Assembly (NCBI GenBank): GCA_964518835.1
Contig: CAZFKU010000001.1
Coordinates: 19,923 to 83,922 of the forward strand
Reading direction: 5' to 3'
Length of the DNA: 64,000 nt
From: an uncultured bacterium
GTDB lineage: Bacteria > Fidelibacterota > Marinisomatia > Marinisomatales > AB-629-J13
Shown here piece by piece: positions 1 through 64,000 of this stretch. How positions within the stretch are numbered: the stretch's first letter is position 1; the number at the start of each line of letters is the position of its first letter. The translations under genes were made by a program, and so were the position numbers. A model generated the notes under the pieces. The model saw nothing but the letters and a program-made list of their open reading frames with translations. It was not told where the DNA came from and did no database searches.

Positions 1-613
1 GTATATGCCGGGAATGAGTCGTAACTGCCAATATCAAAGTGAAAGGTACCATAACTATAGATGCAGTCGCCAGAACAGGGTCATCCAATAGCCATCCGCA
101 AAAACAGGAAAGTAAAAATAAAATGCTGGAGAAAACCCCAATTTTTCTGCGAAATAATGTTATTGTATTATCATCAAGTTCGATGAAATAGAGAAGAAAT
201 ATTCCAAAGAACATAGGTAGATAACCGAGAAAATATCCTAAACCCGATAAAATATCTGTTATTCCCCATCCTAAAATCCAACAGATTAAGAAAAAAATAC
301 ATCGTAAAACCCACTCCGATATAACACCCATTTTATCTTTGTCCAATAAAATGCTGTGATTATTTATTTTTAGTATAATCATTGCAATTATCAGAATAGT
401 CAAAGAGATCATTCCCTCATTCCATCCTGAAAATTCCCAGAATGTATGTCTGTCAACCATTCCTGCTTTTGCTGCCATTCCCGCTGCCAGGATTGTCCAG
501 GGAGCAAACCATGAAATAACCTCAAATTTTTCTATGATAATCAAAGGAGCAAATAGTTTTGAAATCATTCCATACAGGGAAGTCTCTGGTTTAATTAATC
601 TGGCGATGATCAT
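1..613 (-). CDS. polytopic membrane protein (partial; C-terminus lies beyond the window start)
   Basis: ATG at 613-611, 3 nt after the stop of the NSS gene. My translation (MIIARLIKPETSLYGMISKLFAPLIIIEKFEVISWFAPWTILAAGMAAKAGMVDRHTFWEF...) stays open to position 1 and is mostly hydrophobic helices. It is absent from the ORF track because there is no stop in the window. Confidence 0.45.
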   Translation of the reverse strand, partial: MIIARLIKPETSLYGMISKLFAPLIIIEKFEVISWFAPWTILAAGMAAKAGMVDRHTFWEFSGWNEGMISLTILIIAMIILKINNHSILLDKDKMGVISEWVLRCIFFLICWILGWGITDILSGLGYFLGYLPMFFGIFLLYFIELDDNTITLFRRKIGVFSSILFLLSCFCGWLLDDPVLATASIVMVPFTLILAVTTHSRHI

Positions 614-616
614 GGA

Positions 617-1990
617 TTAACCAATTAACGGAGCACCAAAAAATATTTCTATTATCTCATTTAATATGATTAAACCCACAACAAGCGATGCAATTACAAA
701 TAATAATTTTACTGCAGGGACAGAGATTTTTTTTGATGTCATCCCTAAGAAAAATTCCTCTAAAAAGTTTGGAACTCCCCAACGGTTTAAAATGAAGACG
801 GCTGTCAGCATTCCTCCAATGGGTAACATATATTTCGCTGATAGGTAATCCATAAAGTCAAAAAATGTCATTTTAAAAATAAATGCAAAATCAGTGAAAT
901 CTCCCATAGACAACGAACAGAATATCCCCACAAAGGTAATGATAATTCCAAACACAACTGTAGCCCGAGTCCTACTCCACCCTTTTTGATCAATGAAATA
1001 AGCTGTTACAACTTCCAAAATTGAAATTGCAGATGTGAGAGCTGCTAAAAATAATAAAAAGAAAAAGAGAGTACCCCACAATAAACCACCTGCAATTTTA
1101 GGAAAAATGGTTGGTAATACCACAAAAATCAATCCCGCTCCCTGTTGAGGATTAGCACCTACAGAAAACACAGTTGTAAAAATTGCCAAGCCGGCTAAGA
1201 GAGCAATCCCTGTATCAAGAATGACTATCCAAATTGCTGAATTGAGGAGGTTTTGTTCCTTTCTGAGATAGCTTCCGTAGGTGATCATGGTTCCCATTCC
1301 CAGGCTCAGAGTAAAAAAGGAATGTCCCAGAGCCAAAACGATGCTGGAAGCAGTGATGTCCTCAAATTTTGGTTTGAACAGAAAGGAAAATCCGGCACTT
1401 GCATTTGGCAAGGTGATACCTCGAATAACTAAAACAATTAAAATGAAAAATATCATCGGCATCATTACTTTTGTCCATTTTTCAATTCCACCTTTAATCC
1501 CATGTACGATGACCCAAATGGACAATCCCATAAAAATGATGTGCCAGAATAATGGATTCCATGGGTTGGTGATAAAATTATCGAAGACGGCTCCTGATAG
1601 ATCAGGATTTCCCGCTAATTCTGAAAATCCTCCTGTCAATGACAAAAAAGTGTAACGTAAGGTCCATCCTCCTACAACTCCGTAAAATGCCAGAATTACA
1701 AAAGCTGACAAAACCCCAAGCACTCCTACCCATTTCCAATAGGAATTAGGAGCTAACTTTTCAAAAGCGCCTACAGGACTCAATTGAGTTTTTCGACCAA
1801 TTACAATTTCCCCAATGACAATGGGCATTCCCACAATCAGGATACACAGTAAATAAATTAAAGTAAATGCACCCCCACCGTTCTCACCTGCGATATATGG
1901 ATATTTCCAAATATTTCCCAATCCCACTGCTGATCCTGATGCAGCCAAAATAAATCCAAATTTAGATCCCCAATGTTCTCTTTTTTCCAT
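617..1990 (-). CDS. neurotransmitter:sodium symporter (NSS/SNF, SLC6-like) family transporter
   Basis: 457 aa. N-terminal signature WGSKFGFILAASGSAVGLGNIWKYPYIAGENGGGAF is typical of the NSS family. Many hydrophobic helices. Confidence 0.92.
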   Translation of the reverse strand: MEKREHWGSKFGFILAASGSAVGLGNIWKYPYIAGENGGGAFTLIYLLCILIVGMPIVIGEIVIGRKTQLSPVGAFEKLAPNSYWKWVGVLGVLSAFVILAFYGVVGGWTLRYTFLSLTGGFSELAGNPDLSGAVFDNFITNPWNPLFWHIIFMGLSIWVIVHGIKGGIEKWTKVMMPMIFFILIVLVIRGITLPNASAGFSFLFKPKFEDITASSIVLALGHSFFTLSLGMGTMITYGSYLRKEQNLLNSAIWIVILDTGIALLAGLAIFTTVFSVGANPQQGAGLIFVVLPTIFPKIAGGLLWGTLFFFLLFLAALTSAISILEVVTAYFIDQKGWSRTRATVVFGIIITFVGIFCSLSMGDFTDFAFIFKMTFFDFMDYLSAKYMLPIGGMLTAVFILNRWGVPNFLEEFFLGMTSKKISVPAVKLLFVIASLVVGLIILNEIIEIFFGAPLIG

Positions 1991-2002
1991 AATATTTTTC
2001 CG

Positions 2003-2410
2003 TTATTCTGTTTTTTCTGAATTGATATCCTTGATGGGTGTTTCCATGACAGTTTCATGGGGCTTTAAATGTGCTTCTACAACTGCATCCATAAATCCAT
2101 AAAAATAAATAAAAAATGTCCACCATGCAGATTTATTTCGCTTTGAAATTGCAGAGGTCACATTATCGCATTTTACATCTAAACGATAATCGTTAAATTT
2201 AATGAGACTGTAAATTTCGAGTCCGATGAGAATTCCACCTTTAAAATAGTTTCCATTGTAAAATTGTCCCACACCGGGAAAAATTAATGCATATTTTGCA
2301 GCTTCAGAAGGAGATTTGATCTCTAATGAATCCACAGGTTCAGCGTTCATAATATTGATAGAGAAAACTAATCCGATACCTGTTAAAATACATGAGGAAC
2401 TGCTATTCAT
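2003..2410 (-). CDS. small membrane or secreted protein, DUF5683-like
   Basis: Motif IFPGVGQFYNGNYFKGGIL resembles the PG-GQ-YN-K motif of DUF5683 proteins. The ATG at 2410 overlaps the ridA stop as ATGAATAG; the track ORF starts at 2431. Confidence 0.5.
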   Translation of the reverse strand: MNSSSSCILTGIGLVFSINIMNAEPVDSLEIKSPSEAAKYALIFPGVGQFYNGNYFKGGILIGLEIYSLIKFNDYRLDVKCDNVTSAISKRNKSAWWTFFIYFYGFMDAVVEAHLKPHETVMETPIKDINSEKTE

Positions 2411-2792
2411 CCTGCACTGCAATGCATTCAATTTCGATCTTTGAATTTAGGGGTAATTTGCTTACCTGAACCATGGATCGTGCGGGAAATGATTTAGAAT
2501 CAAACCAGTGATCAATGGATTTATTTACATGAGGAGCAAGTGAAAGATCCGTTAAAAAAACGGTAAGTTTAACAGCATTGATAAGAGCGCTGTTTCCTGC
2601 TTTACAAACTTGGTCCAGATTATGAAAGATTTGATCAATTTGCATATCAATATCACCATCAATCAATTCGTTTGTTTCCGGATTCAGTGGAATTTGCCCT
2701 GCGGTAAAAATAAATCCTTTACTGGCTATTCCTTGATTGTACGACCCTACCGCTGTCGGAGCACATTTTGTATTTATAACTGTTCTTGCCAT
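2403..2792 (-). CDS. ridA: RidA/YjgF/L-PSP family reactive-intermediate deaminase
   Basis: 129 aa. It has APTAVGSYNQGI...FTAGQIPLNP, VKLTVFLTD, FPARSMVQVSKLP and IEIECIA, the full-length RidA pattern. Confidence 0.9.
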   Translation of the reverse strand: MARTVINTKCAPTAVGSYNQGIASKGFIFTAGQIPLNPETNELIDGDIDMQIDQIFHNLDQVCKAGNSALINAVKLTVFLTDLSLAPHVNKSIDHWFDSKSFPARSMVQVSKLPLNSKIEIECIAVQDE

Positions 2793-3217
2793 TAGTTATC
2801 CGTACACCAAACCGGTAATCCAATATTTTGATCTAATTGTCTAAATATATTAGTGTCAATTTTGCGAATAATAAATTCACCAACAACTGCAACATCCATT
2901 TCAAATAGATGTCCTCCTTTTACTTCTAAATCATGTTTTCCAATGGTTATATGAGCATGGATAAATGGATTGTTTTCCTTTAATGTTATATTTCCTTGAA
3001 ATGATAAAAGCTCAAAAACATCAGATAAGTGTTTTTTAAAATAAGATTTTGATTTTACATCAAAAGTTCCTAACTCTATTTCTTTCACCGCGCCAATACC
3101 AGATATTTGCCCATTTTGAATATCAAGATCTTCACATACTGATGTGAGAGACTTCATTACAGGTTCATCTTTTTGAACATATACAAGAATTTCTTTTCCG
3201 GAGTTTACTATTTTCAT
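2792..3217 (-). CDS. PPC (DUF296) domain protein
   Basis: 141 aa. The pattern SGIGAV..ELG...FELLSFQGNIT....PFIHAHITIG.....GGHL is typical of the PPC/DUF296 fold. Its stop overlaps the ridA start as TAATG. Confidence 0.7.
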   Translation of the reverse strand: MKIVNSGKEILVYVQKDEPVMKSLTSVCEDLDIQNGQISGIGAVKEIELGTFDVKSKSYFKKHLSDVFELLSFQGNITLKENNPFIHAHITIGKHDLEVKGGHLFEMDVAVVGEFIIRKIDTNIFRQLDQNIGLPVWCTDN

Positions 3218-3218
3218 T

Positions 3219-5810
3219 TTACGTATCCATTATCAATTTTTTTGCTAATTGTAATCCATGCGTAATTGCAGATTCTAAATTTTCTTTATTTTTTCCACCA
3301 GAAGTTGCTAAGTGGGGTTTACCACCACCACCACCATTTATGATTTTACCAATTTCTTTCGAAATATTTCCTGCATGTAATCCAGACTTTACAAGATCCT
3401 TGGTTACAATTACAACCATTTGAGGTTTTTCTTCAGAAATAGTTCCCAAAATACCAATTCCTGATTGAATTTTTTTCTGCAGTGAATCTCCTAAAATTTT
3501 CAGGTCATTTAGTGTTGAATTCTCAATTATTGATGATACCAATAAAGATTTTCCGATTTTTTCCCCACTTTTAATCAGAGAGGAATAGTCAAATTCAGGG
3601 GATTTTTTGTTCTGCTTTAATTTTTTCTCTAAAGATTTTTTTTCATCAATAATTTGATCTACACGTGAATTCAATTCGTCAGAACTACAGTTAAATTTTA
3701 GAGTCAGATTTTTTACAAGTGTACTTTGATATTGGATGAAGTTCACCGCTTCTTTACCTGTTATTGCAGCAATTCGCCTGACTCCTGCTGATAATGATGA
3801 TTCCTCAGTGATTTTAAAAATTCCAATTTCACCTGTTCGGTTAACATGAGTTCCTCCACATAACTCCTTTGAAAAATTTCCAACGGAAATAACCCTCACT
3901 TCATCACCATATTTCTCTCCAAACAAAGCTTCCACTCCTTCATTTCGAGCGATTTCAAACGGTTTTATTTCAACATTTAGGGAATTATTTTTCAATATTT
4001 CTTCGTTCACTAATTGTTCAATCTCCTTTAGCTGAGAAGCATTTATCTTTTCGTGATGAGTCAAATCAAAACGTAAATAGTCAGGAGCTACAAGTGAACC
4101 AGCCTGGTGCACATGGTCTCCCAATACTTTTTTTAATGCGGAATGAAGTAAATGAGTTGCAGTATGATTCAGCCGAATTGCCTGTCTTCTTTCTCTGTCA
4201 ACAATACACTTCACTTTATTCTTTAACTGATCATCAGAAAGCGTTCCTTTACAGATATGTAAAATAGAATTACTGTTGTCTGAGATTGTATTTTCAACCC
4301 TAAGTTTTTGATTCTCAGTTTCAATAACTCCCGTATCGCCAATTTGTCCGCCGGATTCCGCATAAAAAGGGGTTTGATCTAAAATGAGAATTGTCTGATC
4401 ATCCTTACTGGATATTTTACGAATTTCAGAATTGGAGGACAGAGTTTCATATCCGAGAAAAGTGGAATCTTCCCCTTCTGATATTGTCTGCCATTGAATA
4501 TCTTCTTCATTGACAGAAAACTTTTTATGGGTTCTGGCTCGTTTTTTCTGTTTGTCCATTTCCATATTAAATGCTTCGATATCTACCTTTATCCCCTTTT
4601 CCCTGGCGAGAAGTTGGGTTAAATCCAATGGGAATCCGTAAGTATCGTATAATTTAAATGCATCCTTTCCGGGAATTGAATCTGAAGTTACAGAACTAAG
4701 TATTTTTTCGAAATGTAAAAGTCCCCTGTCAAGGGTATTATTAAATGATATTTCCTCGGAATGAATCACTTTTTTAATATGGGATTTTTTATCATTCAGT
4801 TCGGTGTAAGTTTCACCCAGAATGGAACACACAGGTTCAACAAGTTCCGCAAGAAAGGGTTCTTCAAATTTCAGTTGACGACCAAACCGTGCCGCCCGTC
4901 TTAATATTCTTCTTAATACATAACCACGTCCTTCATTTGAAGGCAAAACTCCATCAGAAATTGAAATGGACAGCATCCGGATATGGTCAGCGATGACTCT
5001 GTAAGGAACCGGATTTTCAGCAGGAGATATTCCTGCTAATTCTTCAATACTTTGTATTATGGGCATAAAAAGATCAGTGTCATAATTATTTATCTTTCCC
5101 TGCATGACCGCAGTGAGTCTTTCCAACCCTGCCCCTGTATCGATGTGTTTTTCAGATAGATCTACCAATTCGTCCTTGTTTATTCGGTTATGTTGTATAA
5201 AAACCAAGTTCCATAATTCCCAATATTCCGGTGATATATTGAGTTTGTTGGGATCCTGATTCTCTATACCCTCATCAATAAAATAATGAATTTCCGAACA
5301 CGGACCACAGGGACCTGTTTCACCCATTTCCCAGAAATTATACTTTTTCCCAAATCTGAGAATTCTGTTTTCATTAATATCCGTAACTTTTTTCCAGAGA
5401 TTGTATGATTCATCATCTGTTTCATATACCGTTGCCCATAATCTGTTTTTATCAATTTCCCATTCCTTTGTCAATAATCTCCAGGCCCAGGAAATAGCTT
5501 CTTCCTTGTAATAATCCCCAAAGGACCAATTTCCCATCATTTCAAAAAATGTATGGTGAAATGTATCCAATCCTACTTCCTCAAGGTCATTATGTTTACC
5601 ACTGACACGAATGCATTTCTGGCTGTTCATCACACGATTGTGAACAGGTTTTTCCTTATCCAGAAAGACAGGTTTAAACTGATTCATTCCTGCATTTGTG
5701 AACAACAAAGTGGGATCATTGATCGGAACTACCGGAGCTCCACGGACAAACTGATGGTTATAATTTTTGAAAAATTCCAGGAAGGAGTTACGAAGGTCTT
5801 GGCTCGTCAA
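3219..5810 (-). CDS. alaS: alanine--tRNA ligase
   Basis: 863 aa. Class II AlaRS N-terminus FLEFFK..NH..V.GAPVVPINDPTLLFTNAGMNQFKPVFL, editing-domain HTATHLLH, and C-terminal GGGGGKP. Confidence 0.97.
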   Translation of the reverse strand: MTSQDLRNSFLEFFKNYNHQFVRGAPVVPINDPTLLFTNAGMNQFKPVFLDKEKPVHNRVMNSQKCIRVSGKHNDLEEVGLDTFHHTFFEMMGNWSFGDYYKEEAISWAWRLLTKEWEIDKNRLWATVYETDDESYNLWKKVTDINENRILRFGKKYNFWEMGETGPCGPCSEIHYFIDEGIENQDPNKLNISPEYWELWNLVFIQHNRINKDELVDLSEKHIDTGAGLERLTAVMQGKINNYDTDLFMPIIQSIEELAGISPAENPVPYRVIADHIRMLSISISDGVLPSNEGRGYVLRRILRRAARFGRQLKFEEPFLAELVEPVCSILGETYTELNDKKSHIKKVIHSEEISFNNTLDRGLLHFEKILSSVTSDSIPGKDAFKLYDTYGFPLDLTQLLAREKGIKVDIEAFNMEMDKQKKRARTHKKFSVNEEDIQWQTISEGEDSTFLGYETLSSNSEIRKISSKDDQTILILDQTPFYAESGGQIGDTGVIETENQKLRVENTISDNSNSILHICKGTLSDDQLKNKVKCIVDRERRQAIRLNHTATHLLHSALKKVLGDHVHQAGSLVAPDYLRFDLTHHEKINASQLKEIEQLVNEEILKNNSLNVEIKPFEIARNEGVEALFGEKYGDEVRVISVGNFSKELCGGTHVNRTGEIGIFKITEESSLSAGVRRIAAITGKEAVNFIQYQSTLVKNLTLKFNCSSDELNSRVDQIIDEKKSLEKKLKQNKKSPEFDYSSLIKSGEKIGKSLLVSSIIENSTLNDLKILGDSLQKKIQSGIGILGTISEEKPQMVVIVTKDLVKSGLHAGNISKEIGKIINGGGGGKPHLATSGGKNKENLESAITHGLQLAKKLIMDT

Positions 5811-5888
5811 TTTGATAAATTATATCTTAATTTGAAAGAAAAATTACGGAAAATGAAAATGAGAAGTTGTAGGTATTTACGTGATTAA

Positions 5889-7481
5889 TTATAAACTAAA
5901 ACTAGTTTCAATTCCCGTTAAATTAATGGATTCAGAATCTTCAATGGTTCCGTTTCCGTTGGTATCCCTGAACATACGCTTGTAAATATAATTCACCACT
6001 AATCCGTCCCCCATAGAGATCCCCAGACGATATCCCATGACGGTGCTTTCAGTAAATACAAATTCAAATGGATTTGGAACGTTTTTTTGCTGATAAAATA
6101 ATTCAGCTCTGCTCAATCTTGAAATTTGTTTATTCATGGAAAGGGAAGCAAAAATATTCTGATTCGACTCATTTTCAAACTCATTTTTTTCCCTATTCCA
6201 TTGATCACCGTTGAGAGTTTGAAATGATATATTGGCATTGATTAAACTAAGCAAATTGGACTGAATTCCAAGATAAAGCCCTTTCTGTTTTCCCCTTATT
6301 CCCAATTTACTTTCTTTTGTAGAAATACTGGTGTTACCACCACTTATTTGTGAAAATGTTGCCCGTTCCAGTTCATAACTGCGATTCCAATAACCAAATT
6401 CAAATTTTCCGTTTGGAATCATTCTATACTCTAAAATGCAGTGGACGGGACCCAATTTTGCACGAAGTCCCAAGGGAATGATTCCGCTTCCCAGAGAAAC
6501 AGTATTGTCGGTTTCCGGATCCCGGGTTTCCCCTATCATTTTAGCGAATTGTGCATACATCACGAGTGAAAAATTTTCTTCTTCCATAACAGGAATTCCC
6601 ACATCAACTGAAAACGCTGAAATCGGATCAGCATCTTCATTAACATTTAATGGTTCCGGAAGAAGAGAAATTTCATTATCCGGGAGAGAATCATAAAATG
6701 CTTCCTGAGTAAAGTCCTGACCTACTGCGTTGCCAAGATTATCCCAAAATTGATGAATAGATTCTAAGTCACCTTCAATATCGGGAAGACCATCTCCATC
6801 CCTGTCAAATTCATTTTCAATATCATTATCTGCAAATCCATCTAGATCACTGTCTATCCAAAATTGTTCATCATCCGGAAAATCATCCACCAAATTGGGA
6901 CGACCGTCTCCATCGGAATCTTTCAATCCCAAATATTGATTGCGATCAAAAACAGCGGAAATTCCCACAGGAAATGCAAGGAGTGCGGTGGTCTGCATCC
7001 TGATTCCTGCTAATCCAATGTTTTCCTTGAAATCATTCACAAATCCCTGGAACGAATACAATCCTTTTGAATATTCAAAATTCATACCGGTTTTTCTGAC
7101 TTGAGGATATTCAATGGAGTTGGAATACCCATCCACCAAAATACCGTAACCAAGTTGAACTAGGTCCAACGCTCCAATTTTTCCGAATAAGGGGTCACCA
7201 GGATAACCGTACCTCAGATAGTAGATTTTGTCAATCAATGAATTTTTAATTGCATTCCCGTCTGAAAAATCCCATTCATCCTTGTGGAGATTACCATTTT
7301 CATCAAAATAAAATACCAGGTCCAGAGCCAAACCAAATTTTCCTAACGGTATCTCAGGACGGAAGGCAAGTTGATTCCAAATTTTTCCATCCATCGTAAC
7401 CGTTCCAAATGCTCCTGTCATGTTGTTTTTTTCTTGTGCACACAGGAGTGATAAATATAAAATTGGTGTCCATTTTCGCAT
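5889..7481 (-). CDS. secreted or outer-membrane protein with thrombospondin type-3-like calcium-binding repeats
   Basis: Signal peptide MRKWTPILYLSLLCAQ from the ATG at 7481 (the track ORF extends to 7526). Asp-rich DxDxDG repeats DSDGDGRPNLVDD / DSDLDGFADND / DRDGDGLPD at 6768-6923. The flanks have alternating beta-strand-like sequence. Confidence 0.6.
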   Translation of the reverse strand: MRKWTPILYLSLLCAQEKNNMTGAFGTVTMDGKIWNQLAFRPEIPLGKFGLALDLVFYFDENGNLHKDEWDFSDGNAIKNSLIDKIYYLRYGYPGDPLFGKIGALDLVQLGYGILVDGYSNSIEYPQVRKTGMNFEYSKGLYSFQGFVNDFKENIGLAGIRMQTTALLAFPVGISAVFDRNQYLGLKDSDGDGRPNLVDDFPDDEQFWIDSDLDGFADNDIENEFDRDGDGLPDIEGDLESIHQFWDNLGNAVGQDFTQEAFYDSLPDNEISLLPEPLNVNEDADPISAFSVDVGIPVMEEENFSLVMYAQFAKMIGETRDPETDNTVSLGSGIIPLGLRAKLGPVHCILEYRMIPNGKFEFGYWNRSYELERATFSQISGGNTSISTKESKLGIRGKQKGLYLGIQSNLLSLINANISFQTLNGDQWNREKNEFENESNQNIFASLSMNKQISRLSRAELFYQQKNVPNPFEFVFTESTVMGYRLGISMGDGLVVNYIYKRMFRDTNGNGTIEDSESINLTGIETSFSL

Positions 7482-7593
7482 ATAATCACTCATAAAATTT
7501 AGTGAAATTAAAGTGTCACCTTTCATTGAACAACATCTATTTCACTCTGTTCACGGAGTTGTGTTTAAATTATTAGAAAGATTTTATCCAATT

Positions 7594-8274
7594 ATGAAGA
7601 AAATGAAAAAAATTATTTTAATTCTAATAACCGGATTCCTAATAGGGCAACCGGTTCAGCGATCCGTTCTACAGGATATGGATTTTCAGGTAAAAGATAA
7701 CGGCTTGGTCCTTGAATTTGGATTTTCCACAGATATTTCCCTTAATAATGCTTCTGGATGGTATGCCCAAACGGGATGGTTTTATGTCACTTTTTTAAAT
7801 ACTTCAGTTGACAGCAGCAACCTCCCTTCATTAAACAAAACAGAATTAATTCGTGAGATTCAATTTGACCAGATAGGAGAATCCGTGCAATTATCTCTGA
7901 AATTATCGAATCCTCCCGAAAATCATGAGTTTTTTCAAAGATCGGACATGAAACAGCTTTTTCTATCACTTCGGTCACCGATGCCAATCATTGTTCATAC
8001 GGATTCCACTGTTAAACAGGAAATTCAAATTGCAACTACCGAAGTACCTAAACCTGAATTATTCATTCCTGAGAAAGACAAAACTATTTCGAAAATTGGG
8101 TACGTTTTAGGAACTTCCTTTACAATTGCAGGTGTTCTCCAGGAAGATTCAAAAAGTTCCATGAATTGGGAATTACCTGCGGGGATAGGAATTTTATTTG
8201 GAACTTATGTGTACGATAAATATTTTGATAATCATAATGAAATTTCATCAGAAAGATTAGAAGAAGATAACTGA
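7594..8274 (+). CDS. hypothetical membrane-anchored protein
   Basis: Start MKKMKKIILILITGFLIGQ (signal or anchor) at 7594; the track ORF starts at 7513. C-terminal hydrophobic segments are present. TGA stop at 8272-8274. Confidence 0.5.
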   Translation: MKKMKKIILILITGFLIGQPVQRSVLQDMDFQVKDNGLVLEFGFSTDISLNNASGWYAQTGWFYVTFLNTSVDSSNLPSLNKTELIREIQFDQIGESVQLSLKLSNPPENHEFFQRSDMKQLFLSLRSPMPIIVHTDSTVKQEIQIATTEVPKPELFIPEKDKTISKIGYVLGTSFTIAGVLQEDSKSSMNWELPAGIGILFGTYVYDKYFDNHNEISSERLEEDN

Positions 8275-8300
8275 ATCGGACTGATTTATTTGTAACTTTA

Positions 8301-8417
8301 ATGACTATGTGGGAATTATTACCAATATTTGCTGTTTTCTATGTTCTGGGAATGCTGGGGCTGGCTTTCTTTTACCGAATCAAGCAGAATAAAAAAAGAG
8401 AGGATGAAAAGGGTTAG
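8301..8417 (+). CDS. possible 38-aa single-pass membrane peptide
   Basis: ATG at 8301 gives MTMWELLPIFAVFYVLGMLGLAFFYRIKQNKKREDEKG, one hydrophobic helix plus a basic tail. Its stop overlaps the start of the next gene. It is too short for the track. Confidence 0.25.
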   Translation: MTMWELLPIFAVFYVLGMLGLAFFYRIKQNKKREDEKG

Positions 8418-10575
8418 TAATTCATCCTTTTTATGTTTACAAAAGATTAAAATTAAGCACTTTACATTGATTTTACTTCTGAGTATTATATTAATATCTC
8501 CATTGATCTCAAAGGAAAACTATAAATCATTAACTGAATCTGCAGATATAGTAATAAATGCATTTGGTAATCAACCCACTCGAACAGATTATAATTGGAG
8601 AGATCTCACCCCTGCCCTGCATGAAATCAGTATTCACGGTCATTCACTACCACAGGAAACTCAAAATCAACTCGAATCCATTGGATTTAATTTTTCCGAA
8701 ACTGTAGTAAACCGTACTTTTGAACTCAGGTCAGAAGCAAGCGGGATGGACCAAACTTATGACACGGGGATTTTTCGTTTTCATTATACCACAGAAGGAA
8801 ATCACGGAGTGGATGAATCAGATTATAATTCCAACTCCATACCAGATTATATTGAATTGATGGCGGAGACTTTTGTTCATGTGTATGATAAACAAATCAA
8901 TGAAATGGGATACATCAGACCACCGGGAGACGCCTGGGTAGAAAATTACGCTGGTGATTATGATTACGGTGGTTCAAACCACTACGATGTGTATGTACGT
9001 CGACTATCTTCATCATACTATGGTTATGTCAAATCAGAATATACAGCCAACAATACAGGGAATAATGAATTTTCTCCCAATGTAATTGAACAGAACGCCC
9101 TCACCAGTTACATGGCAATGCGTAATAATTATGATGGTTTTCCTAATAGTGAAATAGAGTGTATCCAGGTTACAGCAGCGCATGAATTTTTACACGCAAT
9201 TCAATATGGTTATGATGGTTATGAAGAGCCATGGTTATTGGAATCAACAGCAGTATGGATGGAAGAAGAAATATACGATGATATCAATGACCATTATCAA
9301 TACATGAATTCATGGTTCAACGAACCACAGAAATCTTTGGATCATTCCGGGGGAACCCATTGGTATGGCTCATGGATTTTTTTTGAATATATTGATGAGC
9401 ATTTAGGTGGACCGGAAATGATAAAAATAATATTTGAGGAAGGAGTCAGCACCAACAGCCAGAATGCGGATTTCAGTATTAAAGCAATTGATGATGGTTT
9501 GGCAACTATTGGTGCGTCATTTCGAGATGCTTTTAATGGGATGGCAGTTGCTAATGTGGTCATGTCTTCAAACCCTGGTAGTAGCGCAGAAATGTACAGT
9601 TATGAAGAAGCGGAAGATTTTCCGGTAGATGGACCAGATATTTATCGAACAGTCAATTACTCTGATGGGGAAGTGGAATTTGTTCAAAGCACATCCTTGA
9701 ATCAATATGCTAGTCAATATGTAATAATAAATACGGAAACTCCCATTCTGGTTACGCTGGATACTTTGGATCAATCACCATCAGAATTTGGATTACATGG
9801 TGTGGTTAAATACTTTAATGATGATTATGAAGTAATTTCCGGTGATTCATTATTTATTCATAATTCATTGAATAGTGCAGAAGAGATTTATGCTGTTATT
9901 GTCAGTGAGGATGAAAACGCTTTTGATTTTGATTATTCATTAAAAATCGAAACAGCCAATACACCTCCTGCACCCTTTCTCCTGCAGTCACCAGAAACTA
10001 ACAGCCGTATATCTGGAAGATTTCCCGAATTTACGTGGTTACCATCAAAGGATAACAACCCTATGGACAGCGTGTACTATGTTCTTGAAATAGGAAAGAA
10101 TATAGAAAATCTGGTTTTTGTTTACAACGGAGCGGATAATTTTTACACACCAACTGATCCCATGGATGAAAATATTATTTATTACTGGCAGGTGTATGCT
10201 TATGATTTAGGAGACAATAAAACCTACAATTCAAATGGAATTCACCGATTTTTAATTCGAACATCATCACCGCAGAGTGATGTTATGTTCACATCTGTTT
10301 ACCCAAATCCATTTCCCTCGGTTAATCCCACTATAAACACAATTCGTTTCACCCTATTCCTTGAAGTTGAAGAGTATTTTAAAGTAACAGTCACAGATTT
10401 GTTGGGACGAAAAGTTGCTGAAATTTTCGATGGTACATTAAGTCCGGGATTTTATGACCATCTTTCCTGGAATGGACACAATATGAACGGGAATAAGTCT
10501 CCCTCAGGAATTTATTATTTTATAATTGAAACGGAATCAGATGTGAAGAATCACAAAATTACTTTAATTCGCTGA
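8404..10575 (+). CDS. secreted HExxH metalloprotease-like protein with fn3-like domain and T9SS sorting domain
   Basis: Start MKRVSNSS...HFTLILLLSIILISPLIS at 8404 (track start 8329). HEFLH at 9181-9195. fn3-like segment FTWLPSKD...YYWQVYAYD. C-terminal YPNPFP...KITLIR sorting domain. It lacks the shared cassette. Confidence 0.75.
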   Translation: MKRVSNSSFLCLQKIKIKHFTLILLLSIILISPLISKENYKSLTESADIVINAFGNQPTRTDYNWRDLTPALHEISIHGHSLPQETQNQLESIGFNFSETVVNRTFELRSEASGMDQTYDTGIFRFHYTTEGNHGVDESDYNSNSIPDYIELMAETFVHVYDKQINEMGYIRPPGDAWVENYAGDYDYGGSNHYDVYVRRLSSSYYGYVKSEYTANNTGNNEFSPNVIEQNALTSYMAMRNNYDGFPNSEIECIQVTAAHEFLHAIQYGYDGYEEPWLLESTAVWMEEEIYDDINDHYQYMNSWFNEPQKSLDHSGGTHWYGSWIFFEYIDEHLGGPEMIKIIFEEGVSTNSQNADFSIKAIDDGLATIGASFRDAFNGMAVANVVMSSNPGSSAEMYSYEEAEDFPVDGPDIYRTVNYSDGEVEFVQSTSLNQYASQYVIINTETPILVTLDTLDQSPSEFGLHGVVKYFNDDYEVISGDSLFIHNSLNSAEEIYAVIVSEDENAFDFDYSLKIETANTPPAPFLLQSPETNSRISGRFPEFTWLPSKDNNPMDSVYYVLEIGKNIENLVFVYNGADNFYTPTDPMDENIIYYWQVYAYDLGDNKTYNSNGIHRFLIRTSSPQSDVMFTSVYPNPFPSVNPTINTIRFTLFLEVEEYFKVTVTDLLGRKVAEIFDGTLSPGFYDHLSWNGHNMNGNKSPSGIYYFIIETESDVKNHKITLIR

Positions 10576-10821
10576 CTCCAGCTTGGCGTTCAATTTTCCT
10601 TCTGCATCCAATTTTTGGAGATCTTCAAATCCGCCTATTGGCTTCCCATCCATCATTATTTGAGGAACTGTCCTCCCTCTGGTCAGATCGTACAAGTCTT
10701 CTCTATTCATCTCTTTTTCCTCAAGATTAATTTCCTCGAAATCGAATCCCCGTAAACTTAGGAGCTGTTTCGCCGCTTTACAATAAGAACACCAATTTGT
10801 GGTATAAATGGTAAAATTCAT
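10564..10821 (-). CDS. grxC: glutaredoxin
   Basis: 85 aa. It has IYTTNWCSYCKAAKQLL (CxxC), RTVPQI and GKPIGGFEDL. Confidence 0.9.
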   Translation of the reverse strand: MNFTIYTTNWCSYCKAAKQLLSLRGFDFEEINLEEKEMNREDLYDLTRGRTVPQIMMDGKPIGGFEDLQKLDAEGKLNAKLESAN

Positions 10822-10854
10822 AATTATTGATTAAATAGGATAAATATCAAGTTT

Positions 10855-12018
10855 TTATTCGAAATAATTCATGATAATTTGACCAGATCCATTACTCCTC
10901 ACCCAATATCCAAATCCCGGGAAAATGCTTTCAGTCGAAGAATAATTTCCATCAAATTTGAAAATCGTACCGGGAATGATTAAATTTTCGGGGTCTTCAA
11001 TTTCCTCAACATCCAATGAAAATGAAATTCCTGAAATCAGATTCCACCCTTCTGTAAGATTAATAGTCAAAGAATTAATTATAGTTCCACTGATATTTGC
11101 CTGATATGGTGTTCCAAACCTCAGCCAGTATCCGATACCAAGTTGTAAATTTTCTACTAATTCATACACACCATCTTCATTGAAAAAAAACAATGAATTA
11201 TCAATCGTATTTTCAAAAATATCCTGATAGAATGAATTTTCAATTTCAACGGAAATGCCAACCATATTCCAGCCGTCCAGAATGTCCATTGAATAGGAAT
11301 TATCCTGCGAAAAATATTTGGCTCCGATATCACTTACGGTTCCGTCTGGATCCATGGATTCAGGGTCTCCTGAATCAATACAGGGAGAGTCAGGATTATA
11401 ACTGAAATCTAAATCAGTTTGATTGACAAATTGGGGATTCTCAAAAATATTTCCTGTACCTGGATAAGGAACACACGGTTCCCAAATGTCCCCTCAGCCG
11501 GGACAGTTTGACATGTAGGTTTCAGAATTTCCCCACCCATTACAATAAGCCAAATTCACATCCGCATCTAATCCTATAATCGCAAGTCCATAGGTATTGT
11601 CAATCAGGTTGCAGTTCCGAATTGTTGTGAACGTATGTTCTCCAACTTGAATTCCCCACACATCGTTGATAAAGTTGCAATCTATTATTTCATGATTTCC
11701 GTATCCCGAAAAATTCACACCATAATAACCGCCATTTATTATAGAGCATCCCTTAATGACCAATGGAGGGGAACTGGTTTCATCCCCTGACATCCAGATT
11801 CCGGTGCCTCCTTGAAGATCAATCACAGCGCCGTTTCCTTCAAGAAAGACCGAGTAAACTGAAGAACCAAATCCGCCGGTATAGATCACATTGGGATCAA
11901 GAACCATATATTTATCATATCCATTCCCGGGACCTGCATTTTGATATACTTCGTATAAATTTTCACCGATGAGAACATTCAGAGATAAAATTAAACTTAT
12001 TAAGATAAAAATTTTCAT
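10855..12018 (-). CDS. secreted right-handed beta-helix protein with an in-frame TGA (candidate Sec codon or pseudogene) and a truncated shared cassette
   Basis: Track ORFs 11494-12018 and 10855-11355 are in one frame (138 nt apart, with no other stop). The read-through sequence NCPG-TGA-GDIWEPCVPYPGTGNIFENPQFVNQTDLDFSYNPDSPCIDSGDPESMDPDGT matches the beta-helix C-cap of the paralogue at 50140-52836. Signal peptide MKIFILISLILSLNVLIG. It ends after the two WNxVG/GYW repeats and has no T9SS tail. Confidence 0.55.
11462..11493 (-). promoter_or_regulatory. SECIS-like stem-loop directly 3' of the in-frame UGA
   Basis: mRNA is UGA GGGGACAUUUGGGAACCGUGUGUUCCUUAUCC. Upper stem is GGGAAC/GUUCCU (6 bp including one G.U) with loop CGUGU. 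The lower GGG/UCC pairing starts right after the UGA. Confidence 0.35.
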
Positions 12019-12028
12019 AATAATTGTT

Positions 12029-14590
12029 TTATTTCAATAGTACCATTTTATGTGAATATTTTTTGTTTTCAAAAGATAAAGTGTAGAAATATATTCCTGC
12101 AGGAAGATTGTTTCCGGCAGAATCTTTTCCATTCCATTCCACCGAGTGATATCCCGGATGGTTTACCCCTTTTTCAAGATTTCTTACAAATTGCCCAGAA
12201 ATATCGAAAATATCCAATGAGATAAATTTATCATTTGAAAGATCAAAGCTGATTAACGTTGTGGGATTGAACGGATTAGGGAAATTTGGATAGAGTATAA
12301 ATTCTTCAGGGAGATTTGTTTGTTTTTCAATATTTAATAAGGGAACATTATTTATTATAGTCTGTCCCATTCCCATAATTGTCGTAACACTTCCATTAGA
12401 TACATCGGTCAAACTCCACTCATTTGAGGAATTGGAGATGTGGTATTCCATATTTAAAAATTCTTTTTCAGCCTGAATTTCAATAATCCCCTTATTTTCA
12501 CAATAAACTACATCTCCTTTAAAACGGATGTCTATTCCACTGCCAATGGGTTTTGGCGGAAGACTGTAGGATGCCCTGTCTTCTTCCGGTATGGAAACAT
12601 CTAAAAATAATTTTACACCATTTATGGAAATCCAGTCAGCATTATGGGTAAGATTATTAAATTGAATAGTCCTGAAAGATTCACCATTTAAGGTAATAAT
12701 ACCTTCTGAATTTGTTCTCACCCAATACCCATTTCCGGGAATTATTTCGTCAGAATTGATATATCCGGATCCCGGTTCATATCCATAAAATGTGTTGGGA
12801 ATCAGGATATTTTCAGGATCAGAAATTTGAGTTGTGGATAATGTGGAGGAAATACCGGAAATTAAATTCCACCCTTCATTGAGTGTTAGGGATTGTTCAT
12901 AAATCGGAAGTCCGGATACTGAAGTCATTCCATCCTCCTGAAAATGAAGCCAGTATCCAGTTCCCGGTTCTAATTCTGACTGGGGTACATATCCGTTTGG
13001 ACCAAAACTGTACAGCGTATTTTCCGTTGAGGTCGGAAAGAGGTCAAAAACCAAATTATCTGATGTATTTACAGGATTACCGACCAAGTTCCAGTCTTCA
13101 CTGTAGTTAACAGGAATTTGGACTTCAGGATTAATCATGTTAAAAACATGGGGATCATATTCACCAATGAAGGGATGATTATATAGATTGCCGGAACTGT
13201 TTACACTTTGAATGTAATACGAAACTTCACAATTCCCAGAACATGCAGGAATAAAGCCGGAAAATTGATTCCCATTATTCCAATAAAGAGAGGAAGTCTG
13301 AAAAATACCATTATCATATTTATATCTTATTTCTGCAAAAAGGTCGGAAACATTTTCATCATCCATTGGAATTAATGTCGCTTCAATTTCAATTCCTTCC
13401 TCCCCAGTTGGTTCCACGTCACCATTTACAGGTGTATGTGAAATAAAGATCATTTCTCTGTCCGCAATACCTTTTGCCCTGCAATGCATGGCATCGGTGG
13501 ACTCCCAACTACCAGTTACGCCTACTATTTCGTATCCGGGCATGGCTTCTTCATAAACATCAAGGGCATCATCATCCCAGGATGACCCGGTTTGAGGGAC
13601 CAACACTTTATCATTTAAAATAATGGAATTTGAGTAAGGCTGATTCTGGGGAGTGTACACTCTGTAAATTTCATAAGAGGTGTTATACCCTGTGGTCTGA
13701 TTTTCAAAATAATCCACAACTTCTTCAATTTCATCGTACTGGGGATGACTCGATTGTACAGATCGAATTAGAATTTTATCTACATCCAGATATTTTGCCC
13801 AGCAGTCTATATGGTCGATATAGGTATTATTTGGATCTTCAATGACATGGTATTCGGGTACGCCTAAATAATTTTCAATTTTATCTCTGATCTGATATTG
13901 GGTCTGGGATGGATTTTCATCAAAAACCAAGGTTGATGAAGCCGCAATTCCCATCCCGTCCGTCATGTAATTTCCGCCGGCAGTGATGACATTCATCCCG
14001 TACAATTCAAGTCCCAGAAAATCTGCCATTTCGATTGGAATATCATTATCTAATGGACGGGGACGGTTGTATGGGAAATTGATAATGGCTAACTCATTAT
14101 TGCCATCAATGATGTACCAGGGACCGTAATCACGTGTCCAATAGGAATTGGACGGAGCAATGAGGAAATTGCAGTTGTTCAGATTTACACCATTTGAGTT
14201 ATACTGGTTGGTCACATAATTCTGCTGACCGGTTGAAGAAACGATGGTTGTTACCAAGATATCTTCAGCCATTTCTGCAATGACCGTATAGGAGATACCA
14301 AACGGATACCGAATCAAAACCCCTTCCATTGGAGCAAATTCAGATATATTATAAATGGGTCCATCCGGAGGATCGGTTTCATAAAATTCCCGGGTGTTTG
14401 TATTTCCTGATGATGCCTCTTCCGGAGTGAGCCAATGAGGGTAGGAATCGGGATGCTTTTTAAACCACTTTTCAGTTTTTTGAACTAAATCATCAATTTG
14501 AGAAGTCTCCCCAAATAGAAAAACAGGAATTATAAATAAAAAAAGAATGAATGAATTATTGAACAATTTTTTGATTGACATGATTGGCAA
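12029..14590 (-). CDS. secreted agmatine deiminase / Porphyromonas-type peptidylarginine deiminase family protein (T9SS cargo)
   Basis: 853 aa with a signal peptide. Guanidino-modifying motifs SYWTRDYGPWYI, GGNYMTDGMG, TYIDHIDCWAKYL and STDAMHCRAKG (Cys codon near 13481-13483). These are followed by the shared cassette (12029-13114) and an FPNPFNP...MVLLK tail. Confidence 0.85.
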   Translation of the reverse strand: MPIMSIKKLFNNSFILFLFIIPVFLFGETSQIDDLVQKTEKWFKKHPDSYPHWLTPEEASSGNTNTREFYETDPPDGPIYNISEFAPMEGVLIRYPFGISYTVIAEMAEDILVTTIVSSTGQQNYVTNQYNSNGVNLNNCNFLIAPSNSYWTRDYGPWYIIDGNNELAIINFPYNRPRPLDNDIPIEMADFLGLELYGMNVITAGGNYMTDGMGIAASSTLVFDENPSQTQYQIRDKIENYLGVPEYHVIEDPNNTYIDHIDCWAKYLDVDKILIRSVQSSHPQYDEIEEVVDYFENQTTGYNTSYEIYRVYTPQNQPYSNSIILNDKVLVPQTGSSWDDDALDVYEEAMPGYEIVGVTGSWESTDAMHCRAKGIADREMIFISHTPVNGDVEPTGEEGIEIEATLIPMDDENVSDLFAEIRYKYDNGIFQTSSLYWNNGNQFSGFIPACSGNCEVSYYIQSVNSSGNLYNHPFIGEYDPHVFNMINPEVQIPVNYSEDWNLVGNPVNTSDNLVFDLFPTSTENTLYSFGPNGYVPQSELEPGTGYWLHFQEDGMTSVSGLPIYEQSLTLNEGWNLISGISSTLSTTQISDPENILIPNTFYGYEPGSGYINSDEIIPGNGYWVRTNSEGIITLNGESFRTIQFNNLTHNADWISINGVKLFLDVSIPEEDRASYSLPPKPIGSGIDIRFKGDVVYCENKGIIEIQAEKEFLNMEYHISNSSNEWSLTDVSNGSVTTIMGMGQTIINNVPLLNIEKQTNLPEEFILYPNFPNPFNPTTLISFDLSNDKFISLDIFDISGQFVRNLEKGVNHPGYHSVEWNGKDSAGNNLPAGIYFYTLSFENKKYSHKMVLLK

Positions 14591-14596
14591 TCTTAT

Positions 14597-17500
14597 TTAC
14601 TTCATCAAAATTATTTTTTTCATTTCCCGAAATTCTTCGGTTTCAATGGTATAAAGATAAACACCTGCGGAAACATGAACTCCATTATCAGAAATTCCAT
14701 TCCATTTTACGGTATGAATTCCTGCAGGGAGATTACCGGAAGCCAAAGTGGATACTTTTTGTCCCATTAAGTTAAACACCGAAATGGATACATCAGAATC
14801 AAGCGGAAGTCCAAATGAGATAGTGGTTTGTGGATTAAAAGGATTGGGATAGGCAGGAAAAAGTGAAAACTCAGCTGGAGTGGAGGCTGATGTGGATTTT
14901 TTTAATATAAACTGATCAGCAATTGAATCTATTGTTAATAGTTGGTCAGCTATTAAATTGATTGCTTCGCTCCACTGCGTTTTACTCGCAATGACGGGAA
15001 CAATTTTCCACTTTTCATTATTTTTTATATCGAATTCAAAAGTTGTAGGTTGTCCATCATGCATCATTTCAATTACACATTCGTCAGATGTGCATAGCTT
15101 GGTATCTCCAGGAAACCGAATGTCACTTGCTCCGATTGGAGGTTTAGGAGGTAAGCTATAACTGAGCAAATTTTCTTCAGACAGGTTTTCCCCGAAATAC
15201 AGTTGCTGATTTCCAACTGTAATTGTATTGAAACTTTTTGGAGGTTGTACAGACCTTGTTCGTCCTGCTGGTGCAGAGGAAGACAGCATAATTTCACCAT
15301 CAGCGGAACTCCTGAGCCAATATCCGTAACCGGGTTCAATGGTTTCTGCTAATGCATAACCATTCTCCTCAAATCCATAAACCGTACCGGGAATAATAAG
15401 ATTGTCCAGATCAATGACGGTATTAACATCAAGAGGAAAGGAAATTCCCGATATGAGATTCCAGTTTTCTGTCAACGAAATTGTAAGGTTGTCCAGAGGC
15501 ATTCCATTCAATGTATTCGGGGCAGCTTCAGAAAAACGAAGCAAATAACCGGTTCCTGTTTCCAAATGTGTATCAGCCAGGTAGCCCTCACTAAATGAAT
15601 ATAAGGTATTTGGAATTGAATTGGGGAACAGAGATTCATAATGTGTTTCTTCTAGATTAACCGAAAGTCCCACCATATTCCAATCTGACATGTAATCTAC
15701 CGTAACCTCAAGTTCTGAAGGTCCGGAAGAAGCCGAAGTAGGAAAGATGATGTAATCCACATAAGCGGCATCTTCTTCAATATAGGTGTTGCCATCGCTG
15801 TTATCTTTCACAAAAGCCCAAGAAAATGTCCGCATACCTGCAGAGACGGGAAAGGAAGTAAATGTCCAGGGAGACTGTCCATTCCCTTCAGGCTGTAACC
15901 AATTCATTGTCTCTCCGTCAATGGAGAAAATTAGACCGTCATAAAAGTAATCTCCTGACGGACTATATTCACAGGCAACACGGTAATAAAAGCTAATTTC
16001 ACCGTCTTCAATCACGTCCATAGTTACATACATGATTGATGCCTGATTATGGGTAAGTTCTGCTGACTTTGCACTGAATGATCCACTATATGAATCTTCG
16101 TTCTCTATTTCCCATTCTGCATTTTCCAAAGTATCCAGGATAATGAAATCTTCCACAGGATCGATTCCAGGCCATTGGATGGAATATCCGGAGAATTCCC
16201 ATGGATAAGAAGTAAATGCACCACTTTCAAAGTCTTCCAGGGCTAATCCGACTGTGACAACAAACGAACTGCCGTTGTAATAATTATTGTCTGCTGTCAC
16301 TGCTAAATCAAAAACAACGCCTTGCCCCAATGGGATGCTTTGAGAAGCAGACACAGAATATGAAACCACCTCTGTGGAATTATCGTTAAGCGATCCAACT
16401 TCACTTTGACTTCCGGAAATTGTAATGCCGGGATGACTTGATGATAAAATGGCAGTCACATTATGAGCGTCTGCACCACCTGAATTTCTAAGTGTCACAT
16501 TCAATGATGCTGATTCTCCCGGATCTAAATTTCCATTACCATTATTGTCGTTAGATACAGAAAATCCATCTGCTTCTACAATGGGTGAATATGCCATTAC
16601 AATAATGTTCTCTTCCCATTCACCAGTGTTTGATTGAATGGAAACATTGAAATTTATATTATGATTATTCGGAACCGATTCAGACACAAAAAAGGTGCAT
16701 GCGGAGGATACGGTTTCACTGGAATTTGGAGGAATGGTTCCAAATGACGAAGACTCGTTTTCTATGGTAACATATTGATCGAACGAATTGAATGAAGCTA
16801 CAACATTTGAAGCAGATTCAATTCCGATATTTTCCAAAGTTACAGAGAGGGTCGCATCCTCACCAAATTCAACCACATCATCATCGCTGGTTTCAGCGGA
16901 ATAATCTGCTACAACAATGTAAGGTCCGCTGGGAGTGACAACAGAAATGGGATCGACTTTTGTTATTCGATTGTATCCTGTGATGGTCAGAGTCAATTCT
17001 CCCGGTTCATCTGGAGGTGGTGAGAGTAACAAAACGACATTACCTGATCCATCGGTATATCCTGATCCCAATAAAGTCCCATTGTTCGATACTGCAACGA
17101 GGGCATCGGTGACGTTTGTTGATACTTCATATCCTTCATCACCAATGAATAAAGTTCCAGTATGTGAAGCAGAAATAGGTGATGGAGTCTCAGAGCGGAT
17201 ATCTAATGATGCATCACCAAAAATTATCCAGGTTAAAAACATATCTATACCGGATTGGGAATACACATCCATCATATTGCATGATCCGTTGTACCAAAGT
17301 CCACCGATAGTATATTTTTTATCCAAAGGGGAATTATTAGAGTAATTATATCCCACAAGTAAATCCATAGCATGATCCTGTGCCCTCATAGGTTCATTCC
17401 AGTATTGATTTACTGTAGAAGCATAAAAAGCGACTGCTCCTGTTGGATTTCCTGTAGAATTATTGGTAGCCCTGAGCCATGCCTCACCAAAACAAGTTGT

Positions 17501-18907
17501 ATTTTCAAATGCCCCATTCACGCACCCAACAGAAATGACATGAGGAAGCATCTCATCATTGGTTAGACTGTTTACCTGAGTAATATTCAGTGAAGCACCA
17601 TTCCCCCATGATGTTTCCGAGCCATGACCGGTGTAATTAATAATTCCACGCCCATCATTAATGGCATTTATACCCTGTTGATCTGTTCCGCTGGGATCGT
17701 AAATTTCATCAACAAATGTATAGGTGTAATCCAGTAATTTATCCCGGATAATAGCGGAGTGATCATCGTCGTATTCTCCGTCATCGCCGGGACCTTGATT
17801 TGAAGCGATTCCCGAACCTTTATGCAGCCATGCGCCACTATCAATATCCCGTTCATAATGGATGGTCCTTTCCACCTGTGTTTGGACATGAGAAAGACTG
17901 GATGCGGAAAATCTACCGACAAATATTTCAGGATAAGGATCGTTCCCTTCCAACAGGGAAAAACTTGGATCTGAACCGCCTCCTCCTCCATTTGAAACCA
18001 TAATGGTTGGAACCTGAGCATGATCTCCAACCAATTGAACAAAGCAAAGTCCATTATTTTGGTCATATTGGGATTGAATAAAATTTTTGATTCCTGTTGA
18101 GTTGGAACCCATTTCATACACATCATATAAATCCGTTTTGATTCCCTTCTGGTTTTTCCAGTCCACATATGGCTGGACAGAACTCATAAAGTCACCATAA
18201 GCAATGACGATCATTCTTCCCCGCTCTTCAACCGTATCATAACGGGTTCTGTCATAATTGATAAAATGTTCGGAATAAAGAGATGAAAAATGTTTATTGA
18301 TAGAAGAAGATTCACGTGTTTTGACATTTTGTGTCCCCAATCCATTTTCAATCACCTCAACTGCAATCTTTGTATAAACCCTCAATGTGTTGGTTACGGG
18401 ATTATATTGGAATGGAAATGCAGTAACTGTCATTCCCCGAACATCTCTCATAATGTAAGGATCACCTAATTCCGCAATTTCTGCAGGATAGAATTCATCA
18501 GTTTTGTAAACTTCGGAAAAAGTGAAAGGGATCGTTTTTGGGTCTATATTCCGTGTGATGCTTCCTTTGGATGGAGCGACTGCCAGATTAAATTCCTTAA
18601 ATTCTGATTCAAGGATATTAATTTCCATTTTAGCATTATCAGGAATGATAATACTGCGAACCATTTTAGGCAGTTGGGGATTTCCTGTTTCAAGAAGAGT
18701 TGGTTCTCCCTGGTAATCCAGATGAAAGTATTCTTTTCCATTTATTGTGATAGCGGATTTTGTGAAATCTCCACCTTCAAAATTCAGGACAGTCCTTCTA
18801 AGGTTTGAAGAGATTAGTTCAACACCAGGGTTACTGTTATTGACTATGACTTTTTCACCGGAAAATATTAAAGAAATTCCAAATAAAAGTGAGAATGTAT
18901 TTTTCAT
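14597..18907 (-). CDS. gingipain-like cysteine peptidase, family C25 (T9SS cargo), paralogue 1
   Basis: 1436 aa with a signal peptide and a propeptide-like N-terminus. Catalytic contexts INYTGHGSETSWG (His428) and VISVGCVNGAF (Cys462). Ig-like repeats, jelly-roll domain at 15740-16243, cassette at 14597-15706, YPNPFNP...IILMK tail. Confidence 0.9.
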   Translation of the reverse strand: MKNTFSLLFGISLIFSGEKVIVNNSNPGVELISSNLRRTVLNFEGGDFTKSAITINGKEYFHLDYQGEPTLLETGNPQLPKMVRSIIIPDNAKMEINILESEFKEFNLAVAPSKGSITRNIDPKTIPFTFSEVYKTDEFYPAEIAELGDPYIMRDVRGMTVTAFPFQYNPVTNTLRVYTKIAVEVIENGLGTQNVKTRESSSINKHFSSLYSEHFINYDRTRYDTVEERGRMIVIAYGDFMSSVQPYVDWKNQKGIKTDLYDVYEMGSNSTGIKNFIQSQYDQNNGLCFVQLVGDHAQVPTIMVSNGGGGGSDPSFSLLEGNDPYPEIFVGRFSASSLSHVQTQVERTIHYERDIDSGAWLHKGSGIASNQGPGDDGEYDDDHSAIIRDKLLDYTYTFVDEIYDPSGTDQQGINAINDGRGIINYTGHGSETSWGNGASLNITQVNSLTNDEMLPHVISVGCVNGAFENTTCFGEAWLRATNNSTGNPTGAVAFYASTVNQYWNEPMRAQDHAMDLLVGYNYSNNSPLDKKYTIGGLWYNGSCNMMDVYSQSGIDMFLTWIIFGDASLDIRSETPSPISASHTGTLFIGDEGYEVSTNVTDALVAVSNNGTLLGSGYTDGSGNVVLLLSPPPDEPGELTLTITGYNRITKVDPISVVTPSGPYIVVADYSAETSDDDVVEFGEDATLSVTLENIGIESASNVVASFNSFDQYVTIENESSSFGTIPPNSSETVSSACTFFVSESVPNNHNINFNVSIQSNTGEWEENIIVMAYSPIVEADGFSVSNDNNGNGNLDPGESASLNVTLRNSGGADAHNVTAILSSSHPGITISGSQSEVGSLNDNSTEVVSYSVSASQSIPLGQGVVFDLAVTADNNYYNGSSFVVTVGLALEDFESGAFTSYPWEFSGYSIQWPGIDPVEDFIILDTLENAEWEIENEDSYSGSFSAKSAELTHNQASIMYVTMDVIEDGEISFYYRVACEYSPSGDYFYDGLIFSIDGETMNWLQPEGNGQSPWTFTSFPVSAGMRTFSWAFVKDNSDGNTYIEEDAAYVDYIIFPTSASSGPSELEVTVDYMSDWNMVGLSVNLEETHYESLFPNSIPNTLYSFSEGYLADTHLETGTGYLLRFSEAAPNTLNGMPLDNLTISLTENWNLISGISFPLDVNTVIDLDNLIIPGTVYGFEENGYALAETIEPGYGYWLRSSADGEIMLSSSAPAGRTRSVQPPKSFNTITVGNQQLYFGENLSEENLLSYSLPPKPPIGASDIRFPGDTKLCTSDECVIEMMHDGQPTTFEFDIKNNEKWKIVPVIASKTQWSEAINLIADQLLTIDSIADQFILKKSTSASTPAEFSLFPAYPNPFNPQTTISFGLPLDSDVSISVFNLMGQKVSTLASGNLPAGIHTVKWNGISDNGVHVSAGVYLYTIETEEFREMKKIILMK

Positions 18908-18947
18908 ATTTTATCCAAGTTTATTAAAGATTAAAAGATTATACTCA

Positions 18948-18953
18948 TTGGAC
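18948..18953 (-). promoter_or_regulatory. possible -10 box (TATAAT) for the C25 paralogue 1 transcript
   Basis: On the minus strand a perfect TATAAT lies 30 nt upstream of the ATG at 18907, just downstream of the terminator-like hairpin. I found no convincing -35 element. Confidence 0.3.
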
Positions 18954-19026
18954 ATTAAGAACGGGAGAAATATTCCTTTAAAATGGATACTTGAGAGTGT
19001 GGATTTTATTGTACATCTCTCCAGGT

Positions 19027-19054
19027 AGAAAAAAGAAGGATTCAATTTAATCCT
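19027..19054 (-). terminator. rho-independent terminator candidate after C25 paralogue 2
   Basis: The minus strand reads AGGATT-aaattg-AATCCT followed by TCTTTTTTC, about 35 nt after the stop at 19088. Confidence 0.55.
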
Positions 19055-19087
19055 GCATGACAAAGACAATCATGGATGATTGCCTTA

Positions 19088-22000
19088 TTATTTCATTAAC
19101 ACAACCTTCTGAATTATTCTTTTACCGCTACCTTCAAATAATATAAAATACATTCCGCTTGGAAATCCGGTTGCATTCCATTTAACACTGTGAATCCCCG
19201 GTGAGAGTTGTTTATCCACAAGGATTTCAACCAATTTTCCGGTAATATCATAAACCTGTAAAGACGTACTAGTAGTATGCGTTGAGATGTTTGATCCAAA
19301 TGTCCCTACACCAACAGAAAACCGAATTGTCGTTACCGGATTAAACGGGTTGGGATGTGCAGGAAAAAGAGCAAACTCTGTGGGAGTGTGGGAAGAGGTG
19401 GATTTCCTCAATACAAAGGTTTCTGATTCACTATCTACTTTTAACACCTGAATACCTTCGCACTCAAATACATTCTCACTTTCATCTAGAATTTCCCAAC
19501 TTTTCCCATCTTTTAGTTCACATTCAATTTCTAATGGTTGTCCGTTATTTATCACATCAATCATACATTCGTTCGATTGGCAGAGTTTGGTGTCTCCTGA
19601 AAAACGGATGTCGGTTGCTCCTGATGGTGGTTTTGGAGGGAGACTGTAGTACACTATTTCTTCTTCATTAACTGGGATTCCGAAAAATAAGGGAATTCCA
19701 TTTAAAACAATCCGGTTAGCATTTTTTAATTTATTATCAAATGGAACTGTTTTATTTACCCGGTTTGACGTGGATAATTGAATCTCGCCGCTACCACTGG
19801 TTCGAATCCAATACCCATATCCGGGATTTACAACACTTGAAGGTGAATATCCATTTTCAGAATATCCATAAAGTGTATTTGGAACGAGAATATTTTCCGC
19901 ATCAATTATATTTTCCACAGGAATTGGAAAAGAATATCCTGAAATCAAATTCCAACCTTCCATCAATGAAATAGACAAATTTTCAACAGGAGTTCCAGTC
20001 ATTGCAATTGATTCAGTTACATCAAATCTCAGCCAATAACCTGTTCCTAATTGAAGTTCGGATTCAGATGAATATCCGGTTTCACTAAAGGAAAACAAGG
20101 TATTTTCAACTGAATTTGGGAAAATATTTTGAACTTCTGTATTTTCATAATCAAAGGGAATTCCGATCATGTTCCAGTCATTTATGATATGGATAGTTAC
20201 TTCATTTACAATTTCTCCAACAGTGAAGAATACTTCGACTGCGGTTTCAGAATTATAAGGATCATTGGAATAAATATTGATGGTGCCATAATAGTCACCT
20301 TCAATTAAATCAGCTGCATCACACATGACGTTGATATGTTGGGACTCGGTTGGTGGAATCATTCCGAAATATGTATCAACCGTCAGCCAGTTATTTTCCG
20401 GTTCAGCCGATTCAACCGACAAGGTGATGTTGGACGCTTGATGTCCACCGTCTCCGTATGTATCTTCTATCCAGAGAGTCCATGTTCCCGGGAGTGATTC
20501 TCCGGCAAAACTGTCTAAAGTGATGGAATAAGTCCCGGATTCCAGAGCACTCGCGATCTCAGCAGTGGTTCCATTGGGGGAGGTTACCCAGAACGACCCT
20601 TCCGCAGGCCACCAATCAGTCTGCCAATTGAATGAGAGTGTCCAATTGTTCATGGTGATATTGGGTTCAGTTATTTCATATTCAATCCAACCCATATCAG
20701 TCAAGGTATTGTAACTCCAATTGTATTGATCGGGACTGTCAGGAATATCAAATTCATCCCGTGTTCCGGATGCAGAATGCGTGATTGTGTAGTTCAGTTC
20801 TTCGCTTCCGGTATTTTCTATGATGAATGAATCAGTATCCGATTCTCCGGGCAATGCTGATGTATTCAGCGATTGAGTGCTTATGTACAATTCCGGTAAT
20901 TGTGGTGGAACTACAGTTGGAAAAATAATATAATCAATCCAACCACTGTCTTCTCCTTGAGAATCCCAGCCGTCTTTTATGTAGGTCCATGTAAATGTGT
21001 GTTGTCCTTCAGATACAGGGTATGCTACGGAACTCCAGTCCATATTCCCTGACCATTGACCAAAGACTGAATCGTCAATATCAAATTTTAAATAGTCATT
21101 ATTGGGTGATGAGGATACTTTTCGATAAAATGTTATCTCTCCGTTTTCCAGCACATCCAGTGTAACAGACAAAACGGAGCTCTGATTATCAAAGATTTCT
21201 CCTGATTTTGCGGAAAAAGTTCCTGCGAAAGATTCCTCCGTTATGATCCAGGGTGAATCGCCACTGAATTCCCATGGATAGAGATAAAAATTTCCGGTTT
21301 CAAAATCTTCCAGGACAAGTCCCACACTTAAAACAAAAGACTCACTGTATTCATATCCAATTTCGCTGGTACCGGTTAAAAGAAATTCTGCATTGTATCC
21401 CAGAGGAGTATCTACATCCACCAGAATACTGAAATTAAAAGATGATTGAGAACCTTCTTCAATTCCTTCGGTAACTCCGGTTCCACTGACGATTGTTACG
21501 AAAGGTGTTTCTGATTCAATATTTAGAGTAAATGGATCCAGGTCAGAACCACCGGAATTTTCCAACACTACCTGAAGGTCTGCTGATTCCCCTGCATCTA
21601 AAATACCATTGCTGTTATCATCGTTTTCAATAGATACAGAATTAACTGATAAATCAGGGGCAAAAGCTGTAATGGTAAAATCTGATGTCCAGTTATTGTT
21701 ATCGGTCATCATTGAAATTTGGATCTCAATACTTTGTTCATTAGGTACATTTTCTGAAATTTGGGCAGAAAATGCATCATCAATAACTAAAGTTTCATTT
21801 TCATCAATAGCATATATAAAAATATTTCCATTGGTAATTTCTATAAATGGATCATCGCTTTCTAAATTAATCATTATATCCATTGCAGGATCATTCCCCA
21901 TATTTTCAACGGAGATTGTAATTGATACGTTTTCACCATATTCAACAATTGAATCATCATTTGTGGTGGTTGTTACATCATTTACAATGAGGTAAGGACC

Positions 22001-23989
22001 CTCCGGTGAAATGACCGTTATGGGTTGAATATTTGTGATTCGGTCATATGCTGTAACGGTCAACGTCATTTCCCCCGGATCAGTGGGAGGGTTCAATAAT
22101 TCAAGAATAACACTTCCGGAAGCATCTGTATAACCGGAAGCTAATAATTCTCCCTCATTAGAAAGAGCAACAAGTGCATCGGAAAAACCGGTAGATACAG
22201 AATAAGTATTGGTTCCGATTAAAAAAGTCCCCGTATGACTCACATTTATGGGTTCAGGAATATTTGTCCTCACCACGAGAGATGCATCTCCAAAAATGAT
22301 CCATGTGAGGAACATATCAATTCCAGATTGCCCATACACATCCATCATATTGCAGGAACCATTATACCATAAACCTCCTATTGTATGTTTTTGATCAATT
22401 GCCTGATTTGCTGAATAATCATATCCTACAAGGAGATCCATGGTATGATCCTGCGCCCTCATGGGTTGACTCCAGTATTGGTTGACAGTTGAGGCGTAAA
22501 ATGCAACTGCACCGGTTGGGGAGCCGTTATCTTCATTCGTAGCTCTCAACCATGCTTCCGCAAAACAGGTTGTATTTTCAAATGCTCCATTCACACATCC
22601 CACAGAAATAACATGGGGTAATTCCCAGTCATTTTCCAGACCATTCACTTGATTTATATTGAGTGATGCACCGTTGCCCCATGCGGTTGTTGATCCATGT
22701 CCCGTATAATTGATAATACTTAGCCCATTGTTGATGGCATTTATCCCCTGTTGATCGGTCCCGCTTGGATCATAGACAGCATCAATTTCAGTATAGGTAT
22801 AATTAAGCAATTTCTCCCTTATCACATCAAGATGTTCATTGTCATATTCACCATCATCGCCGGGACCTTGATTGGAACCGATTCCGATTCCTTTATGCAG
22901 CCAATTTCCTTCAATGATATCCCTTTCATAATGTATGGACCGCTCAACTTGAGTTTCAACCTGGCTGAGGCTGGATGCTGAAAAACGGCCTACAAAAATC
23001 TCAGGATAATCGTCATTCCCTTCCAGCAATGAATAACTGGGATCGGAACCACCACCTCCTCCGTTGGACACCATGATTGTAGGAACCTGGGCATGATCAC
23101 CCACCAGTTGGACAAAACACAAATCATCGCTTGAATCATATTCCTGCTGAATGAATTCCCTGATTCCATTGGCATTTGCTCCCAATTCGTACACATCATA
23201 CAGATCACATTGAATCCCCTTTTGATTTTTCCAATCAACGAAGGGTTGAATTGCATTAAAAAAATCACCATAAGAAATAACGATCATTCTCCCTCGTTCA
23301 TCTACCGTTTCATACATCAAAGGATTGTGATTAATAAAATGCGAGGCATAAAATGATTCAAAATGTTTATTATATCCATTAACTGTTCTGTTTTTTATAT
23401 TTATTTCACCCGGTCCGGAAGGAATGACTTCCAAAACCAAATGATGATAAACTTTCAGAGATTGAGTTACGGGATTATATTGAAATGGAAAAAAAGTTAC
23501 AGTAAGTCCCCGAAAATCCCGTAAAATATAAGGGTCACCCAATTCTGTTAATTTACCGGGATAATATTCGTTTTGTTGATAGACATCGGAAAAAGTAAAT
23601 GGAACATCAGCCGGGGTTGTTGGACGGACAATTACGCCTTTCCCTGGTGCTATTTTTAAATTATATTCAATAAACTCAGATTCCAGGACATTAACGGTCA
23701 TTTTTATATCATCCGGAATAATGATGCTTCTGGTTATTTTAGGTAATGCAGGGAATCCTTTTGTTTGGATATTTACTTCTTGACCCAGTTTAAGAACGGA
23801 ATAAGTTTCACCCTTTATATCAACTTCAGTCCTATGAAACTGTCCAAATAAATATTCAATTTCGGTTTGATTGATTCCTTTTTCTTTTACACTTATTTCA
23901 AATAATTCGTGGTTTATCTGTAAAATAGAACCAAAAATATTTGAATTTAACAATGTATAAGCTAAAATTACTTTGAGTGTAAGTCTCAT
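19088..23989 (-). CDS. gingipain-like cysteine peptidase, family C25 (T9SS cargo), paralogue 2
   Basis: 1633 aa. The catalytic core is very similar to paralogue 1 (LCFVQLVGDHAQVPTIMVSNGGGGGSDPS; INYTGHGSTTAWG His431; VISVGCVNGAF Cys465). Jelly-roll at 20918-21313, an extra P-domain-like insert at 20405-20722, cassette at 19088-20191, HPNPFNP...VVLMK tail. Confidence 0.9.
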   Translation of the reverse strand: MRLTLKVILAYTLLNSNIFGSILQINHELFEISVKEKGINQTEIEYLFGQFHRTEVDIKGETYSVLKLGQEVNIQTKGFPALPKITRSIIIPDDIKMTVNVLESEFIEYNLKIAPGKGVIVRPTTPADVPFTFSDVYQQNEYYPGKLTELGDPYILRDFRGLTVTFFPFQYNPVTQSLKVYHHLVLEVIPSGPGEINIKNRTVNGYNKHFESFYASHFINHNPLMYETVDERGRMIVISYGDFFNAIQPFVDWKNQKGIQCDLYDVYELGANANGIREFIQQEYDSSDDLCFVQLVGDHAQVPTIMVSNGGGGGSDPSYSLLEGNDDYPEIFVGRFSASSLSQVETQVERSIHYERDIIEGNWLHKGIGIGSNQGPGDDGEYDNEHLDVIREKLLNYTYTEIDAVYDPSGTDQQGINAINNGLSIINYTGHGSTTAWGNGASLNINQVNGLENDWELPHVISVGCVNGAFENTTCFAEAWLRATNEDNGSPTGAVAFYASTVNQYWSQPMRAQDHTMDLLVGYDYSANQAIDQKHTIGGLWYNGSCNMMDVYGQSGIDMFLTWIIFGDASLVVRTNIPEPINVSHTGTFLIGTNTYSVSTGFSDALVALSNEGELLASGYTDASGSVILELLNPPTDPGEMTLTVTAYDRITNIQPITVISPEGPYLIVNDVTTTTNDDSIVEYGENVSITISVENMGNDPAMDIMINLESDDPFIEITNGNIFIYAIDENETLVIDDAFSAQISENVPNEQSIEIQISMMTDNNNWTSDFTITAFAPDLSVNSVSIENDDNSNGILDAGESADLQVVLENSGGSDLDPFTLNIESETPFVTIVSGTGVTEGIEEGSQSSFNFSILVDVDTPLGYNAEFLLTGTSEIGYEYSESFVLSVGLVLEDFETGNFYLYPWEFSGDSPWIITEESFAGTFSAKSGEIFDNQSSVLSVTLDVLENGEITFYRKVSSSPNNDYLKFDIDDSVFGQWSGNMDWSSVAYPVSEGQHTFTWTYIKDGWDSQGEDSGWIDYIIFPTVVPPQLPELYISTQSLNTSALPGESDTDSFIIENTGSEELNYTITHSASGTRDEFDIPDSPDQYNWSYNTLTDMGWIEYEITEPNITMNNWTLSFNWQTDWWPAEGSFWVTSPNGTTAEIASALESGTYSITLDSFAGESLPGTWTLWIEDTYGDGGHQASNITLSVESAEPENNWLTVDTYFGMIPPTESQHINVMCDAADLIEGDYYGTINIYSNDPYNSETAVEVFFTVGEIVNEVTIHIINDWNMIGIPFDYENTEVQNIFPNSVENTLFSFSETGYSSESELQLGTGYWLRFDVTESIAMTGTPVENLSISLMEGWNLISGYSFPIPVENIIDAENILVPNTLYGYSENGYSPSSVVNPGYGYWIRTSGSGEIQLSTSNRVNKTVPFDNKLKNANRIVLNGIPLFFGIPVNEEEIVYYSLPPKPPSGATDIRFSGDTKLCQSNECMIDVINNGQPLEIECELKDGKSWEILDESENVFECEGIQVLKVDSESETFVLRKSTSSHTPTEFALFPAHPNPFNPVTTIRFSVGVGTFGSNISTHTTSTSLQVYDITGKLVEILVDKQLSPGIHSVKWNATGFPSGMYFILFEGSGKRIIQKVVLMK

Positions 23990-24043
23990 ATTTTCCCTAT
24001 TTTATTTCCATTATATTTTAAAATATTTTTCAGTTTTTAACCA

Positions 24044-27000
24044 TTATTTTAACAATAGCATTTTATGGGTAATGATTTCTTTTCCGGTGGATAATTTTCC
24101 AATATAAATTCCACTTCCTGCACTATTGCCAATCATATCTTTTCCATCCCATGAAACTGTATAATTTCCTTGAAATTTGAAACTATTTTCCAACTGTTGA
24201 ATCAATTCTCCTTTGATGGAGAACACATCCAATTGAATATACGAATCTTCAGGAATTGTGTAGGTGATTGTCGTCACAGGATTGAAAGGATTCGGAAAAC
24301 TTTTTACTATTGCGAAAGATCCCGGAATTGAGGATATTTTTTTCAGAAAATAGTTATAAACATTTCCATCCAGAAAAAGATCTCCATCGCCGTTCAGGTT
24401 GAAATTCTCTCCATTTTGAAGTGATAATGACCAATTATCTTGGGAGTTTTTGATATGATATTCAATTTTGTTGGTTTTACTCATACCGTGAATAGAAATC
24501 CATCCCCCATTTGCTGAATATTTCATATTATCAGAAAACCGTACATCGAATGCATCTTCGGGGGGTAATGGCGGCAGGGAATAACTGAGCAAATATTCAT
24601 CAGAAATTTCATTTCCAAAATACAATGTATTTCCGTTAATCGTAATTGTATTACAAGATAAATGTTCTGTTATTTCCTTCTTTTTTCCAGACCTTAAATT
24701 GGATGAAAAATGAATGTCACCCTCACCACTTGAACGAAGCCAGTATCCTTTTCCTGGTTGAATAGTGTTACTTGCAATATATCCTGATGAACCATAAGCA
24801 TAAATCGTATTTGGAACGATTAGGTTTTGAGGATCGTTTATATTTTCCACCTCCACTTCAGAGGAAATTCCGGTGATGAGATTCCAGTCATTATTTAAAG
24901 TAACGGACAAATTATTGATGATCTGCCCCTGAATTTCTAGGGAATTTTCCTCAATAAATCGTAACCAGTATCCCACACCGGGTGTCAATTCCGTAACAGG
25001 AACATATCCCGTCGGACTGAAATAATAAAGTGTATTTTCTATAGCTCCGGGAAAAACTGCGGAATAAGAAAGGTCTTCGGTCACAACCGGTAAACCGACC
25101 ATATTCCAATCTGCCATCAGTTCCACTGTCACATTTCCTGTTGAATTATCCATAGCCGGAAAGTAAATATCATCAATCCAAGCACAGTCTTCTTCCATAT
25201 CAGTAGAACCACCACCGCCATCTTTTACAAAAGCCCAGGTAAAGGTATGCTCTCCCTGTGGAACAGGGTAACTGACAAAACTCCACGGTGTATCACCGGC
25301 TCCGGTAGGTTGATAATATCCCATGACCTCATCATCAATAAAAAACATCAATCCGTCGTAAAAATAATTACCGGAAGGACTGTATTCCGAAGCTACACGA
25401 TATTGAAACCCAATATAGTCATCTAACAGAGATGTTATCGTGACGGACATGGTGGATGCTTGGTTATGATTAACTGCTGCAGATTTTGCGGAATACACAC
25501 CGCCGTAGCTGTCTTCGCTTGTAACCGTCCAATTCATATTGTCTAATTCTCCGGTGATTGTATATTCTTCTATGGGATCTTCGTTGGGCCAACTGATATC
25601 ATATCCTTGAAATTCCCATGGAAATTGTGAAAAATCTCCTGATTCATAGGTTTCGTCCGGGGGACCTGTTGTTGTAAATGACCAGATGTTTCCCTGAGTC
25701 TCTCCATATTGATTTATGGATGTGATCTGCCAGAAATATTCTGTTTCAAATTCCAGTTGCATAGGGATATAAATGGGAGAATCTACCCACTCACCGAATA
25801 CCATATTTGTTGGAGGATTATCTGTACCCATAAACACAAGATAAGATGCAGCTCCTCCGCCATTTGACCATCTTAATTGGGTATCCAGTGATATACTGAT
25901 TTGATCATCAGCGGGAACGGGATTTTCTGCAGGATAAGGAGGTATCGGTTCCCCGAATACTTCATTCACTGCTTCAAAAGCATCTACCCTTCCGGAACCG
26001 TAAGTATTGTTTTTTCCAGCTGAACCAAGATGTAATGCGGTCATTTCAAGAATTTCACTGATCTGTGATGGAGTTATATTCGGGTCTTTAGATTTCATCA
26101 ATGCCATGATACCTGCCACACATGGTGTAGCCATGGACGTTCCTGACCATCCCGATTCATAACCGGTATCAGAATAATGAGCCAGAGATTTTATATTCAC
26201 TCCCGGAGCTGAGACATCCGGTCTAAACAATCCCATTTCCGGACTGTAAGGATAGTCATTGAATGGTGCAACATTTTCCCATGATGATGGTCCACGACTT
26301 GAAAATCCAGCTATAACATCATTACTATTCGTTGCACCAACGCAGGTAACAGCCGAAAGTCCGCCGGTTAATGTTTGATCTGGATGGAGCCAGGGAGGAG
26401 GAATATCGCCTGGTGTGGCTACATTATCCGGAATTGGATTTCCACTTAAATCTTCTCCGGCATTAGCTGCTGCTACAGAAGCAATTAGTCCAGAAAATAA
26501 AGCGGCATTCATCGAATTTCTCCAACTGTCTCTATCCGGACCCCATGAATGCATCCATCCCAGGGAAATGCTCATTATATCAACATTTTGCTCCACTGCA
26601 AATTCAATAGCCTCCCAACTGGAGGATTCGTATCCTCCACCACTACTATCCAATACTTTTAACGCCATGATTTGTGCATCAGGAGCTATTCCAGTTTGAG
26701 AACCGGAGGTTCCATCACCGGCAACTGTTCCTGCACAATGCGTTCCGTGACCGTGATCATCCATGGGATTGTTATCATTATTATGAAAATCATATCCATG
26801 AAGCGGGTAAAATGCACCTCCATTCCAAACATGGTCAGCTAAATCCTGATGATTGTAGTTCACACCTGTATCAATGACAGCAACAAGGACACCATTGCCG
26901 GTATATCCCTCAGCCCACACATCATCTGCGTTGACAAGAGTTACGTTCCAAGTAATTTCCCGTGAATCAGGATTTCCGGTTTCAGAATTATTTTCTGTCT

Positions 27001-27430
27001 GGTCAGGGAGAATAATGCGATACTCATCAAAATCAATTCGACGAATATCATCCCTTTCCGCCAATTCGTTGATGGCATTTCCGGTGGCTTCGCAAATAAT
27101 TACATTGGTAATCCATAATGGTTTTATATTAGTGATCAAATCATCATTTTTCAATGATGCTAAATGTAAGAGAATATCATTTTGAGACACTCCATAAAAT
27201 GATTTAAGATTTGATATTACTAATTCCCTCTGTTCATTTTTATCTAAATTGGATAAATCATCCTTTATATTTTCAAAATTATATTCATCATTGAGAGCAA
27301 TGTAAATTCGGATAAATTCCTGAGTGGGAGTGGTAGAAATCTTATCCAGCAAATGAGATGTTATTGGAGAACTGTTTAAAATGCTGATACTAGCAATCAA
27401 AAATAAATTAGCTATATTTTTTATTTTCAT
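24044..27430 (-). CDS. subtilisin-like serine peptidase, family S8 (T9SS cargo)
   Basis: 1128 aa. Catalytic triad contexts VLVAVIDTGV (Asp), DDHGHGTHCAGTVAG (His) and GWSGTSMATPCVAG (Ser). fn3-like segment, jelly-roll at 25157-25651, cassette at 24044-25135, FPNPFNP...MLLLK tail. Confidence 0.92.
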   Translation of the reverse strand: MKIKNIANLFLIASISILNSSPITSHLLDKISTTPTQEFIRIYIALNDEYNFENIKDDLSNLDKNEQRELVISNLKSFYGVSQNDILLHLASLKNDDLITNIKPLWITNVIICEATGNAINELAERDDIRRIDFDEYRIILPDQTENNSETGNPDSREITWNVTLVNADDVWAEGYTGNGVLVAVIDTGVNYNHQDLADHVWNGGAFYPLHGYDFHNNDNNPMDDHGHGTHCAGTVAGDGTSGSQTGIAPDAQIMALKVLDSSGGGYESSSWEAIEFAVEQNVDIMSISLGWMHSWGPDRDSWRNSMNAALFSGLIASVAAANAGEDLSGNPIPDNVATPGDIPPPWLHPDQTLTGGLSAVTCVGATNSNDVIAGFSSRGPSSWENVAPFNDYPYSPEMGLFRPDVSAPGVNIKSLAHYSDTGYESGWSGTSMATPCVAGIMALMKSKDPNITPSQISEILEMTALHLGSAGKNNTYGSGRVDAFEAVNEVFGEPIPPYPAENPVPADDQISISLDTQLRWSNGGGAASYLVFMGTDNPPTNMVFGEWVDSPIYIPMQLEFETEYFWQITSINQYGETQGNIWSFTTTGPPDETYESGDFSQFPWEFQGYDISWPNEDPIEEYTITGELDNMNWTVTSEDSYGGVYSAKSAAVNHNQASTMSVTITSLLDDYIGFQYRVASEYSPSGNYFYDGLMFFIDDEVMGYYQPTGAGDTPWSFVSYPVPQGEHTFTWAFVKDGGGGSTDMEEDCAWIDDIYFPAMDNSTGNVTVELMADWNMVGLPVVTEDLSYSAVFPGAIENTLYYFSPTGYVPVTELTPGVGYWLRFIEENSLEIQGQIINNLSVTLNNDWNLITGISSEVEVENINDPQNLIVPNTIYAYGSSGYIASNTIQPGKGYWLRSSGEGDIHFSSNLRSGKKKEITEHLSCNTITINGNTLYFGNEISDEYLLSYSLPPLPPEDAFDVRFSDNMKYSANGGWISIHGMSKTNKIEYHIKNSQDNWSLSLQNGENFNLNGDGDLFLDGNVYNYFLKKISSIPGSFAIVKSFPNPFNPVTTITYTIPEDSYIQLDVFSIKGELIQQLENSFKFQGNYTVSWDGKDMIGNSAGSGIYIGKLSTGKEIITHKMLLLK

Positions 27431-27438
27431 TCTTTCCT

Positions 27439-30400
27439 CTATTTTAGTAATACGATTTTTGAAATATTCCTATACTCGCCTGCAGAAACATCCAAAATGT
27501 ATGTTCCGCTAGAAACCTGCTTGGACTGATTATCCATCCCTTTCCATTTAGAGGAATATAATCCCGGAAATTTTTGCTCATTCATTAAAGTTTTAATCAG
27601 TTCACCTTTTATGTTATATATTTTTATTGAAACAAATGATTCGTTGGGAATACTAAATGAAATGCTGGTTTCATTATTAAAGGGATTTGGGAAATTTGGA
27701 TATACTGAAAATTTTTCGGGAATAGATTGGAGTTTTTCTAAATAAATCTGAGAGATATCCCCTGAAACTTGAAAATTTCCACTCCCGCTCAGAATTCGGG
27801 ATTCGATATGATCTGGTCTTGAATATCTCCAATTTTCATTAGTGGAAATGTTATATGAAATATTTTGAGTTTCTGAATTATTTAAAATAAATATTTTACC
27901 TCCAATTTCAGAAAAATAGCTTTCATTTTCAAATCGAACGTCCTTGACTATCCCGGAAAATAAAGGAGGAAGACTGTACCATTTTTCCATTTCTTCAGGG
28001 ATCTCCACTCCAAAATAAAGGGATCTTTCGTTAATTTGAATGTGGTTTGCTTCTTTTAATTGTATTGAAATATCTGGAATTTGTCTGTTAACTGCAGTGG
28101 GTGTATTTGTTAATGTAATTTCACCAGCTTCAAGACTTCGGATCCAGAAACCAAATCCCGGATCAATCATATTTGTATTTTCATACCCACCATCAATAAA
28201 ACCGTATAATGTGGGGATTAAAAGAATTTCTTCATTGTCAATGAGCCCATCATTTATATCAATTTGGGAAGATAATCCCCCAATCATATTCCAGCCTTCC
28301 ATGACAGTAATTTGCATTTCATTATTTTCAAATCCCGTAAATGAAATTGGTTCTTCGTTTACAAGACGAATCCAATACCCTGCTCCAATTTCTAATGAGT
28401 TTTCCTGAATATACTCACCGTCAAAAGAATAAAGTGTGTTATCAACCCAGTTGGGAAAAAGATTTCCAGCTTCCGTATCGCTCAAAACCACAGGCAAACT
28501 GACTAAATTCCATCCCAGCAAATATTCCGGAGAGACAGTGACAACAGGTGGGTTATTATTATTGGTTGGTGGAAATTCCACAACGTCTATCCAACTGCAG
28601 TCTTCCTCCATATCCGTTGAACCGCCACCACCATCTTTCACATAACTCCAGGTAAATGTATATTCTCCCGGGGAAACAGGATAAGAGATATATAACCATG
28701 GAGTTTCACCTTCGGTTGTGGGTTGAAATTGTCCCATTATTTCATTATTAATATAAAATTCCAATCCATCATAAAAATAATTTCCAGAGGGACTGTACTC
28801 TGAAGCAACTCGGTAATGAAAACCGATTGAACCATATGCAGTAACATCTACACTGAGAGATAAATTTGAAGTTTGATTATCATCAATTTCACCTGACCGG
28901 ACGGAGTACATTCCATCAAATACTGATTCTGTTGTAAAATACCAATCACTATCACCGTCTGTTGACCATTCATCGCTGAATGTTGAAGATTCAAATGATT
29001 CTGTGGAATATGTGTACATTTCAATTTCTATATTATGGTCTTCAACGCTGATTTCAATGGGCATTTCCACTGTGGAATAATTATCAGAAATGGAACGAAT
29101 GATATACATTCCTTCATATACTGGAGGTAAGGAAAAATTTCCGTTTTCATCCGTATAGACAATTTCTTCTCCTAAAATATTGACTTCCCCTTCATTGATG
29201 GGTTGTCCTGAAAAACCGTCTGTTACCTGCCCGGTTACGGTTACCAGATTTACGGGATTCATTGAAATATTCAATATTGTCTGCTGATTCGAAGTAATAT
29301 TAACATTTGCATTTACGGTTTCATATCCTTCAGCAGAAAAAGTTATATCATAATTTCCTTCCTGTAAAAGACGATAATAGCGGCCAAAATTTAAATCACT
29401 CATAGAAGGAAATTTAAAATTTCCAATGTTGTCAATTCCTTCCACATACACTTCAGCCACAACAGGATCACTGGTTTCCGAATTAGTGATAAGACCCGTA
29501 ATGGATTGGCGGTTTACCCGATTTAAGAGGATTTTAGATGCTTCAAGATTGTTTTCGACGATTTCATCAATCTGTCCAGCAGGTGGAATAAATTGAATTC
29601 CCAATTCAATTGTGAATGAAAAAATGGAGTGCACTCCATAAGCATAATCATCGGTTGTTCCCATGCATGGATACAATTCCAGACTTTGCTGTGGAGTGTA
29701 AAATCCACCATTCTGGGCAGGTATGGTATATGCCATTTCTATGGCGAGTTCTTCCAATGCATCATGATCCGGAGCTGTAACACCCATTTCATAACCAAAT
29801 GGAAAAAGCACCAATTCACTATAACTATGGTAAGTGATGCCAGTAACAAAGTGATGTGATTCCAACAAATTTTTCATTGCTACAATTTCAGGTTCGGACC
29901 AGGCATTGGGACCGTGATATACAGGAGAATTATAACTGTCCGATGTTCCAACATCTCCCCATTGAAATCCGTAATTACGGTTTGGGTCAACTCCATCTGT
30001 GCCATAGCCGTAATCATTAGATGTATCAAATTGTCCATTTTGGTTGTTATCTCGGATATTTTTCCGCCACCATAAATCAATTTCTTCAGTCACAATTCGA
30101 TGTCCGTTTGGATTAACAATGGGTATAAACCAAATTTGAGTATTATCAATAAATCCTGTTATTTCAGGATCCGTTCCATAATTATCCAAAAGGTGGTACA
30201 ATATTCCCATGACAACTTCAACACTGATTGGTTCCCGGGAATGATGGAGTCCCATGAAAAATGTTCCCGGTTCATCCTCTTCAATTTCTACATTATCAGA
30301 AACTTTCAAACCCCAAGATTCATGGTGATAATTATCATAATCATTGTCACCATCATCAGAATATTCTTTTCCCCATGTATCTCCTAAATCAACTAATTGA

Positions 30401-30759
30401 CATATCTCAGGGTACTGTTCTGCAATATCCTGAAGTTCTGTTAAGGTTTCCTCATAATTTCTATATCCATACAAATCCCTGATTCCTCTCAAATTCTGTT
30501 TTAACTGAGATTCTGTTTGGGTTATGGTTACGACATGACCATCATTTTTAATTTCATTGTAAAGATTTTGGTCAACCACTAAATCCATATATTCCCCCGG
30601 TTTGTATGCAGACATATCATATCCCGGTGATCTGTATTTAAAAAACAGACTTTCGCTGGGTTCTTGAATGCGGATTACAAATTTTTCTGGTCCTCCTTGC
30701 AAAACACAAAAGGAAAATGAAAACCAAATGATAAAATGAATTAAAGGTGTTTTTTTCAT
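27439..30759 (-). CDS. zinc carboxypeptidase, family M14 (T9SS cargo)
   Basis: 1106 aa. Motifs GLHHSREPIS (HxxE zinc site), IVNPNGH, WRKN, GVDPNRNY and TYHSYSELV. Two CarboxypepD_reg-like beta-sandwich segments, jelly-roll at 28570-29004, cassette at 27439-28542, FPNPFNN...IVLLK tail. Confidence 0.9.
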   Translation of the reverse strand: MKKTPLIHFIIWFSFSFCVLQGGPEKFVIRIQEPSESLFFKYRSPGYDMSAYKPGEYMDLVVDQNLYNEIKNDGHVVTITQTESQLKQNLRGIRDLYGYRNYEETLTELQDIAEQYPEICQLVDLGDTWGKEYSDDGDNDYDNYHHESWGLKVSDNVEIEEDEPGTFFMGLHHSREPISVEVVMGILYHLLDNYGTDPEITGFIDNTQIWFIPIVNPNGHRIVTEEIDLWWRKNIRDNNQNGQFDTSNDYGYGTDGVDPNRNYGFQWGDVGTSDSYNSPVYHGPNAWSEPEIVAMKNLLESHHFVTGITYHSYSELVLFPFGYEMGVTAPDHDALEELAIEMAYTIPAQNGGFYTPQQSLELYPCMGTTDDYAYGVHSIFSFTIELGIQFIPPAGQIDEIVENNLEASKILLNRVNRQSITGLITNSETSDPVVAEVYVEGIDNIGNFKFPSMSDLNFGRYYRLLQEGNYDITFSAEGYETVNANVNITSNQQTILNISMNPVNLVTVTGQVTDGFSGQPINEGEVNILGEEIVYTDENGNFSLPPVYEGMYIIRSISDNYSTVEMPIEISVEDHNIEIEMYTYSTESFESSTFSDEWSTDGDSDWYFTTESVFDGMYSVRSGEIDDNQTSNLSLSVDVTAYGSIGFHYRVASEYSPSGNYFYDGLEFYINNEIMGQFQPTTEGETPWLYISYPVSPGEYTFTWSYVKDGGGGSTDMEEDCSWIDVVEFPPTNNNNPPVVTVSPEYLLGWNLVSLPVVLSDTEAGNLFPNWVDNTLYSFDGEYIQENSLEIGAGYWIRLVNEEPISFTGFENNEMQITVMEGWNMIGGLSSQIDINDGLIDNEEILLIPTLYGFIDGGYENTNMIDPGFGFWIRSLEAGEITLTNTPTAVNRQIPDISIQLKEANHIQINERSLYFGVEIPEEMEKWYSLPPLFSGIVKDVRFENESYFSEIGGKIFILNNSETQNISYNISTNENWRYSRPDHIESRILSGSGNFQVSGDISQIYLEKLQSIPEKFSVYPNFPNPFNNETSISFSIPNESFVSIKIYNIKGELIKTLMNEQKFPGLYSSKWKGMDNQSKQVSSGTYILDVSAGEYRNISKIVLLK

Positions 30760-30841
30760 AAATAGCCTTCTCCTGAAATTAATACCATTCTTAAAGATAC
30801 CCTTAATTTTTTTAAATCAAAATTTTAATTAACAAAGGTAA

Positions 30842-32602
30842 TTATCTGAGCAGTATCATCTTTTTCGTGATAGAATTTTCAACGGTTTCCAGCTTATAAA
30901 AATAGAGTCCCGATGGTACCGGAAACCCGTATGTATCTTCCCCATCCCACAATGTGGAATACGTACCAGCAGTAAAAATTCCATCCATTAAATTTTTTAT
31001 GTACTGACCCTGAGCATTAAATACGGACAAGGTAATGTGTCCATTATTAGACAGGTCAAATTTTATAACTGTTTTTGGATTAAAAGGATTTGGAAAATTC
31101 TGGTGAAGGGAAAAATTGGCCGGTATTAAAATTTCAGTATTTTTAACTAATTGTAATTCGTCAGCAGATGGAATGACAATAGAAAGACCATTTTCCAAAG
31201 TAAATGTTTCCCCGGTTCTGGAGTTGATGAGTGTCCATTGTTCACCATTATTGATTTGACATTCAATCGTTAAAAATTCTGTTGGTGACTGTACCTCAAT
31301 TTGCCCACCTTGCTCGGAAAGTTTCATATTCCCTTCAAAACGAACATCAAAAGCTCCAAGAGGAGGTTTGGGAGGAAGAGAATATTTTATCATCTCTTCA
31401 CTGGATAAATTATCACCAAAATATAGCGAAAATCCATTAATTGAAATTTTGTTTGTAGTGGGTAATTTTTGAGTTCCGGAATTCAATTTATTAATACCAT
31501 CTTCATAAGATATATTTCCTGACCTTTCTTCAGCACTTAAATATATTTGCCCGGCACTATGTGTCCGAATCATATATCCCCTGCCGGGTTCTAATTGAGT
31601 GGCATTTGCATATCCATTAAAAAATTCATATATAGTTCCTACAATGAGAATATCATTTGGATCAGAAATCCCAGTCTCAATATCAACAGAAAAAGACAAT
31701 CCAGATATCATATTCCACCCTTCATTTAGATTCAATGTCAATTCATAAATCGGAATTCCGTTAATAACTGTAACACCGCTTTCGGCAAATCTCAACCAAT
31801 ATCCAACACCATTTTCTAACTCCTGCACCCAAATATATGCCCCCATAAATTCATATAATGTGTTTTCAATTGATTCAGGATACACACCCATTTGGCTTGT
31901 ATCTTCCATAATCAAAGGGAGTCCCACCATATTCCAATTTTCATTATGATTTATAACTAATTCAATTATTTCAGGACCGCTGGGGTTTGCTCCTTCATTG
32001 ATCCATGTATTGATTTTGGCGATGGTCAGAGGATGTAAGGGTGGCATGTTATTCGGCATTTGGTTTCCAAACGGAGGAGCGGCGGATAATTTTTGTATGA
32101 GGTTGCTACCCGGACCGTCTCCGGGAATGACGACAGCGCCATGACTGCCTCCATCCATTAATTCATCATAGGTTAATAAAGTTAAACCTCCTGCATCTCC
32201 TCCATGACAGTATCCGCTTGAACAACTTTCTTCAAAAATCGGATAAATATCTTCATCATAATCCATATCGGAATAATCCACTTCATAAGGTAGTGCTCCT
32301 TCATTAATCCATTGAGCGATCAAACCTACCTGTGTTGGTGAAAGATCATTTCCTTCCGGCGGCATATTTCCGGAATTAATTCTTTGCCACAAATTACTCC
32401 CGGTATGATTATATACAGCGATGACCATTCCGCTGTTTCCTCCTTCCATCACATTGTCATAACTGGTCAAACTTAACCCACCGCTGTTTGGGTGACATCC
32501 CGTGCAATATTGAGAAAAAATAGGCTGAATTTGTGTTTGATAATTAATGCATAAACTGACATTGGAAATGATAGACAACAGGATAAGTGCTTTTTTATTC
32601 AT
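30842..32602 (-). CDS. secreted protein with two Planctomycete-cytochrome-C-like (PSCyt1) domains (T9SS cargo)
   Basis: 586 aa with two repeats. Repeat 1: IQPIFSQYCTGCH...GGLSL.SYDNVMEGG...WINEGA. Repeat 2: IYPIFEESCSSGYCH...GGLTLLTYDELMDGG...WINEGA. CTGCH lies at 32492-32506 and CSSGYCH at 32204-32224. Cassette at 30842-31969, FPNPFNP...MILLR tail. Confidence 0.75.
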   Translation of the reverse strand: MNKKALILLSIISNVSLCINYQTQIQPIFSQYCTGCHPNSGGLSLTSYDNVMEGGNSGMVIAVYNHTGSNLWQRINSGNMPPEGNDLSPTQVGLIAQWINEGALPYEVDYSDMDYDEDIYPIFEESCSSGYCHGGDAGGLTLLTYDELMDGGSHGAVVIPGDGPGSNLIQKLSAAPPFGNQMPNNMPPLHPLTIAKINTWINEGANPSGPEIIELVINHNENWNMVGLPLIMEDTSQMGVYPESIENTLYEFMGAYIWVQELENGVGYWLRFAESGVTVINGIPIYELTLNLNEGWNMISGLSFSVDIETGISDPNDILIVGTIYEFFNGYANATQLEPGRGYMIRTHSAGQIYLSAEERSGNISYEDGINKLNSGTQKLPTTNKISINGFSLYFGDNLSSEEMIKYSLPPKPPLGAFDVRFEGNMKLSEQGGQIEVQSPTEFLTIECQINNGEQWTLINSRTGETFTLENGLSIVIPSADELQLVKNTEILIPANFSLHQNFPNPFNPKTVIKFDLSNNGHITLSVFNAQGQYIKNLMDGIFTAGTYSTLWDGEDTYGFPVPSGLYFYKLETVENSITKKMILLR

Positions 32603-32719
32603 AATATTTCCTTGTTTTGTTAAATATTTATAGCCTTAAGTATATAACGGAAAAAGATGTCATTTATTTAGACAATAATCACCACAAATTTATTCCAACT
32701 TTATCAATATAAAATATGG

Positions 32720-33475
32720 TTAATCCTGATGGGGGCATGCCCACCAATGATTATCAGAGCCATTTAATCCCGGTTCTTCAGATTTACATGAAGGGATTGC
32801 AATTCCGCAACGGGGATGAAACCTGCACCCTTCAGGAAAATCATTCGATAGAGGAGGGTGTCCTTCGATATAAGCCAATTTACCAAAATTGTTCACGTTT
32901 TTATTCATCAATTCAATCAATCTTTGAGAATAAGGATGTTTTGCATTTTCAAAAATCATTTTTGCAGGACCTGATTCGACAATTTTACCGGCATACATAA
33001 TGAGAATTTTATCTGCAAATCCACGAACCGAAACCAGATCGTGGGTAATATAAATTATAGTTTTCTTTGATTTTTTTCCTATTCGTTTTAACAATTCAAT
33101 GATATGATGTTTAGTTCTCATATCCAATGCTGTTGCTGGTTCATCTGCAATCAATATATCGGGATCCCGGGCTAATGCCATGGCAATTAATATTCGTTGT
33201 CTCATTCCACCTGAAAGTTCATGGGGATACTGGGTTAATCTTTTCTTAGGGTCGGAAATCTCAAGATCATTCAATAATTGAATTAAAATTTGATTTTTTT
33301 GTTTGTTTGAAATCTTTTTCCGGAAGGCTTCTCTGATCTGGGAACCGATTTTCATAATAGGATTCAATGCATTAAGGGGATCCTGAAATACAAATGAGAT
33401 GACATAATTATCCAGTGGAGGTTTGGAATTGATATTCACTTTAGCATATTCCGGTAATAAACCAGCCAGTGCCAA
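32720..33475 (-). CDS. ABC transporter ATP-binding protein (oligopeptide/dipeptide DppD/OppD-like); the true N-terminus lies upstream of the called start
   Basis: Signature LSGGMRQR, Walker B ILIADEPATALD, H-loop ITHDL and a Cys-rich oligopeptide-type tail. Walker A GESGGGKT is encoded upstream of the TTG at 33475 in the same open frame, which is open up to 33664. Confidence 0.85.
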   Translation of the reverse strand: MALAGLLPEYAKVNINSKPPLDNYVISFVFQDPLNALNPIMKIGSQIREAFRKKISNKQKNQILIQLLNDLEISDPKKRLTQYPHELSGGMRQRILIAMALARDPDILIADEPATALDMRTKHHIIELLKRIGKKSKKTIIYITHDLVSVRGFADKILIMYAGKIVESGPAKMIFENAKHPYSQRLIELMNKNVNNFGKLAYIEGHPPLSNDFPEGCRFHPRCGIAIPSCKSEEPGLNGSDNHWWACPHQD

Positions 33476-33636
33476 TCCGGTTTGAGTTTTTCCTCCTCCA
33501 GATTCCCCGATTATCGCCGTTATTTTTCCGGTGGGAATTGTAAACGAACCATGATCAACTACAGCGAGATAATCACTCTCCCCTTTATAGGAAACGGAGA
33601 GATTTTTTATATGAATATTTTTTATATCACTAAACG

Positions 33637-34578
33637 TTACATGCCTAATCGTTTTAGACCGGGATCAATCAACCACAACCAGTCATCCATCAAAAATTCC
33701 AATCGGATAGCTAAGAGTGCGATTCTTCCCATCACCGTATATCCAAAAGCGGCACCAAATGTAATCATGAGACACCAGATTCCGACTTTAGCAGTTTTGC
33801 CAACAATACCTTTATGTTCAATTGAAAAGAAAAAATATACGATTGCACACAATACTCCCAGTACGATGATCAAACTTCTGAGGGATTCCCAAAAATCAAA
33901 TCTTCCGGCGGAATCTGTCACCCAAACAGGAATAATAGTATTACTGATTTGGCTCAGAAAATCCGCATGCAGAAAACCGACCAACCTCATCCCTGCAGTT
34001 GTTCCGATAATAAATGCCAGAGGCCATCTGCTGAGCCATGCTCCGGATGGGGACAGGCGCATCAATAATAAAATTCCCAATATAAGAGGAATCAGGTATA
34101 AATACCAGAATTCCTCTCGTTCCGGTGACAATCCGGGCATTGCCCAGGATTGAATCATTGCAGGCCATATTTTTCCGATTAAATTTGGAATAATGACTGT
34201 CCAGAAGCCAACGACCATCCAATAGGCCGCCGAAACACCAATGACAACAGATTCTGAAATTTTATAAAAGGGATTATCACGATATAGAAAAGAGAAAATA
34301 AACAGGGTAAAAAATGCCGCGACCCAAATACCGATTGTGCGGGATAAACTGAAAGTAAATTGAGTTTGATTTGGGTCTGATTCCAAAGCTTCATTATATA
34401 CTTTCGGATTAATTTTTTCGTGTTTTATCCAACGTTTTTCAGGATCCGGATTTTCGGAATTAACTTCCACTTTCTTCACGAAAACAGTTCCCATTCCGTG
34501 TTTACTGAAAACACTTCTTCCCATGAGAAGTAATCCCAAAAGAAGGACGACAATCCAAATAATTTTTTCCTTATTCAC
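33637..34578 (-). CDS. uncharacterised polytopic membrane protein (operon member)
   Basis: 313 aa: N-terminal anchor, a hydrophilic segment of about 60 aa, then at least 6 hydrophobic helices. The start overlaps the upstream stop by 4 nt. Confidence 0.6.
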   Translation of the reverse strand: MNKEKIIWIVVLLLGLLLMGRSVFSKHGMGTVFVKKVEVNSENPDPEKRWIKHEKINPKVYNEALESDPNQTQFTFSLSRTIGIWVAAFFTLFIFSFLYRDNPFYKISESVVIGVSAAYWMVVGFWTVIIPNLIGKIWPAMIQSWAMPGLSPEREEFWYLYLIPLILGILLLMRLSPSGAWLSRWPLAFIIGTTAGMRLVGFLHADFLSQISNTIIPVWVTDSAGRFDFWESLRSLIIVLGVLCAIVYFFFSIEHKGIVGKTAKVGIWCLMITFGAAFGYTVMGRIALLAIRLEFLMDDWLWLIDPGLKRLGM

Positions 34579-35450
34579 GATTGTGTTCCTCTTTTCTTCT
34601 CAGATAAATAAATGATATTTGCCAAGATGATAAGTATGATGATAAAAATATGTGCAACCAGTTGGGGACCCATTCGCCGCTGACCTTCCAGATATTTTGG
34701 ATCAGGATTTTCCCCACCATAATTTTCAACGACCAATGCCTCGTATTCAGCGGCACCTTTGATGGCGCCCAGAAGTCCCCGCAACTGCCCGGGGATGTAA
34801 GGATAGAGTAAGGGTGCCTGTACACCGGTACAACCTGCGACAAGTTGAATTTTATCAGAATATGGGGTTACCGCATACTGAACCCATTCTTTGGTCCCTG
34901 CATAACCTGCGCTGACGTTCACAATCAATTTAAAATCCTGAACACTGTGAATCTGTTTCATCATGGGAATATCATCAATATTTGTACCTTTATCATCAGT
35001 GGTGTATAATTCCCTGATGTCTGTAACGATCACTTTAATTACACCTTCATTACCTGACTTAAACCCAAGATTTACGTAATCCTTCCCGTAAACCAAATGA
35101 GGAAAGTCTGCTTTGATTACTTTATCAATATTGTCATCTATCATTTGAGGTCCAACCGGCCATAATGCCATAAAATAAATTTTTAGTTTTTTCTCACAAA
35201 CATGTTTGGTAAATGCTGTTGCCATTGGACCTAATTCACCTTCACTGGCAGGGTCAAAATCAAACGACAATAATACCGGATCTCCTTCATTTAACTCCTC
35301 AATCGCATCAAATGTATCTTTAGCTAATTTACTGGGGACTTCCGGAAATGTTTTTCCAGTTTTCCCGATGATGAAAATGGGAACAGATACAGCGATGAAC
35401 ATCATTAAGAATATCCAACGTTTATCTAAATTTGCTAATTTATTCAACAT
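34575..35450 (-). CDS. uncharacterised bitopic protein with a central soluble domain (operon member)
   Basis: 291 aa: an N-terminal TM (WIFLMMFIAVSVPIFII), a soluble domain of about 220 aa, and a C-terminal TM (VAHIFIIILIILANIIY). I recognised no motif. Confidence 0.6.
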   Translation of the reverse strand: MLNKLANLDKRWIFLMMFIAVSVPIFIIGKTGKTFPEVPSKLAKDTFDAIEELNEGDPVLLSFDFDPASEGELGPMATAFTKHVCEKKLKIYFMALWPVGPQMIDDNIDKVIKADFPHLVYGKDYVNLGFKSGNEGVIKVIVTDIRELYTTDDKGTNIDDIPMMKQIHSVQDFKLIVNVSAGYAGTKEWVQYAVTPYSDKIQLVAGCTGVQAPLLYPYIPGQLRGLLGAIKGAAEYEALVVENYGGENPDPKYLEGQRRMGPQLVAHIFIIILIILANIIYLSEKKRGTQS

Positions 35451-35452
35451 CC

Positions 35453-36154
35453 CTATTCCTCACCGGATCCTAAATAGGATCTATCCACTCCAAGGAGCAC
35501 TTTTAACGAAGTTGAAGCAATTCCAAGGGCAATTCCAATCATAATGGCACGATTCCCAGCTGTATTAAATACGCTCATAATGTACACAGTTAGGTTCTCT
35601 ATTCTGAGTCCGCTGATTGCATCAGGAAACCAGGAAGTCAAAAATACTCCTGCGAATGTTCTGCCCAGTAAAATGATGAAAGCAGTTCCGAGAAGTAGGA
35701 TAGCTTCCAAATTTTTTGCTCTAAAAGCCCTGAATGCAGCAGAAGCAATATAAAATGCCAGCATGGAAAACATGGTTGCTGTCAGCGGTTTAAAAGCATA
35801 TTCATATAACCACCAAAATGGACCTCCCATTTCTCTGTATTCACCGGACCATGCATAATCTACATAGTTGGGATTTGGATGGATACCGATTTTAAATAAG
35901 CCAAAACATAAAGTAACCAGAAATGCTACAAGCGTAATGAGTGAATATGCCCATCCTTCTCCCTGATCTGATACTTTTTTAAGGTGAATCTTCAGAAGAT
36001 TTCCTCCTCCGAGGATAAATGCAATTGCCGCAAGAATGTCAAACCAAATTGCTGTGAATTCACCCCAGCCCTGTGTCGCCGGAATAAAATAGGCAATCAC
36101 GAGAACAAATCCGCCTATAGCTGTAATCAATAATGGAACGGTTCTCTTCATCAA
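35453..36154 (-). CDS. uncharacterised polytopic membrane protein (operon member)
   Basis: 233 aa with about 6 hydrophobic helices. There is a 2-nt gap to the downstream gene. Confidence 0.6.
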   Translation of the reverse strand: MMKRTVPLLITAIGGFVLVIAYFIPATQGWGEFTAIWFDILAAIAFILGGGNLLKIHLKKVSDQGEGWAYSLITLVAFLVTLCFGLFKIGIHPNPNYVDYAWSGEYREMGGPFWWLYEYAFKPLTATMFSMLAFYIASAAFRAFRAKNLEAILLLGTAFIILLGRTFAGVFLTSWFPDAISGLRIENLTVYIMSVFNTAGNRAIMIGIALGIASTSLKVLLGVDRSYLGSGEE

Positions 36155-36160
36155 TCTACA

Positions 36161-37366
36161 TTAACCAAGAATGACATTTTTTAAATAATCCACTGCAGTT
36201 TGACAAAAAAGTCCAATAGTAGTTTCACTCCCCGAAGCAGATGCAATGGTTGATAAAATCACACCGACAATTATCCCGAATCCTACAATAATTTTTCCAA
36301 AATCCTGACCCTTAAGACTTCCTAATTGCTCTGCTTCACCGGATAAATAGGCGGAAGCAGCAAAAAATTCTTCACCAATAAGTGTATAATCACAGGCAGC
36401 GACAAAAAACGGAAGTTGTGCCGGCATAGCAGTCCCCGCAAGTTGAATTGCGCCAATGGTATTTCCTGTTTCCGCAAGCAATAGGGATTCTGCAAAAAAA
36501 GCGCCCATGTAAAAACAGGCAGCAGGTTTATCCCTCACCATCATTCCCTGCACGTAAGCCACATAACCAAACTGTTCATCTGTGACATAGTAGATCAAAT
36601 CCTGATTATAAGCATCCGGACGACCTGCAGATAAATAAGACGCCTGAATCGTTTCCCTTGCAGCTGTCATTACAAGAGAACGACTGGTGGGGACTTCCAC
36701 CTTTGCGTCATATTCCGCTGCAACTTTTGCTACTCTAGACAGAACAGTAATCCCTGCGATTGTTTGAATTTCATTCATGTCCTGAATTCCAGGAATGAAT
36801 AAAACGGATCGTCCCATTTCAGTAGCCCTTCCAACGGCTTCATCAACGGCTTCCAGACCAGCGATTTTACGAATTTTTAGTGGTTTCCCCTTACGGGCAT
36901 GATTGATCCAATAGATAACAGCTCCGCAAAACAAAAATACTATAATGCTTAGCCAGAATCTGTTACCGTCAAAAGCTTGCATTTCTGGAGTTACAATTTC
37001 ACTCATAACAGCATCGGATCGCTCACCGGAATAACCTACAGAAATCAATTTAAAAATATAATCAGTTCCATCCTTTAATTTATCAATGGTAACGGAATTA
37101 TTTTGAGCTGGTACAACAGCAGATAAGTGAAAATCATTTTTCCCGGACTCTGAAAACAAAATATGAATTTCTTTAACGGCTGGAAGCATTTCAACAGGGA
37201 TGTTCCAATTTATATCAATTTTGTCTCCATGATCCCAGGGGTGATCGGATATTTGTAAATTAACCGGTGGTGATAAGGAACTTGGATGAATGAGGTTCAT
37301 CCCGAAAAGGATAACTTGGATAATGAGGAAAATTAATTTATTTTTCAATATTCTGTCAGCTTTCAA
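36161..37366 (-). CDS. uncharacterised membrane protein: signal/anchor + fn3-like domain + TM + conserved domain + C-terminal TM (operon member)
   Basis: 401 aa. fn3-like PPVNLQISDHPWDHGDKIDINW...DGTDYIFKLISVGYSGERS. TM FWLSIIVFLFCGAVIYWI. A domain of about 200 aa (KIAGLEAVDEAVGRATEMGRSVLFIPG...). It may correspond to a DUF family, but I cannot verify that. Confidence 0.6.
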   Translation of the reverse strand: MKADRILKNKLIFLIIQVILFGMNLIHPSSLSPPVNLQISDHPWDHGDKIDINWNIPVEMLPAVKEIHILFSESGKNDFHLSAVVPAQNNSVTIDKLKDGTDYIFKLISVGYSGERSDAVMSEIVTPEMQAFDGNRFWLSIIVFLFCGAVIYWINHARKGKPLKIRKIAGLEAVDEAVGRATEMGRSVLFIPGIQDMNEIQTIAGITVLSRVAKVAAEYDAKVEVPTSRSLVMTAARETIQASYLSAGRPDAYNQDLIYYVTDEQFGYVAYVQGMMVRDKPAACFYMGAFFAESLLLAETGNTIGAIQLAGTAMPAQLPFFVAACDYTLIGEEFFAASAYLSGEAEQLGSLKGQDFGKIIVGFGIIVGVILSTIASASGSETTIGLFCQTAVDYLKNVILG

Positions 37367-40346
37367 TCAATTCAACATTTGCCCTGGGAATGGTCACTTC
37401 TTCATTATTATCAAGAATCACATGTAATACCCGTGTTTTCGTACCGGATTCAAGAATTTGAGGTTCCGGAGGCAATGCGCTTACTTTTCCGATTTGACCA
37501 AAATATGGGTCGCGAATAATACGAACAGGACAGTTTATATCCAAAACTCCTGTTAACCGTTTTTCATCTTTTTTTAATTTTTCAACTTTTTCATCGATAC
37601 GAATAATGATTTCAGGACGAATGACGCCTGCCCTAATCTGAGTGGCTCCGTTTATGGATGCATGAGCATTTTCACTTGATTTAAGTAAATCGAATGTTCG
37701 TTCCGCCATAGCAATATTTCCGAATCCCTCTGTCGTGATAACGGTGATCCCTAATTTTTCCGTACCGGTAATTGCAACACCCAGATCATAACCAAGTATT
37801 TCCTTTAAATCCTGATCATCAATTCCACCAGAGATAATTCCTGCAACTCCTATCTGCTTTGCTTTTTGTACAGCATCTGCAGTCATTCTTCCACCGCCAA
37901 CAATGATTTTTCCCTTTAATTCATCTGTTAATAAATTGTCAGTTAACAATTGGTCAGGGGATGTACACACTGTCTTTAAATCACCAAAAGTTTCCCCACC
38001 AATCCCAAAAATACCCTGTATAAAAGATACTTCTTCTTCGATTATGACACCCTGATTTTTCAAAACCTGAATCACTTTACCGGGAAGAAATCCCTTTACC
38101 TGCACGGGATGAGGCGTCCCCCTCAAAATAACCTGACCTGTAATTTCGGATATTGTTTCTACGGTGCCGGCATGTTTGCTTTGACACGAATTTTTAAACA
38201 TCCCGAATATTCCTTTTGTCTGTGCAAGTGAGTCACCAACAGTTATTTTATCACCGACTTTAACCACCATGCATTCCGGAATGTCTTTTGGAGGCAGGGA
38301 TAATAAATTGGATATATTGATGGGAATCACCTCTCCGGACATAAAGGTTTCTGCTACAACCTGCGTTGCTTCAATACTATCATTTACATTTACCAAAACA
38401 TCTCCCTCCACCGGTAATGTTCTCTTTCGCTTAACTTTAATACTGGGACTGACCGTAAGTCCCGGTGTGTAGGCATGTGCTTTTTTTGATGACTCCTTTT
38501 CTTCAGGTGGTGGTTTTGCCTTTTCTATCTCAGTCTTTTCTGTTTCCGGGTATAACTCTAAACTTTCCACCCAATGTTTCAATACGGATTTATATTGTGA
38601 CTGATCACTTTTAAGATTCAATGGTCTTCCTCTTCCATCCAAAATAAGACCGACCGTTCCGCCCCTTACCGTTTTGGATAATCGTTTTCCCTGTCCGGAA
38701 CCTGCATCAAACCCTTTTACCGGCTCAATAGTTATGTCCGCAGTTTCTCCAATATCAAGAGGTAAAAGTTTTAATTCTCCTGTATTTAAAGTACCGGATT
38801 CATTTAAAGTTTTTCCCCTGACTGTGTAGTTAAAACACGGTTTTCCTGTTTTTCCATTTCCTTTTGGTGATACGACAGTCCCCAGATAGATCAAGCAATC
38901 TCTTTCAAATACTTCCATTGCCGCTTGGGAATGAACCTGAGCAAGAACACCCAAATGAGGCATCATAAAAATACTGTCTTTTGCCAAAGTTGTGATACCT
39001 TCCGGTTGAAACGCATCAATCAGCATCATCGCAGTCTGATGCATTCGTGGAGCATGGGATAAGACTCCACCGGAAGCAACCAGCAGGTTTAACTTCATAT
39101 TGTCAACAATAGATTGTCCTCCGGTTTCCTGACTAAATGTATCGCCAACTGTCCGTTGTTGTTGGACTCCCTTTAACGTTGTTGCGAATTCTTTATGCTG
39201 TTTGTAAGCCAGTCGTAAGGCTTCCCTTGCTACTGCCTGTTCAAATATCAAGGCTTCTTTTGTTTGGGGAATGGTTGTAGGACGGATCATTTTATTTTTC
39301 ACACGATTACGAAGTTCTCGTTCGTCCATATCAATATGAACCCATCTTAAAATATTGGGCATAGTGGCTTCGGCACATACGTTGGAAATAGAATAACTCA
39401 TTCCCAGATTAGCGCTTACCGTACGATTAAAAGTTCCGTCAAATACACTGAAAACGTCTGTAGTTGCACCTCCAATATCCACACCAACAACATTGATTCC
39501 TTGTTTTTTGGCAATGGTCTGAAGAATATTTCCCACTGCCCCCGGTGTAGGCATAATGGGTGCATCTGTCCATTCCATCAGTTTGTTGTATCCAGGCGCA
39601 TGTGCCATAACGTGTTCCAGAAATAAATCATGAATGGCATCCCGTGCCGGTCCCAAGTTCTCCCTTTCAAGAATGGGTCTTAAATTGTCAACAATTGTCA
39701 GCTCATATTCATCTTCAAATAATTTAGAGATATTGTCCCGAGCATTTTTATTCCCGGCATAAATGATTGGTAAATTGTATTGTGAACCAAACCGAGGTTG
39801 TGGTTTTGCCGGAGCTATCAGCTCTGCGATTTCCATTATATGTGTCAGAGTTCCGCCATCTGTTCCGCCGGACAATAACATCATATCAGGACGGAGTTCA
39901 CGGATTCGCTGAATGCGGTCATGAGGTTTCCGCTTGTCATTGGAAGCAATGACATCCATGACGATTGCACCAGCCCCCAAAGCGGCACGTTTGGCACTGG
40001 CTGCCGTCATTTCTGCAATGACTCCAGCAACCATCATTTGCAATCCACCACCGGCGCTGGAAGTGGAAATATAAATATCACATCCGGATTGTTCGGTTGA
40101 TGGTTGAATGATCTTCCCATTTTCATCAACCAATTTTCTTTCAGCCAATTCTGATACTTCCGTTAAAGAGTTCACGACTCCAACGGTTACATCCGCAAAT
40201 GGTTCTTCAACGGAAGTGGGTGCTTCTCCCCTGTGAGTCTGCCTGAACTGACCTTCTATTTTTTGAATCAGGATTGCCTTGGTCGTGGTACTGCCGCAAT
40301 CCGTTGCTAAAATGACATTTATTTTTTCTAAATTTTTGTTACTCAT
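37356..40346 (-). CDS. GlmL/MutL-type (glutamate mutase L-like) ASKHA actin-fold ATPase fused to a barrel-sandwich-hybrid-like C-terminal region
   Basis: Likely start is MSNKNLEK at 40346 (ATGAGTAA overlap with the upstream stop; track start 40403). Phosphate-binding motifs ATDCGSTTTKAIL and VGVDIGGATTDVFSV. The C-terminal ~380 aa carries VVKVGDKITVGDSLAQTKG and GVAGIISGGIDDQDL...TTEGFG. TGA stop at 37356-37358. Confidence 0.7.
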   Translation of the reverse strand: MSNKNLEKINVILATDCGSTTTKAILIQKIEGQFRQTHRGEAPTSVEEPFADVTVGVVNSLTEVSELAERKLVDENGKIIQPSTEQSGCDIYISTSSAGGGLQMMVAGVIAEMTAASAKRAALGAGAIVMDVIASNDKRKPHDRIQRIRELRPDMMLLSGGTDGGTLTHIMEIAELIAPAKPQPRFGSQYNLPIIYAGNKNARDNISKLFEDEYELTIVDNLRPILERENLGPARDAIHDLFLEHVMAHAPGYNKLMEWTDAPIMPTPGAVGNILQTIAKKQGINVVGVDIGGATTDVFSVFDGTFNRTVSANLGMSYSISNVCAEATMPNILRWVHIDMDERELRNRVKNKMIRPTTIPQTKEALIFEQAVAREALRLAYKQHKEFATTLKGVQQQRTVGDTFSQETGGQSIVDNMKLNLLVASGGVLSHAPRMHQTAMMLIDAFQPEGITTLAKDSIFMMPHLGVLAQVHSQAAMEVFERDCLIYLGTVVSPKGNGKTGKPCFNYTVRGKTLNESGTLNTGELKLLPLDIGETADITIEPVKGFDAGSGQGKRLSKTVRGGTVGLILDGRGRPLNLKSDQSQYKSVLKHWVESLELYPETEKTEIEKAKPPPEEKESSKKAHAYTPGLTVSPSIKVKRKRTLPVEGDVLVNVNDSIEATQVVAETFMSGEVIPINISNLLSLPPKDIPECMVVKVGDKITVGDSLAQTKGIFGMFKNSCQSKHAGTVETISEITGQVILRGTPHPVQVKGFLPGKVIQVLKNQGVIIEEEVSFIQGIFGIGGETFGDLKTVCTSPDQLLTDNLLTDELKGKIIVGGGRMTADAVQKAKQIGVAGIISGGIDDQDLKEILGYDLGVAITGTEKLGITVITTEGFGNIAMAERTFDLLKSSENAHASINGATQIRAGVIRPEIIIRIDEKVEKLKKDEKRLTGVLDINCPVRIIRDPYFGQIGKVSALPPEPQILESGTKTRVLHVILDNNEEVTIPRANVELIES

Positions 40347-40695
40347 TCTCCCCACTTTTATTTTTAGGTTTCTGATTTTCAAATTCCTTTTCATAAAACT
40401 CAATTCTTTTGAATAAATAATCTATACTGTTTCGGGATTCTAAGAATTTAGAAAATTGTTGATAACCATCAGCATTCACAACAGCGGAAATAAATGGGTG
40501 AAAGAAGTGCATTATTTGGGAACCAATATAATTTAAAGGACGAAAGGACTCCAGAAATATGAGTGCAGGAGTTGTTAAATGTCTTCGTGCAATTTCACGG
40601 CAAACCTTATCCACAATGGTTTTCTGCTCTTCAGTGAAAACTGCATCCGTTTCTGATTGAATTGCAAACGCATGTTTTAATGCACCCAATTTCAT
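40339..40695 (-). CDS. hypothetical small protein (operon member)
   Basis: 118 aa with no recognised motif. The start overlaps the upstream stop by 4 nt, and the stop overlaps the ATPase start by 8 nt. Confidence 0.5.
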   Translation of the reverse strand: MKLGALKHAFAIQSETDAVFTEEQKTIVDKVCREIARRHLTTPALIFLESFRPLNYIGSQIMHFFHPFISAVVNADGYQQFSKFLESRNSIDYLFKRIEFYEKEFENQKPKNKSGENE

Positions 40696-41120
40696 TTGGC
40701 TTTATTCATCTTTGATTCAATTGTCCGAATCACATTATCTGCATTGTTTTCAAATTGCAATTCCAATCCGGTAAAATGATCCAAAAAGGACTTTTCAGAT
40801 CGGCGGTACAGAATACCTCCCCTTTTGTTTTTGGAAAACCGTTTTACTTCTGACCAATCCCTGAATATTTCACCCAAAATATACTTTTTCTTAATTCCTT
40901 TATTTGAAACTGAATAATGAACCGGAAAATAAAATTGTTTAAGGGAAAAAATTAAGATAATTACAGAAAATATTGACCAATATAAACTTTGAAAACTAAT
41001 AAACACAATGTAACCAAAAAATAGGATGATGATTCCTGAAAATATTGTCTTTTTTTTATAAAGAATCGCAGGATGACTTGTCCATGATATTTCCATGATT
41101 TCTGGGTTCTGGCATTCCAT
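40692..41120 (-). CDS. hypothetical two-TM membrane protein (operon member)
   Basis: A hydrophobic hairpin FSGIIILFFGYIVFISF / WSIFSVIILIFSL is followed by a soluble tail of about 70 aa. The ATG at 41120 lies 1 nt after the cdsA stop (the track start at 41141 is also possible). Confidence 0.5.
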   Translation of the reverse strand: MECQNPEIMEISWTSHPAILYKKKTIFSGIIILFFGYIVFISFQSLYWSIFSVIILIFSLKQFYFPVHYSVSNKGIKKKYILGEIFRDWSEVKRFSKNKRGGILYRRSEKSFLDHFTGLELQFENNADNVIRTIESKMNKAK

Positions 41121-41121
41121 T

Positions 41122-41946
41122 TTAATATCCTGCGGATACAAAGAAATAGATATAAAAATAAGTTAAGGGACTCGCAAACATGAGTGAATCAAATCTGTCA
41201 AGAACACCGCCATGACCTAACAGGAGGGTTCCAGAGTCTTTTACTCCCGCATTTCGTTTCAGCAGAGATTCTGCAAAATCGCCGGCCTGACCAAAAAATC
41301 CTGAAATTATTGCAAGAATGCACATTTCCTCACCGGTGACATCAAGCAATTGAAAATATTTTGCAATTCCATACACTATAAAACTGCTGATGAGTCCGGC
41401 TATACATCCAATCCATGACTTTTTGGGACTGATGGAAGGCAGTATTTTTTTCTTTCCCCATTTGCTTCCAAAATAAAAAGCAGCGGAATCACAACTCCAA
41501 ATGGACAGTACCATCGTTAAGGTAAAATATGTTGAGTGAACTGTATCAAAATTACGCAGTCCAATCAGGGTGCTTAGTAAAGCACCAACATAAAATATGC
41601 AGAAAAAGTTCAGTGCTAAATTTTGAGTGGGATTTGATGATTGGTAAAATATTTCCAGGAAAAAACTTAAGATTACGAACAACCCAAGAAAAAGTAAGAT
41701 GTGGAACGAAGATAAATTTGGAAGAAAATAGAAAAAATAACAAAATCCCAGTCCTCCGGAAAATGTTAACCACTTTAATAGACTTTGAGAATCAACAATG
41801 GTCATGACTAAAAATTCCCTTGTCGCCAGAATAATGACAACGGCAATAAAAATCCCGAAGAGTGGTCCGCCCATCCAGAGAAGAGCAAGAATTCCGGGAA
41901 TTCCTAAAAGATTTACAAAAGTTCTATTGCTTGATTTGATTGACAT
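41122..41946 (-). CDS. cdsA: phosphatidate cytidylyltransferase (CDP-diglyceride synthase)
   Basis: 274 aa, polytopic. C-terminal signature SPKKSWIGCIAG...GDFAESLLKRNAGVKDSGTLLLGHGGVLDRFDS. Confidence 0.9.
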   Translation of the reverse strand: MSIKSSNRTFVNLLGIPGILALLWMGGPLFGIFIAVVIILATREFLVMTIVDSQSLLKWLTFSGGLGFCYFFYFLPNLSSFHILLFLGLFVILSFFLEIFYQSSNPTQNLALNFFCIFYVGALLSTLIGLRNFDTVHSTYFTLTMVLSIWSCDSAAFYFGSKWGKKKILPSISPKKSWIGCIAGLISSFIVYGIAKYFQLLDVTGEEMCILAIISGFFGQAGDFAESLLKRNAGVKDSGTLLLGHGGVLDRFDSLMFASPLTYFYIYFFVSAGY

Positions 41947-42034
41947 TTGTTAAAAAATTAGTCGGGAAGGTACTGAATTTTGCGGATGAATTAAAAAGGA
42001 TGATTAACCAATTTATATTATCATTATTGGATTG

Positions 42035-42919
42035 TCATACCAACACCTCAATCTCTTTTTCCATTACCTCAACTTTTACTGGTGTGCTTCCCAGCATTTC
42101 ACCATCAATATTTAATGTGTTTCGATCTTCGGGAAAAATAGAAAATTTCTTTACCTGACGGTATTCCACAATAGGATCAGCGATATGCTTGCCGGTGAAT
42201 ACTTTTGGAAACATACGCAGGAGTTTCAATCTTCCTGCTTTTCGGACTATAATAAGGTCAATGAGACCGTCATCCAATTGGGCTAAAGGAGCCATTTTCA
42301 TTCCTTTTCCTGTGTACATTGTATTACAACCCATTACAAAACCAAAATCAGCAACGGTAATCCTTCCGTCAATTTCTATCCGTGCAAGCCGGGTTTTAAA
42401 TTTCAAAACTTCAAGAATAGATGCAATATTGTAACGCTGCCCGCCTAACCATCGCATTTTTTCAGCCAAAAGGTTTATATCCGTGGGCATTCCCCAGCCT
42501 ACAATATTGAATCCGTAATACGGTCCTCCTTCTGCCTCTGCCTTAAAAATATCAATTTTCCTTACTCGTTTAGTTAGAATCCTTTGGACAGCTTCTACAG
42601 GGTCCAGGCAATTCACATCGTGCATGAAAGAATTTCCTGTTCCACCGGTTATAAGGCCAATGGGAATCCGCATCCCGTCAGAACGGGTCATTAATCCATT
42701 TATCATTTCGTGCAGAGTTCCGTCACCGCCGATAGCGCAAAGTCCTGAATATTCTGATAATGGAACTTCTTTTGAAATATCCCGGGAATGTCCGGCATAT
42801 TCCGTTTCAATGATATTCAACTCAGCGTTAGCTTCCTCAAAATAAGGCTTCACTTTTTCAAGTATTTTTAAACCGGTTTTTACTCCGCCATGTGGATTTA
42901 TAATTAAGTGATATTTCAC
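42035..42919 (-). CDS. diacylglycerol/lipid kinase family protein (YegS/BmrU-like)
   Basis: 294 aa. It has the GGDGTLHEMINGL and PIGLITGGTGNSF motifs of the DAGK catalytic domain. Confidence 0.85.
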   Translation of the reverse strand: MKYHLIINPHGGVKTGLKILEKVKPYFEEANAELNIIETEYAGHSRDISKEVPLSEYSGLCAIGGDGTLHEMINGLMTRSDGMRIPIGLITGGTGNSFMHDVNCLDPVEAVQRILTKRVRKIDIFKAEAEGGPYYGFNIVGWGMPTDINLLAEKMRWLGGQRYNIASILEVLKFKTRLARIEIDGRITVADFGFVMGCNTMYTGKGMKMAPLAQLDDGLIDLIIVRKAGRLKLLRMFPKVFTGKHIADPIVEYRQVKKFSIFPEDRNTLNIDGEMLGSTPVKVEVMEKEIEVLV

Positions 42920-42925
42920 TGTCAG

Positions 42926-43387
42926 TTATTTATGTTTCATATATTGATTGTCACCCCATTCGATGACCTCAATTTTTACTTCGGTAATTCCTTGATTTAA
43001 AAAGTCAAGTTTCAGCGCTGCTCCATACGAACAATCTAAAATTCTATTTCCAACGAAGGGACCTCGATCATTTACCCTTAAAATAAGGGATTTGTCATTT
43101 GCCTTGTTTGTTACCCTTATGATTGTATTCAACGGTAATGTTTTATGAGCTGCTGTTAATCCATACATATCGAACACCTCGCCATTAGCTGTGAGTTTTC
43201 CGTGAAAATCCTTTCCATAATAAGAACTTGTTCCGTAAAAAACTTTCTGATTTTTTTTGGGTTTTGTATTTTTAGTGGATTGTCCCGGTCTTGGTTTATT
43301 GCGATTGTAACGGGGTGAATTTGAACAGGAATGAATCATGATTACCATGACAAATAAAAAATATATAATTTGTTGATAATTTTTCAT
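42926..43387 (-). CDS. rlpA: septal ring lytic transglycosylase RlpA family protein (DPBB domain)
   Basis: 153 aa. Lipoprotein-like N-terminus, then GTSSYYGKDFHGKLTANGEVFD...LTAAHKTLPLNTIIRVTN...LRVNDRGPF. Confidence 0.85.
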   Translation of the reverse strand: MKNYQQIIYFLFVMVIMIHSCSNSPRYNRNKPRPGQSTKNTKPKKNQKVFYGTSSYYGKDFHGKLTANGEVFDMYGLTAAHKTLPLNTIIRVTNKANDKSLILRVNDRGPFVGNRILDCSYGAALKLDFLNQGITEVKIEVIEWGDNQYMKHK

Positions 43388-43395
43388 TAAATCTA

Positions 43396-44307
43396 TCAGA
43401 CAACTTTTCCCACAATTTCTGTAATTGAAGAGTAATTATTTTTTTCAAGATAGGATTTTAGATCATCAATGATGGATTCTGCAATTCCGGGATCCCTATA
43501 ATTTGCAGTTCCTACCTGCACTGCAGAAGCTCCTGCAATCATATATTCCAATACATCTTCACCGTTTGTAATTCCACCAATTCCGATAATGGGAATTTTT
43601 ATCGTTTGAAATAACTTATACACCGATGCAATACCAATAGGACGTATTGCAGGACCGGAAAGACCTGAATATTTAGTGAATACATTACTTTTTCGAGTGT
43701 GAATATCAATACTCATACCCACAATTGTGTTGATAGCAGAAACTGCATCTGCACCTGCATTTTCAGCGGATTTGGCTATTTCTACTATATCTGTAACATT
43801 TGGACTCAATTTAATGATTAAAAGCCGCTCCGTTAGAGCTCTCAGTTTTTCTGTCAACTCCTGAGTCAGATCACAATTGACACCAAATTCCATACCTCCT
43901 TTCTTTATATTAGGACATGAAATGTTTACTTCATATCCAATAATATCAGAAGATACTGACTCTATTATTTTGAGTATTTCTGTATATTCACTCATGGTAC
44001 TTCCCGCAATATTCATAATGATATGGGTCCCCATAGATGAATACATCGGAATTTTTTCCTCAATGTATTGATCCACTCCAATGTTTGCTAAACCGATGGA
44101 ATTCAGCATACCCGATGGGGTTTCTACAATTCTGGGTGGAGGGTTACCTTCCCTGGGATGAAGAGTAATTGATTTTGTGACAATACCACCTAATTTTGAA
44201 ACATCGGTGATAGAATCAACCTCTGTACCGTAGCCAAAAGTTCCTGATGCAGTGAGGACGGGATTTTTAAATTTAATATTTCCGATTTTTACAGATAAAT
44301 CAGTCAA
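43396..44307 (-). CDS. pyrD: dihydroorotate dehydrogenase, class 1B catalytic subunit
   Basis: 303 aa. It has NPVLTASGTFGYG, GGIVTKSITL.PREGNPPPRI and GMLNSIGLAN. It is adjacent to, and overlaps, pyrK. Confidence 0.93.
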   Translation of the reverse strand: MTDLSVKIGNIKFKNPVLTASGTFGYGTEVDSITDVSKLGGIVTKSITLHPREGNPPPRIVETPSGMLNSIGLANIGVDQYIEEKIPMYSSMGTHIIMNIAGSTMSEYTEILKIIESVSSDIIGYEVNISCPNIKKGGMEFGVNCDLTQELTEKLRALTERLLIIKLSPNVTDIVEIAKSAENAGADAVSAINTIVGMSIDIHTRKSNVFTKYSGLSGPAIRPIGIASVYKLFQTIKIPIIGIGGITNGEDVLEYMIAGASAVQVGTANYRDPGIAESIIDDLKSYLEKNNYSSITEIVGKVV

Positions 44308-45091
44308 AAATTATATCTCCGGCATTGTACACTGGACCATCAATGCAAACCAGTGAATAGTGTTCATGGTAGCTGTGCTCTTTTTTGTTGTTATTTTGCC
44401 GTAAAATCACGCAACCCTGGCATATCCCTACTCCACATCCCATATAGCTTTCCACGGCTAATTGAGCCGGAATACTATTCCTTGTGACATAGGACTGTAC
44501 TTCTTTCAACATGGGTTCTGGTCCGCAGGCAAACACTTCCGGTATTTTTCTTTCATTTTCACAGAGTTCCACCAGAGTTATCATAACCGTTCCCTTGGTT
44601 CCGAGTGAACCATCATCTGTTGTTAAATAAATGTGTTTATCCGGTTCATGCGCATGAATATGTTCATCCTTGGTTCTTGCTCCAATGATAAGATATGTGT
44701 TTTCGGTGTTTCCATTAAATTGATTCCACAGGTTCACAATGGGAGCAAGACCTACTCCTCCCCCTACCAAAATGCGTGTGTGGTTGGAATCTAAGTTAAA
44801 AATATTCCCTAAGGGACCCAGTATATTGATTGTTTCCCCAGGTATTTTTTTAGATAAAATTGATGTACCTGTACCAAATATTTTATATATAATAGACATG
44901 GTGTTCTCATTACATCCGGCAATACTCATGGGACGGCGTAATGGATATTCCCACCCTGATTCAATCTGAATTTGAATAAATTGTCCTACTCCGTTATATT
45001 TGGAGGAAATTTCAGGAGCATAAAATTCCATTTTCCAGATTCCGGTGGCGATCTCTCTATTTTTTGTAATGGTTACATTTTCAAAAATCAT
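44300..45091 (-). CDS. pyrK: dihydroorotate dehydrogenase electron-transfer subunit
   Basis: 263 aa. FAD/NAD-binding fold (RRPMSIAG, LVGGGVGLAP, ACGPEPM) and a C-terminal Cys cluster CGVGICQGC...C for a [2Fe-2S] centre. Confidence 0.88.
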   Translation of the reverse strand: MIFENVTITKNREIATGIWKMEFYAPEISSKYNGVGQFIQIQIESGWEYPLRRPMSIAGCNENTMSIIYKIFGTGTSILSKKIPGETINILGPLGNIFNLDSNHTRILVGGGVGLAPIVNLWNQFNGNTENTYLIIGARTKDEHIHAHEPDKHIYLTTDDGSLGTKGTVMITLVELCENERKIPEVFACGPEPMLKEVQSYVTRNSIPAQLAVESYMGCGVGICQGCVILRQNNNKKEHSYHEHYSLVCIDGPVYNAGDIIFD

Positions 45092-46973
45092 CTGGATAAG
45101 GTGACTTCTTTTTTTTCAGCGAATCACTTTTCAGGGTTGATGCCCTAGGCATTGAAATTTGAACTGAATCAATCTTAACAGGCTCTGTTATCAGTGAATC
45201 TGGGACGGATATTTGTGTAGAATCCAAAGTCTCTGTAGAATCTGGTGGAGCCAATAGTGATTTTATCTGGTTCATTCTGGGTTTTGATAGGGTTGCTTGT
45301 TCGCTGTCAGGAAAATATGATTGCACCCAGGTGTAATATTTTAAGGCACTGTCAGGATTAATGAGAGAGTAATCGTATTGATATCCCAGAAAATAACCGG
45401 ATTTCAGGGCAAAATCACTGGAAGTATCTGATTTCACAACCAAACGCAATGTATCCAAGGCATTTCCCTGATGATCTGAGTACCATAAATATTCTGCTGA
45501 TAAAAATAATTTTTCGGATTCGGATTGTTTTTTACCCCATCCTAAATTGTTTCTTACAGCTTCAGCAAATTCAGTGTCGGGAAAATCTAATGTTAAAATA
45601 CTTCCCATTGAATCTGCAGCAATTGAATCCCCTTTTGAATTGTGAAGAAAATAGAGCATATACAACGCTTTTGGATAAAGCTCATGGTTGGAAAATTCTT
45701 TTATAAAAATATTCAAATGAACCACTGCTGAATCTGGTTTTTTAAATCGAAATGCTTCCAACTCAGATAAAAGTATTAAATTTTTCGCCGCTTCTTCATT
45801 TTTTAAAATTTGTACATGTTTTGTCCTCTCCTCGTCCCTATCCCCTATTGTCAAAGTATCGGTATCCTGCATGACGGTATCATCAAAGGTAAAAACAAGT
45901 TTTTCTGCAGAAATATATTGGTCAATATATTTGATCATTTCTTGTGATTCTTTTACTACCGGTGATTTACGGTTTTCCTTATTAGATTTTTCAAAATATT
46001 CTTTGGCTACATTCAGGTTCCAGGAATCCTTAATGGATTTTCGTCCCAGCATAAAATAAGCTTCCGCTGCTACTTCTGTGGAGGAATAGTCTTTAACGAT
46101 TGATTTAAGTCTCTCAACAGCCGCATCACTTTCATTTTTCAGATCGTAAATTCGAACCAATTCCAGTTCCAGCGCTCCAAATAATTCCCTGAATTCCTCA
46201 TCGATGAGGAGGCTTTTTATTTTTTTCACTGCTGTGTCATAATTTCCTGTCAGTCTATGGATTTTAGCCGTTTGTAAATGGGCATCCAGTTTCAGTTTTT
46301 TTACGAGGGAATTTTTAATCACCTGCTCATAAGCATTCAGGGCTCTTTCATATTCTTCCCTGCTAAATGCCAATTCAGATAATCTTTGATAAATACGCCC
46401 TTTTTCCTTGCGGTCAACTGTTTTATCCGCTGCGGTTTCTAGATGACCCAATGCAGTTTCAATATCTTTCAATTCAATATAAATATCTGCTAAATACAGA
46501 TGAATCAACGTTGATGTGATAGAAATGTGTTCTTCATTCAGCAAGTTACTCAATTGATCAATTGCCGTCTGTATTTTCCCCTTTTTCCATTTTATAAGCG
46601 CTATCCAGAATTTCGCCTGCTGTTGGAAATCAAGAACTTCTGAAGTTACCAATTGCTTCATTTTAGATTCAGCAGAATTATATTCTTCTTTGTGGTAATG
46701 AGCCTGACCGGATAACAACAGAGCGGGAAAAACATAGTCGCTTTCGGGATATTTTTCTAAAACAAGGTCACATTTTTCGATTACATTGGTATAAGCAGTC
46801 TGGGCATTAGCTGGTAAAGACCTATCTTCATTTTCAAGCCGAATCTTTTCCGCATCCCTAAAGTATTTTTTCGCATTGTAAAATGTATTATAATAAACGC
46901 AGGAAGTAGTGACGGATAAAAGTGCAATAATTAAAGTTTGCCACACTGCAATGTGTTTAAAAAAGATTCTCAT
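45081..46973 (-). CDS. tetratricopeptide repeat protein
   Basis: 630 aa: an N-terminal anchor and many TPR-like A..Y..A/L helical repeats. No catalytic motif. Confidence 0.7.
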   Translation of the reverse strand: MRIFFKHIAVWQTLIIALLSVTTSCVYYNTFYNAKKYFRDAEKIRLENEDRSLPANAQTAYTNVIEKCDLVLEKYPESDYVFPALLLSGQAHYHKEEYNSAESKMKQLVTSEVLDFQQQAKFWIALIKWKKGKIQTAIDQLSNLLNEEHISITSTLIHLYLADIYIELKDIETALGHLETAADKTVDRKEKGRIYQRLSELAFSREEYERALNAYEQVIKNSLVKKLKLDAHLQTAKIHRLTGNYDTAVKKIKSLLIDEEFRELFGALELELVRIYDLKNESDAAVERLKSIVKDYSSTEVAAEAYFMLGRKSIKDSWNLNVAKEYFEKSNKENRKSPVVKESQEMIKYIDQYISAEKLVFTFDDTVMQDTDTLTIGDRDEERTKHVQILKNEEAAKNLILLSELEAFRFKKPDSAVVHLNIFIKEFSNHELYPKALYMLYFLHNSKGDSIAADSMGSILTLDFPDTEFAEAVRNNLGWGKKQSESEKLFLSAEYLWYSDHQGNALDTLRLVVKSDTSSDFALKSGYFLGYQYDYSLINPDSALKYYTWVQSYFPDSEQATLSKPRMNQIKSLLAPPDSTETLDSTQISVPDSLITEPVKIDSVQISMPRASTLKSDSLKKKKSPYPDDF

Positions 46974-46988
46974 GAGGGATAGAATTTA

Positions 46989-47231
46989 ATGGAATATCAG
47001 TTGTCCTTTAATGGGATTTTCTCTCTAAATTTGTTCATGAATGAATCACAAAATTTAGATAATCCCATAAAATTCAAACCGGATTATGTCTGGCCTGAAA
47101 AAGGAACTGAGAGAAACTGTCCCCGTTGTGAAACTCCCCTGCAATTAAATGAAAACCGAAGGGATTATTACGGAAAACCCTGGTGGTGCGGACCCTGCCA
47201 ATGGCAGTTTTCTGAGGATGATTTTTCCTGA
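46989..47231 (+). CDS. small zinc-ribbon-like hypothetical protein
   Basis: CPRC...CGPC pairs (NCPRCETPL...WWCGPCQW). The start is uncertain (ATG at 46989 or the internal MNESQ). Confidence 0.35.
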   Translation: MEYQLSFNGIFSLNLFMNESQNLDNPIKFKPDYVWPEKGTERNCPRCETPLQLNENRRDYYGKPWWCGPCQWQFSEDDFS

Positions 47232-47249
47232 TTAACTAAAGTGAAAATG

Positions 47250-47639
47250 TCAAGATCGTACTGTTTTCTGGAGAACTCCCTTGAGTCCATTTATGATCCA
47301 GTTAATGACTGCTGCATCATCCAGTAAACCGTAAACCGGAATTGAATCCGGTATTTCATCATCCACATCAGAAAAATATTCCATAGCAAATAATACTTTT
47401 TTCTGGATATCCTCATCCATTTCCGGATTGTCTTCCAGTAATTTATAGAGGTGAATCAGATCGTTAACCAATTGAACCTGGATTGAATTAAGCGAACCCT
47501 TTTGAAGAAAAGAATTGAGTTTTTGAGGGACAGTATTCATTAACTCTTTTTTTCTGGATAGATCAAAGTTTTTTATTTGATCAAGATATTTCAGTTTATC
47601 CTCCTTTGTGAGAGAAAATGTATTACTCTGTTGGTTCAT
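47250..47639 (-). CDS. DUF1232 (YkvA-like) domain protein
   Basis: 129 aa. EIPDSIPVYGLLDDAAVINWII matches the DUF1232 core motif. The start abuts the stop of the upstream cargo gene. Confidence 0.65.
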   Translation of the reverse strand: MNQQSNTFSLTKEDKLKYLDQIKNFDLSRKKELMNTVPQKLNSFLQKGSLNSIQVQLVNDLIHLYKLLEDNPEMDEDIQKKVLFAMEYFSDVDDEIPDSIPVYGLLDDAAVINWIINGLKGVLQKTVRS

Positions 47640-50072
47640 TTATTTTATGAGCATCAATTTATCAACTTTAGAAAAATTCCCTGATTGCAAATGTATAAAA
47701 TACACCCCGCTGGCAAACTTTTTTGCATTCCATTGAACACTGTGATTTCCGGAGGAAAGTTTTTCATTTACTAGGGTTTCAACCAATCGTCCCTGAATAT
47801 CATAAATATGTAGAGACGTTGCATACACCGTCTTTACATCAGGAATTGCGAACCGGATCGTTGAAGAAGGATTGAAAGGATTTGGATGGGCTGGAAAAAG
47901 GGTGAACTCTGTGGGTGTTTGGGGAGAGATGGATTTTCTTAAAATCAGTTCAGTCACATTTCCTGTAATTTCAATTACTCCGGTTTCAGTCAAAGTGAAT
48001 TCTTCGCCGGTTTTTTCATGTACCAACATCCAAACAGGAGTACCTTGAGAAGATTTAGAACCTTCGAAAGGAATTATATTATAAGATAGGAACAAATCTT
48101 GGCCAGAACTCATTACTTCAATCACACATTCTTCTATTGTACAGAGTTTGGTGTCTCCCGAAAAACGAATATCCGTTCCTTCAACTGGTGGTTTTGGCGG
48201 TAGAGAAAAACTCAATTTTTCTGTTTTCGATAAAATGGAATTTCCAAAATAAAGTGTTTTACCATTGATGGAAATATTATTCAAATCTTCTTGCTTTTTT
48301 TCCAAATATTGGAAATGTGAAACATTTTCATTCCATCCAATAGATAATGATATTTCACCACTACCAAATGAACGTATCCAGTACCCATATCCCGGTGCCA
48401 GAGAATTTGACTCAATGTAACCGGATGCATCATATCCAAATAATGTATTTGGGACGATTAGCGAATCAGGATCGTAAACCCAACTGACAGGAACTTCACC
48501 GCTGGGTCCGGCAATTAAGTTCCATCCTTCCGACAAAGAAATTGTTATTTCATTAATATTATTTCCTGACACAGTAGTTGAATCACTGTTGTCAAACCTG
48601 AGCCAATATCCCGATCCGGGAATGAATATTTCTGTGAGGTAATAACTGTCAGTAAATCCGTATAGGGTTTCTTCCACACTGGATGGGAATACAGATATCT
48701 GGGACGGATCATCCAAATTGACGGAAAGCCCAACCAGATTCCAGCCAGATATCAGAGTCACATTGTATTCCGTCCCTCCCCCACTTATTTCAAATGAGGT
48801 CATAGATTCATCATAATCCATACCATCATTAAAATTAGCAGAAACTTCATAAGACCCTGAACCCAAGGAAACCTCAATTTCAAATAATGATCCATCACTG
48901 TATGAGTGATCATAAGAAATCATATTGCCTGATAATATTTCACTCCCATTTTGAGAAATTGAATATTCCGGGGATAGGGGGAAATGATTGTCATCATCAG
49001 TGTATTCTGTTTGCAGATGTACTAAAGTGATTCCCGCTGAATCTCCAACAATTTCATACGTTAAGGGTGATAATTGCGGCGGGGTATTTACACCAATTTC
49101 ATAGGATTGAAAATCCGGATTCAAAAAAGCCGGATTGGTCTGATCTCCGATAGTCATATCAGTAAAACTTGCCGCAACTGTAAGACCGGTTATAATCACC
49201 GCTTCAAATTCATTGGGCCATTCTCCAAAATCCGGATCGTTAAAAATATCATCCATATTCACTGCCATATAAAGATTATTACCGTTAATCGAATATTCAA
49301 TGCTTGCAATAAATTCAGGGAAATCTGCTCCCAATTGAAACTTCCACACTCCGGGATAAAGTAGTCCAAATCCTCCATCTCCGTATCCAATACCGTACAA
49401 ACTTGAATCAGGATCTTCAGGATTTAATAATCCAACAACATACAGGTACCATGGTCCAAAAAAATCACCTGTGGGGAATCCTCCCCCTGCATTTTGCAGG
49501 TGAACATGGATCCTATCATCGCTTATTGCAACACTCACATTCTGAATATCCAAACTCTGGTTTCCTGTAGCTTCGTCACCAATTTCATCTTCACAGGCTT
49601 CTACATACCACGATGCAGGTACGTTATCATTTTCATTATAGGGACTTTGAGTAATGGTCATATCCTGATCATCAAACGTAATATCTGCCTGAAATCCGGT
49701 GTGTAAATAGCCCGATGATGTAGTTTGAGTTTCAGCTTCAAAGGTATTTTCATATCCGGGAGTCCCCAAATAATAGGCATCTGAAACTGTGTAATTATTT
49801 CCATCTCCATTAAAAATAAATGCTTCTATTGGTCCTGCATTTAAAATAGTATCTGGGATGTCCGCATGATGGTACATGACACTATTTGGTGCAGGTGCAG
49901 TGGTTGAAACACCCAATAATTCTGCAAAATCACGGTTTTGTTGAAGGAAATTTAATGGAGGTAATGTCACCTGCCGTGCATCCAATGGAATTCGCAAATT
50001 TTGGGTAGAATTATTTTCCTTTGCAAAAAGAAAAATTGATAGAGTTGAAATAAAGAAAAACAACTTTTTCAT
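47640..50072 (-). CDS. secreted protein of unknown function with shared cassette and T9SS sorting domain
   Basis: 810 aa. Signal peptide MKKLFFFISTLSIFLFA, an N-terminal region of about 434 aa with no motif I recognise, cassette at 47640-48770, HPNPFNP...LMLIK tail. Confidence 0.75.
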   Translation of the reverse strand: MKKLFFFISTLSIFLFAKENNSTQNLRIPLDARQVTLPPLNFLQQNRDFAELLGVSTTAPAPNSVMYHHADIPDTILNAGPIEAFIFNGDGNNYTVSDAYYLGTPGYENTFEAETQTTSSGYLHTGFQADITFDDQDMTITQSPYNENDNVPASWYVEACEDEIGDEATGNQSLDIQNVSVAISDDRIHVHLQNAGGGFPTGDFFGPWYLYVVGLLNPEDPDSSLYGIGYGDGGFGLLYPGVWKFQLGADFPEFIASIEYSINGNNLYMAVNMDDIFNDPDFGEWPNEFEAVIITGLTVAASFTDMTIGDQTNPAFLNPDFQSYEIGVNTPPQLSPLTYEIVGDSAGITLVHLQTEYTDDDNHFPLSPEYSISQNGSEILSGNMISYDHSYSDGSLFEIEVSLGSGSYEVSANFNDGMDYDESMTSFEISGGGTEYNVTLISGWNLVGLSVNLDDPSQISVFPSSVEETLYGFTDSYYLTEIFIPGSGYWLRFDNSDSTTVSGNNINEITISLSEGWNLIAGPSGEVPVSWVYDPDSLIVPNTLFGYDASGYIESNSLAPGYGYWIRSFGSGEISLSIGWNENVSHFQYLEKKQEDLNNISINGKTLYFGNSILSKTEKLSFSLPPKPPVEGTDIRFSGDTKLCTIEECVIEVMSSGQDLFLSYNIIPFEGSKSSQGTPVWMLVHEKTGEEFTLTETGVIEITGNVTELILRKSISPQTPTEFTLFPAHPNPFNPSSTIRFAIPDVKTVYATSLHIYDIQGRLVETLVNEKLSSGNHSVQWNAKKFASGVYFIHLQSGNFSKVDKLMLIK

Positions 50073-50139
50073 TTTAAGTCTCCAGGTATTTTTTAAATAA
50101 ATGTTATAAATAATTGAGAGAAATCTAACTCAGCCTACA

Positions 50140-52836
50140 TTATTTTAAAAGAACGCATTTACCGCTGAGTGTTTTTCCTCCTGCACTAACTTTGTACAGG
50201 TAAATTCCAGATGAAACAATCTCATGGTTTGAATCCGTTCCGTTCCACTCTACTTGATGAATTCCCTCCGATTGGTGCCCGTTTACCAATGTTATTATTT
50301 TTTCCCCTTTTAAATTGATGATATCAATTTGGACAGTTTCTTTTCCATTTACATAATATTGAATGGAGGTTTTATTATTAAACGGATTAGGAAAATTTTG
50401 GATCAGGGTGAATTCCTCAGGAATTTCTTTTGATTTCAGCAATGTGAAAAACTGTGATGTGTTTGGTAAATCCACAGTTTCTCCCTCATTTACTCTAATA
50501 AGATTCCCTGATTCATCCTTCAAAATAATACTCTCATTTCTACCATTTGAATGAAAAGTGACATTAAGTTTTCCACTATTATTTAATACATGGATTGTCT
50601 GATTCTCCATGGGGATTTTCCAATCTCCACTGTAACGTATATCAAATTCCATTCCGCTGAATCGGGGAGGTAAGCTGAAGGAATAATTTAATTTTTCATC
50701 CTCAGGAATTTTTAAATAAATTTCTGCTGACAATTCTCCGTTCGAAAACACAAGGTTCTCCTCGGGAAATTGTATTGTCTGTTCAACTATTTCTTTCATT
50801 AACCAAGAATCGGTTGAAAGAAAAATATTTCCATCATGCATAACTCTTGCCCAATAACCTCTTCCCGGAATGATGTAATCTGCATTCACATACGTTCCTT
50901 CAAATCCATAAACTGTTCCCGGATAAACTATGCTTGAACTGTACAATGCATTTACAGGAATGAGTGTAGAGATTCCGGAAATTAGATTCCATCCACCCAC
51001 AACAGGAATATTAATTTCAGAGAGGTGAATTCCTTCAAAAACGACTTCTGTGTTTTCAGTGAATCTTAATAAATATCCCACTCCTTCGGTTAAATATTCT
51101 TCAGAAATATACATTCCATCAAAACTGTACAATGATCCAGAATAAATTGAATTAAATAAAATTTGATAATGGGAATCTTCTACTGACAAAGGTAATCCTG
51201 CCATATTCCAGCCTTCATTGTAATTGACCGGAATTGGAAAATCACCAGCTTCATGATGATGATAAAAAGCACCCATGTCCAATCGTGTTCCATCAGGGTC
51301 TCTGTCATCAGGATCAATTTCCCAGGTGAATCCGTCTCCATCCAAATCAGGGTGACCTGTGTCAATGCAGGGGGAGGGAATTTCTAGGTTGTAGTTGTTA
51401 AAATAAGGGTCACTGAAATTTGGGTCTTCAAAATTATTCCCATCTCCCCAGTTTATTTCCAAATCATATTCATTATTGATATCTTCTTCATTAAAATCCA
51501 AATTATTATATAAAAATGTTATTTGGCTGGATGGATGTAAATTATAGTAAGTTAATGTTTCTTCCAATAGATGTTCACGAATGATTGAATTAATTATTTT
51601 TATGTCAAAGTATCCTCTAATGTGAAGGAAAGATGAACTATTATTAATTATTGTAGAATTAACAACTTCTACACTCGAATCCCATAAATATATTGCACCT
51701 CCATAACCTGACTCATTTTCATATATAAGGCAATTGGATAATGAGAAATTATTTCCCGGTAAAGCTCTTATTGCTCCGCCTCCGTATTCAGCATAATTAT
51801 TTGAAAATATAGAATTTGAAATATCTGGATGGGAATTATCATGTAGAGTGATTCCACCTCCATCTGCCATAGAAATATTATTCAAAATGATTACATTTCT
51901 GATTATTGGACTTGCTTCAAAACAATAAATTCCTCCTCCGTGATTGGTTAAATTATCATATATAATTAAATGTTCTAATAAAGGAGAAGAATATTCACAA
52001 TGAATTCCTCCACCATGGGTTGCAAAACCGTTGGTAACTGTAAAACCAATTAAAATTGCATTTAAATTTTCATTATTGTTAAAGGTAACACCAGATCCAG
52101 CTTCATCTCCATCAATGATAGTTTGCGAAATATAGGAAGTATCCTGTGTTGTTAAAAATAGTGAACCGACGATAATATTTTTCCCGTTAAAATTAATATT
52201 TTCAACATAAGTTCCGGGACTTACCAAAACCGTATCTCCATCAAAAGCGGCATCAATCCCCGCTTGGATGGTGGGATAATCATGAGGAACCGTAATGAGA
52301 TTGTACTGGGGTGGGTCTCTCAATTCCAGAATTAAGTTTTTGATGTAGGTGAAATCTTCCGGGCTATTCGGGTCATAAGGAGTGATATTAAAAGATGTAT
52401 CAATTTCTCCCATAGTATTTAAAAAGAAAACAGTTCGTTGAACGGCTTCCCAATCTGTCCAAACAGGATATCCTTCCGCTTCATGATCCTGAGTCCAGGG
52501 AAGAATTCTACCATTGATCATCTGGTCAAGGTATTCAGAGTACTGGTCTTTTCCCACCCCAATGATGTGGACATCCTCAATACCGTCTTCCAGAAAGGAA
52601 AGATAAATTTCGTTCAGGAAACCGAACCGGCTTCGGCAGACTCCTCAGGATTCGTGACCGAAAAATATGACACAGACTTCCCCTATGTAAAGAGATGGTC
52701 CGATTATGTTGCCATAGGTTTCTGAATTTGGATTTACATCTTCAAGAAAAAATGGATCTTGGGAAAATGAAAGAGCACCAAAAAAAAGTGGAATCCAGAT
52801 AAAATATTTCTTCATGGCGATATGAAGTTTATCCAC
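50140..52836 (-). CDS. secreted redoxin (TlpA-like thioredoxin fold, candidate selenocysteine UxxC) + right-handed beta-helix protein with shared cassette and T9SS sorting domain
   Basis: Track ORFs 52645-52836 and 50140-52557 are in frame (87 nt apart) and separated only by the TGA at 52645-52647. The likely start is MKKYFIWIPLFFGALSFSQ at 52815. The redoxin motif is FFGHES-TGA-GVCR. Beta-helix repeats (GGGI..., NNISMADGGG), the SPCIDTGHP cap, cassette at 50140-51240, FPNPFNN...CVLLK tail. Confidence 0.6.
52617..52644 (-). promoter_or_regulatory. SECIS-like stem-loop directly 3' of the in-frame UGA
   Basis: mRNA is UGA GGAGUCUGCCGAAGCCGGUUCGGUUUCC. Lower stem is GGA/UCC. Upper stem is GCCGAA/UUCGGU (6 bp including one G.U) with loop GCCGG. 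Confidence 0.45.
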
Positions 52837-52888
52837 AAGAAGTGTGTAAAGTCAACATGGGTGTGATATCCATCACATGCCAAATTAT

Positions 52889-53701
52889 TCATCTTTTTTT
52901 TATCCGTTTTCTGCTCAAATTCACAACACCAAATTTTCGCACCACAAAATTACCAAATTCCGATGAGAAAACATTTAAGGCAAGCAGTGGTTTCATGGGT
53001 CCTTTATTCACAATAATCTCTCCTTTCCCCGTTTTGATTGCTTTCAATACTGCATCTGCAACATCCTGCGGAGCGGAAGTCCCAAGTAATTTTGGAGCTT
53101 TCTGTCCACCATCAAAAAACATTCCAGCTGAATCAATATATCCCGGCATAATTGTGGAAACTGAAACATTTGTATCGTGTAATTCCTGCCGTAAACCATC
53201 TCCCCACTTGATCAACCCCGCTTTGGATGCGGAATAGATTGAATTGTAGGCAACTCCTTTTCTACCGGCTAATGAAGCAATGTTAATGATATTTCCTGAT
53301 TCTCTTTTCAGCATTTTAGGTAAAAGCAATCGGGTAAGTTCCATGGGAGCCAATAGATTCACATTTATTATAGATTGAATTGTTTTGAGGCAATTATCAG
53401 AATAATTACTGTATTTTTCAATTCCGGCATTATTCACCAGAATATCAATTCCATCCGCAAAAACTGATTCTACCATTTGAACTAAATCGCTAATATTTTG
53501 TGGTTCATTCAAATCAAATGAAATTGTTTTGATTTTTCCACCCGAATCGTGAACTTCCTTTTCAACCTTTTTCAATCCATTTTCGGAACGGGCAACTCCA
53601 ACGACCTCTGCTCCTTCCATTGCCAGAGTTTGCACAATATAAGTTCCAATTCCTCTGGAGGAACCGGTGACTAATGCAGTTTTCCCATCTAACTTTTTCA
53701 T
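52889..53701 (-). CDS. short-chain dehydrogenase/reductase (SDR) family oxidoreductase
   Basis: Start MKKLDGKTALVTGSSRGIG at 53701 (track start 53773). Motifs NNAG and YSASKAGL. Confidence 0.88.
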   Translation of the reverse strand: MKKLDGKTALVTGSSRGIGTYIVQTLAMEGAEVVGVARSENGLKKVEKEVHDSGGKIKTISFDLNEPQNISDLVQMVESVFADGIDILVNNAGIEKYSNYSDNCLKTIQSIINVNLLAPMELTRLLLPKMLKRESGNIINIASLAGRKGVAYNSIYSASKAGLIKWGDGLRQELHDTNVSVSTIMPGYIDSAGMFFDGGQKAPKLLGTSAPQDVADAVLKAIKTGKGEIIVNKGPMKPLLALNVFSSEFGNFVVRKFGVVNLSRKRIKKR

Positions 53702-53723
53702 ATTTTTCTCCAGATAATTTAGA

Positions 53724-56333
53724 TTAACGAATGATTGGAAAATTGAGACGAATATAATAGTTCCATTTTCCATTCTGACTTAAAACCGCTCCTGCTACTG
53801 GACTAAAACGAAGAAATCCCATGGAAATACTGGTTTCTAAAAAAGATTCCGCACCGATCGAAGCAAGGTATTTTCCCTGTTCTCCAATAAGGTAGTCCAC
53901 AAATATTTTTCCATTTATATCTTCAAAATACAGATTTACTTTCCAGAACCCTTTTCTCAATTTCATGAGTTGAAAGGTATAACTGGGAGTAATTCCTATA
54001 GCATAAGAGGATTTTATATTTCCTGTACCACGTGTTGTAAAATTTATTTTATACATTGATTGCCATTGGAATCTTGTATCCATCCTAAAATAACCATAAT
54101 TATTTTTCTGGGTTGAGGATATCCTGAATGATATCCCGTAATTGTTCCCGGGGTCTTCACTTGAAAAATAAATGGGAAGTCCCATTGAAATCAGAACCTT
54201 TCTTAAAGGATATCCATAATATAAAATTATCCCCGGAGTCAAAACCCTGTCAGTAAATTCCGCTCCACCAAAATAGGAGTTTCCGCTCAGAGTAACCGAA
54301 GGTTTCCCTGGTTTTGAGGTTACAATTAACGGATATGAGCCGGTAAAAGAAAAAACATCCGTGTAATCTGTATATCCATGAAAATAAAAAGGTGACCATT
54401 TGTTAATGGATAATCCTGTAGTCATTGAAACTGGTTTGTCTTCAATTGGAAAATTAACTAACGAGGAATATCTAAAATGAGTTAAAACATCAGATCCCTT
54501 GAATAAAAATCCGGGAGTCATCCTGAACTGATTGAAATAAGGTGTTCGTAAATAGGGTTTAAACAATTTATTATAGACAGAATAATCCACTTTTTTCTTT
54601 GAAACAGGATGTGAATTTATGATTGTCTCTTCAGTCTTATTTTTTGGGATATCAACTTGTTTAAATTCCGAATTGCTGACAAAAATATCCTCTCCAGTTT
54701 CTGTTAAACTGATGAAATATAACGAACTATCTATCACGGTTCCACGTTGGGAAAATCCTGTATCTGTCAATTGATAAAAATCTCCACTCTTTAAATCGTA
54801 ACCAAAAATGGAAATCATTTTGTTATAATTAGCTGTGTAGATTAACATTTCTTTGTAAATACTTAATTCAGTTTCTGTCCAATTGTTATCAGTTATATGT
54901 TTAAGACTCATGTCATCTCGATTCAATTCATATATATTAAAATGTTGATTTAAGCCTTTCCCGGATAGAAAAAATTGCCCTCCTTTTGAGATCATTTCAG
55001 ATATTTGAATCGGAATATCACCTAAATAATTTGATTCTTCATAATTAAAACTCCACAGTTGTGAGCCAAATTTGTTTCTCATATCCTTTGAATAGATAAT
55101 TTCTCCCTCTGGATAAATACAAAAGGAGCGGAAATTATCTGTAAAAATCTCTTTTCGTTTTTCACTATTGATATCCAATTCATAAAGAACAGAGTTTGTG
55201 CCAAAACTACCGTTTGTAGTGTTTGCGAATCCTTTTCCCGATTCTGTTGTGCTGAAGTAAATTTTCTCATTCACTATCCTCAGTGGAGCATTGATCCACT
55301 GTTTTAATTCACAGATTGTTTTTTCAGTTTTACTAACCGGGTCGAATTTGACCAATCGGAAAAATGGAACATCCTTTTTAGAATAAATCATTTTCATATA
55401 GTAAATATTTTTTTTCCAAGCTATTACATATTTTTTATACCAGCCGTCAAATGTTAACCTCTCTCCTGCCCAATCCCACTCCCGGTAATGTTCTCTCATT
55501 TCATCTTTCCAAGTGCTGTAAAGATCATTTGAAACTCCTCCATATATTTTTTTCATGGATCTGTCAATAACAAAATTTGGAAATGTTGTACCAAAGATTG
55601 GAGCCCACCAATAGGAACTTATTTCAGTAATGAATTCTTTAATTGAACTTTTACCGTAAGAGTTTGACAAATAATTGAGGAAAGAACCACCAATATAATA
55701 TTCGTCATTATGAGAATAATAGGAATTTGGTGAATGAGTTAATTCGTTGATATTTGGCAGGATATCATATTTTGTCTGAGTGGCGATCATTGCTTCCGTC
55801 CATCCACTATTTAACATTCCTTCATTTGCAAACAAATTTGATTCGGTTGTCATGGCAATCCCTTCCACTGACCAATCCGGTAAAAAACCGTTTGGTTGGA
55901 GAAATGGACCGAAAATGGAAACAGATTTTCCTGCAAAACCGGTAGAACCGTTTATGTGCGATGCATGAGAAAATTCATGCAGTCCTGTTGACCTGATTTG
56001 ATTTGGTGTAAAATTCCCTAGAAAATCGGATGAATACGGTGAAACATATTGATGAATAACAGATTCTACAGGGGAAAACCAGGCGCTGGATATAAATCCT
56101 CCCTCTTCCAGAATATATGTTGTTTTTCCAGGGTCATTTCCTTGAGTCTCAACGACCTTTTCCCGATACATCTCCAAATTGGTTATGAGATGATTTGCAT
56201 CCCAGTCAAGCTCCTGAGGAAAATACACAGAAAAATGATCGCTTTCATAAACCCACCATTCCGTATTTAATTGTGCAAATCCTTGTGCAAGAATTACGAT
56301 GAAAAATAGAAATGTTCGAAATATTTTATGCAA
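53724..56333 (-). CDS. secreted HExxH-motif protein with beta-propeller-like middle and beta-rich C-terminal region
   Basis: 869 aa. Signal peptide MHKIFRTFLFFIVILAQGFA. HEFSH at 55965-55979. The middle has TolB/PD40-like repeated segments. The C-terminal ~300 aa has an alternating, beta-barrel-like pattern. Confidence 0.6.
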   Translation of the reverse strand: MHKIFRTFLFFIVILAQGFAQLNTEWWVYESDHFSVYFPQELDWDANHLITNLEMYREKVVETQGNDPGKTTYILEEGGFISSAWFSPVESVIHQYVSPYSSDFLGNFTPNQIRSTGLHEFSHASHINGSTGFAGKSVSIFGPFLQPNGFLPDWSVEGIAMTTESNLFANEGMLNSGWTEAMIATQTKYDILPNINELTHSPNSYYSHNDEYYIGGSFLNYLSNSYGKSSIKEFITEISSYWWAPIFGTTFPNFVIDRSMKKIYGGVSNDLYSTWKDEMREHYREWDWAGERLTFDGWYKKYVIAWKKNIYYMKMIYSKKDVPFFRLVKFDPVSKTEKTICELKQWINAPLRIVNEKIYFSTTESGKGFANTTNGSFGTNSVLYELDINSEKRKEIFTDNFRSFCIYPEGEIIYSKDMRNKFGSQLWSFNYEESNYLGDIPIQISEMISKGGQFFLSGKGLNQHFNIYELNRDDMSLKHITDNNWTETELSIYKEMLIYTANYNKMISIFGYDLKSGDFYQLTDTGFSQRGTVIDSSLYFISLTETGEDIFVSNSEFKQVDIPKNKTEETIINSHPVSKKKVDYSVYNKLFKPYLRTPYFNQFRMTPGFLFKGSDVLTHFRYSSLVNFPIEDKPVSMTTGLSINKWSPFYFHGYTDYTDVFSFTGSYPLIVTSKPGKPSVTLSGNSYFGGAEFTDRVLTPGIILYYGYPLRKVLISMGLPIYFSSEDPGNNYGISFRISSTQKNNYGYFRMDTRFQWQSMYKINFTTRGTGNIKSSYAIGITPSYTFQLMKLRKGFWKVNLYFEDINGKIFVDYLIGEQGKYLASIGAESFLETSISMGFLRFSPVAGAVLSQNGKWNYYIRLNFPIIR

Positions 56334-57216
56334 CTATTTCGGTTTGAATTAAATTTTTTATGATTCTTATATGTTTAGGAGACGACCCGCAGCAGGCACC
56401 AATAACATCCGGTTTTTCTATCAGGATTTCCTTTAGATATTTTTTCCAATTTTCATCAGAAATAATATGATTAATTTTTCCGTCAGGTTCAGGATTTTCA
56501 ATTCCCATATTTGGATACACACCCCACGACCTGTCCCAATTTTGTTTTAGTCCTTGAATTGCATTCATCGTGAGTTGAATTGTGTTACAATTTAAGAGGA
56601 GAATTTCAATAGCACTTGTTGATAATTTGTCCAAAATATTATCCAAAGGATGTCCGTCTAAAAGATGAGTTTCATCCTTTAAAATTAAACTGAACCAAAC
56701 AGGCAAATCGCAATTAATTACCGATTTAATTGCACATGATAATTCCCGAAAATTACCCATGGTTTCAAAAAGGATAATGTCAACTTTTGATTCCTGAAAC
56801 CAACTTAATATCGGCTCAATTGAATAATTAAATTGAGTTTCCCCGGGAAATAATTCCGGTGAATAACAATCTTCTATGGGAGCAATACTTCCGGCGATTA
56901 ATTGATTACCGGAAACAGTTTGTTTCGCAAGTGATACTGCTTTTTTCAGATTATCTTTGGCTTTCAGCAGTGCATCCCTTTTTGAGAATCCCGCTTTTTG
57001 ATATGCATAGGGTGTCGATCTGAATGTATTCGTTATTAAGACATCAGCACCTGCATGACTATAATCCTTATGAATATTAAAAATACATTCACGGTGGGTA
57101 TCATTAGCAACTGCTGACCAAAGCGGCAGTGGCAGATCAATTTCCAACCGGAGAAGTTCTGTACCCATTGCTCCATCCAAAATCAGAGGATGATATGATG
57201 CTTCTCTATTGTTCAT
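56326..57216 (-). CDS. homocysteine S-methyltransferase family protein
   Basis: It has LILDGAMGTEL, PLWSA, HKDYSHAGADVLITNTF and a C-terminal zinc-site GACCGSSP. The ATG at 57216 is preferred over the track start at 57258. Confidence 0.85.
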   Translation of the reverse strand: MNNREASYHPLILDGAMGTELLRLEIDLPLPLWSAVANDTHRECIFNIHKDYSHAGADVLITNTFRSTPYAYQKAGFSKRDALLKAKDNLKKAVSLAKQTVSGNQLIAGSIAPIEDCYSPELFPGETQFNYSIEPILSWFQESKVDIILFETMGNFRELSCAIKSVINCDLPVWFSLILKDETHLLDGHPLDNILDKLSTSAIEILLLNCNTIQLTMNAIQGLKQNWDRSWGVYPNMGIENPEPDGKINHIISDENWKKYLKEILIEKPDVIGACCGSSPKHIRIIKNLIQTEIVA

Positions 57217-58270
57217 TTTTCCAAAAATGTACTTTTTCCATTGGGATATAGTTTTCAATCATTTTTTTAATTTCAGTGTTGATTTCAGCCTGTACAGTTT
57301 TTGTTGGTTCGATAATACCATTGGAACGATTCCAATTTTGATAAAATAGATCAGAATTTGGTTTCTGTGAACGAATTCGATGAAAGTAATCTGTGTTCAT
57401 CCGAAATACGCCTATAACCATGTCCATTATCTGATTTTGGCTAATCCTTGAAAATACTTGGTCGAACAAATTCTTATAAATAGAAACCCAGTTTTCGACA
57501 TACAAAATTGGGTCTATACAAAGCCTTACCTTCCATCCTTTTGAAATAATAAACTCAATGACATCCAATCGTTTTTCTAATGAAGGTGTGAATTTTTCGT
57601 ATTGTTGGCGAATTTCATTTGGCGTCAATGTCCAGGCAAAAATGATATTGGAATGTGGACGGATGTGCTTCAATGAATTGACATTGGCACATTTTGACCG
57701 AATTTCAACCAGCAGATTTCTTTTATTTCGGGAAAATTCAATCCAATTTTTGCAGAAAGGGATTTTATTTTCAAATGCTAATAAGTCATTATTATATGCA
57801 ATGGATAACACCAGAGGTTCATCAATAAATTCACGTGCCTTAATTCCTTTATCAACTTCAGCGAAAAATTCAGATTCATTCACAAATGCCACCAAATTTG
57901 CCGAAGGATACATTCCTTGTAAAAAACAGTAATCACAATGATAGACGCAATTGATCAGCGGTGTTGTATAGAACAGGTTTCGATAGTGAGTATCCTGTAG
58001 AATATCTGTCCCTTTATAGAGAAATGGTGGTTTTTTGATTCCTAAAATTAGTTTTTTTGACTTCTGTTGGCTAAATATATTTTGATTTGGCCGATTAAAA
58101 ATTGATTTGTAATCGTCAATCTCAATAATCTTTGCATGGGGAAACGCAGACAGTGCAATATCTGTCAATTTCCTGTTTTTAGCTCCTTCCTCTAAATAAA
58201 TATGAGAAAATTCAGGTTGAAAGTACGGAGCAGATCTTTTTGAATATTTCGTTGCGGTGATGTTTGTCAT
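57206..58270 (-). CDS. spore-photoproduct-lyase-family radical SAM protein
   Basis: 354 aa. CX3CX2C cluster in INCVYHCDYCFLQGMY. The overall layout resembles the SplB family (N-terminal IYLEEGA..., KKLILG...). Confidence 0.78.
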   Translation of the reverse strand: MTNITATKYSKRSAPYFQPEFSHIYLEEGAKNRKLTDIALSAFPHAKIIEIDDYKSIFNRPNQNIFSQQKSKKLILGIKKPPFLYKGTDILQDTHYRNLFYTTPLINCVYHCDYCFLQGMYPSANLVAFVNESEFFAEVDKGIKAREFIDEPLVLSIAYNNDLLAFENKIPFCKNWIEFSRNKRNLLVEIRSKCANVNSLKHIRPHSNIIFAWTLTPNEIRQQYEKFTPSLEKRLDVIEFIISKGWKVRLCIDPILYVENWVSIYKNLFDQVFSRISQNQIMDMVIGVFRMNTDYFHRIRSQKPNSDLFYQNWNRSNGIIEPTKTVQAEINTEIKKMIENYIPMEKVHFWKNEQ

Positions 58271-59060
58271 TGGAATTAATGGATGAAAATGGATTCAGCC
58301 TTTTGAAAATATCATCGTGAATATATTTCCTGTTTTCAGCTAATTCATCCAGTTTAATTTTTTGTGTTTCGGTCAAACGTAGATTGGTGCTGACCTTTTT
58401 CAAAAACTGTATCTCATTTTTGCTAAAAGTTGGGATATCATTTAAATCAACATTCTGTAAAATACTTACCAAATTTGTGATATGTTTCAGTTGATTGTTT
58501 AATATTTCCACTACCAGTTTTTCAAAATCTTCAAATTTTTTATTTTGAATGTTCATAAAATCTGAGATAACCTTAATAAATAACATCCTGTGGACCGGAA
58601 TCCTGGACTTAAATAAATTCCAAATTGCTGATGCTTCCATATCAACAAGACTATCATATTTTCTATGTCCATTAATAGCAGGATTTTTTACTGTAGTTAA
58701 TGAAAACTCCTCCATTCCATGTTTAAATAAAACATCGGGATAAAATGATGTTCTGTTATTTTCATCTGTGATTTTGTTAATTAAAAATATATCGCCAATT
58801 TTACAGTGATCTGGGTTACCTCCGGCGGATCCAATATTCACGGTGAATAACTTTTGTTCTAAATTGTGAATGTTACAAAAATTCCGGATCGTTTTTTGAA
58901 CATTTGTTTTGCCAACTCCCGTAATTAGGAGGTTGATATTTTCCGTAGAATAGACAGAAATATACTTCGAATACTCCTTCTTTTTTAATCCGTAATAATG
59001 AATAATTGGAATAGCTTCCGCTTTTAATGCTGTGAGTATCAAGAGGTTGTTTTTCTTCAT
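58212..59060 (-). CDS. nucleoside phosphorylase / MTA-SAH nucleosidase superfamily protein
   Basis: 282 aa. N-terminus LLILTALKAEAIPI...LLITGVGKTN, then VNIGSAGG and DMEASAI, typical of the PNP_UDP_1 fold. Confidence 0.7.
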   Translation of the reverse strand: MKKNNLLILTALKAEAIPIIHYYGLKKKEYSKYISVYSTENINLLITGVGKTNVQKTIRNFCNIHNLEQKLFTVNIGSAGGNPDHCKIGDIFLINKITDENNRTSFYPDVLFKHGMEEFSLTTVKNPAINGHRKYDSLVDMEASAIWNLFKSRIPVHRMLFIKVISDFMNIQNKKFEDFEKLVVEILNNQLKHITNLVSILQNVDLNDIPTFSKNEIQFLKKVSTNLRLTETQKIKLDELAENRKYIHDDIFKRLNPFSSINSNDKHHRNEIFKKICSVLST

Positions 59061-59175
59061 TTTATTATTACAAAACTAAGTACATTACAATTTAGAAATG
59101 TAACTCTTTTTAGGATGAATATTTTGTTGTAATAGAGAAAATTGGGGTGAAACCAACTAAGCGGATATTGCTATA

Positions 59176-59808
59176 TTATTTTTTCATTAATTTTAACGCA
59201 GTCTTTTCAGTTTCCATCAGCATTTGGGGTAAAACCCTCATTTGAGCCTGTTTAACAACCCAAGCAGGTATTTGTCCCCCTGGGTTTGTTAAAACGATAT
59301 AAATGAGATATTCCTTTCCCTCTTTTGTTGAAATTATCCAACTTCCCATATTTACAGGTGCAATGATCAAATCCTTATTGACAATCTGTTCAACGGAGAT
59401 ATTATACCAATCTATTCGGTTCCTGTTGCGAATATGTTGAAATTGATAAAGCCGGGGAGCAAGAAACGGAATGTCAATGATCTGCCATGCTGCCTGGGTT
59501 GAATCCTGTTTTTTATAAATACCTGAATCCGTAATGAAAGCGCTGGGGAGTGCCTTTGGATAATTTGTTACGTCCCAGACTACATCCAGAATGGATTTGG
59601 GTTTAGCCTTTAGAATCATTTCAATTTTAAAAGCGGGAATTGGATAACCGTCAAACTTGTACTCAGACAATTGATATTTTTCTGTCTGTTTTACAGGTTT
59701 CCATTGAATGAAATTCATAAGGCTGTCCCAGACAGAAGGATAATTATCATCAGAGAAACCGAAAGAAATGAAAAGTGCAGGAAAAACTAATTTTGTGTAT
59801 ATTTTCAA
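59176..59808 (-). CDS. secreted hypothetical protein (weak START/SRPBCC-like impression)
   Basis: 210 aa with a signal peptide MKIYTKLVFPALFISFG. The pattern and length suggest a lipid-binding START-like fold, but no diagnostic motif is present. Confidence 0.4.
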   Translation of the reverse strand: MKIYTKLVFPALFISFGFSDDNYPSVWDSLMNFIQWKPVKQTEKYQLSEYKFDGYPIPAFKIEMILKAKPKSILDVVWDVTNYPKALPSAFITDSGIYKKQDSTQAAWQIIDIPFLAPRLYQFQHIRNRNRIDWYNISVEQIVNKDLIIAPVNMGSWIISTKEGKEYLIYIVLTNPGGQIPAWVVKQAQMRVLPQMLMETEKTALKLMKK

Positions 59809-59837
59809 AAACCAATTATTTTTTCAAGATCATCAAA

Positions 59838-61247
59838 TTAATCCATGATTTGCCTTACAATTTCATCGGTAATTTTTTTTTCTACTCTTTCAGCTAACTT
59901 TTTTAACGCTTCTCTGGAGGCTTTTTCATAGTCCGAATGAGTACCCTTAATATCATTAAAATTATTTGCAAACAGGATGTTTTCTCCATCCTTAAAGTAA
60001 ATACTCATTTGAGCAACAGATGAAAATAGCGAATAAGCTTCACCTCTTTTTTGGGTATCAATTTTGATATCCAATGTATAATCGGACTTGAGCTTTTCAT
60101 TGATGAAAGTTGCGCTCAATTTTTCCTCAAGAGATTTTATGATAATGGGTGTAACTATAGGATTTGCAAGTGTTTTACCGAGACTTTTCTCTTCACTGAT
60201 GAGATACAGGGTGATTGGTTTCACTTTGATATTAAAAAAGGTTGTTGGAATGAGAGGTCCTTTAAATTCTGAATATAGGTATATTCCAATTTCATCATCA
60301 CCGGTAAAGGATAACATATCCAATTCAGCTTTAATTTGATAATAGTTCAGCATTTCGTTGAGATTTTGTATAGTGGATTGAACATTACCAGTTTTATCAG
60401 AATTCATCTTTTCAGTCAAAGAACCGTTTCCTTCAGAAAATTTAAATATTACTGGGAGTTCATTTAAATCAATACTATTCCCAATTGATGTTTTATAGCG
60501 GACTTTTAATTCAAGAGGTTTCAGCGGAAGTTGTCCCAGATTTGTCTTGATATTTTTTTTATGTGGTGTCAGTGTTATTTGTGTTAACAACTTTTCTATT
60601 TGTTTCCTTAATACAAGGTCCAAATTAATGAATTCGCCGGGATTATACGGGTCATTGATAATTAATATTTGGTCCTGATATGGAATAAGTGATTTCAATC
60701 CGGTTAAAAAATATTTTAGAGCAATCACCGGATTAAACTGAAGATGATTGATTCCTTCCTCATAATTACTGCCTGCAGATTCCAGTGCCTTCGAAATTTT
60801 TCTGTTTAATATTTCCCTGTAAACCATTTTAGAAAGACGATTATACACATAAAAATAATTTTCATCTTCCCATTCTCCAATATGTTCAACTCCCTCCAAA
60901 CTTAATTTTGAACGAGCAGAAGAAATCATTTCAAAACTTTTGTCTAAAAAATACTCATTTTTTAATCCTTTTTTTTCTATTTCCTTTACCTTACTCACAC
61001 TGGAAACATTTATATCTGATTTTATTGCTTGTGCTATGGTACCCAAAGAGTTTGTCCTTGCTCTGCCTATATAATCTTCTGCTGTTCCTGTTTTGGAAAC
61101 CTTGGCAAAACCATGTATAAACTCGGATTGGATTCGTTGCTCAGCCTTTAACCACACAGGTGGTTTGGATGGACTACAGGAACTACATAAAAAAACACCG
61201 GCCAGGAATAGTCCTGCAGCCGGTGTCAAACGGTAATTATCTTTCAT
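59838..61247 (-). CDS. hypothetical lipoprotein
   Basis: 469 aa. Lipobox-like LFLAGVFLCSSC. No recognised domain. Confidence 0.55.
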   Translation of the reverse strand: MKDNYRLTPAAGLFLAGVFLCSSCSPSKPPVWLKAEQRIQSEFIHGFAKVSKTGTAEDYIGRARTNSLGTIAQAIKSDINVSSVSKVKEIEKKGLKNEYFLDKSFEMISSARSKLSLEGVEHIGEWEDENYFYVYNRLSKMVYREILNRKISKALESAGSNYEEGINHLQFNPVIALKYFLTGLKSLIPYQDQILIINDPYNPGEFINLDLVLRKQIEKLLTQITLTPHKKNIKTNLGQLPLKPLELKVRYKTSIGNSIDLNELPVIFKFSEGNGSLTEKMNSDKTGNVQSTIQNLNEMLNYYQIKAELDMLSFTGDDEIGIYLYSEFKGPLIPTTFFNIKVKPITLYLISEEKSLGKTLANPIVTPIIIKSLEEKLSATFINEKLKSDYTLDIKIDTQKRGEAYSLFSSVAQMSIYFKDGENILFANNFNDIKGTHSDYEKASREALKKLAERVEKKITDEIVRQIMD

Positions 61248-61270
61248 TTATTTAAAGGAGTTATGAAAAA

Positions 61271-61861
61271 TCACATCTCTTTTCTTTGCCTGTAGGCTTC
61301 AACTTTCCTCTCCATTTCCTCATAAAGTTCCGTAGCACGGATGGCATCATAAATTTCTTTATCAGCTTTAATTCTATCCAAAAGACGTTTTTGAGCTGCA
61401 CCTTCGTCCCATTCCACAAGGATATAGGCTCGAAAAATATCCTGACTGTCAGATTTCTCCTCTAATATTTCCTTTTTAACGATGTCATAGTCTTTCAAGG
61501 CTGTTGATATTATTTGTTCTTGCGTTTGAGAAAATCTGTCCAAAATATCAGAATTGGTGCTTATTCCTGTTTCTTCTCTTACACGTTTCACCAATGCATT
61601 CATTTCAGAGTCCATTGCACCAGCTAATTGATTCGCAGCATCTAAAGTTGCTTTATTCACTGCCAGTTGTAAGTCCCTGCTGGTAGAAGTAGCTCCGGCA
61701 TATCTAAACCCATCTTTGTGAGGAGTATTTATGTACCAATCGGGGATATTTTTCATTATCTTTCTGGTTGGTTCCGGAGAAAGATTTGGTCCTTTAGTGG
61801 TACCGCATCCGGTTAGAAAAAAAGTGATAAAAAGAACGATGGTTATATTTTTATTCAGCAT
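61271..61861 (-). CDS. LPP20-like lipoprotein
   Basis: 196 aa. Lipobox FFLTGCG. PDWYINTP...YAGATSTSRDLQLAVNKATLDAANQLAG resembles the LPP20 lipoprotein family. Confidence 0.6.
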   Translation of the reverse strand: MLNKNITIVLFITFFLTGCGTTKGPNLSPEPTRKIMKNIPDWYINTPHKDGFRYAGATSTSRDLQLAVNKATLDAANQLAGAMDSEMNALVKRVREETGISTNSDILDRFSQTQEQIISTALKDYDIVKKEILEEKSDSQDIFRAYILVEWDEGAAQKRLLDRIKADKEIYDAIRATELYEEMERKVEAYRQRKEM

Positions 61862-61990
61862 GTTTAATCTCCTGGTTGTTTAGTAATTAATTCATTTATA
61901 TTTGATTTGTTCCATTTAATAAACAATTATGATTCTAAGACACATGAACAGGTAAAAAATTAAAAACAAATAGAGTTCATAAAAATAAAA

Positions 61991-62011
61991 AAGGGCTGAT
62001 AGCCAGCCCTT
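61991..62011 (-). terminator. bidirectional terminator-like hairpin
   Basis: AAGGGCTG-atagc-CAGCCCTT is a perfect 8-bp stem, flanked by an A-run upstream and a T-run downstream on both strands. Confidence 0.5.
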
Positions 62012-62102
62012 TTCTAATAATAAAGATAAGAGATTCGGGAAAATTTGCGGATTTATCCGCTTTTTATAAACTAATTGTATAAATAATAATTTGACCATGG
62101 TA

Positions 62103-62133
62103 GTAAAAAAGGGAAGGATTTACCCTTTTTTAC
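62103..62133 (-). terminator. rho-independent terminator candidate after 62158-62688
   Basis: GTAAAAAAGGG-aaggattta-CCCTTTTTTAC is a perfect 11-bp inverted repeat 25 nt after the stop. A GGG/CCC core is followed by a T-run on either strand. Confidence 0.55.
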
Positions 62134-62157
62134 TCCATAATCAATCTATTTTAGGTT

Positions 62158-62688
62158 TTAACCAACGTTACCTGTTTTGGCTCCTTTTTTGGTTTTACCG
62201 GTATTTTTATATCCTTTTGTGTTCTCATTGGGTTCCGGTATATCTGGTATTTTTGAGCCAGATTTCTCACATTTAGAAGCTTCGCCAAGAATTTTGTTTT
62301 TGTCAAACGAAGTTAGCGTTTCCCCTTTTTGCCATTTATTGTAAGATTTACCAAATCCAAATTTCCTTTGATACCAATTTGCTTTACTCAATTGGTCATC
62401 AAGACAGATTTTGAATTCAGTATCTGATTCAAAAGATTCACCTTTTTTGTATTTCGCTTCTTTTACAATTGGACTTATTACACCTGATTGGTAACTGCCC
62501 TTATCATCCTGACTACCTTTTACCTTTTCGATGCCTGACTTAAGTTTGCTTTTACTTTTTTGCTTGGCTTTTGTTTTGCTTTTTTGGTAGGATGACTTCA
62601 TTTTTCTTTTAGATGATTGTGCATCCATCACTGAAGCAGATACAAAGAAGGCAACCGCAATGATTAAAATACGTGTTATTAATTTCAT
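62158..62688 (-). CDS. secreted lysine-rich hypothetical protein
   Basis: 176 aa. Signal peptide MKLITRILIIAVAFFVSASVMDA, then the basic low-complexity stretch SSKRKMKSSYQKSKTKAKQKSKSKLK. Confidence 0.5.
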   Translation of the reverse strand: MKLITRILIIAVAFFVSASVMDAQSSKRKMKSSYQKSKTKAKQKSKSKLKSGIEKVKGSQDDKGSYQSGVISPIVKEAKYKKGESFESDTEFKICLDDQLSKANWYQRKFGFGKSYNKWQKGETLTSFDKNKILGEASKCEKSGSKIPDIPEPNENTKGYKNTGKTKKGAKTGNVG

Positions 62689-62789
62689 TTTATTTTCCTT
62701 TTATTTTATTTTGTGGGATTTAAGTTGAGAAAAGTCTATTTGTTTCTATTATATATAGATTAAAAAAATTTTAAAATTTGCATAAATAA

Positions 62790-64000
62790 TTACTCATAAG
62801 TTGATATTTCTTCTTTTAAAATACGAATACCTTTTAAAAACTTCTTATCAAACGCATTATTGTAGTCATTCACTTCATAAAAGAATTGGGCGATCTCATT
62901 GTCCAATACGTAAGTATCCATATGGAGCACTTCAGGAGATGGAAACAATATTTCAAGCCCTGCAGTAAAATTACTGATATTCTTCTGAATTTTGGGATTC
63001 ATTTCCAAGACTCTTCGTAATACTAATATTTCATACAGTCTTCTTTCATGTTTTGTTTTATGGAGCATAACAGCATTCCCATCAATTGAATCATTAATAT
63101 CTTTTAAATGCTTTTTATAATGTCTGTCATCCAACTTTACTTCGGAAACATTAGCAACAGAACGACGTAAATGTTCCTCATTACTATGGTCTCCCGTATC
63201 GTTTTTAAATGAAAGAACTAAAGCTGTATTAGATTTGGATTGCATATATTTTTCATAAGTACTTTTAAATCTTTTTGTGTAAACATTGAATGGATCATTG
63301 TCCGCTGAAGCAAAATATATGATATTTGAGGGATTGATATATTTATAATATTCAACCCTTTCAACTAAATTATAAAGCATTCTCCTGATCAGTACATCTT
63401 CACCGGGAATTGATCCGGAGGTTAATTGATTAAAATCGTCACGCATTCCTGCAGAAGGATAATAAGTCTGAATATCCTTAATATCTATTATCACATTTTG
63501 ATAGATCGGGGTATTTAATGCAAATCCAAGATCAAATACATCTGTATTTTGAATACGGTAACTGTTTTGGAATAGCATATTGCCAAGAGATTGAAAAATC
63601 TCCGAATCTTTTGGAATTACCCTTGTGAAGTCCTTATCAGGTACATCCACAATATGGGGTGTAATTACAACAATCACTTCTTTGCTGTCTTCTTTTTTTA
63701 CCTTGTAACGAAATAATTTCCCCAACCATGGAATAGAACTTAAAAGAGGAATTCTCCCTTCCTGATATGTGTCTTTTTTTGAAATAAGACCACCAATTAT
63801 AAAGGGAGTATTATTTGCTACCTGAACATAAGATTGGACTTTTCTGCTGTTAATTGTTGGAGCAACGGAGAAACCGGTAGATGAAGCAGTTCCTACAAGT
63901 GATTCTTCAGTTTCACTGATAATCGTTTCTACCTGAATCGTAATTTCATCCCGGTTTGCGCTGACCCGAGGTCTCAGATTGAGTACAATACCCACGGGAA
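62790..64000 (-). CDS. secretin (GspD/PilQ family) with a long C-terminal extension; N-terminus lies beyond the window end (partial)
   Basis: The frame is open to position 64000. The secretin C-domain pattern is GIVLNLRPRVS..DEITIQVE...SRKVQSYVQV.NNTPFIIGGLI....EGRIPLLSSIPWLGKLF.......EVIVVITPHIV. About 290 further residues follow it (62793-63674). Confidence 0.8.
   Translation of the reverse strand, partial: PVGIVLNLRPRVSANRDEITIQVETIISETEESLVGTASSTGFSVAPTINSRKVQSYVQVANNTPFIIGGLISKKDTYQEGRIPLLSSIPWLGKLFRYKVKKEDSKEVIVVITPHIVDVPDKDFTRVIPKDSEIFQSLGNMLFQNSYRIQNTDVFDLGFALNTPIYQNVIIDIKDIQTYYPSAGMRDDFNQLTSGSIPGEDVLIRRMLYNLVERVEYYKYINPSNIIYFASADNDPFNVYTKRFKSTYEKYMQSKSNTALVLSFKNDTGDHSNEEHLRRSVANVSEVKLDDRHYKKHLKDINDSIDGNAVMLHKTKHERRLYEILVLRRVLEMNPKIQKNISNFTAGLEILFPSPEVLHMDTYVLDNEIAQFFYEVNDYNNAFDKKFLKGIRILKEEISTYE

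Follow-up and report, generated by a model that had tools for sequence, protein, structure and literature searches.

Which process could be served by a tightly packed set of genes in which a GlmL-type ATPase sits among membrane proteins of no known family, and which of these genes belong together? The question is raised by a minus-strand locus in the window, that is, the whole 64-kb stretch of DNA that was analysed. The original prediction described eight minus-strand ORFs with overlapping or abutting junctions; all eight are present, each junction was confirmed by reading the sequence, and the accompanying domain calls are supported by Pfam. The features are as follows, with the basis of each assignment in brackets.

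41122..41946, minus strand: cdsA (CDP-diacylglycerol synthase), Marinimicrobia-specific neighbour (ORF, synteny)
40692..41120, minus strand: g1, small protein, two TM helices and a bacterial-PH-like C-terminal domain (topology, profile matches)
40339..40695, minus strand: g2, 118-aa soluble helical protein, no known family (ORF, Pfam)
38895..40346, minus strand: g3, N-terminal part, GlmL/MutL-family ASKHA ATPase core (Pfam, NCBIfam, motifs)
38484..38894, minus strand: g3, middle part, beta-rich extension of ~110 aa and linker (alignment to canonical GlmL)
37356..38483, minus strand: g3C, 375-aa adaptor module (profile matches, separate gene elsewhere)
36161..37366, minus strand: g4, signal-anchor, periplasmic fn3, TM helix, DUF6754, C-terminal TM helix (Pfam, predicted topology, AF2)
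37016-37270, minus strand: fn3 domain of g4, predicted periplasmic (AF2 model and Foldseek)
36233-36985, minus strand: DUF6754 of g4, predicted on the cytoplasmic side (Pfam PF20539)
35453..36154, minus strand: g5, 6-TM protein, predicted N-in/C-in, no known family (predicted topology)
34575..35450, minus strand: g6, N- and C-terminal TM anchors around a ~230-aa alpha/beta domain, predicted periplasmic, no known family (predicted topology)
33637..34578, minus strand: g7, 7-TM protein: TM1, then a periplasmic loop that varies and a 6-TM core that is conserved, no known family (predicted topology)
32720..33616, minus strand: OppD-like orphan ABC ATPase, neighbour and not a conserved member (profiles, motifs)

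From 41120 down to 33637 the genes overlap or abut. There are 4-nt overlaps between g1 and g2 (40692-40695) and between g6 and g7 (34575-34578), an 11-nt overlap between g3 and g4 (37356-37366), and gaps of 6 nt before 36154 (g4/g5) and 2 nt before 35450 (g5/g6), while the g2 stop and the g3 start share a ATGAGTAA overlap (g3 ATG at 40346-40344, g2 TAA at 40341-40339). The most likely start of g3 is ATG 40346, giving 996 aa, and not TTG 40403. For g1 it is most likely ATG 41120, 1 nt past the stop codon of cdsA, which adjoins g1 in Marinimicrobia; because of this spacing, cdsA is probably co-transcribed with the cluster here.

To see how far this arrangement extends, we considered 87 loci from Marinimicrobia, Planctomycetota, Acidobacteriota, Gemmatimonadota, Verrucomicrobiota and Eiseniibacteriota, that is, at least six phyla. 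In almost all of the loci with enough flank, the same order recurs on a single strand: a 2-TM/PH-like protein, the 118-aa protein, the GlmL-type ASKHA ATPase, the barrel-sandwich adaptor, the fn3-TM-DUF6754 protein, the 6-TM protein, the doubly anchored periplasmic protein and the 7-TM protein. Junctions of -4 to +12 nt are kept across 22 loci, with median gaps of 3 nt for g5 to g6, -4 nt for g6 to g7 and about 0 for g3C to g4, and g3C and g4 remain together even where the cluster is split. The non-ABC genes thus stay together in one order in FCB-related, PVC and other phyla, the conservation whose absence would have refuted the original prediction, and this recurrence of g1-g7 goes far beyond what chance would produce. 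What is conserved is an operon of seven genes, or of eight where g3 is split. Its sequences are also unusually similar between phyla: identity is 69-82% for the ATPase, 65-86% for g5 and 55-78% for g6, and the mean column identity of DUF6754 is 70% (20 sequences from several phyla), whereas PlsX from the same pair of genomes is only 39% identical. The spread of GC content, from 37% to 64%, speaks against recent transfer. DUF6754 had no match in plasmid or phage collections, and a literature search on the cluster found nothing. Conserved order and unusually similar sequences in at least six phyla point to an undescribed membrane machine.

The original prediction had included the OppD-like ABC ATPase as an eighth operon member, and in that version it would be a second motor of the same machine. 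Its Walker A, signature and Walker B motifs are intact, on the shared strand it follows g7 after ~20 nt, provided that ATT 33616 is its start, and the 64-kb window contains no permease or binding protein that would go with it. The frame is open from about 33616; there is no ATG, GTG or TTG upstream of 33475 and no canonical start codon ahead of Walker A, and the in-frame ATT is kept in the closest relative. However, the gene stands behind the cluster only in the closest relatives (L005-L008), where its identity drops from 60% to 34% against 74-94% for the core genes, and it is absent behind g7 in Planctomycetota, Acidobacteriota, Gemmatimonadota, Verrucomicrobiota and more distant Marinimicrobia. 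The eight-gene operon is therefore not borne out: the ABC ATPase is a neighbour specific to this lineage and does not belong to the machine, and a second motor here is very improbable.

The database labels do not explain the cluster either, as had been suspected. We found no homologue of GlmS, GlmE or methylaspartate ammonia-lyase in the window or the 87 loci, and none of OppA, OppB or OppC in the window. With neither glutamate mutase nor Opp permease genes present, the locus points away from both labels, glutamate-mutase helper and peptide (Opp) transporter.

Next, we consider the products themselves. Residues 31-503 of g3 match MutL (PF13941, E=7e-129), and its phosphate-1, phosphate-2 and adenosine motifs are invariant, the invariant nucleotide-binding motifs being DCGSTTTK, VDIGGATTDV and ASGGVLSHAP. 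Canonical GlmL aligns to residues ~10-480 only and lacks the middle extension, which carries a conserved GGTVGL.LDGRGRP and is followed in the fused form by a Pro/Glu/Lys-rich linker. The remaining 375 aa, g3C, appear to combine a barrel-sandwich hybrid (biotin/lipoyl/RnfC_N-like), an alpha/beta domain and a KOW-like barrel, with RnfC_N, Biotin_lipoyl and KOW matches all below threshold in Pfam. ATPase (g3N) and adaptor form one protein here and two genes in many other phyla, and this fusion in some lineages and splitting in others provides a Rosetta-stone link between them. The product of g4 matches DUF6754 (PF20539) with E=2e-124; its fn3 domain is below threshold in Pfam and was confirmed by the AF2 model and Foldseek. 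Its ectodomain varies (none, fn3, fn3 repeats or BamB-like beta-propellers), whereas DUF6754 is constant. Hydropathy and the positive-inside rule predict that DUF6754 lies on the cytoplasmic side and that the fn3 and g6 domains are periplasmic. AF2 models of DUF6754 (pLDDT 45-70) and g7 (pLDDT 54) are of low confidence.

Among the other members, g1 is the least conserved (22-37% identity between phyla), with a bPH_6 match below threshold in 9 of 12 orthologues, and g2 shows the conserved motif set HAFA...VC(R)E...RPLNY..Q. The loop of g5 behind TM3, on the periplasmic side, has a ~400-aa insertion in Planctomycetia, and g7 has invariant charged residues in or near the membrane (D101, N102, E254, H255, R285, R292, E294). 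For g5, g6 and g7 there was no Pfam family and no solved structure matched by sequence; sequence profiles from Pfam, NCBIfam, PADLOC and the PDB detected no homology between any membrane component and a transporter or secretion system that has been characterised, and at the sequence level no component of the cluster looks like a known transporter, flippase or lipid-binding fold.

The original prediction had also hinted at a lipid process, and the neighbourhoods lend this modest support, with cdsA, plsX or uppS-cdsA within a few kb in three lineages. Specifically, rpmF-plsX-fabH lies behind g7 in 11 Phycisphaerae/Planctomycetota loci, and cdsA or uppS-cdsA lies 3-6 kb off in Planctomycetia; outside Marinimicrobia, cdsA is not adjacent to the cluster. 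Of the 34 loci that have 5 kb or more of flank on each side, 11 have cdsA-like or plsX genes. The association is lineage-clustered, perhaps reflecting three or four independent events, and is absent in the Acidobacteriota loci examined. In one Planctomycetaceae clade, ftsY lies ahead of g3C-g4. The lipid neighbours belong to housekeeping clusters and could adjoin by accident.

Based on these observations, we tentatively propose that g1-g7 encode an ATP-driven cytoplasmic-membrane complex that acts on the envelope. The motor would be g3, a divergent GlmL/MutL-type ASKHA (actin/Hsp70-fold) ATPase; its adaptor g3C is part of the same polypeptide in this genome and the product of an adjacent gene elsewhere. 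We infer that the products form one complex, in which g3C would dock on DUF6754 of g4 at the predicted cytoplasmic side, the membrane core would consist of g4 with g5 (6 TM), g6 (periplasmic, anchored at both ends) and g7 (7 TM), and the small proteins g1 and g2 may have accessory roles. If ATP drives the ASKHA cleft shut, as it does in Hsp70 and the B12-enzyme reactivases, this motion might be relayed via g3C and DUF6754 to the membrane subunits, which would then move or remodel a substrate where membrane and periplasm meet. Because of the lipid genes nearby in three lineages, the most likely substrate class would be a membrane lipid or lipid-linked envelope precursor. Of the envelope-spanning machine first suggested, the cytoplasmic ATPase, inner-membrane core and periplasmic domains are retained as predictions; no outer-membrane component was identified.

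We also considered the possibility that the ATPase serves a membrane-bound enzyme as GlmL serves glutamate mutase, by repairing it or loading its cofactor, so that the system would be an enzyme with its own ATP-dependent maintenance subunit and not a translocase. Here g3C would be a swivelling/adaptor domain and the catalytic centre would be DUF6754 and/or g7, both of which are dense in invariant polar and charged residues in the manner of an active site. However, the cluster is accompanied by no B12-binding motif and by no gene for a radical-SAM protein, an adenosyltransferase or another cofactor function, there are no conserved Cys or His clusters, and ~80% conservation of the whole ATPase is unusual for an accessory chaperone, so we regard this as rather unlikely. 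The same conservation, taken over the whole surface between phyla, is typical of polymer-forming proteins, and together with the actin fold of g3 and the abundance of the system in Planctomycetota it might suggest an ASKHA protein that polymerises like MreB, FtsA, MamK or ParM, with the membrane proteins as anchors. Such a system would organise cell shape, division or membrane invagination and would be of particular interest in the FtsZ-less Planctomycetes. Yet it also occurs in phyla whose division is presumably of the ordinary FtsZ-based kind, Acidobacteriota and Gemmatimonadota among them. That the ATPase is found fused 1:1 to an adaptor domain also speaks against polymerisation. In addition, the glutamate-mutase (GlmL) subfamily is listed as non-polymerising within the actin superfamily (PMC5597319), and the idea seems improbable.

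An Rnf/Nqr-like ion-translocating complex is already disfavoured and would be a most remote explanation. In it, g3C would correspond to an RnfC/NqrA-like peripheral subunit, g5 and the g7 core to an antiparallel 6-TM pair like RnfA/E or NqrD/E, and g6 to an RnfG/NqrC-like bitopic subunit. Subunit count and topology are indeed similar, g5 and the g7 core are predicted in opposite orientations, and sub-threshold matches to the barrel-sandwich were seen for RnfC_N in 8 and NQRA_N in 3 of 12 g3C orthologues. However, hhalign of g3C against E. coli RsxC gave a probability of 6%, limited to the hairpin, and g5 against RsxA and g7 against RsxD gave nothing. Pfam showed no match to Rnf-Nqr, NQR2_RnfD_RnfE or FMN_bind, and the sequences lack conserved cysteine motifs that could hold Fe-S centres as well as any NADH- or flavin-binding signature.

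Returning to the proposed ATP-driven membrane complex, its general architecture resembles the inner-membrane platforms PilM-PilN/O/P, GspL/EpsL, FtsA and MreB-MreC/D, where a cytoplasmic actin-fold protein docks on bitopic and polytopic membrane proteins with periplasmic domains. However, Pfam and NCBIfam matched no product here to these platforms; the ATPase falls in the GlmL branch, and the membrane subunits represent unrelated families. DdrA/PduG (the diol dehydratase reactivase) and EutA are ATPases of the Hsp70/actin fold that use ATP-driven conformational change to act on a partner protein, and in DdrA the ATPase core is accompanied by additional swivelling or insert domains. These reactivases serve soluble B12 enzymes, whereas neither B12 enzymes nor cofactor-recycling genes are linked to g3. 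With GlmL/MutL (PF13941; NF040745, TIGR01319), the B12 glutamate mutase reactivator, g3 shares the nucleotide-binding motifs; its ASKHA core covers the full Pfam model and is 26-31% identical to annotated GlmL proteins. However, it falls under both NCBIfam cut-offs (233 vs 475 bits and 173 vs 204 bits) and carries the extra ~110-aa C-terminal beta domain and the 375-aa g3C. Canonical glmL lies in glmS-glmL-glmE-mal, whereas g3 is never beside glmS, glmE or mal and is always set among membrane-protein genes. The one role reported for GlmL proteins is to reactivate a soluble B12 enzyme (PMC4682846); it is not transport, which speaks against the proposed machine. Like the N-terminal domain of RnfC/NqrA (PF13375, PF05896) and biotin/lipoyl domains (PF00364), g3C opens with a barrel-sandwich hybrid hairpin, with sub-threshold matches in most orthologues, and like RnfC/NqrA it is predicted to be a peripheral cytoplasmic module on a multi-subunit membrane complex. 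All these matches are under gathering scores, though, Fe-S and flavin motifs are absent, and the conserved Lys (TKG) stands outside a biotin or lipoyl attachment context. Finally, g4 is a clear member of DUF6754 (PF20539), and to a family entry that carries no functional information this locus adds fixed operon partners, variable ectodomains and extreme conservation.

The ORF listing bore out the eight consecutive minus-strand genes from 41141 to 32720 that the original prediction had described, and every junction it gave was recovered when the DNA was read. The first seven genes are referred to here as g1 to g7, g3N and g3C being the ATPase and the C-terminal adaptor parts of g3; the eighth encodes an ABC ATPase. 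The host belongs to the Marinimicrobia (Neomarinimicrobiota/Fidelibacterota), to judge by the names that its nearest homologues and loci carry. The junctions are as follows.

40692-40695, minus strand: 4-nt overlap of g1 and g2, read from the DNA
40346-40344 (ATG of g3) and 40341-40339 (TAA of g2), minus strand: ATGAGTAA overlap of g2 and g3, read from the DNA
37356-37366, minus strand: 11-nt overlap of g3 and g4, read from the DNA
g4/g5, g5/g6 and g6/g7, minus strand: 6-nt gap, 2-nt gap and 4-nt overlap, respectively, read from the DNA

Orthologue alignments place the start of g3 at ATG 40346, giving a product of 996 aa (997 aa in the closest relatives), and that of g1 at ATG 41120, with the cdsA stop codon 1 nt before it. 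A scan for promoters and terminators gave no excess of sites over shuffled sequence and was thus uninformative.

We then scanned one genome per species with DUF6754 patterns, DUF6754 being the conserved domain of g4. Because such patterns find exact matches only, the 187 species confirmed are a minimum; the scan returned 80 loci, to which further loci reached through ATPase homologues were added. Represented in this sample are Marinimicrobia, Planctomycetota, Acidobacteriota, Gemmatimonadota, Verrucomicrobiota and Eiseniibacteriota. Both Phycisphaerae and Planctomycetia contribute to the Planctomycetota, and Planctomicrobium sp. SH661 and Thalassoglobus neptunius are cultured members among them. 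In tblastn searches with the window proteins, g1-g2-g3N-g3C-g4-g5-g6-g7 lay on one strand in essentially all loci with enough flank. The original prediction had proposed conservation of the gene order elsewhere as a check, and the order indeed recurs across the sampled phyla. The junctions are also tight, with medians over 22 loci of 3 nt for g5 to g6, -4 nt for g6 to g7, about 0 for g3C to g4 and 12 nt for g4 to g5. The homologue searches each yielded at least 8000 candidates, most matches coming from marine and soil metagenomes.

The proteins themselves are strongly conserved. Identity to the window proteins across phyla was 69-82% for the ATPase, 65-86% for g5, 55-78% for g6, 45-69% for g7, 45-65% for g3C, 32-55% for g2 and 22-37% for g1. 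For a single genome pair, a Marinimicrobia and a Planctomycetota locus, PlsX was 39% identical, whereas the ATPase, g5 and g6 were 78%, 79% and 71% identical. Since the GC content of the loci ranges from 37% to 64%, recent transfer does not explain this similarity. Core identity between phyla (78-79% for the ATPase and g5) was not below that between two Marinimicrobia (76-81%; locus L085 against L086, and the window against L085), and neighbouring genes diverge far more even within Marinimicrobia (cdsA 44%, lipid kinase 48%). The core proteins thus appear to lie on a plateau of permitted variation, where divergence looks saturated under very strong constraint.

The original prediction also counted the ABC ATPase as a member, and an eight-gene machine that includes it is a rival reading. 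However, the ABC ATPase comes after g7 in no more than the four closest loci and is absent elsewhere; its identity drops from 60% to 34%, whereas the core holds at 74-94%, which marks it as a neighbour specific to this lineage. It is the sole OppD/F-like ATPase in the 64-kb window, where no homologue of OppA, OppB or OppC was found, and it reaches none of the NCBIfam cut-offs. An Opp/Dpp-type peptide importer, which has two permeases (OppB/C), a binding protein (OppA) and two ATPases encoded together, was therefore rejected. The ABC ATPase frame is open, with the N-terminal strand and Walker A (…IKNLSVSYKGESDYLAVVDHGSFTIPTGKITAIIGESGGGKT…) intact (window 33476-33667, minus strand), and ATG, GTG and TTG are all missing between the upstream TGA and 33475. 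The tblastn alignment of E. coli OppD begins at 33616, an in-frame ATT, and the closest relative (L006, 13738-13776) has 'AAT ATT' in the same place and no canonical start before the conserved strand. From these readings, the gene likely starts at ATT/ATA or is decaying. Directly downstream of it on the minus strand, the translations showed two large, putatively secreted proteins (27439-30759 and 30842-32602), whose C-terminal tails resemble type IX secretion sorting signals (…FPNPFN…). One appears to carry an HxxE motif like that of M14 carboxypeptidases; in the other, repeated 'GGLxLTxYDxxMxGG' segments contain two CxxCH-like motifs and resemble planctomycete-type cytochrome c domains.

The Pfam family MutL (PF13941) matched residues 31-503 of g3 over the full length of the model (E=7e-129; 430.9 bits against a cut-off of 27). 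The same protein scored below the cut-offs of the NCBIfam GlmL equivalog NF040745 (233.1 bits; cut-off 475) and of the TIGR01319 subfamily (172.8 bits; cut-off 204). The phosphate-1 (DxGxT), phosphate-2 (DxGGxTxD) and adenosine (GG) motifs of the actin/Hsp70/sugar-kinase (ASKHA) ATPase superfamily are all present, and DCGSTTTK, VDIGGATTDV and ASGGVLSHAP are invariant in 12 ATPase sequences from several phyla. In contrast, canonical GlmL, of ~460 aa, is 26-31% identical to g3, aligns to residues ~10-480 only, and has neither the ~110-aa beta-rich extension nor the C-terminal module of g3. Its gene context is glmS-glmL-glmE-mal. Neither the 64-kb window nor any of 87 loci gave a tblastn hit to Peptoclostridium GlmS, GlmE or methylaspartate ammonia-lyase (Mal), and a glutamate mutase system was rejected on this absence; in the same tblastn set, the Peptoclostridium GlmL query matched 56 loci where the other three matched none.

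The C-terminal 375 aa of g3 (g3C) gave recurrent sub-threshold Pfam matches, to Biotin_lipoyl in 10 of 12 orthologues, RnfC_N in 8, KOW in 8 and NQRA_N in 3. This recurrence indicates a barrel-sandwich hybrid followed by an alpha/beta region and a KOW-like barrel. A biotin or lipoyl carrier is unlikely, because the conserved Lys lies in a TKGIFG context and not in MKM or DKA; in one (low-quality) sequence this Lys is replaced by Gln. The ATPase and g3C are fused in the window, in other Marinimicrobia, and in loci from Gemmatimonadota (L009), Planctomycetota (L043) and Thermoguttaceae (L054). In most Phycisphaerae, in the Terriglobia locus L017 and in some Marinimicrobia they are encoded separately, by neighbouring genes of about 606 and 375 aa; one ORF calling splits them in L019 and L045 (Verrucomicrobia, Acidobacteriota) as well. 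Fusion in some lineages and splitting in others connects the ATPase with the adaptor in Rosetta-stone fashion. Moreover, in one Planctomycetaceae clade (Planctomicrobium/Thalassoglobus) the locus consists of g3C-g4 only, preceded by FGGY kinase and ftsY genes, and the ATPase and g5-g7 were not found within 10 kb. This arrangement is kept in L058, L066, L079, L080 and L081, FGGY being without match in L079, which has less upstream sequence. These loci make DUF6754 the closest associate of g3C.

The product of g4 has a signal-anchor, an fn3 domain, a TM helix, DUF6754 and a final TM helix, in this order. The DUF6754 match is very strong (E=2e-124; 414 bits against a cut-off of 27), and orthologues whose ectodomain is fn3 or a beta-propeller also exceed the gathering score. 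Column identity in DUF6754 averages 70% over 20 sequences from several phyla. The fn3 Pfam match lies below its cut-off (19.2 vs 25 bits). Residues 33-125 have an fn3 fold, with AF2 pLDDT above 90 and Foldseek matches to fn3 structures at a target-normalised TM-score of about 0.8; no other PDB structures were matched by the g4 model. A search with the g4 profile gave, below E=1e-30, 1317 clusters (50% identity), some of which are fn3-only giant proteins. In the matched clusters DUF6754 is always C-terminal and the TM-DUF6754-TM unit is nearly constant, and the preceding ectodomain is swappable: it may be absent, one fn3, fn3 repeats, or a PQQ_2/BamB-like beta-propeller (cluster representatives P0440, P0446, P0447, P0507, P0436, P0368 and P0371). 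We also observed that DHPWDxG at the start of fn3 (g4 residues 41-47; window about 37226-37246) is invariant across several phyla and the rest of fn3 is variable; this motif could be a metal- or partner-binding site.

Among the remaining products, g1 has two TM helices and a domain with a weak bacterial PH match: bPH_6 was sub-threshold in 9 of 12 orthologues (best E=1.5e-4), and the window g1 itself gave no match. The g5 and g7 proteins have six and seven TM helices, and g6 has N- and C-terminal anchors around an alpha/beta domain of about 230 aa; g7 and g5 were unrelated by hhalign. Nothing significant was found for g2, g5, g6 and g7 in Pfam, NCBIfam or PDB sequence profiles, and a Pfam scan of every g5, g6 and g7 orthologue gave noise only. 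Against all PDB sequences, neither the g2, g5, g6, g7, g3C and DUF6754 profiles nor the single g3N sequence gave a hit below E=0.1. In PADLOC, g5, g6 and g7 had no significant match and g2 had two weak CARF-type matches (E=6e-5 and 1.6e-3). A known anti-phage defence system was rejected, given the weakness of these CARF matches and the lack of any DUF6754 match in plasmid and phage collections. Topology was predicted from hydropathy and the positive-inside rule: the ATPase, g2, DUF6754 and the PH-like domain would be cytoplasmic, and fn3, the g6 domain and the g5 and g7 loops periplasmic. The g5 proteins of Planctomycetia have about 400 aa inserted into the periplasmic loop that follows TM3 (L004 14580-16487; also L015, L043, L054 and L060); this insertion contains repeated (F/I)xGxM(T/S)xxQ(K/R)xxL-type helical modules and has no significant Pfam match. 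AF2 confidence was unusually low for the two most conserved unknown parts. DUF6754 had pLDDT 45-70 in a g4 model (mf01f55cb3974; 53-sequence alignment) whose TM helices and fn3 were confident, and the g7 model (m1657a69faadb; 52 sequences) was judged unusable (pLDDT 53.7, pTM 0.29). This is likely due to alignments of close relatives with little covariation and to subunits that perhaps fold only in the complex.

What, then, might the cluster act on? In Marinimicrobia, cdsA adjoins g1 and a DAGK-type lipid kinase lies upstream. The window (41122-45091) and L085 (3362-9159) share the upstream order of pyrK-like, pyrD, DPBB (RlpA-like), DAGK-type kinase, cdsA and cluster, with three additional genes between the lipid kinase and cdsA in L085. 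As this order is shared despite a core only 61-81% identical, the cdsA-g1 adjacency is old within Marinimicrobia. The genes rpmF-plsX-fabH come after g7, in the same orientation and within some 0.4-1.2 kb of it, in 11 loci of Phycisphaerae/Planctomycetota, and four or five of these loci have FkbH/ACP/GT4 genes upstream. In Planctomycetia, cdsA or uppS-cdsA lies 3-6 kb from the cluster, and ftsY precedes g3C-g4 in the one clade. Overall, cdsA-like or plsX genes occurred in 11 of the 34 loci with at least 5 kb on each side, where we estimate a chance expectation of well under one for two single-copy genes. However, these adjacencies represent perhaps three or four independent events, and the Acidobacteriota flanks are unrelated. 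A link to membrane biogenesis is thus no more than suggested.

The best-supported arrangement is that the g1-g7 products form a single inner-membrane complex. Closure of the ASKHA cleft would be passed via g3C to DUF6754, and g4, g5, g6 and g7 would make up the membrane core, carrying variable periplasmic interaction modules. Its substrate would belong to the envelope and would most plausibly be a lipid or lipid-linked precursor. Gene order, the g3 fusion, conservation, motifs and the lack of canonical partners are direct observations, and topology is a prediction; assembly, coupling and substrate are inferred from them. A tentative and somewhat doubtful extension is that the cluster represents an unrecognised primary-active class, in which an ASKHA ATPase drives a multi-subunit inner-membrane complex for envelope or membrane-lipid biogenesis in many diderm phyla. 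Alternatively, the ATPase might be a reactivase for a membrane enzyme; GlmL/MutL has been described only as a chaperone that reactivates glutamate mutase (PMC4682846). It might also form a membrane-anchored actin-like polymer; the glutamate-mutase subfamily is listed with those members of the actin superfamily that do not polymerise (PMC5597319). An Rnf/Nqr-like complex was prompted by the subunit pattern and the barrel-sandwich domain. However, hhalign of g3C with E. coli RsxC gave a probability of 6%, and g5 with RsxA and g7 with RsxD gave nothing. The barrel-sandwich matches are all sub-threshold, and there were no Pfam matches to the family and no conserved Cys motifs, so this complex was rejected. 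Taken together, the observations behind the original prediction are confirmed and strengthened and its interpretation is partly supported: the conserved gene unit is g1-g7, and the ABC ATPase falls outside it.

We conclude that this is a real and widespread system, conserved to an exceptional degree but mis-annotated and uncharacterised, and we found no paper on the cluster or on DUF6754 in the full-text literature. The current labels 'glutamate mutase L / methylaspartate mutase' and 'fibronectin type III domain-containing protein' are mislabels that can misdirect metabolic reconstructions of Marinimicrobia and Planctomycetota. The constraint on the core (78-79% against 39% for PlsX) suggests a machine with nearly all of its surfaces functional. 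The proximity of cdsA, plsX and uppS bears on how little-studied diderm phyla build and supply their envelopes, and DUF6754 and three unnamed families gain concrete partners and testable hypotheses. The phyla concerned (Marinimicrobia, Planctomycetota, Acidobacteriota, Gemmatimonadota and Verrucomicrobiota) are environmentally abundant, and an ASKHA-powered complex, if true, could be a new energy-coupling principle at membranes.

Among known systems, the type IV pilus/T2SS platform combines a PilM/GspL-type ASKHA protein with the bitopic partners PilN/PilO/GspM. The cluster differs from it, and no product gave a Pfam or NCBIfam match to the PilM-N-O-P/GspL families. We know of no ASKHA-powered membrane translocase or remodeller of such composition. 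Apart from the fold of its ATPase, the cluster stands outside every characterised system tested; under the ASKHA-powered reading, its motor would be distinct from ABC, P-type, AAA+ and rotary ATPases, and its complex would be built from four families without characterised relatives.

Follow-up and report, generated by a model that had tools for sequence, protein, structure and literature searches.

The in-frame TGA codon at 52647-52645 of the analyzed DNA, a stretch of 64,000 nucleotides referred to here as the window, is very probably a real and evolutionarily conserved selenocysteine (Sec) codon, and the two open reading frames on either side of it would form one gene for a secreted 891-residue selenoprotein of Marinimicrobia. 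ORF 52836-52645 and ORF 52557-50140 lie on the minus strand in a common frame, as had been described from the sequence alone, and the TGA is the sole stop between them. It is followed by 87 nt (29 codons) and then by the GTG used by the ORF finder. When the codon is read through, the peptide is ...GEVCVIFFGHES-[TGA]-GVCRSRFGFLNEIYLSFLEDGIEDVHIIGVGKDQ..., with the motif FFGHES-U-GVC-RSRFG around the TGA. The first-pass annotation had placed a selenocysteine at the first Cys position of a CxxC motif, and this placement was supported by the TGA kept in 25 homologous loci and by the existence of a Cys homologue.

The ATG at 52815 (MKKYF...) is the likely start of the gene, as homologues have an equivalent MKK... 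Met. From this shared start the product would comprise 891 residues instead of the 898 annotated before. In a profile scan the full read-through protein matched both NF053656 and TIGR04183. The features of the gene are collected in Table 1. The beta-helix and the cassette shared with other ORFs, both of which had been named as parts of the product, were recovered by a Pfam match above the cutoff and by BLASTP, respectively; the C-terminal module has 30-36% identity over ~360 residues to seven other window ORFs.

Table 1. Features of the putative selenoprotein gene in window coordinates
Feature	Position	Strand	Basis or details
Whole selenoprotein gene (predicted)	50140..52815	-	ATG 52815, Sec-UGA 52647-52645, stop TAA 50142-50140; 891 residues including Sec57
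Predicted N-terminal signal peptide, MKKYFIWIPLFFGALSFS/QD	52762..52815	-	Predicted from sequence: basic n-region, hydrophobic core, small-x-small site
Thioredoxin-fold redoxin domain, 'TUGYCR / Prx-like 2' family, residues 21-164	52324..52755	-	NF053656.1
Probable selenocysteine codon UGA	52645..52647	-	TGA column in homologues; aligns with TGC of CGIC homologue L029
Bacterial SECIS-like hairpin GAAGCC[GGUUC]GGUUUC	52618..52634	-	RNAalifold consensus, covariation, synonymous constraint
Right-handed beta-helix region, residues 228-389	51649..52134	-	Pfam PF13229 Beta_helix, E 2.5e-10, 40.6 bits vs 25.9
C-terminal module, ~residues 530-807, common to other large window ORFs	50395..51228	-	BLASTP
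T9SS type A C-terminal sorting domain, residues 808-891	50143..50394	-	TIGR04183, PF18962, FlgD_ig

Conservation of the TGA codon

All 21 matches among species-representative genomes carried TGA at the same column, i.e., Sec and never Cys. By title, 16 of these genomes belong to Marinimicrobia/Neomarinimicrobiota, four are listed as "uncultured bacterium" and one as Winogradskyella; protein identity among them was 51-85%. The TGA column was also kept in L001 and L002, which are close homologues, and in the more distant L027 and L028, which gives 25 homologous loci with TGA from independent assemblies. Carriers of the gene include the MAGs UBA2986 (DEAI01) and ERR599051_bin.43 (CAJWIT01). An alignment at this column had been proposed as a check on the codon, and TGA was identified in 23 of 24 close loci in addition to L027 and L028. 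The only Cys form that could be found, and none of this kind was found in Marinimicrobia, was P0111/L029, in which CGIC (TGC) aligned to U-G-V-C so that its first Cys paired with U (hhalign probability 99.8%, E 3e-30). This CGIC homologue and the distant TGA members came from a profile search of a representative library, the matches of which were dominated by the T9SS tail because tail columns were part of the profile.

The homologues did not end at the TGA. Protein sequence was kept on both sides of it, with H34 and E35 invariant before and C40, R43, F44, G45, L47 and N48 invariant after the codon, so that the coding conservation expected downstream was indeed present. Leu+10, Asn+11 and Cys+3 varied synonymously, as translated sequence should. 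The SUGVCR of the window corresponds to [SYN]-U-[GAS]-x-C-[RQT] in its relatives. Many database homologues are cut to begin at MDVHVIGVGKDQ or contain a 'W' that stems from a table-4 gene call of the TGA. In one relative, L003, the redox residues are gone (SYDS) and a later in-frame stop is present.

A conserved hairpin downstream of the UGA

Among the homologues a hairpin, GAAGCC[GGUUC]GGUUUC, lying 16 nt after the UGA was conserved. Counted from the U of UGA, its stem is 14-19/25-30, and the apical loop lies at 52628-52624. In the RNAalifold consensus of the homologue alignment this stem was paired in 97.8% of cells, compensatory changes were observed at pairs 16-28 and 14-30, and the covariation score was reached by none of 500 shuffles. 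At pair 17-27 the main group has G-C or G-U, and L027 and L028 have C-G. Synonymous sites were frozen at Ser+5 (AGC in 19 and AGT in 2 sequences, no other codon), Arg+6 (CGG in 22 of 23) and Phe+7 (TTC in 22 of 23); in contrast, the near-invariant (96%) Arg+46 used all six codons. Independent compensatory events in the stem are few because the hairpin overlaps the conserved peptide CRSRFGF.

The fold of the window sequence was no better than that of its shuffles (z = 0.43; 135 of 200 shuffles folded at least as well), therefore the single-sequence fold proves nothing by itself and the evidence comes from the comparison of homologues. In the fdhF SECIS the loop contains G23/U24; the loop G-U of the window hairpin is found at +21/+22. 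The published bSECIS model (PMC13188914) describes an apical loop of 3-9 nt, a stem of 4-16 bp, a G in the first two loop positions, a location 16-37 nt after the UGA and an MFE <= -7.5 kcal/mol. The conserved hairpin has a loop of 3-5 nt (GGUUC or GUU) with G first, a stem of 6-7 bp (14-19/25-30, plus 20-24), a spacing of 16-17 nt and, in the window, an MFE of -12.1 kcal/mol, and thus the window hairpin agrees with all four criteria of this model. An MFE <= -7.5 kcal/mol was obtained for 20 of 23 homologues. Like the E. coli fdhF-type bSECIS (PMC13188914), it is small and located within the coding region immediately 3' of the UGA, its apical loop begins with G followed by G or U, and its spacing and energy lie within the model; however, its stem is shorter (6-7 bp), it has no evident bulged U and its spacing of 16 nt is the smallest that the model allows. 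By analogy, the conserved hairpin would be a bacterial SECIS that may recruit SelB.

Family, fold and export

The redoxin domain matched the NCBIfam model NF053656 with 133.6 bits (curated cutoff 100 bits; E 4.8e-39; profile positions 3-145 of 146), in agreement with the earlier assignment to a thioredoxin-fold redoxin. The model, redoxin_TUGYCR, is described as "TUGYCR motif thioredoxin fold (seleno)protein"; the window sequence S-U-G-V-C-R keeps U, G, C and R of the name-giving motif, and T and Y are replaced. The redox center of the domain is U57-G-V-C60.

The family had already been predicted by Zhang and Gladyshev (2008; PMC2398784) as the 'Prx-like 2' selenoproteins of marine metagenomes, described there as having 'low similarity to pfam04592'. 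Members in its GOS Dataset S1 contain FFGHEYUGACRSRFGFLN and IIGVGKD, and one of these members, JCVI_READ_1093016149783, is 52% identical to the window protein across 235 residues without gaps. 'Prx-like 2' is equivalent to NF053656 and agrees with the window protein in the domain, the position of UxxC, the marine origin and the flanking motifs FFGHE[SY]-U-GxC-RSRFGFLN, IIGVGKD and YPVW; in the data set (PMC2398784), one GOS read has the beta-helix fusion, and other reads end in a T9SS-type tail. Nothing essential is different, except that the local motif of the window is SUGVCR and not TUGYCR. The novelty implied by the first-pass annotation is therefore lost: the family has been known since 2008, including members with the beta-helix fusion and the T9SS-type tail, and has a curated NCBI model, so that the finding is correct but ordinary.

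The similarity to pfam04592 was traced further. The Cys homologue P0111 reached Pfam SelP_N (26.8 bits vs gathering score 23.2), and no SelP_N (PF04592) match was obtained for the window domain and 19 close relatives at E <= 10. The human SELENOP N-terminus, as an approximate query sequence, aligned weakly by hhalign (E 0.0037, probability 8.9%) with the U and C columns matched. The Selenoprotein P N-terminal domain is likewise extracellular and has a UxxC center in a thioredoxin-like domain, but the window protein lacks a Sec-rich C-terminal tail. The relation to SelP_N appears to be distant and transitive only, via P0111.

Profile comparison with PDB sequences gave ResA and 2ls5 as best matches, the first Cys of their CxxC being aligned with U (E 0.002-0.02; ResA 0.007-0.017). 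The top Foldseek matches were DipZ (DipZ-C), DsbE, ResA and GPx (E 5e-5 to 1e-3, TM about 0.5), and the AF2 model of homologue P0001, with a mean pLDDT of only 56.6, has a strand at 45-52 and a helix at 56-74 right after residue 55, the Sec column. The low-confidence model, Foldseek and the PDB profile are each weak and mutually consistent. Pfam models of the thioredoxin clan stayed below the gathering score in the window (Thioredoxin_8 19.9 vs 27, AhpC-TSA 17.4 vs 26) and were matched by 18 and 14 of 19 relatives, respectively, at E <= 10, with a best E of ~1e-5. With ResA/TlpA/DsbE (CcmG) the window domain would share the thioredoxin fold, the CxxC center at the start of helix 1 and extracytoplasmic work; it would differ by Sec in place of the first Cys, and it differs by the lack of a W before the center, where HES-U and not W-C is found. 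Moreover, ResA/TlpA/DsbE are anchored in the inner membrane, whereas the window protein would be displayed by the T9SS. For a T9SS-displayed protein without an inner-membrane anchor, the usual electron supply by DsbD/CcdA would therefore be out of reach.

The T9SS tail, which had been annotated before, was significant in two models, TIGR04183 Por_Secre_tail (36.7 bits vs cutoff 23) and Pfam PF18962 (28.4 vs 27), and FlgD_ig scored 35.4 vs 27; surface export of the selenoprotein is therefore plausible. All full-length homologues have N-termini of a form equivalent to the predicted signal peptide MKKYFIWIPLFFGALSFS/QD. T9SS tails above cutoff were also identified in at least four other window ORFs, and seven share the tail-bearing C-terminal module (BLASTP). 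The only match to T9SS machinery in the window was ORF 45081-46973, which resembles PorW/SprE (E 1.8e-30) below the cutoff (106 vs 250). Periplasmic formate dehydrogenase and [NiFeSe] hydrogenase are extracytoplasmic selenoproteins of bacteria. The 2008 survey (PMC2398784) also lists selenoproteins resembling DsbA, DsbG and secreted proteases, and a selenoprotein outside the cytoplasm is thus not without precedent in bacteria. In the literature, no account was found of this protein as a Marinimicrobia/SAR406 selenoprotein or of a combination of T9SS and selenocysteine.

Alternative readings and Sec decoding in the lineage

If the TGA were a true stop, the region would be a split or decaying gene, or would encode a 56-residue peptide and a separate protein starting from GTG 52557. 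The ORF finder and public gene callers do split the gene at the TGA, and L003 shows that decay occurs in the family. However, the 29 codons from TGA to GTG belong to the best-conserved part of the domain and hold the six invariant residues C40 to N48, their Leu+10, Asn+11 and Cys+3 vary in the manner of translated sequence, the GTG sits within the invariant GVGKD motif, and the downstream part would be without a signal peptide yet carry a T9SS tail. As the same single TGA is found in 25 independently assembled loci, with genome matches of 51-85% identity, a true stop deserves hardly any credence. These loci come from different projects, and Sanger reads from GOS show the TGA as well; given the comparative data, the idea that a TGC or TGT was misread or misassembled as TGA can be regarded as effectively refuted.

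Read-through of the UGA without Sec, either by another code (table 4 or 25) or by a near-cognate tRNA inserting Trp or Cys, would be in line with the W that public pipelines put at this codon in P0001, P0095 and P0118, and with the Sec machinery not being seen in the window or the fetched loci. It is nevertheless very improbable. The code is standard, since among the 43 long ORFs of the window 13 others terminate with TGA (25 with TAA, 4 with TAG), as had been noted for TGA as a genuine stop. The 'W' is a product of table-4 gene models chosen for short contigs; with table 11, these loci 'do not translate to query'. In addition, a conserved hairpin fitting the bSECIS model (PMC13188914) follows the UGA, the codon occupies the catalytic first position of CxxC, for which a Cys homologue exists, and NCBI curates the family as selenoprotein. 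With Sec insertion accepted, the functional SECIS might still be the hairpin drawn in the first-pass annotation, GCCGAA[GCCGG]UUCGGU with a lower GGA/UCC stem, which had been compared to that of fdhF. A hairpin 3' of the TGA does exist as claimed, and the drawn one is part of the MFE fold of the window sequence (-12.1 kcal/mol) and, as a bare hairpin, is as stable as the shifted one (-6.9 vs -6.6); the conserved register, however, lies 3 nt further downstream. In the drawn stem, 11-16/22-27, pair 13-25 in the middle cannot form in 17 of 23 homologues, as the usual codon of Arg+4 is AGA; compensatory changes were not observed at any pair, and the shuffle control was flat. The mean energy was -1.4 vs -6.4 kcal/mol for the shifted hairpin, which was better in 21 of 23 sequences, and the drawn loop starts 13 nt after the UGA, closer than the 16-37 nt that the bSECIS model (PMC13188914) allows. 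The drawn hairpin was rejected as the conserved element, and it is unlikely to be the functional SECIS.

No tRNA-Sec, selA, selB or selD was identified in the 64-kb window or the fetched homologue loci. Searches of the window with Rfam (gathering thresholds) and ARAGORN, and of 24 loci with ARAGORN, gave no tRNA-Sec and no known RNA family, and NCBIfam scans of 18 other window ORFs, partly picked for SelA/SelB/SelD-like sizes, gave no Sec machinery. In the literature an 'orphan' SelD is listed for three SAR406 single-cell genomes, which is the sole link of the phylum to selenium use. If Sec is inserted, as the conserved codon and hairpin suggest, selA, selB, selC and selD would be expected in the source genome.

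In the proposed mechanism, the UGA at 52647-52645 would be read as selenocysteine when the hairpin at 52634-52618, with its apical loop starting GGU, recruits SelB and Sec-tRNA(Sec) to the ribosome paused at the codon, by analogy with E. coli fdhF. The U-G-V-C center would be located at the start of helix 1, where its selenol would replace the attacking Cys of ResA/TlpA-type CxxC proteins and could catalyze thiol/selenol-disulfide exchange or peroxide reduction. The N-terminal signal peptide would direct the protein across the inner membrane and the T9SS type A sorting domain across the outer membrane, after which the selenoprotein is probably tethered to the cell surface like other type A cargo. 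Both the catalytic reaction and the final location are what we infer from these features.

A second conserved selenoprotein candidate lies at 12018-10855 of the window. This right-handed beta-helix protein contains the motif NCPG-U-G; its gene, too, has a conserved TGA and a covarying hairpin, in which G21-U22 is spaced as in the first gene, and of the C-terminal module it has the initial portion alone (residues 457-667 of the 50140..52815 protein; BLASTP). In a metagenome scan TGA was found in 40 of 40 loci, although one of the two patterns had Cys at the Sec position and should favor Cys forms. Neither NCBIfam nor the 2026 catalogue of prokaryotic selenoproteins includes the NCPG-U-G family, and it did not occur in the examined parts of the GOS 2008 lists. 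A second gene with a conserved TGA and a covarying hairpin argues that the lineage decodes UGA with a SECIS. That the window holds two secreted selenoproteins, the second with its own SECIS hairpin and of an undescribed family, is a tentative proposal that may well turn out otherwise.

Gene callers cut the gene at 50140..52815 in two or translate its TGA as Trp, and correction restores a predicted surface protein of ~890 residues in an abundant, uncultured ocean lineage, the Marinimicrobia. Biologically this adds little, as both the family and its Sec codon were published in 2008 and an NCBI model exists. Modest additions are the assignment of the family to Marinimicrobia/Neomarinimicrobiota and the identification of its tail as a T9SS sorting domain, which makes its members T9SS cargo and raises the question of which electron donor or acceptor serves a selenol center beyond the outer membrane. 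The candidate at 12018-10855 may be the more useful lead. If the window does encode two secreted selenoproteins, one of them from an undescribed family, SAR406/Marinimicrobia would put Sec chemistry outside the cytoplasm as a lineage-wide trait.

Reading frame and conservation of the in-frame TGA

Two minus-strand ORFs share one frame, and the only stop between them is a TGA followed by 87 nt. Read through, the peptide is ...VCVIFFGHES-[TGA]-GVCRSRFGFLNEIYLSFLEDGIEDVHIIGVGKDQ..., and both frame and peptide match the window sequence as the first-pass annotation described them; its main interpretation, a selenocysteine (Sec) codon within a redoxin domain, is correct. The product more likely comprises 891 residues than the 898 given there, because homologues start at a Met equivalent to the ATG of the gene (MKKYF...). 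As had been stated, TGA is an ordinary stop in the source genome and is the stop codon of 13 other ORFs among the 43 long ones of the window. The gene is adjoined by an SDR gene and another T9SS cargo protein. On the homologous contig L002 an SDR gene is located upstream as well, with two other genes in between, so that synteny is partial.

Coordinates of the features (window positions unless a locus is named)
Feature	Position	Strand	Remark
Sec-redoxin gene, ATG to stop	52815-50140	minus	
ORF before the TGA	52836-52645	minus	
ORF after the TGA	52557-50140	minus	
Sec-redoxin TGA	52647-52645	minus	Sec57
Conserved Sec-redoxin hairpin	52634-52618	minus	+14 to +30
SDR-family oxidoreductase gene	52889-53773		directly upstream of Sec-redoxin gene
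SDR gene on L002	1210-2013		
L003 locus	548-1100		Ser at Sec position
Eight large ORFs	12029-32602 and 47640-52815	minus	586-1633 aa
Candidate 2, ORF before the TGA	12018-11494	minus	
Candidate 2, ORF after the TGA	11355-10855	minus	
Candidate 2 TGA	11496-11494	minus	
Candidate 2 hairpin	11467-11483	minus	+14 to +30

Searching proteins with the N-terminal part of the read-through product yielded 15 relatives, most of which start at MDVHVIGVGKDQ and correspond to gene calls restarting after the stop; two were full length with a Trp ('W') at the Sec column and one had a Ser there. This 'W' is a TGA in the DNA that was translated by a table-4 gene model. Indeed, the DNA of locus L001 reads HEN-TGA-GSCRARFG and that of L002 HES-TGA-GTCRSRFG. 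Scanning GTDB at one genome per species recovered 21 loci with 51-85% protein identity to the window protein, titled as 16 Marinimicrobia/Neomarinimicrobiota MAGs, four "uncultured bacterium" and one Winogradskyella. The alignment of homologues proposed in the first-pass annotation showed TGA at the same column in all 21, as well as in L001, L002 and the far more distant members L027 and L028. H34 and E35 before the TGA and C40, R43, F44, G45, L47 and N48 after it are invariant. The sole locus without TGA, L003, has S-Y-D-S, with Ser (TCA) replacing Sec and Ser replacing the partner Cys; its domain is interrupted further on by an in-frame stop (DY*YLINL), and a change of Arg+6 from CGG to CAG weakens the hairpin. 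Judged by these sequence features, L003 is probably a decaying copy.

The family is multi-copy within genomes, since two Marinimicrobia MAGs, UBA2986 (L005, L024) and ERR599051_bin.43 (L010, L013), each carry two diverged copies on different contigs, all with TGA. The copy in the 'Winogradskyella sp.' MAG (L006, CAXRJK010000089.1) shares 81% identity with the window protein and hardly differs from the Marinimicrobia locus L005; its label probably reflects wrong binning or labelling rather than a Flavobacteriia homologue.

In public protein collections, members of this family and of a second, putative selenoprotein family (candidate 2, below) are cut at the TGA or carry 'W' at the Sec codon (proteins P0001, P0002, P0027-P0034, P0072, P0094, P0095, P0098, P0106, P0115, P0117, P0118 and others; loci L001, L025-L028 and L070), and such loci fail to translate to their protein under table 11. 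The 'W' arose because gene callers, working on contigs that were short and AT-rich, opted for a table-4 model. These calls are a systematic annotation artefact in which Sec sites are masked by a plausible-looking Trp.

The hairpin following the UGA

The hairpin proposed as SECIS in the first-pass annotation exists and is the minimum-free-energy (MFE) fold of the window's own sequence. This fold was no better than that of shuffled sequences (z = 0.43), and therefore the single sequence decides nothing. In an RNA alignment of 23 loci, each covering the UGA and the following 45 nt, with positions counted from the U of UGA, RNAalifold identified one hairpin at 14-20/24-30, which in the window has the form GAAGCC[GGUUC]GGUUUC.

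The two hairpin registers compared in the RNA alignment
Property	Conserved hairpin (14-19/25-30)	First-pass hairpin (11-16/22-27)
Standard pairs formed (cells)	97.8%	87%
Compensatory changes	two loci with G-C for A16-U28, one with A-U for G14-C30	none
Shuffles reaching covariation score	0/500	500/500 (flat control)
Broken pairs	17-27 (2 loci), 19-25 (1 locus)	13-25, the middle pair (17/23 loci)
Mean hairpin energy (kcal/mol)	-6.4	-1.4

Displacing the 3' side of the conserved stem by 1-3 columns lowered pairing to 27-71%. Pair 17-27 is C-G in the distant L027 and L028, compared with G-C or G-U elsewhere. The two hairpins are equally stable in the window itself, because Arg+4 happens to be CGA. 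The published bSECIS model (PMC13188914) describes a loop of 3-9 nt, a stem of 4-16 bp, a G in the first two loop positions, a spacing of 16-37 nt and an MFE of at most -7.5 kcal/mol; the conserved hairpin agrees with it, its spacing of 16 nt being the lower limit. The first-pass register falls outside this model, as its loop would begin 13 nt after the UGA, and it was rejected because of the broken middle pair, the missing compensatory changes and its lower stability in 21 of the 23 sequences. A conserved, covarying SECIS-like hairpin is thus present, 3 nt away from where it had been drawn.

Because the hairpin overlaps a conserved peptide, codon usage is the stronger argument for it. Ser+5 is encoded by AGC (19) or AGT (2) and never by TCN, Arg+6 is CGG and Phe+7 is TTC in 22/23 each, and Gly+8 is restricted to GGY. 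In contrast, all six codons occur at Arg+46, which is near-invariant (96%), and four each at the invariant Gly+29 and Gly+31. Conservation within the domain is among the highest in the 29-codon stretch from the TGA to the GTG chosen by the ORF finder; synonymous variation occurs there at RNA-unpaired sites (Leu+10 five codons, Asn+11 and Cys+3 two each).

Domain identity and predicted surface-protein architecture

Pfam matches of the redoxin domain to Thioredoxin_8 and AhpC-TSA were sub-threshold. A profile of 19 read-through domains matched ResA and the related chain 2ls5 in the PDB (E 0.002-0.02), with the Sec column aligned on the first Cys of CxxC. The low-confidence AlphaFold model of the homologue P0001 (pLDDT 56.6) has a strand followed by a helix beginning directly after the Sec column, and Foldseek matched it to DipZ-C, DsbE, ResA and glutathione peroxidases. 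A Cys form, P0111, was obtained from a representative-library search and gives a Sec/Cys pair; its centre is CGIC, with TGC at the Sec position, and its contig has a G+C content of 66%. P0111 aligns with the whole window domain (hhalign probability 99.8%, E 3e-30) and by itself passes Pfam SelP_N (26.8 vs 23.2 bits). At the sequence level, the decisive match for domain identity is NCBIfam NF053656.1, 'TUGYCR motif thioredoxin fold (seleno)protein' (133.6 bits, cutoff 100, E 4.8e-39, residues 21-164). Protein P0078 (612 aa), from a G+C-rich organism, has at least four tandem copies of the domain with Asp or Thr at the Sec position and the second Cys retained (GRATD-T-A-C-R); at the protein level it is a branch of this fold with neither Sec nor CxxC.

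The family is already known, so the novelty suggested earlier does not stand: besides having an NCBIfam model, it was listed as 'Prx-like 2' by Zhang and Gladyshev (2008, PMC2398784). The entries of their Dataset S1 include ...DICIVFFGHEYUGACRSRFGFLN...IIGVGKD..., and some members there are fused to the same beta-helix region, while others end in NFPNPFNP... tails. The 'Prx-like 2' read JCVI_READ_1093016149783 is 52% identical to the window protein over 235 residues without gaps, extending into the beta-helix part.

The redoxin domain is followed by a right-handed beta-helix (Pfam, E 2.5e-10), a module of ~280 residues and a T9SS type A sorting domain (TIGR04183 36.7 vs cutoff 23; PF18962 28.4 vs 27). 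With a predicted N-terminal signal peptide and this sorting domain, export would proceed via the Sec translocon and the T9SS; a PorW/SprE-like ORF in the window scored under its cutoff. The last ~360 residues are common to seven other large window ORFs (30-36% identity), so that the selenoprotein is one version of a shared surface-protein chassis, with the redoxin as its head domain. The eight ORFs, whose ~360-residue C-terminal module ends in the sorting domain and whose N-terminal heads differ (e.g., agmatine-deiminase-like, Sec-redoxin), look like a surface-protein family built on it; candidate 2 has only the first part of the module, without the tail. Relatives join this redoxin head to Fib_succ_major, to dockerin or to nothing but the T9SS tail.

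Proposed Sec decoding and a second candidate gene

No selA, selB, selD or tRNA-Sec was found in the 64-kb window or the fetched loci; an 'orphan SelD' is mentioned for three SAR406 single-cell genomes in PMC5029168. In the proposed mechanism, the GGU-loop hairpin would recruit SelB with Sec-tRNA(Sec), Sec57 would be the attacking residue of the U-G-V-C redox centre with C60 resolving, and the substrates would be disulfides or peroxides outside the cell.

Candidate 2 consists of two ORFs in the same frame across a TGA (...YMSNCPG-[TGA]-GDIWEPC...), with a predicted signal peptide and a right-handed beta-helix/NosD-like region. Its database relatives end at the TGA or show 'W', and TGA was confirmed in the DNA of L025 and L026. 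All 40 motif-matching rows (37 metagenome-scan loci, L025, L026 and the window) have TGA, even though one search pattern of the scan assumed Cys at the Sec position and should favour Cys forms; L070, a variant with adjacent C-U, has TGA likewise. A hairpin follows its UGA at the distance seen in the Sec-redoxin gene, with 93.5% of cells paired. At pair 18-26 of this hairpin, 11 sequences have U-A, 5 have A-U and 1 has G-C, both sides of pairs 17-27 and 20-24 change too, and G21 and U22 in the loop are invariant. Candidate 2 had no NCBIfam match and was absent from the 2026 selenoprotein catalogue and from those parts of the GOS 2008 supplements (PMC2398784) that the comparison covered. It may represent an undescribed selenoprotein family and is worth separate study. 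As a second gene in the window with a conserved TGA and a covarying hairpin, it provides independent support for Sec decoding in the source organism.
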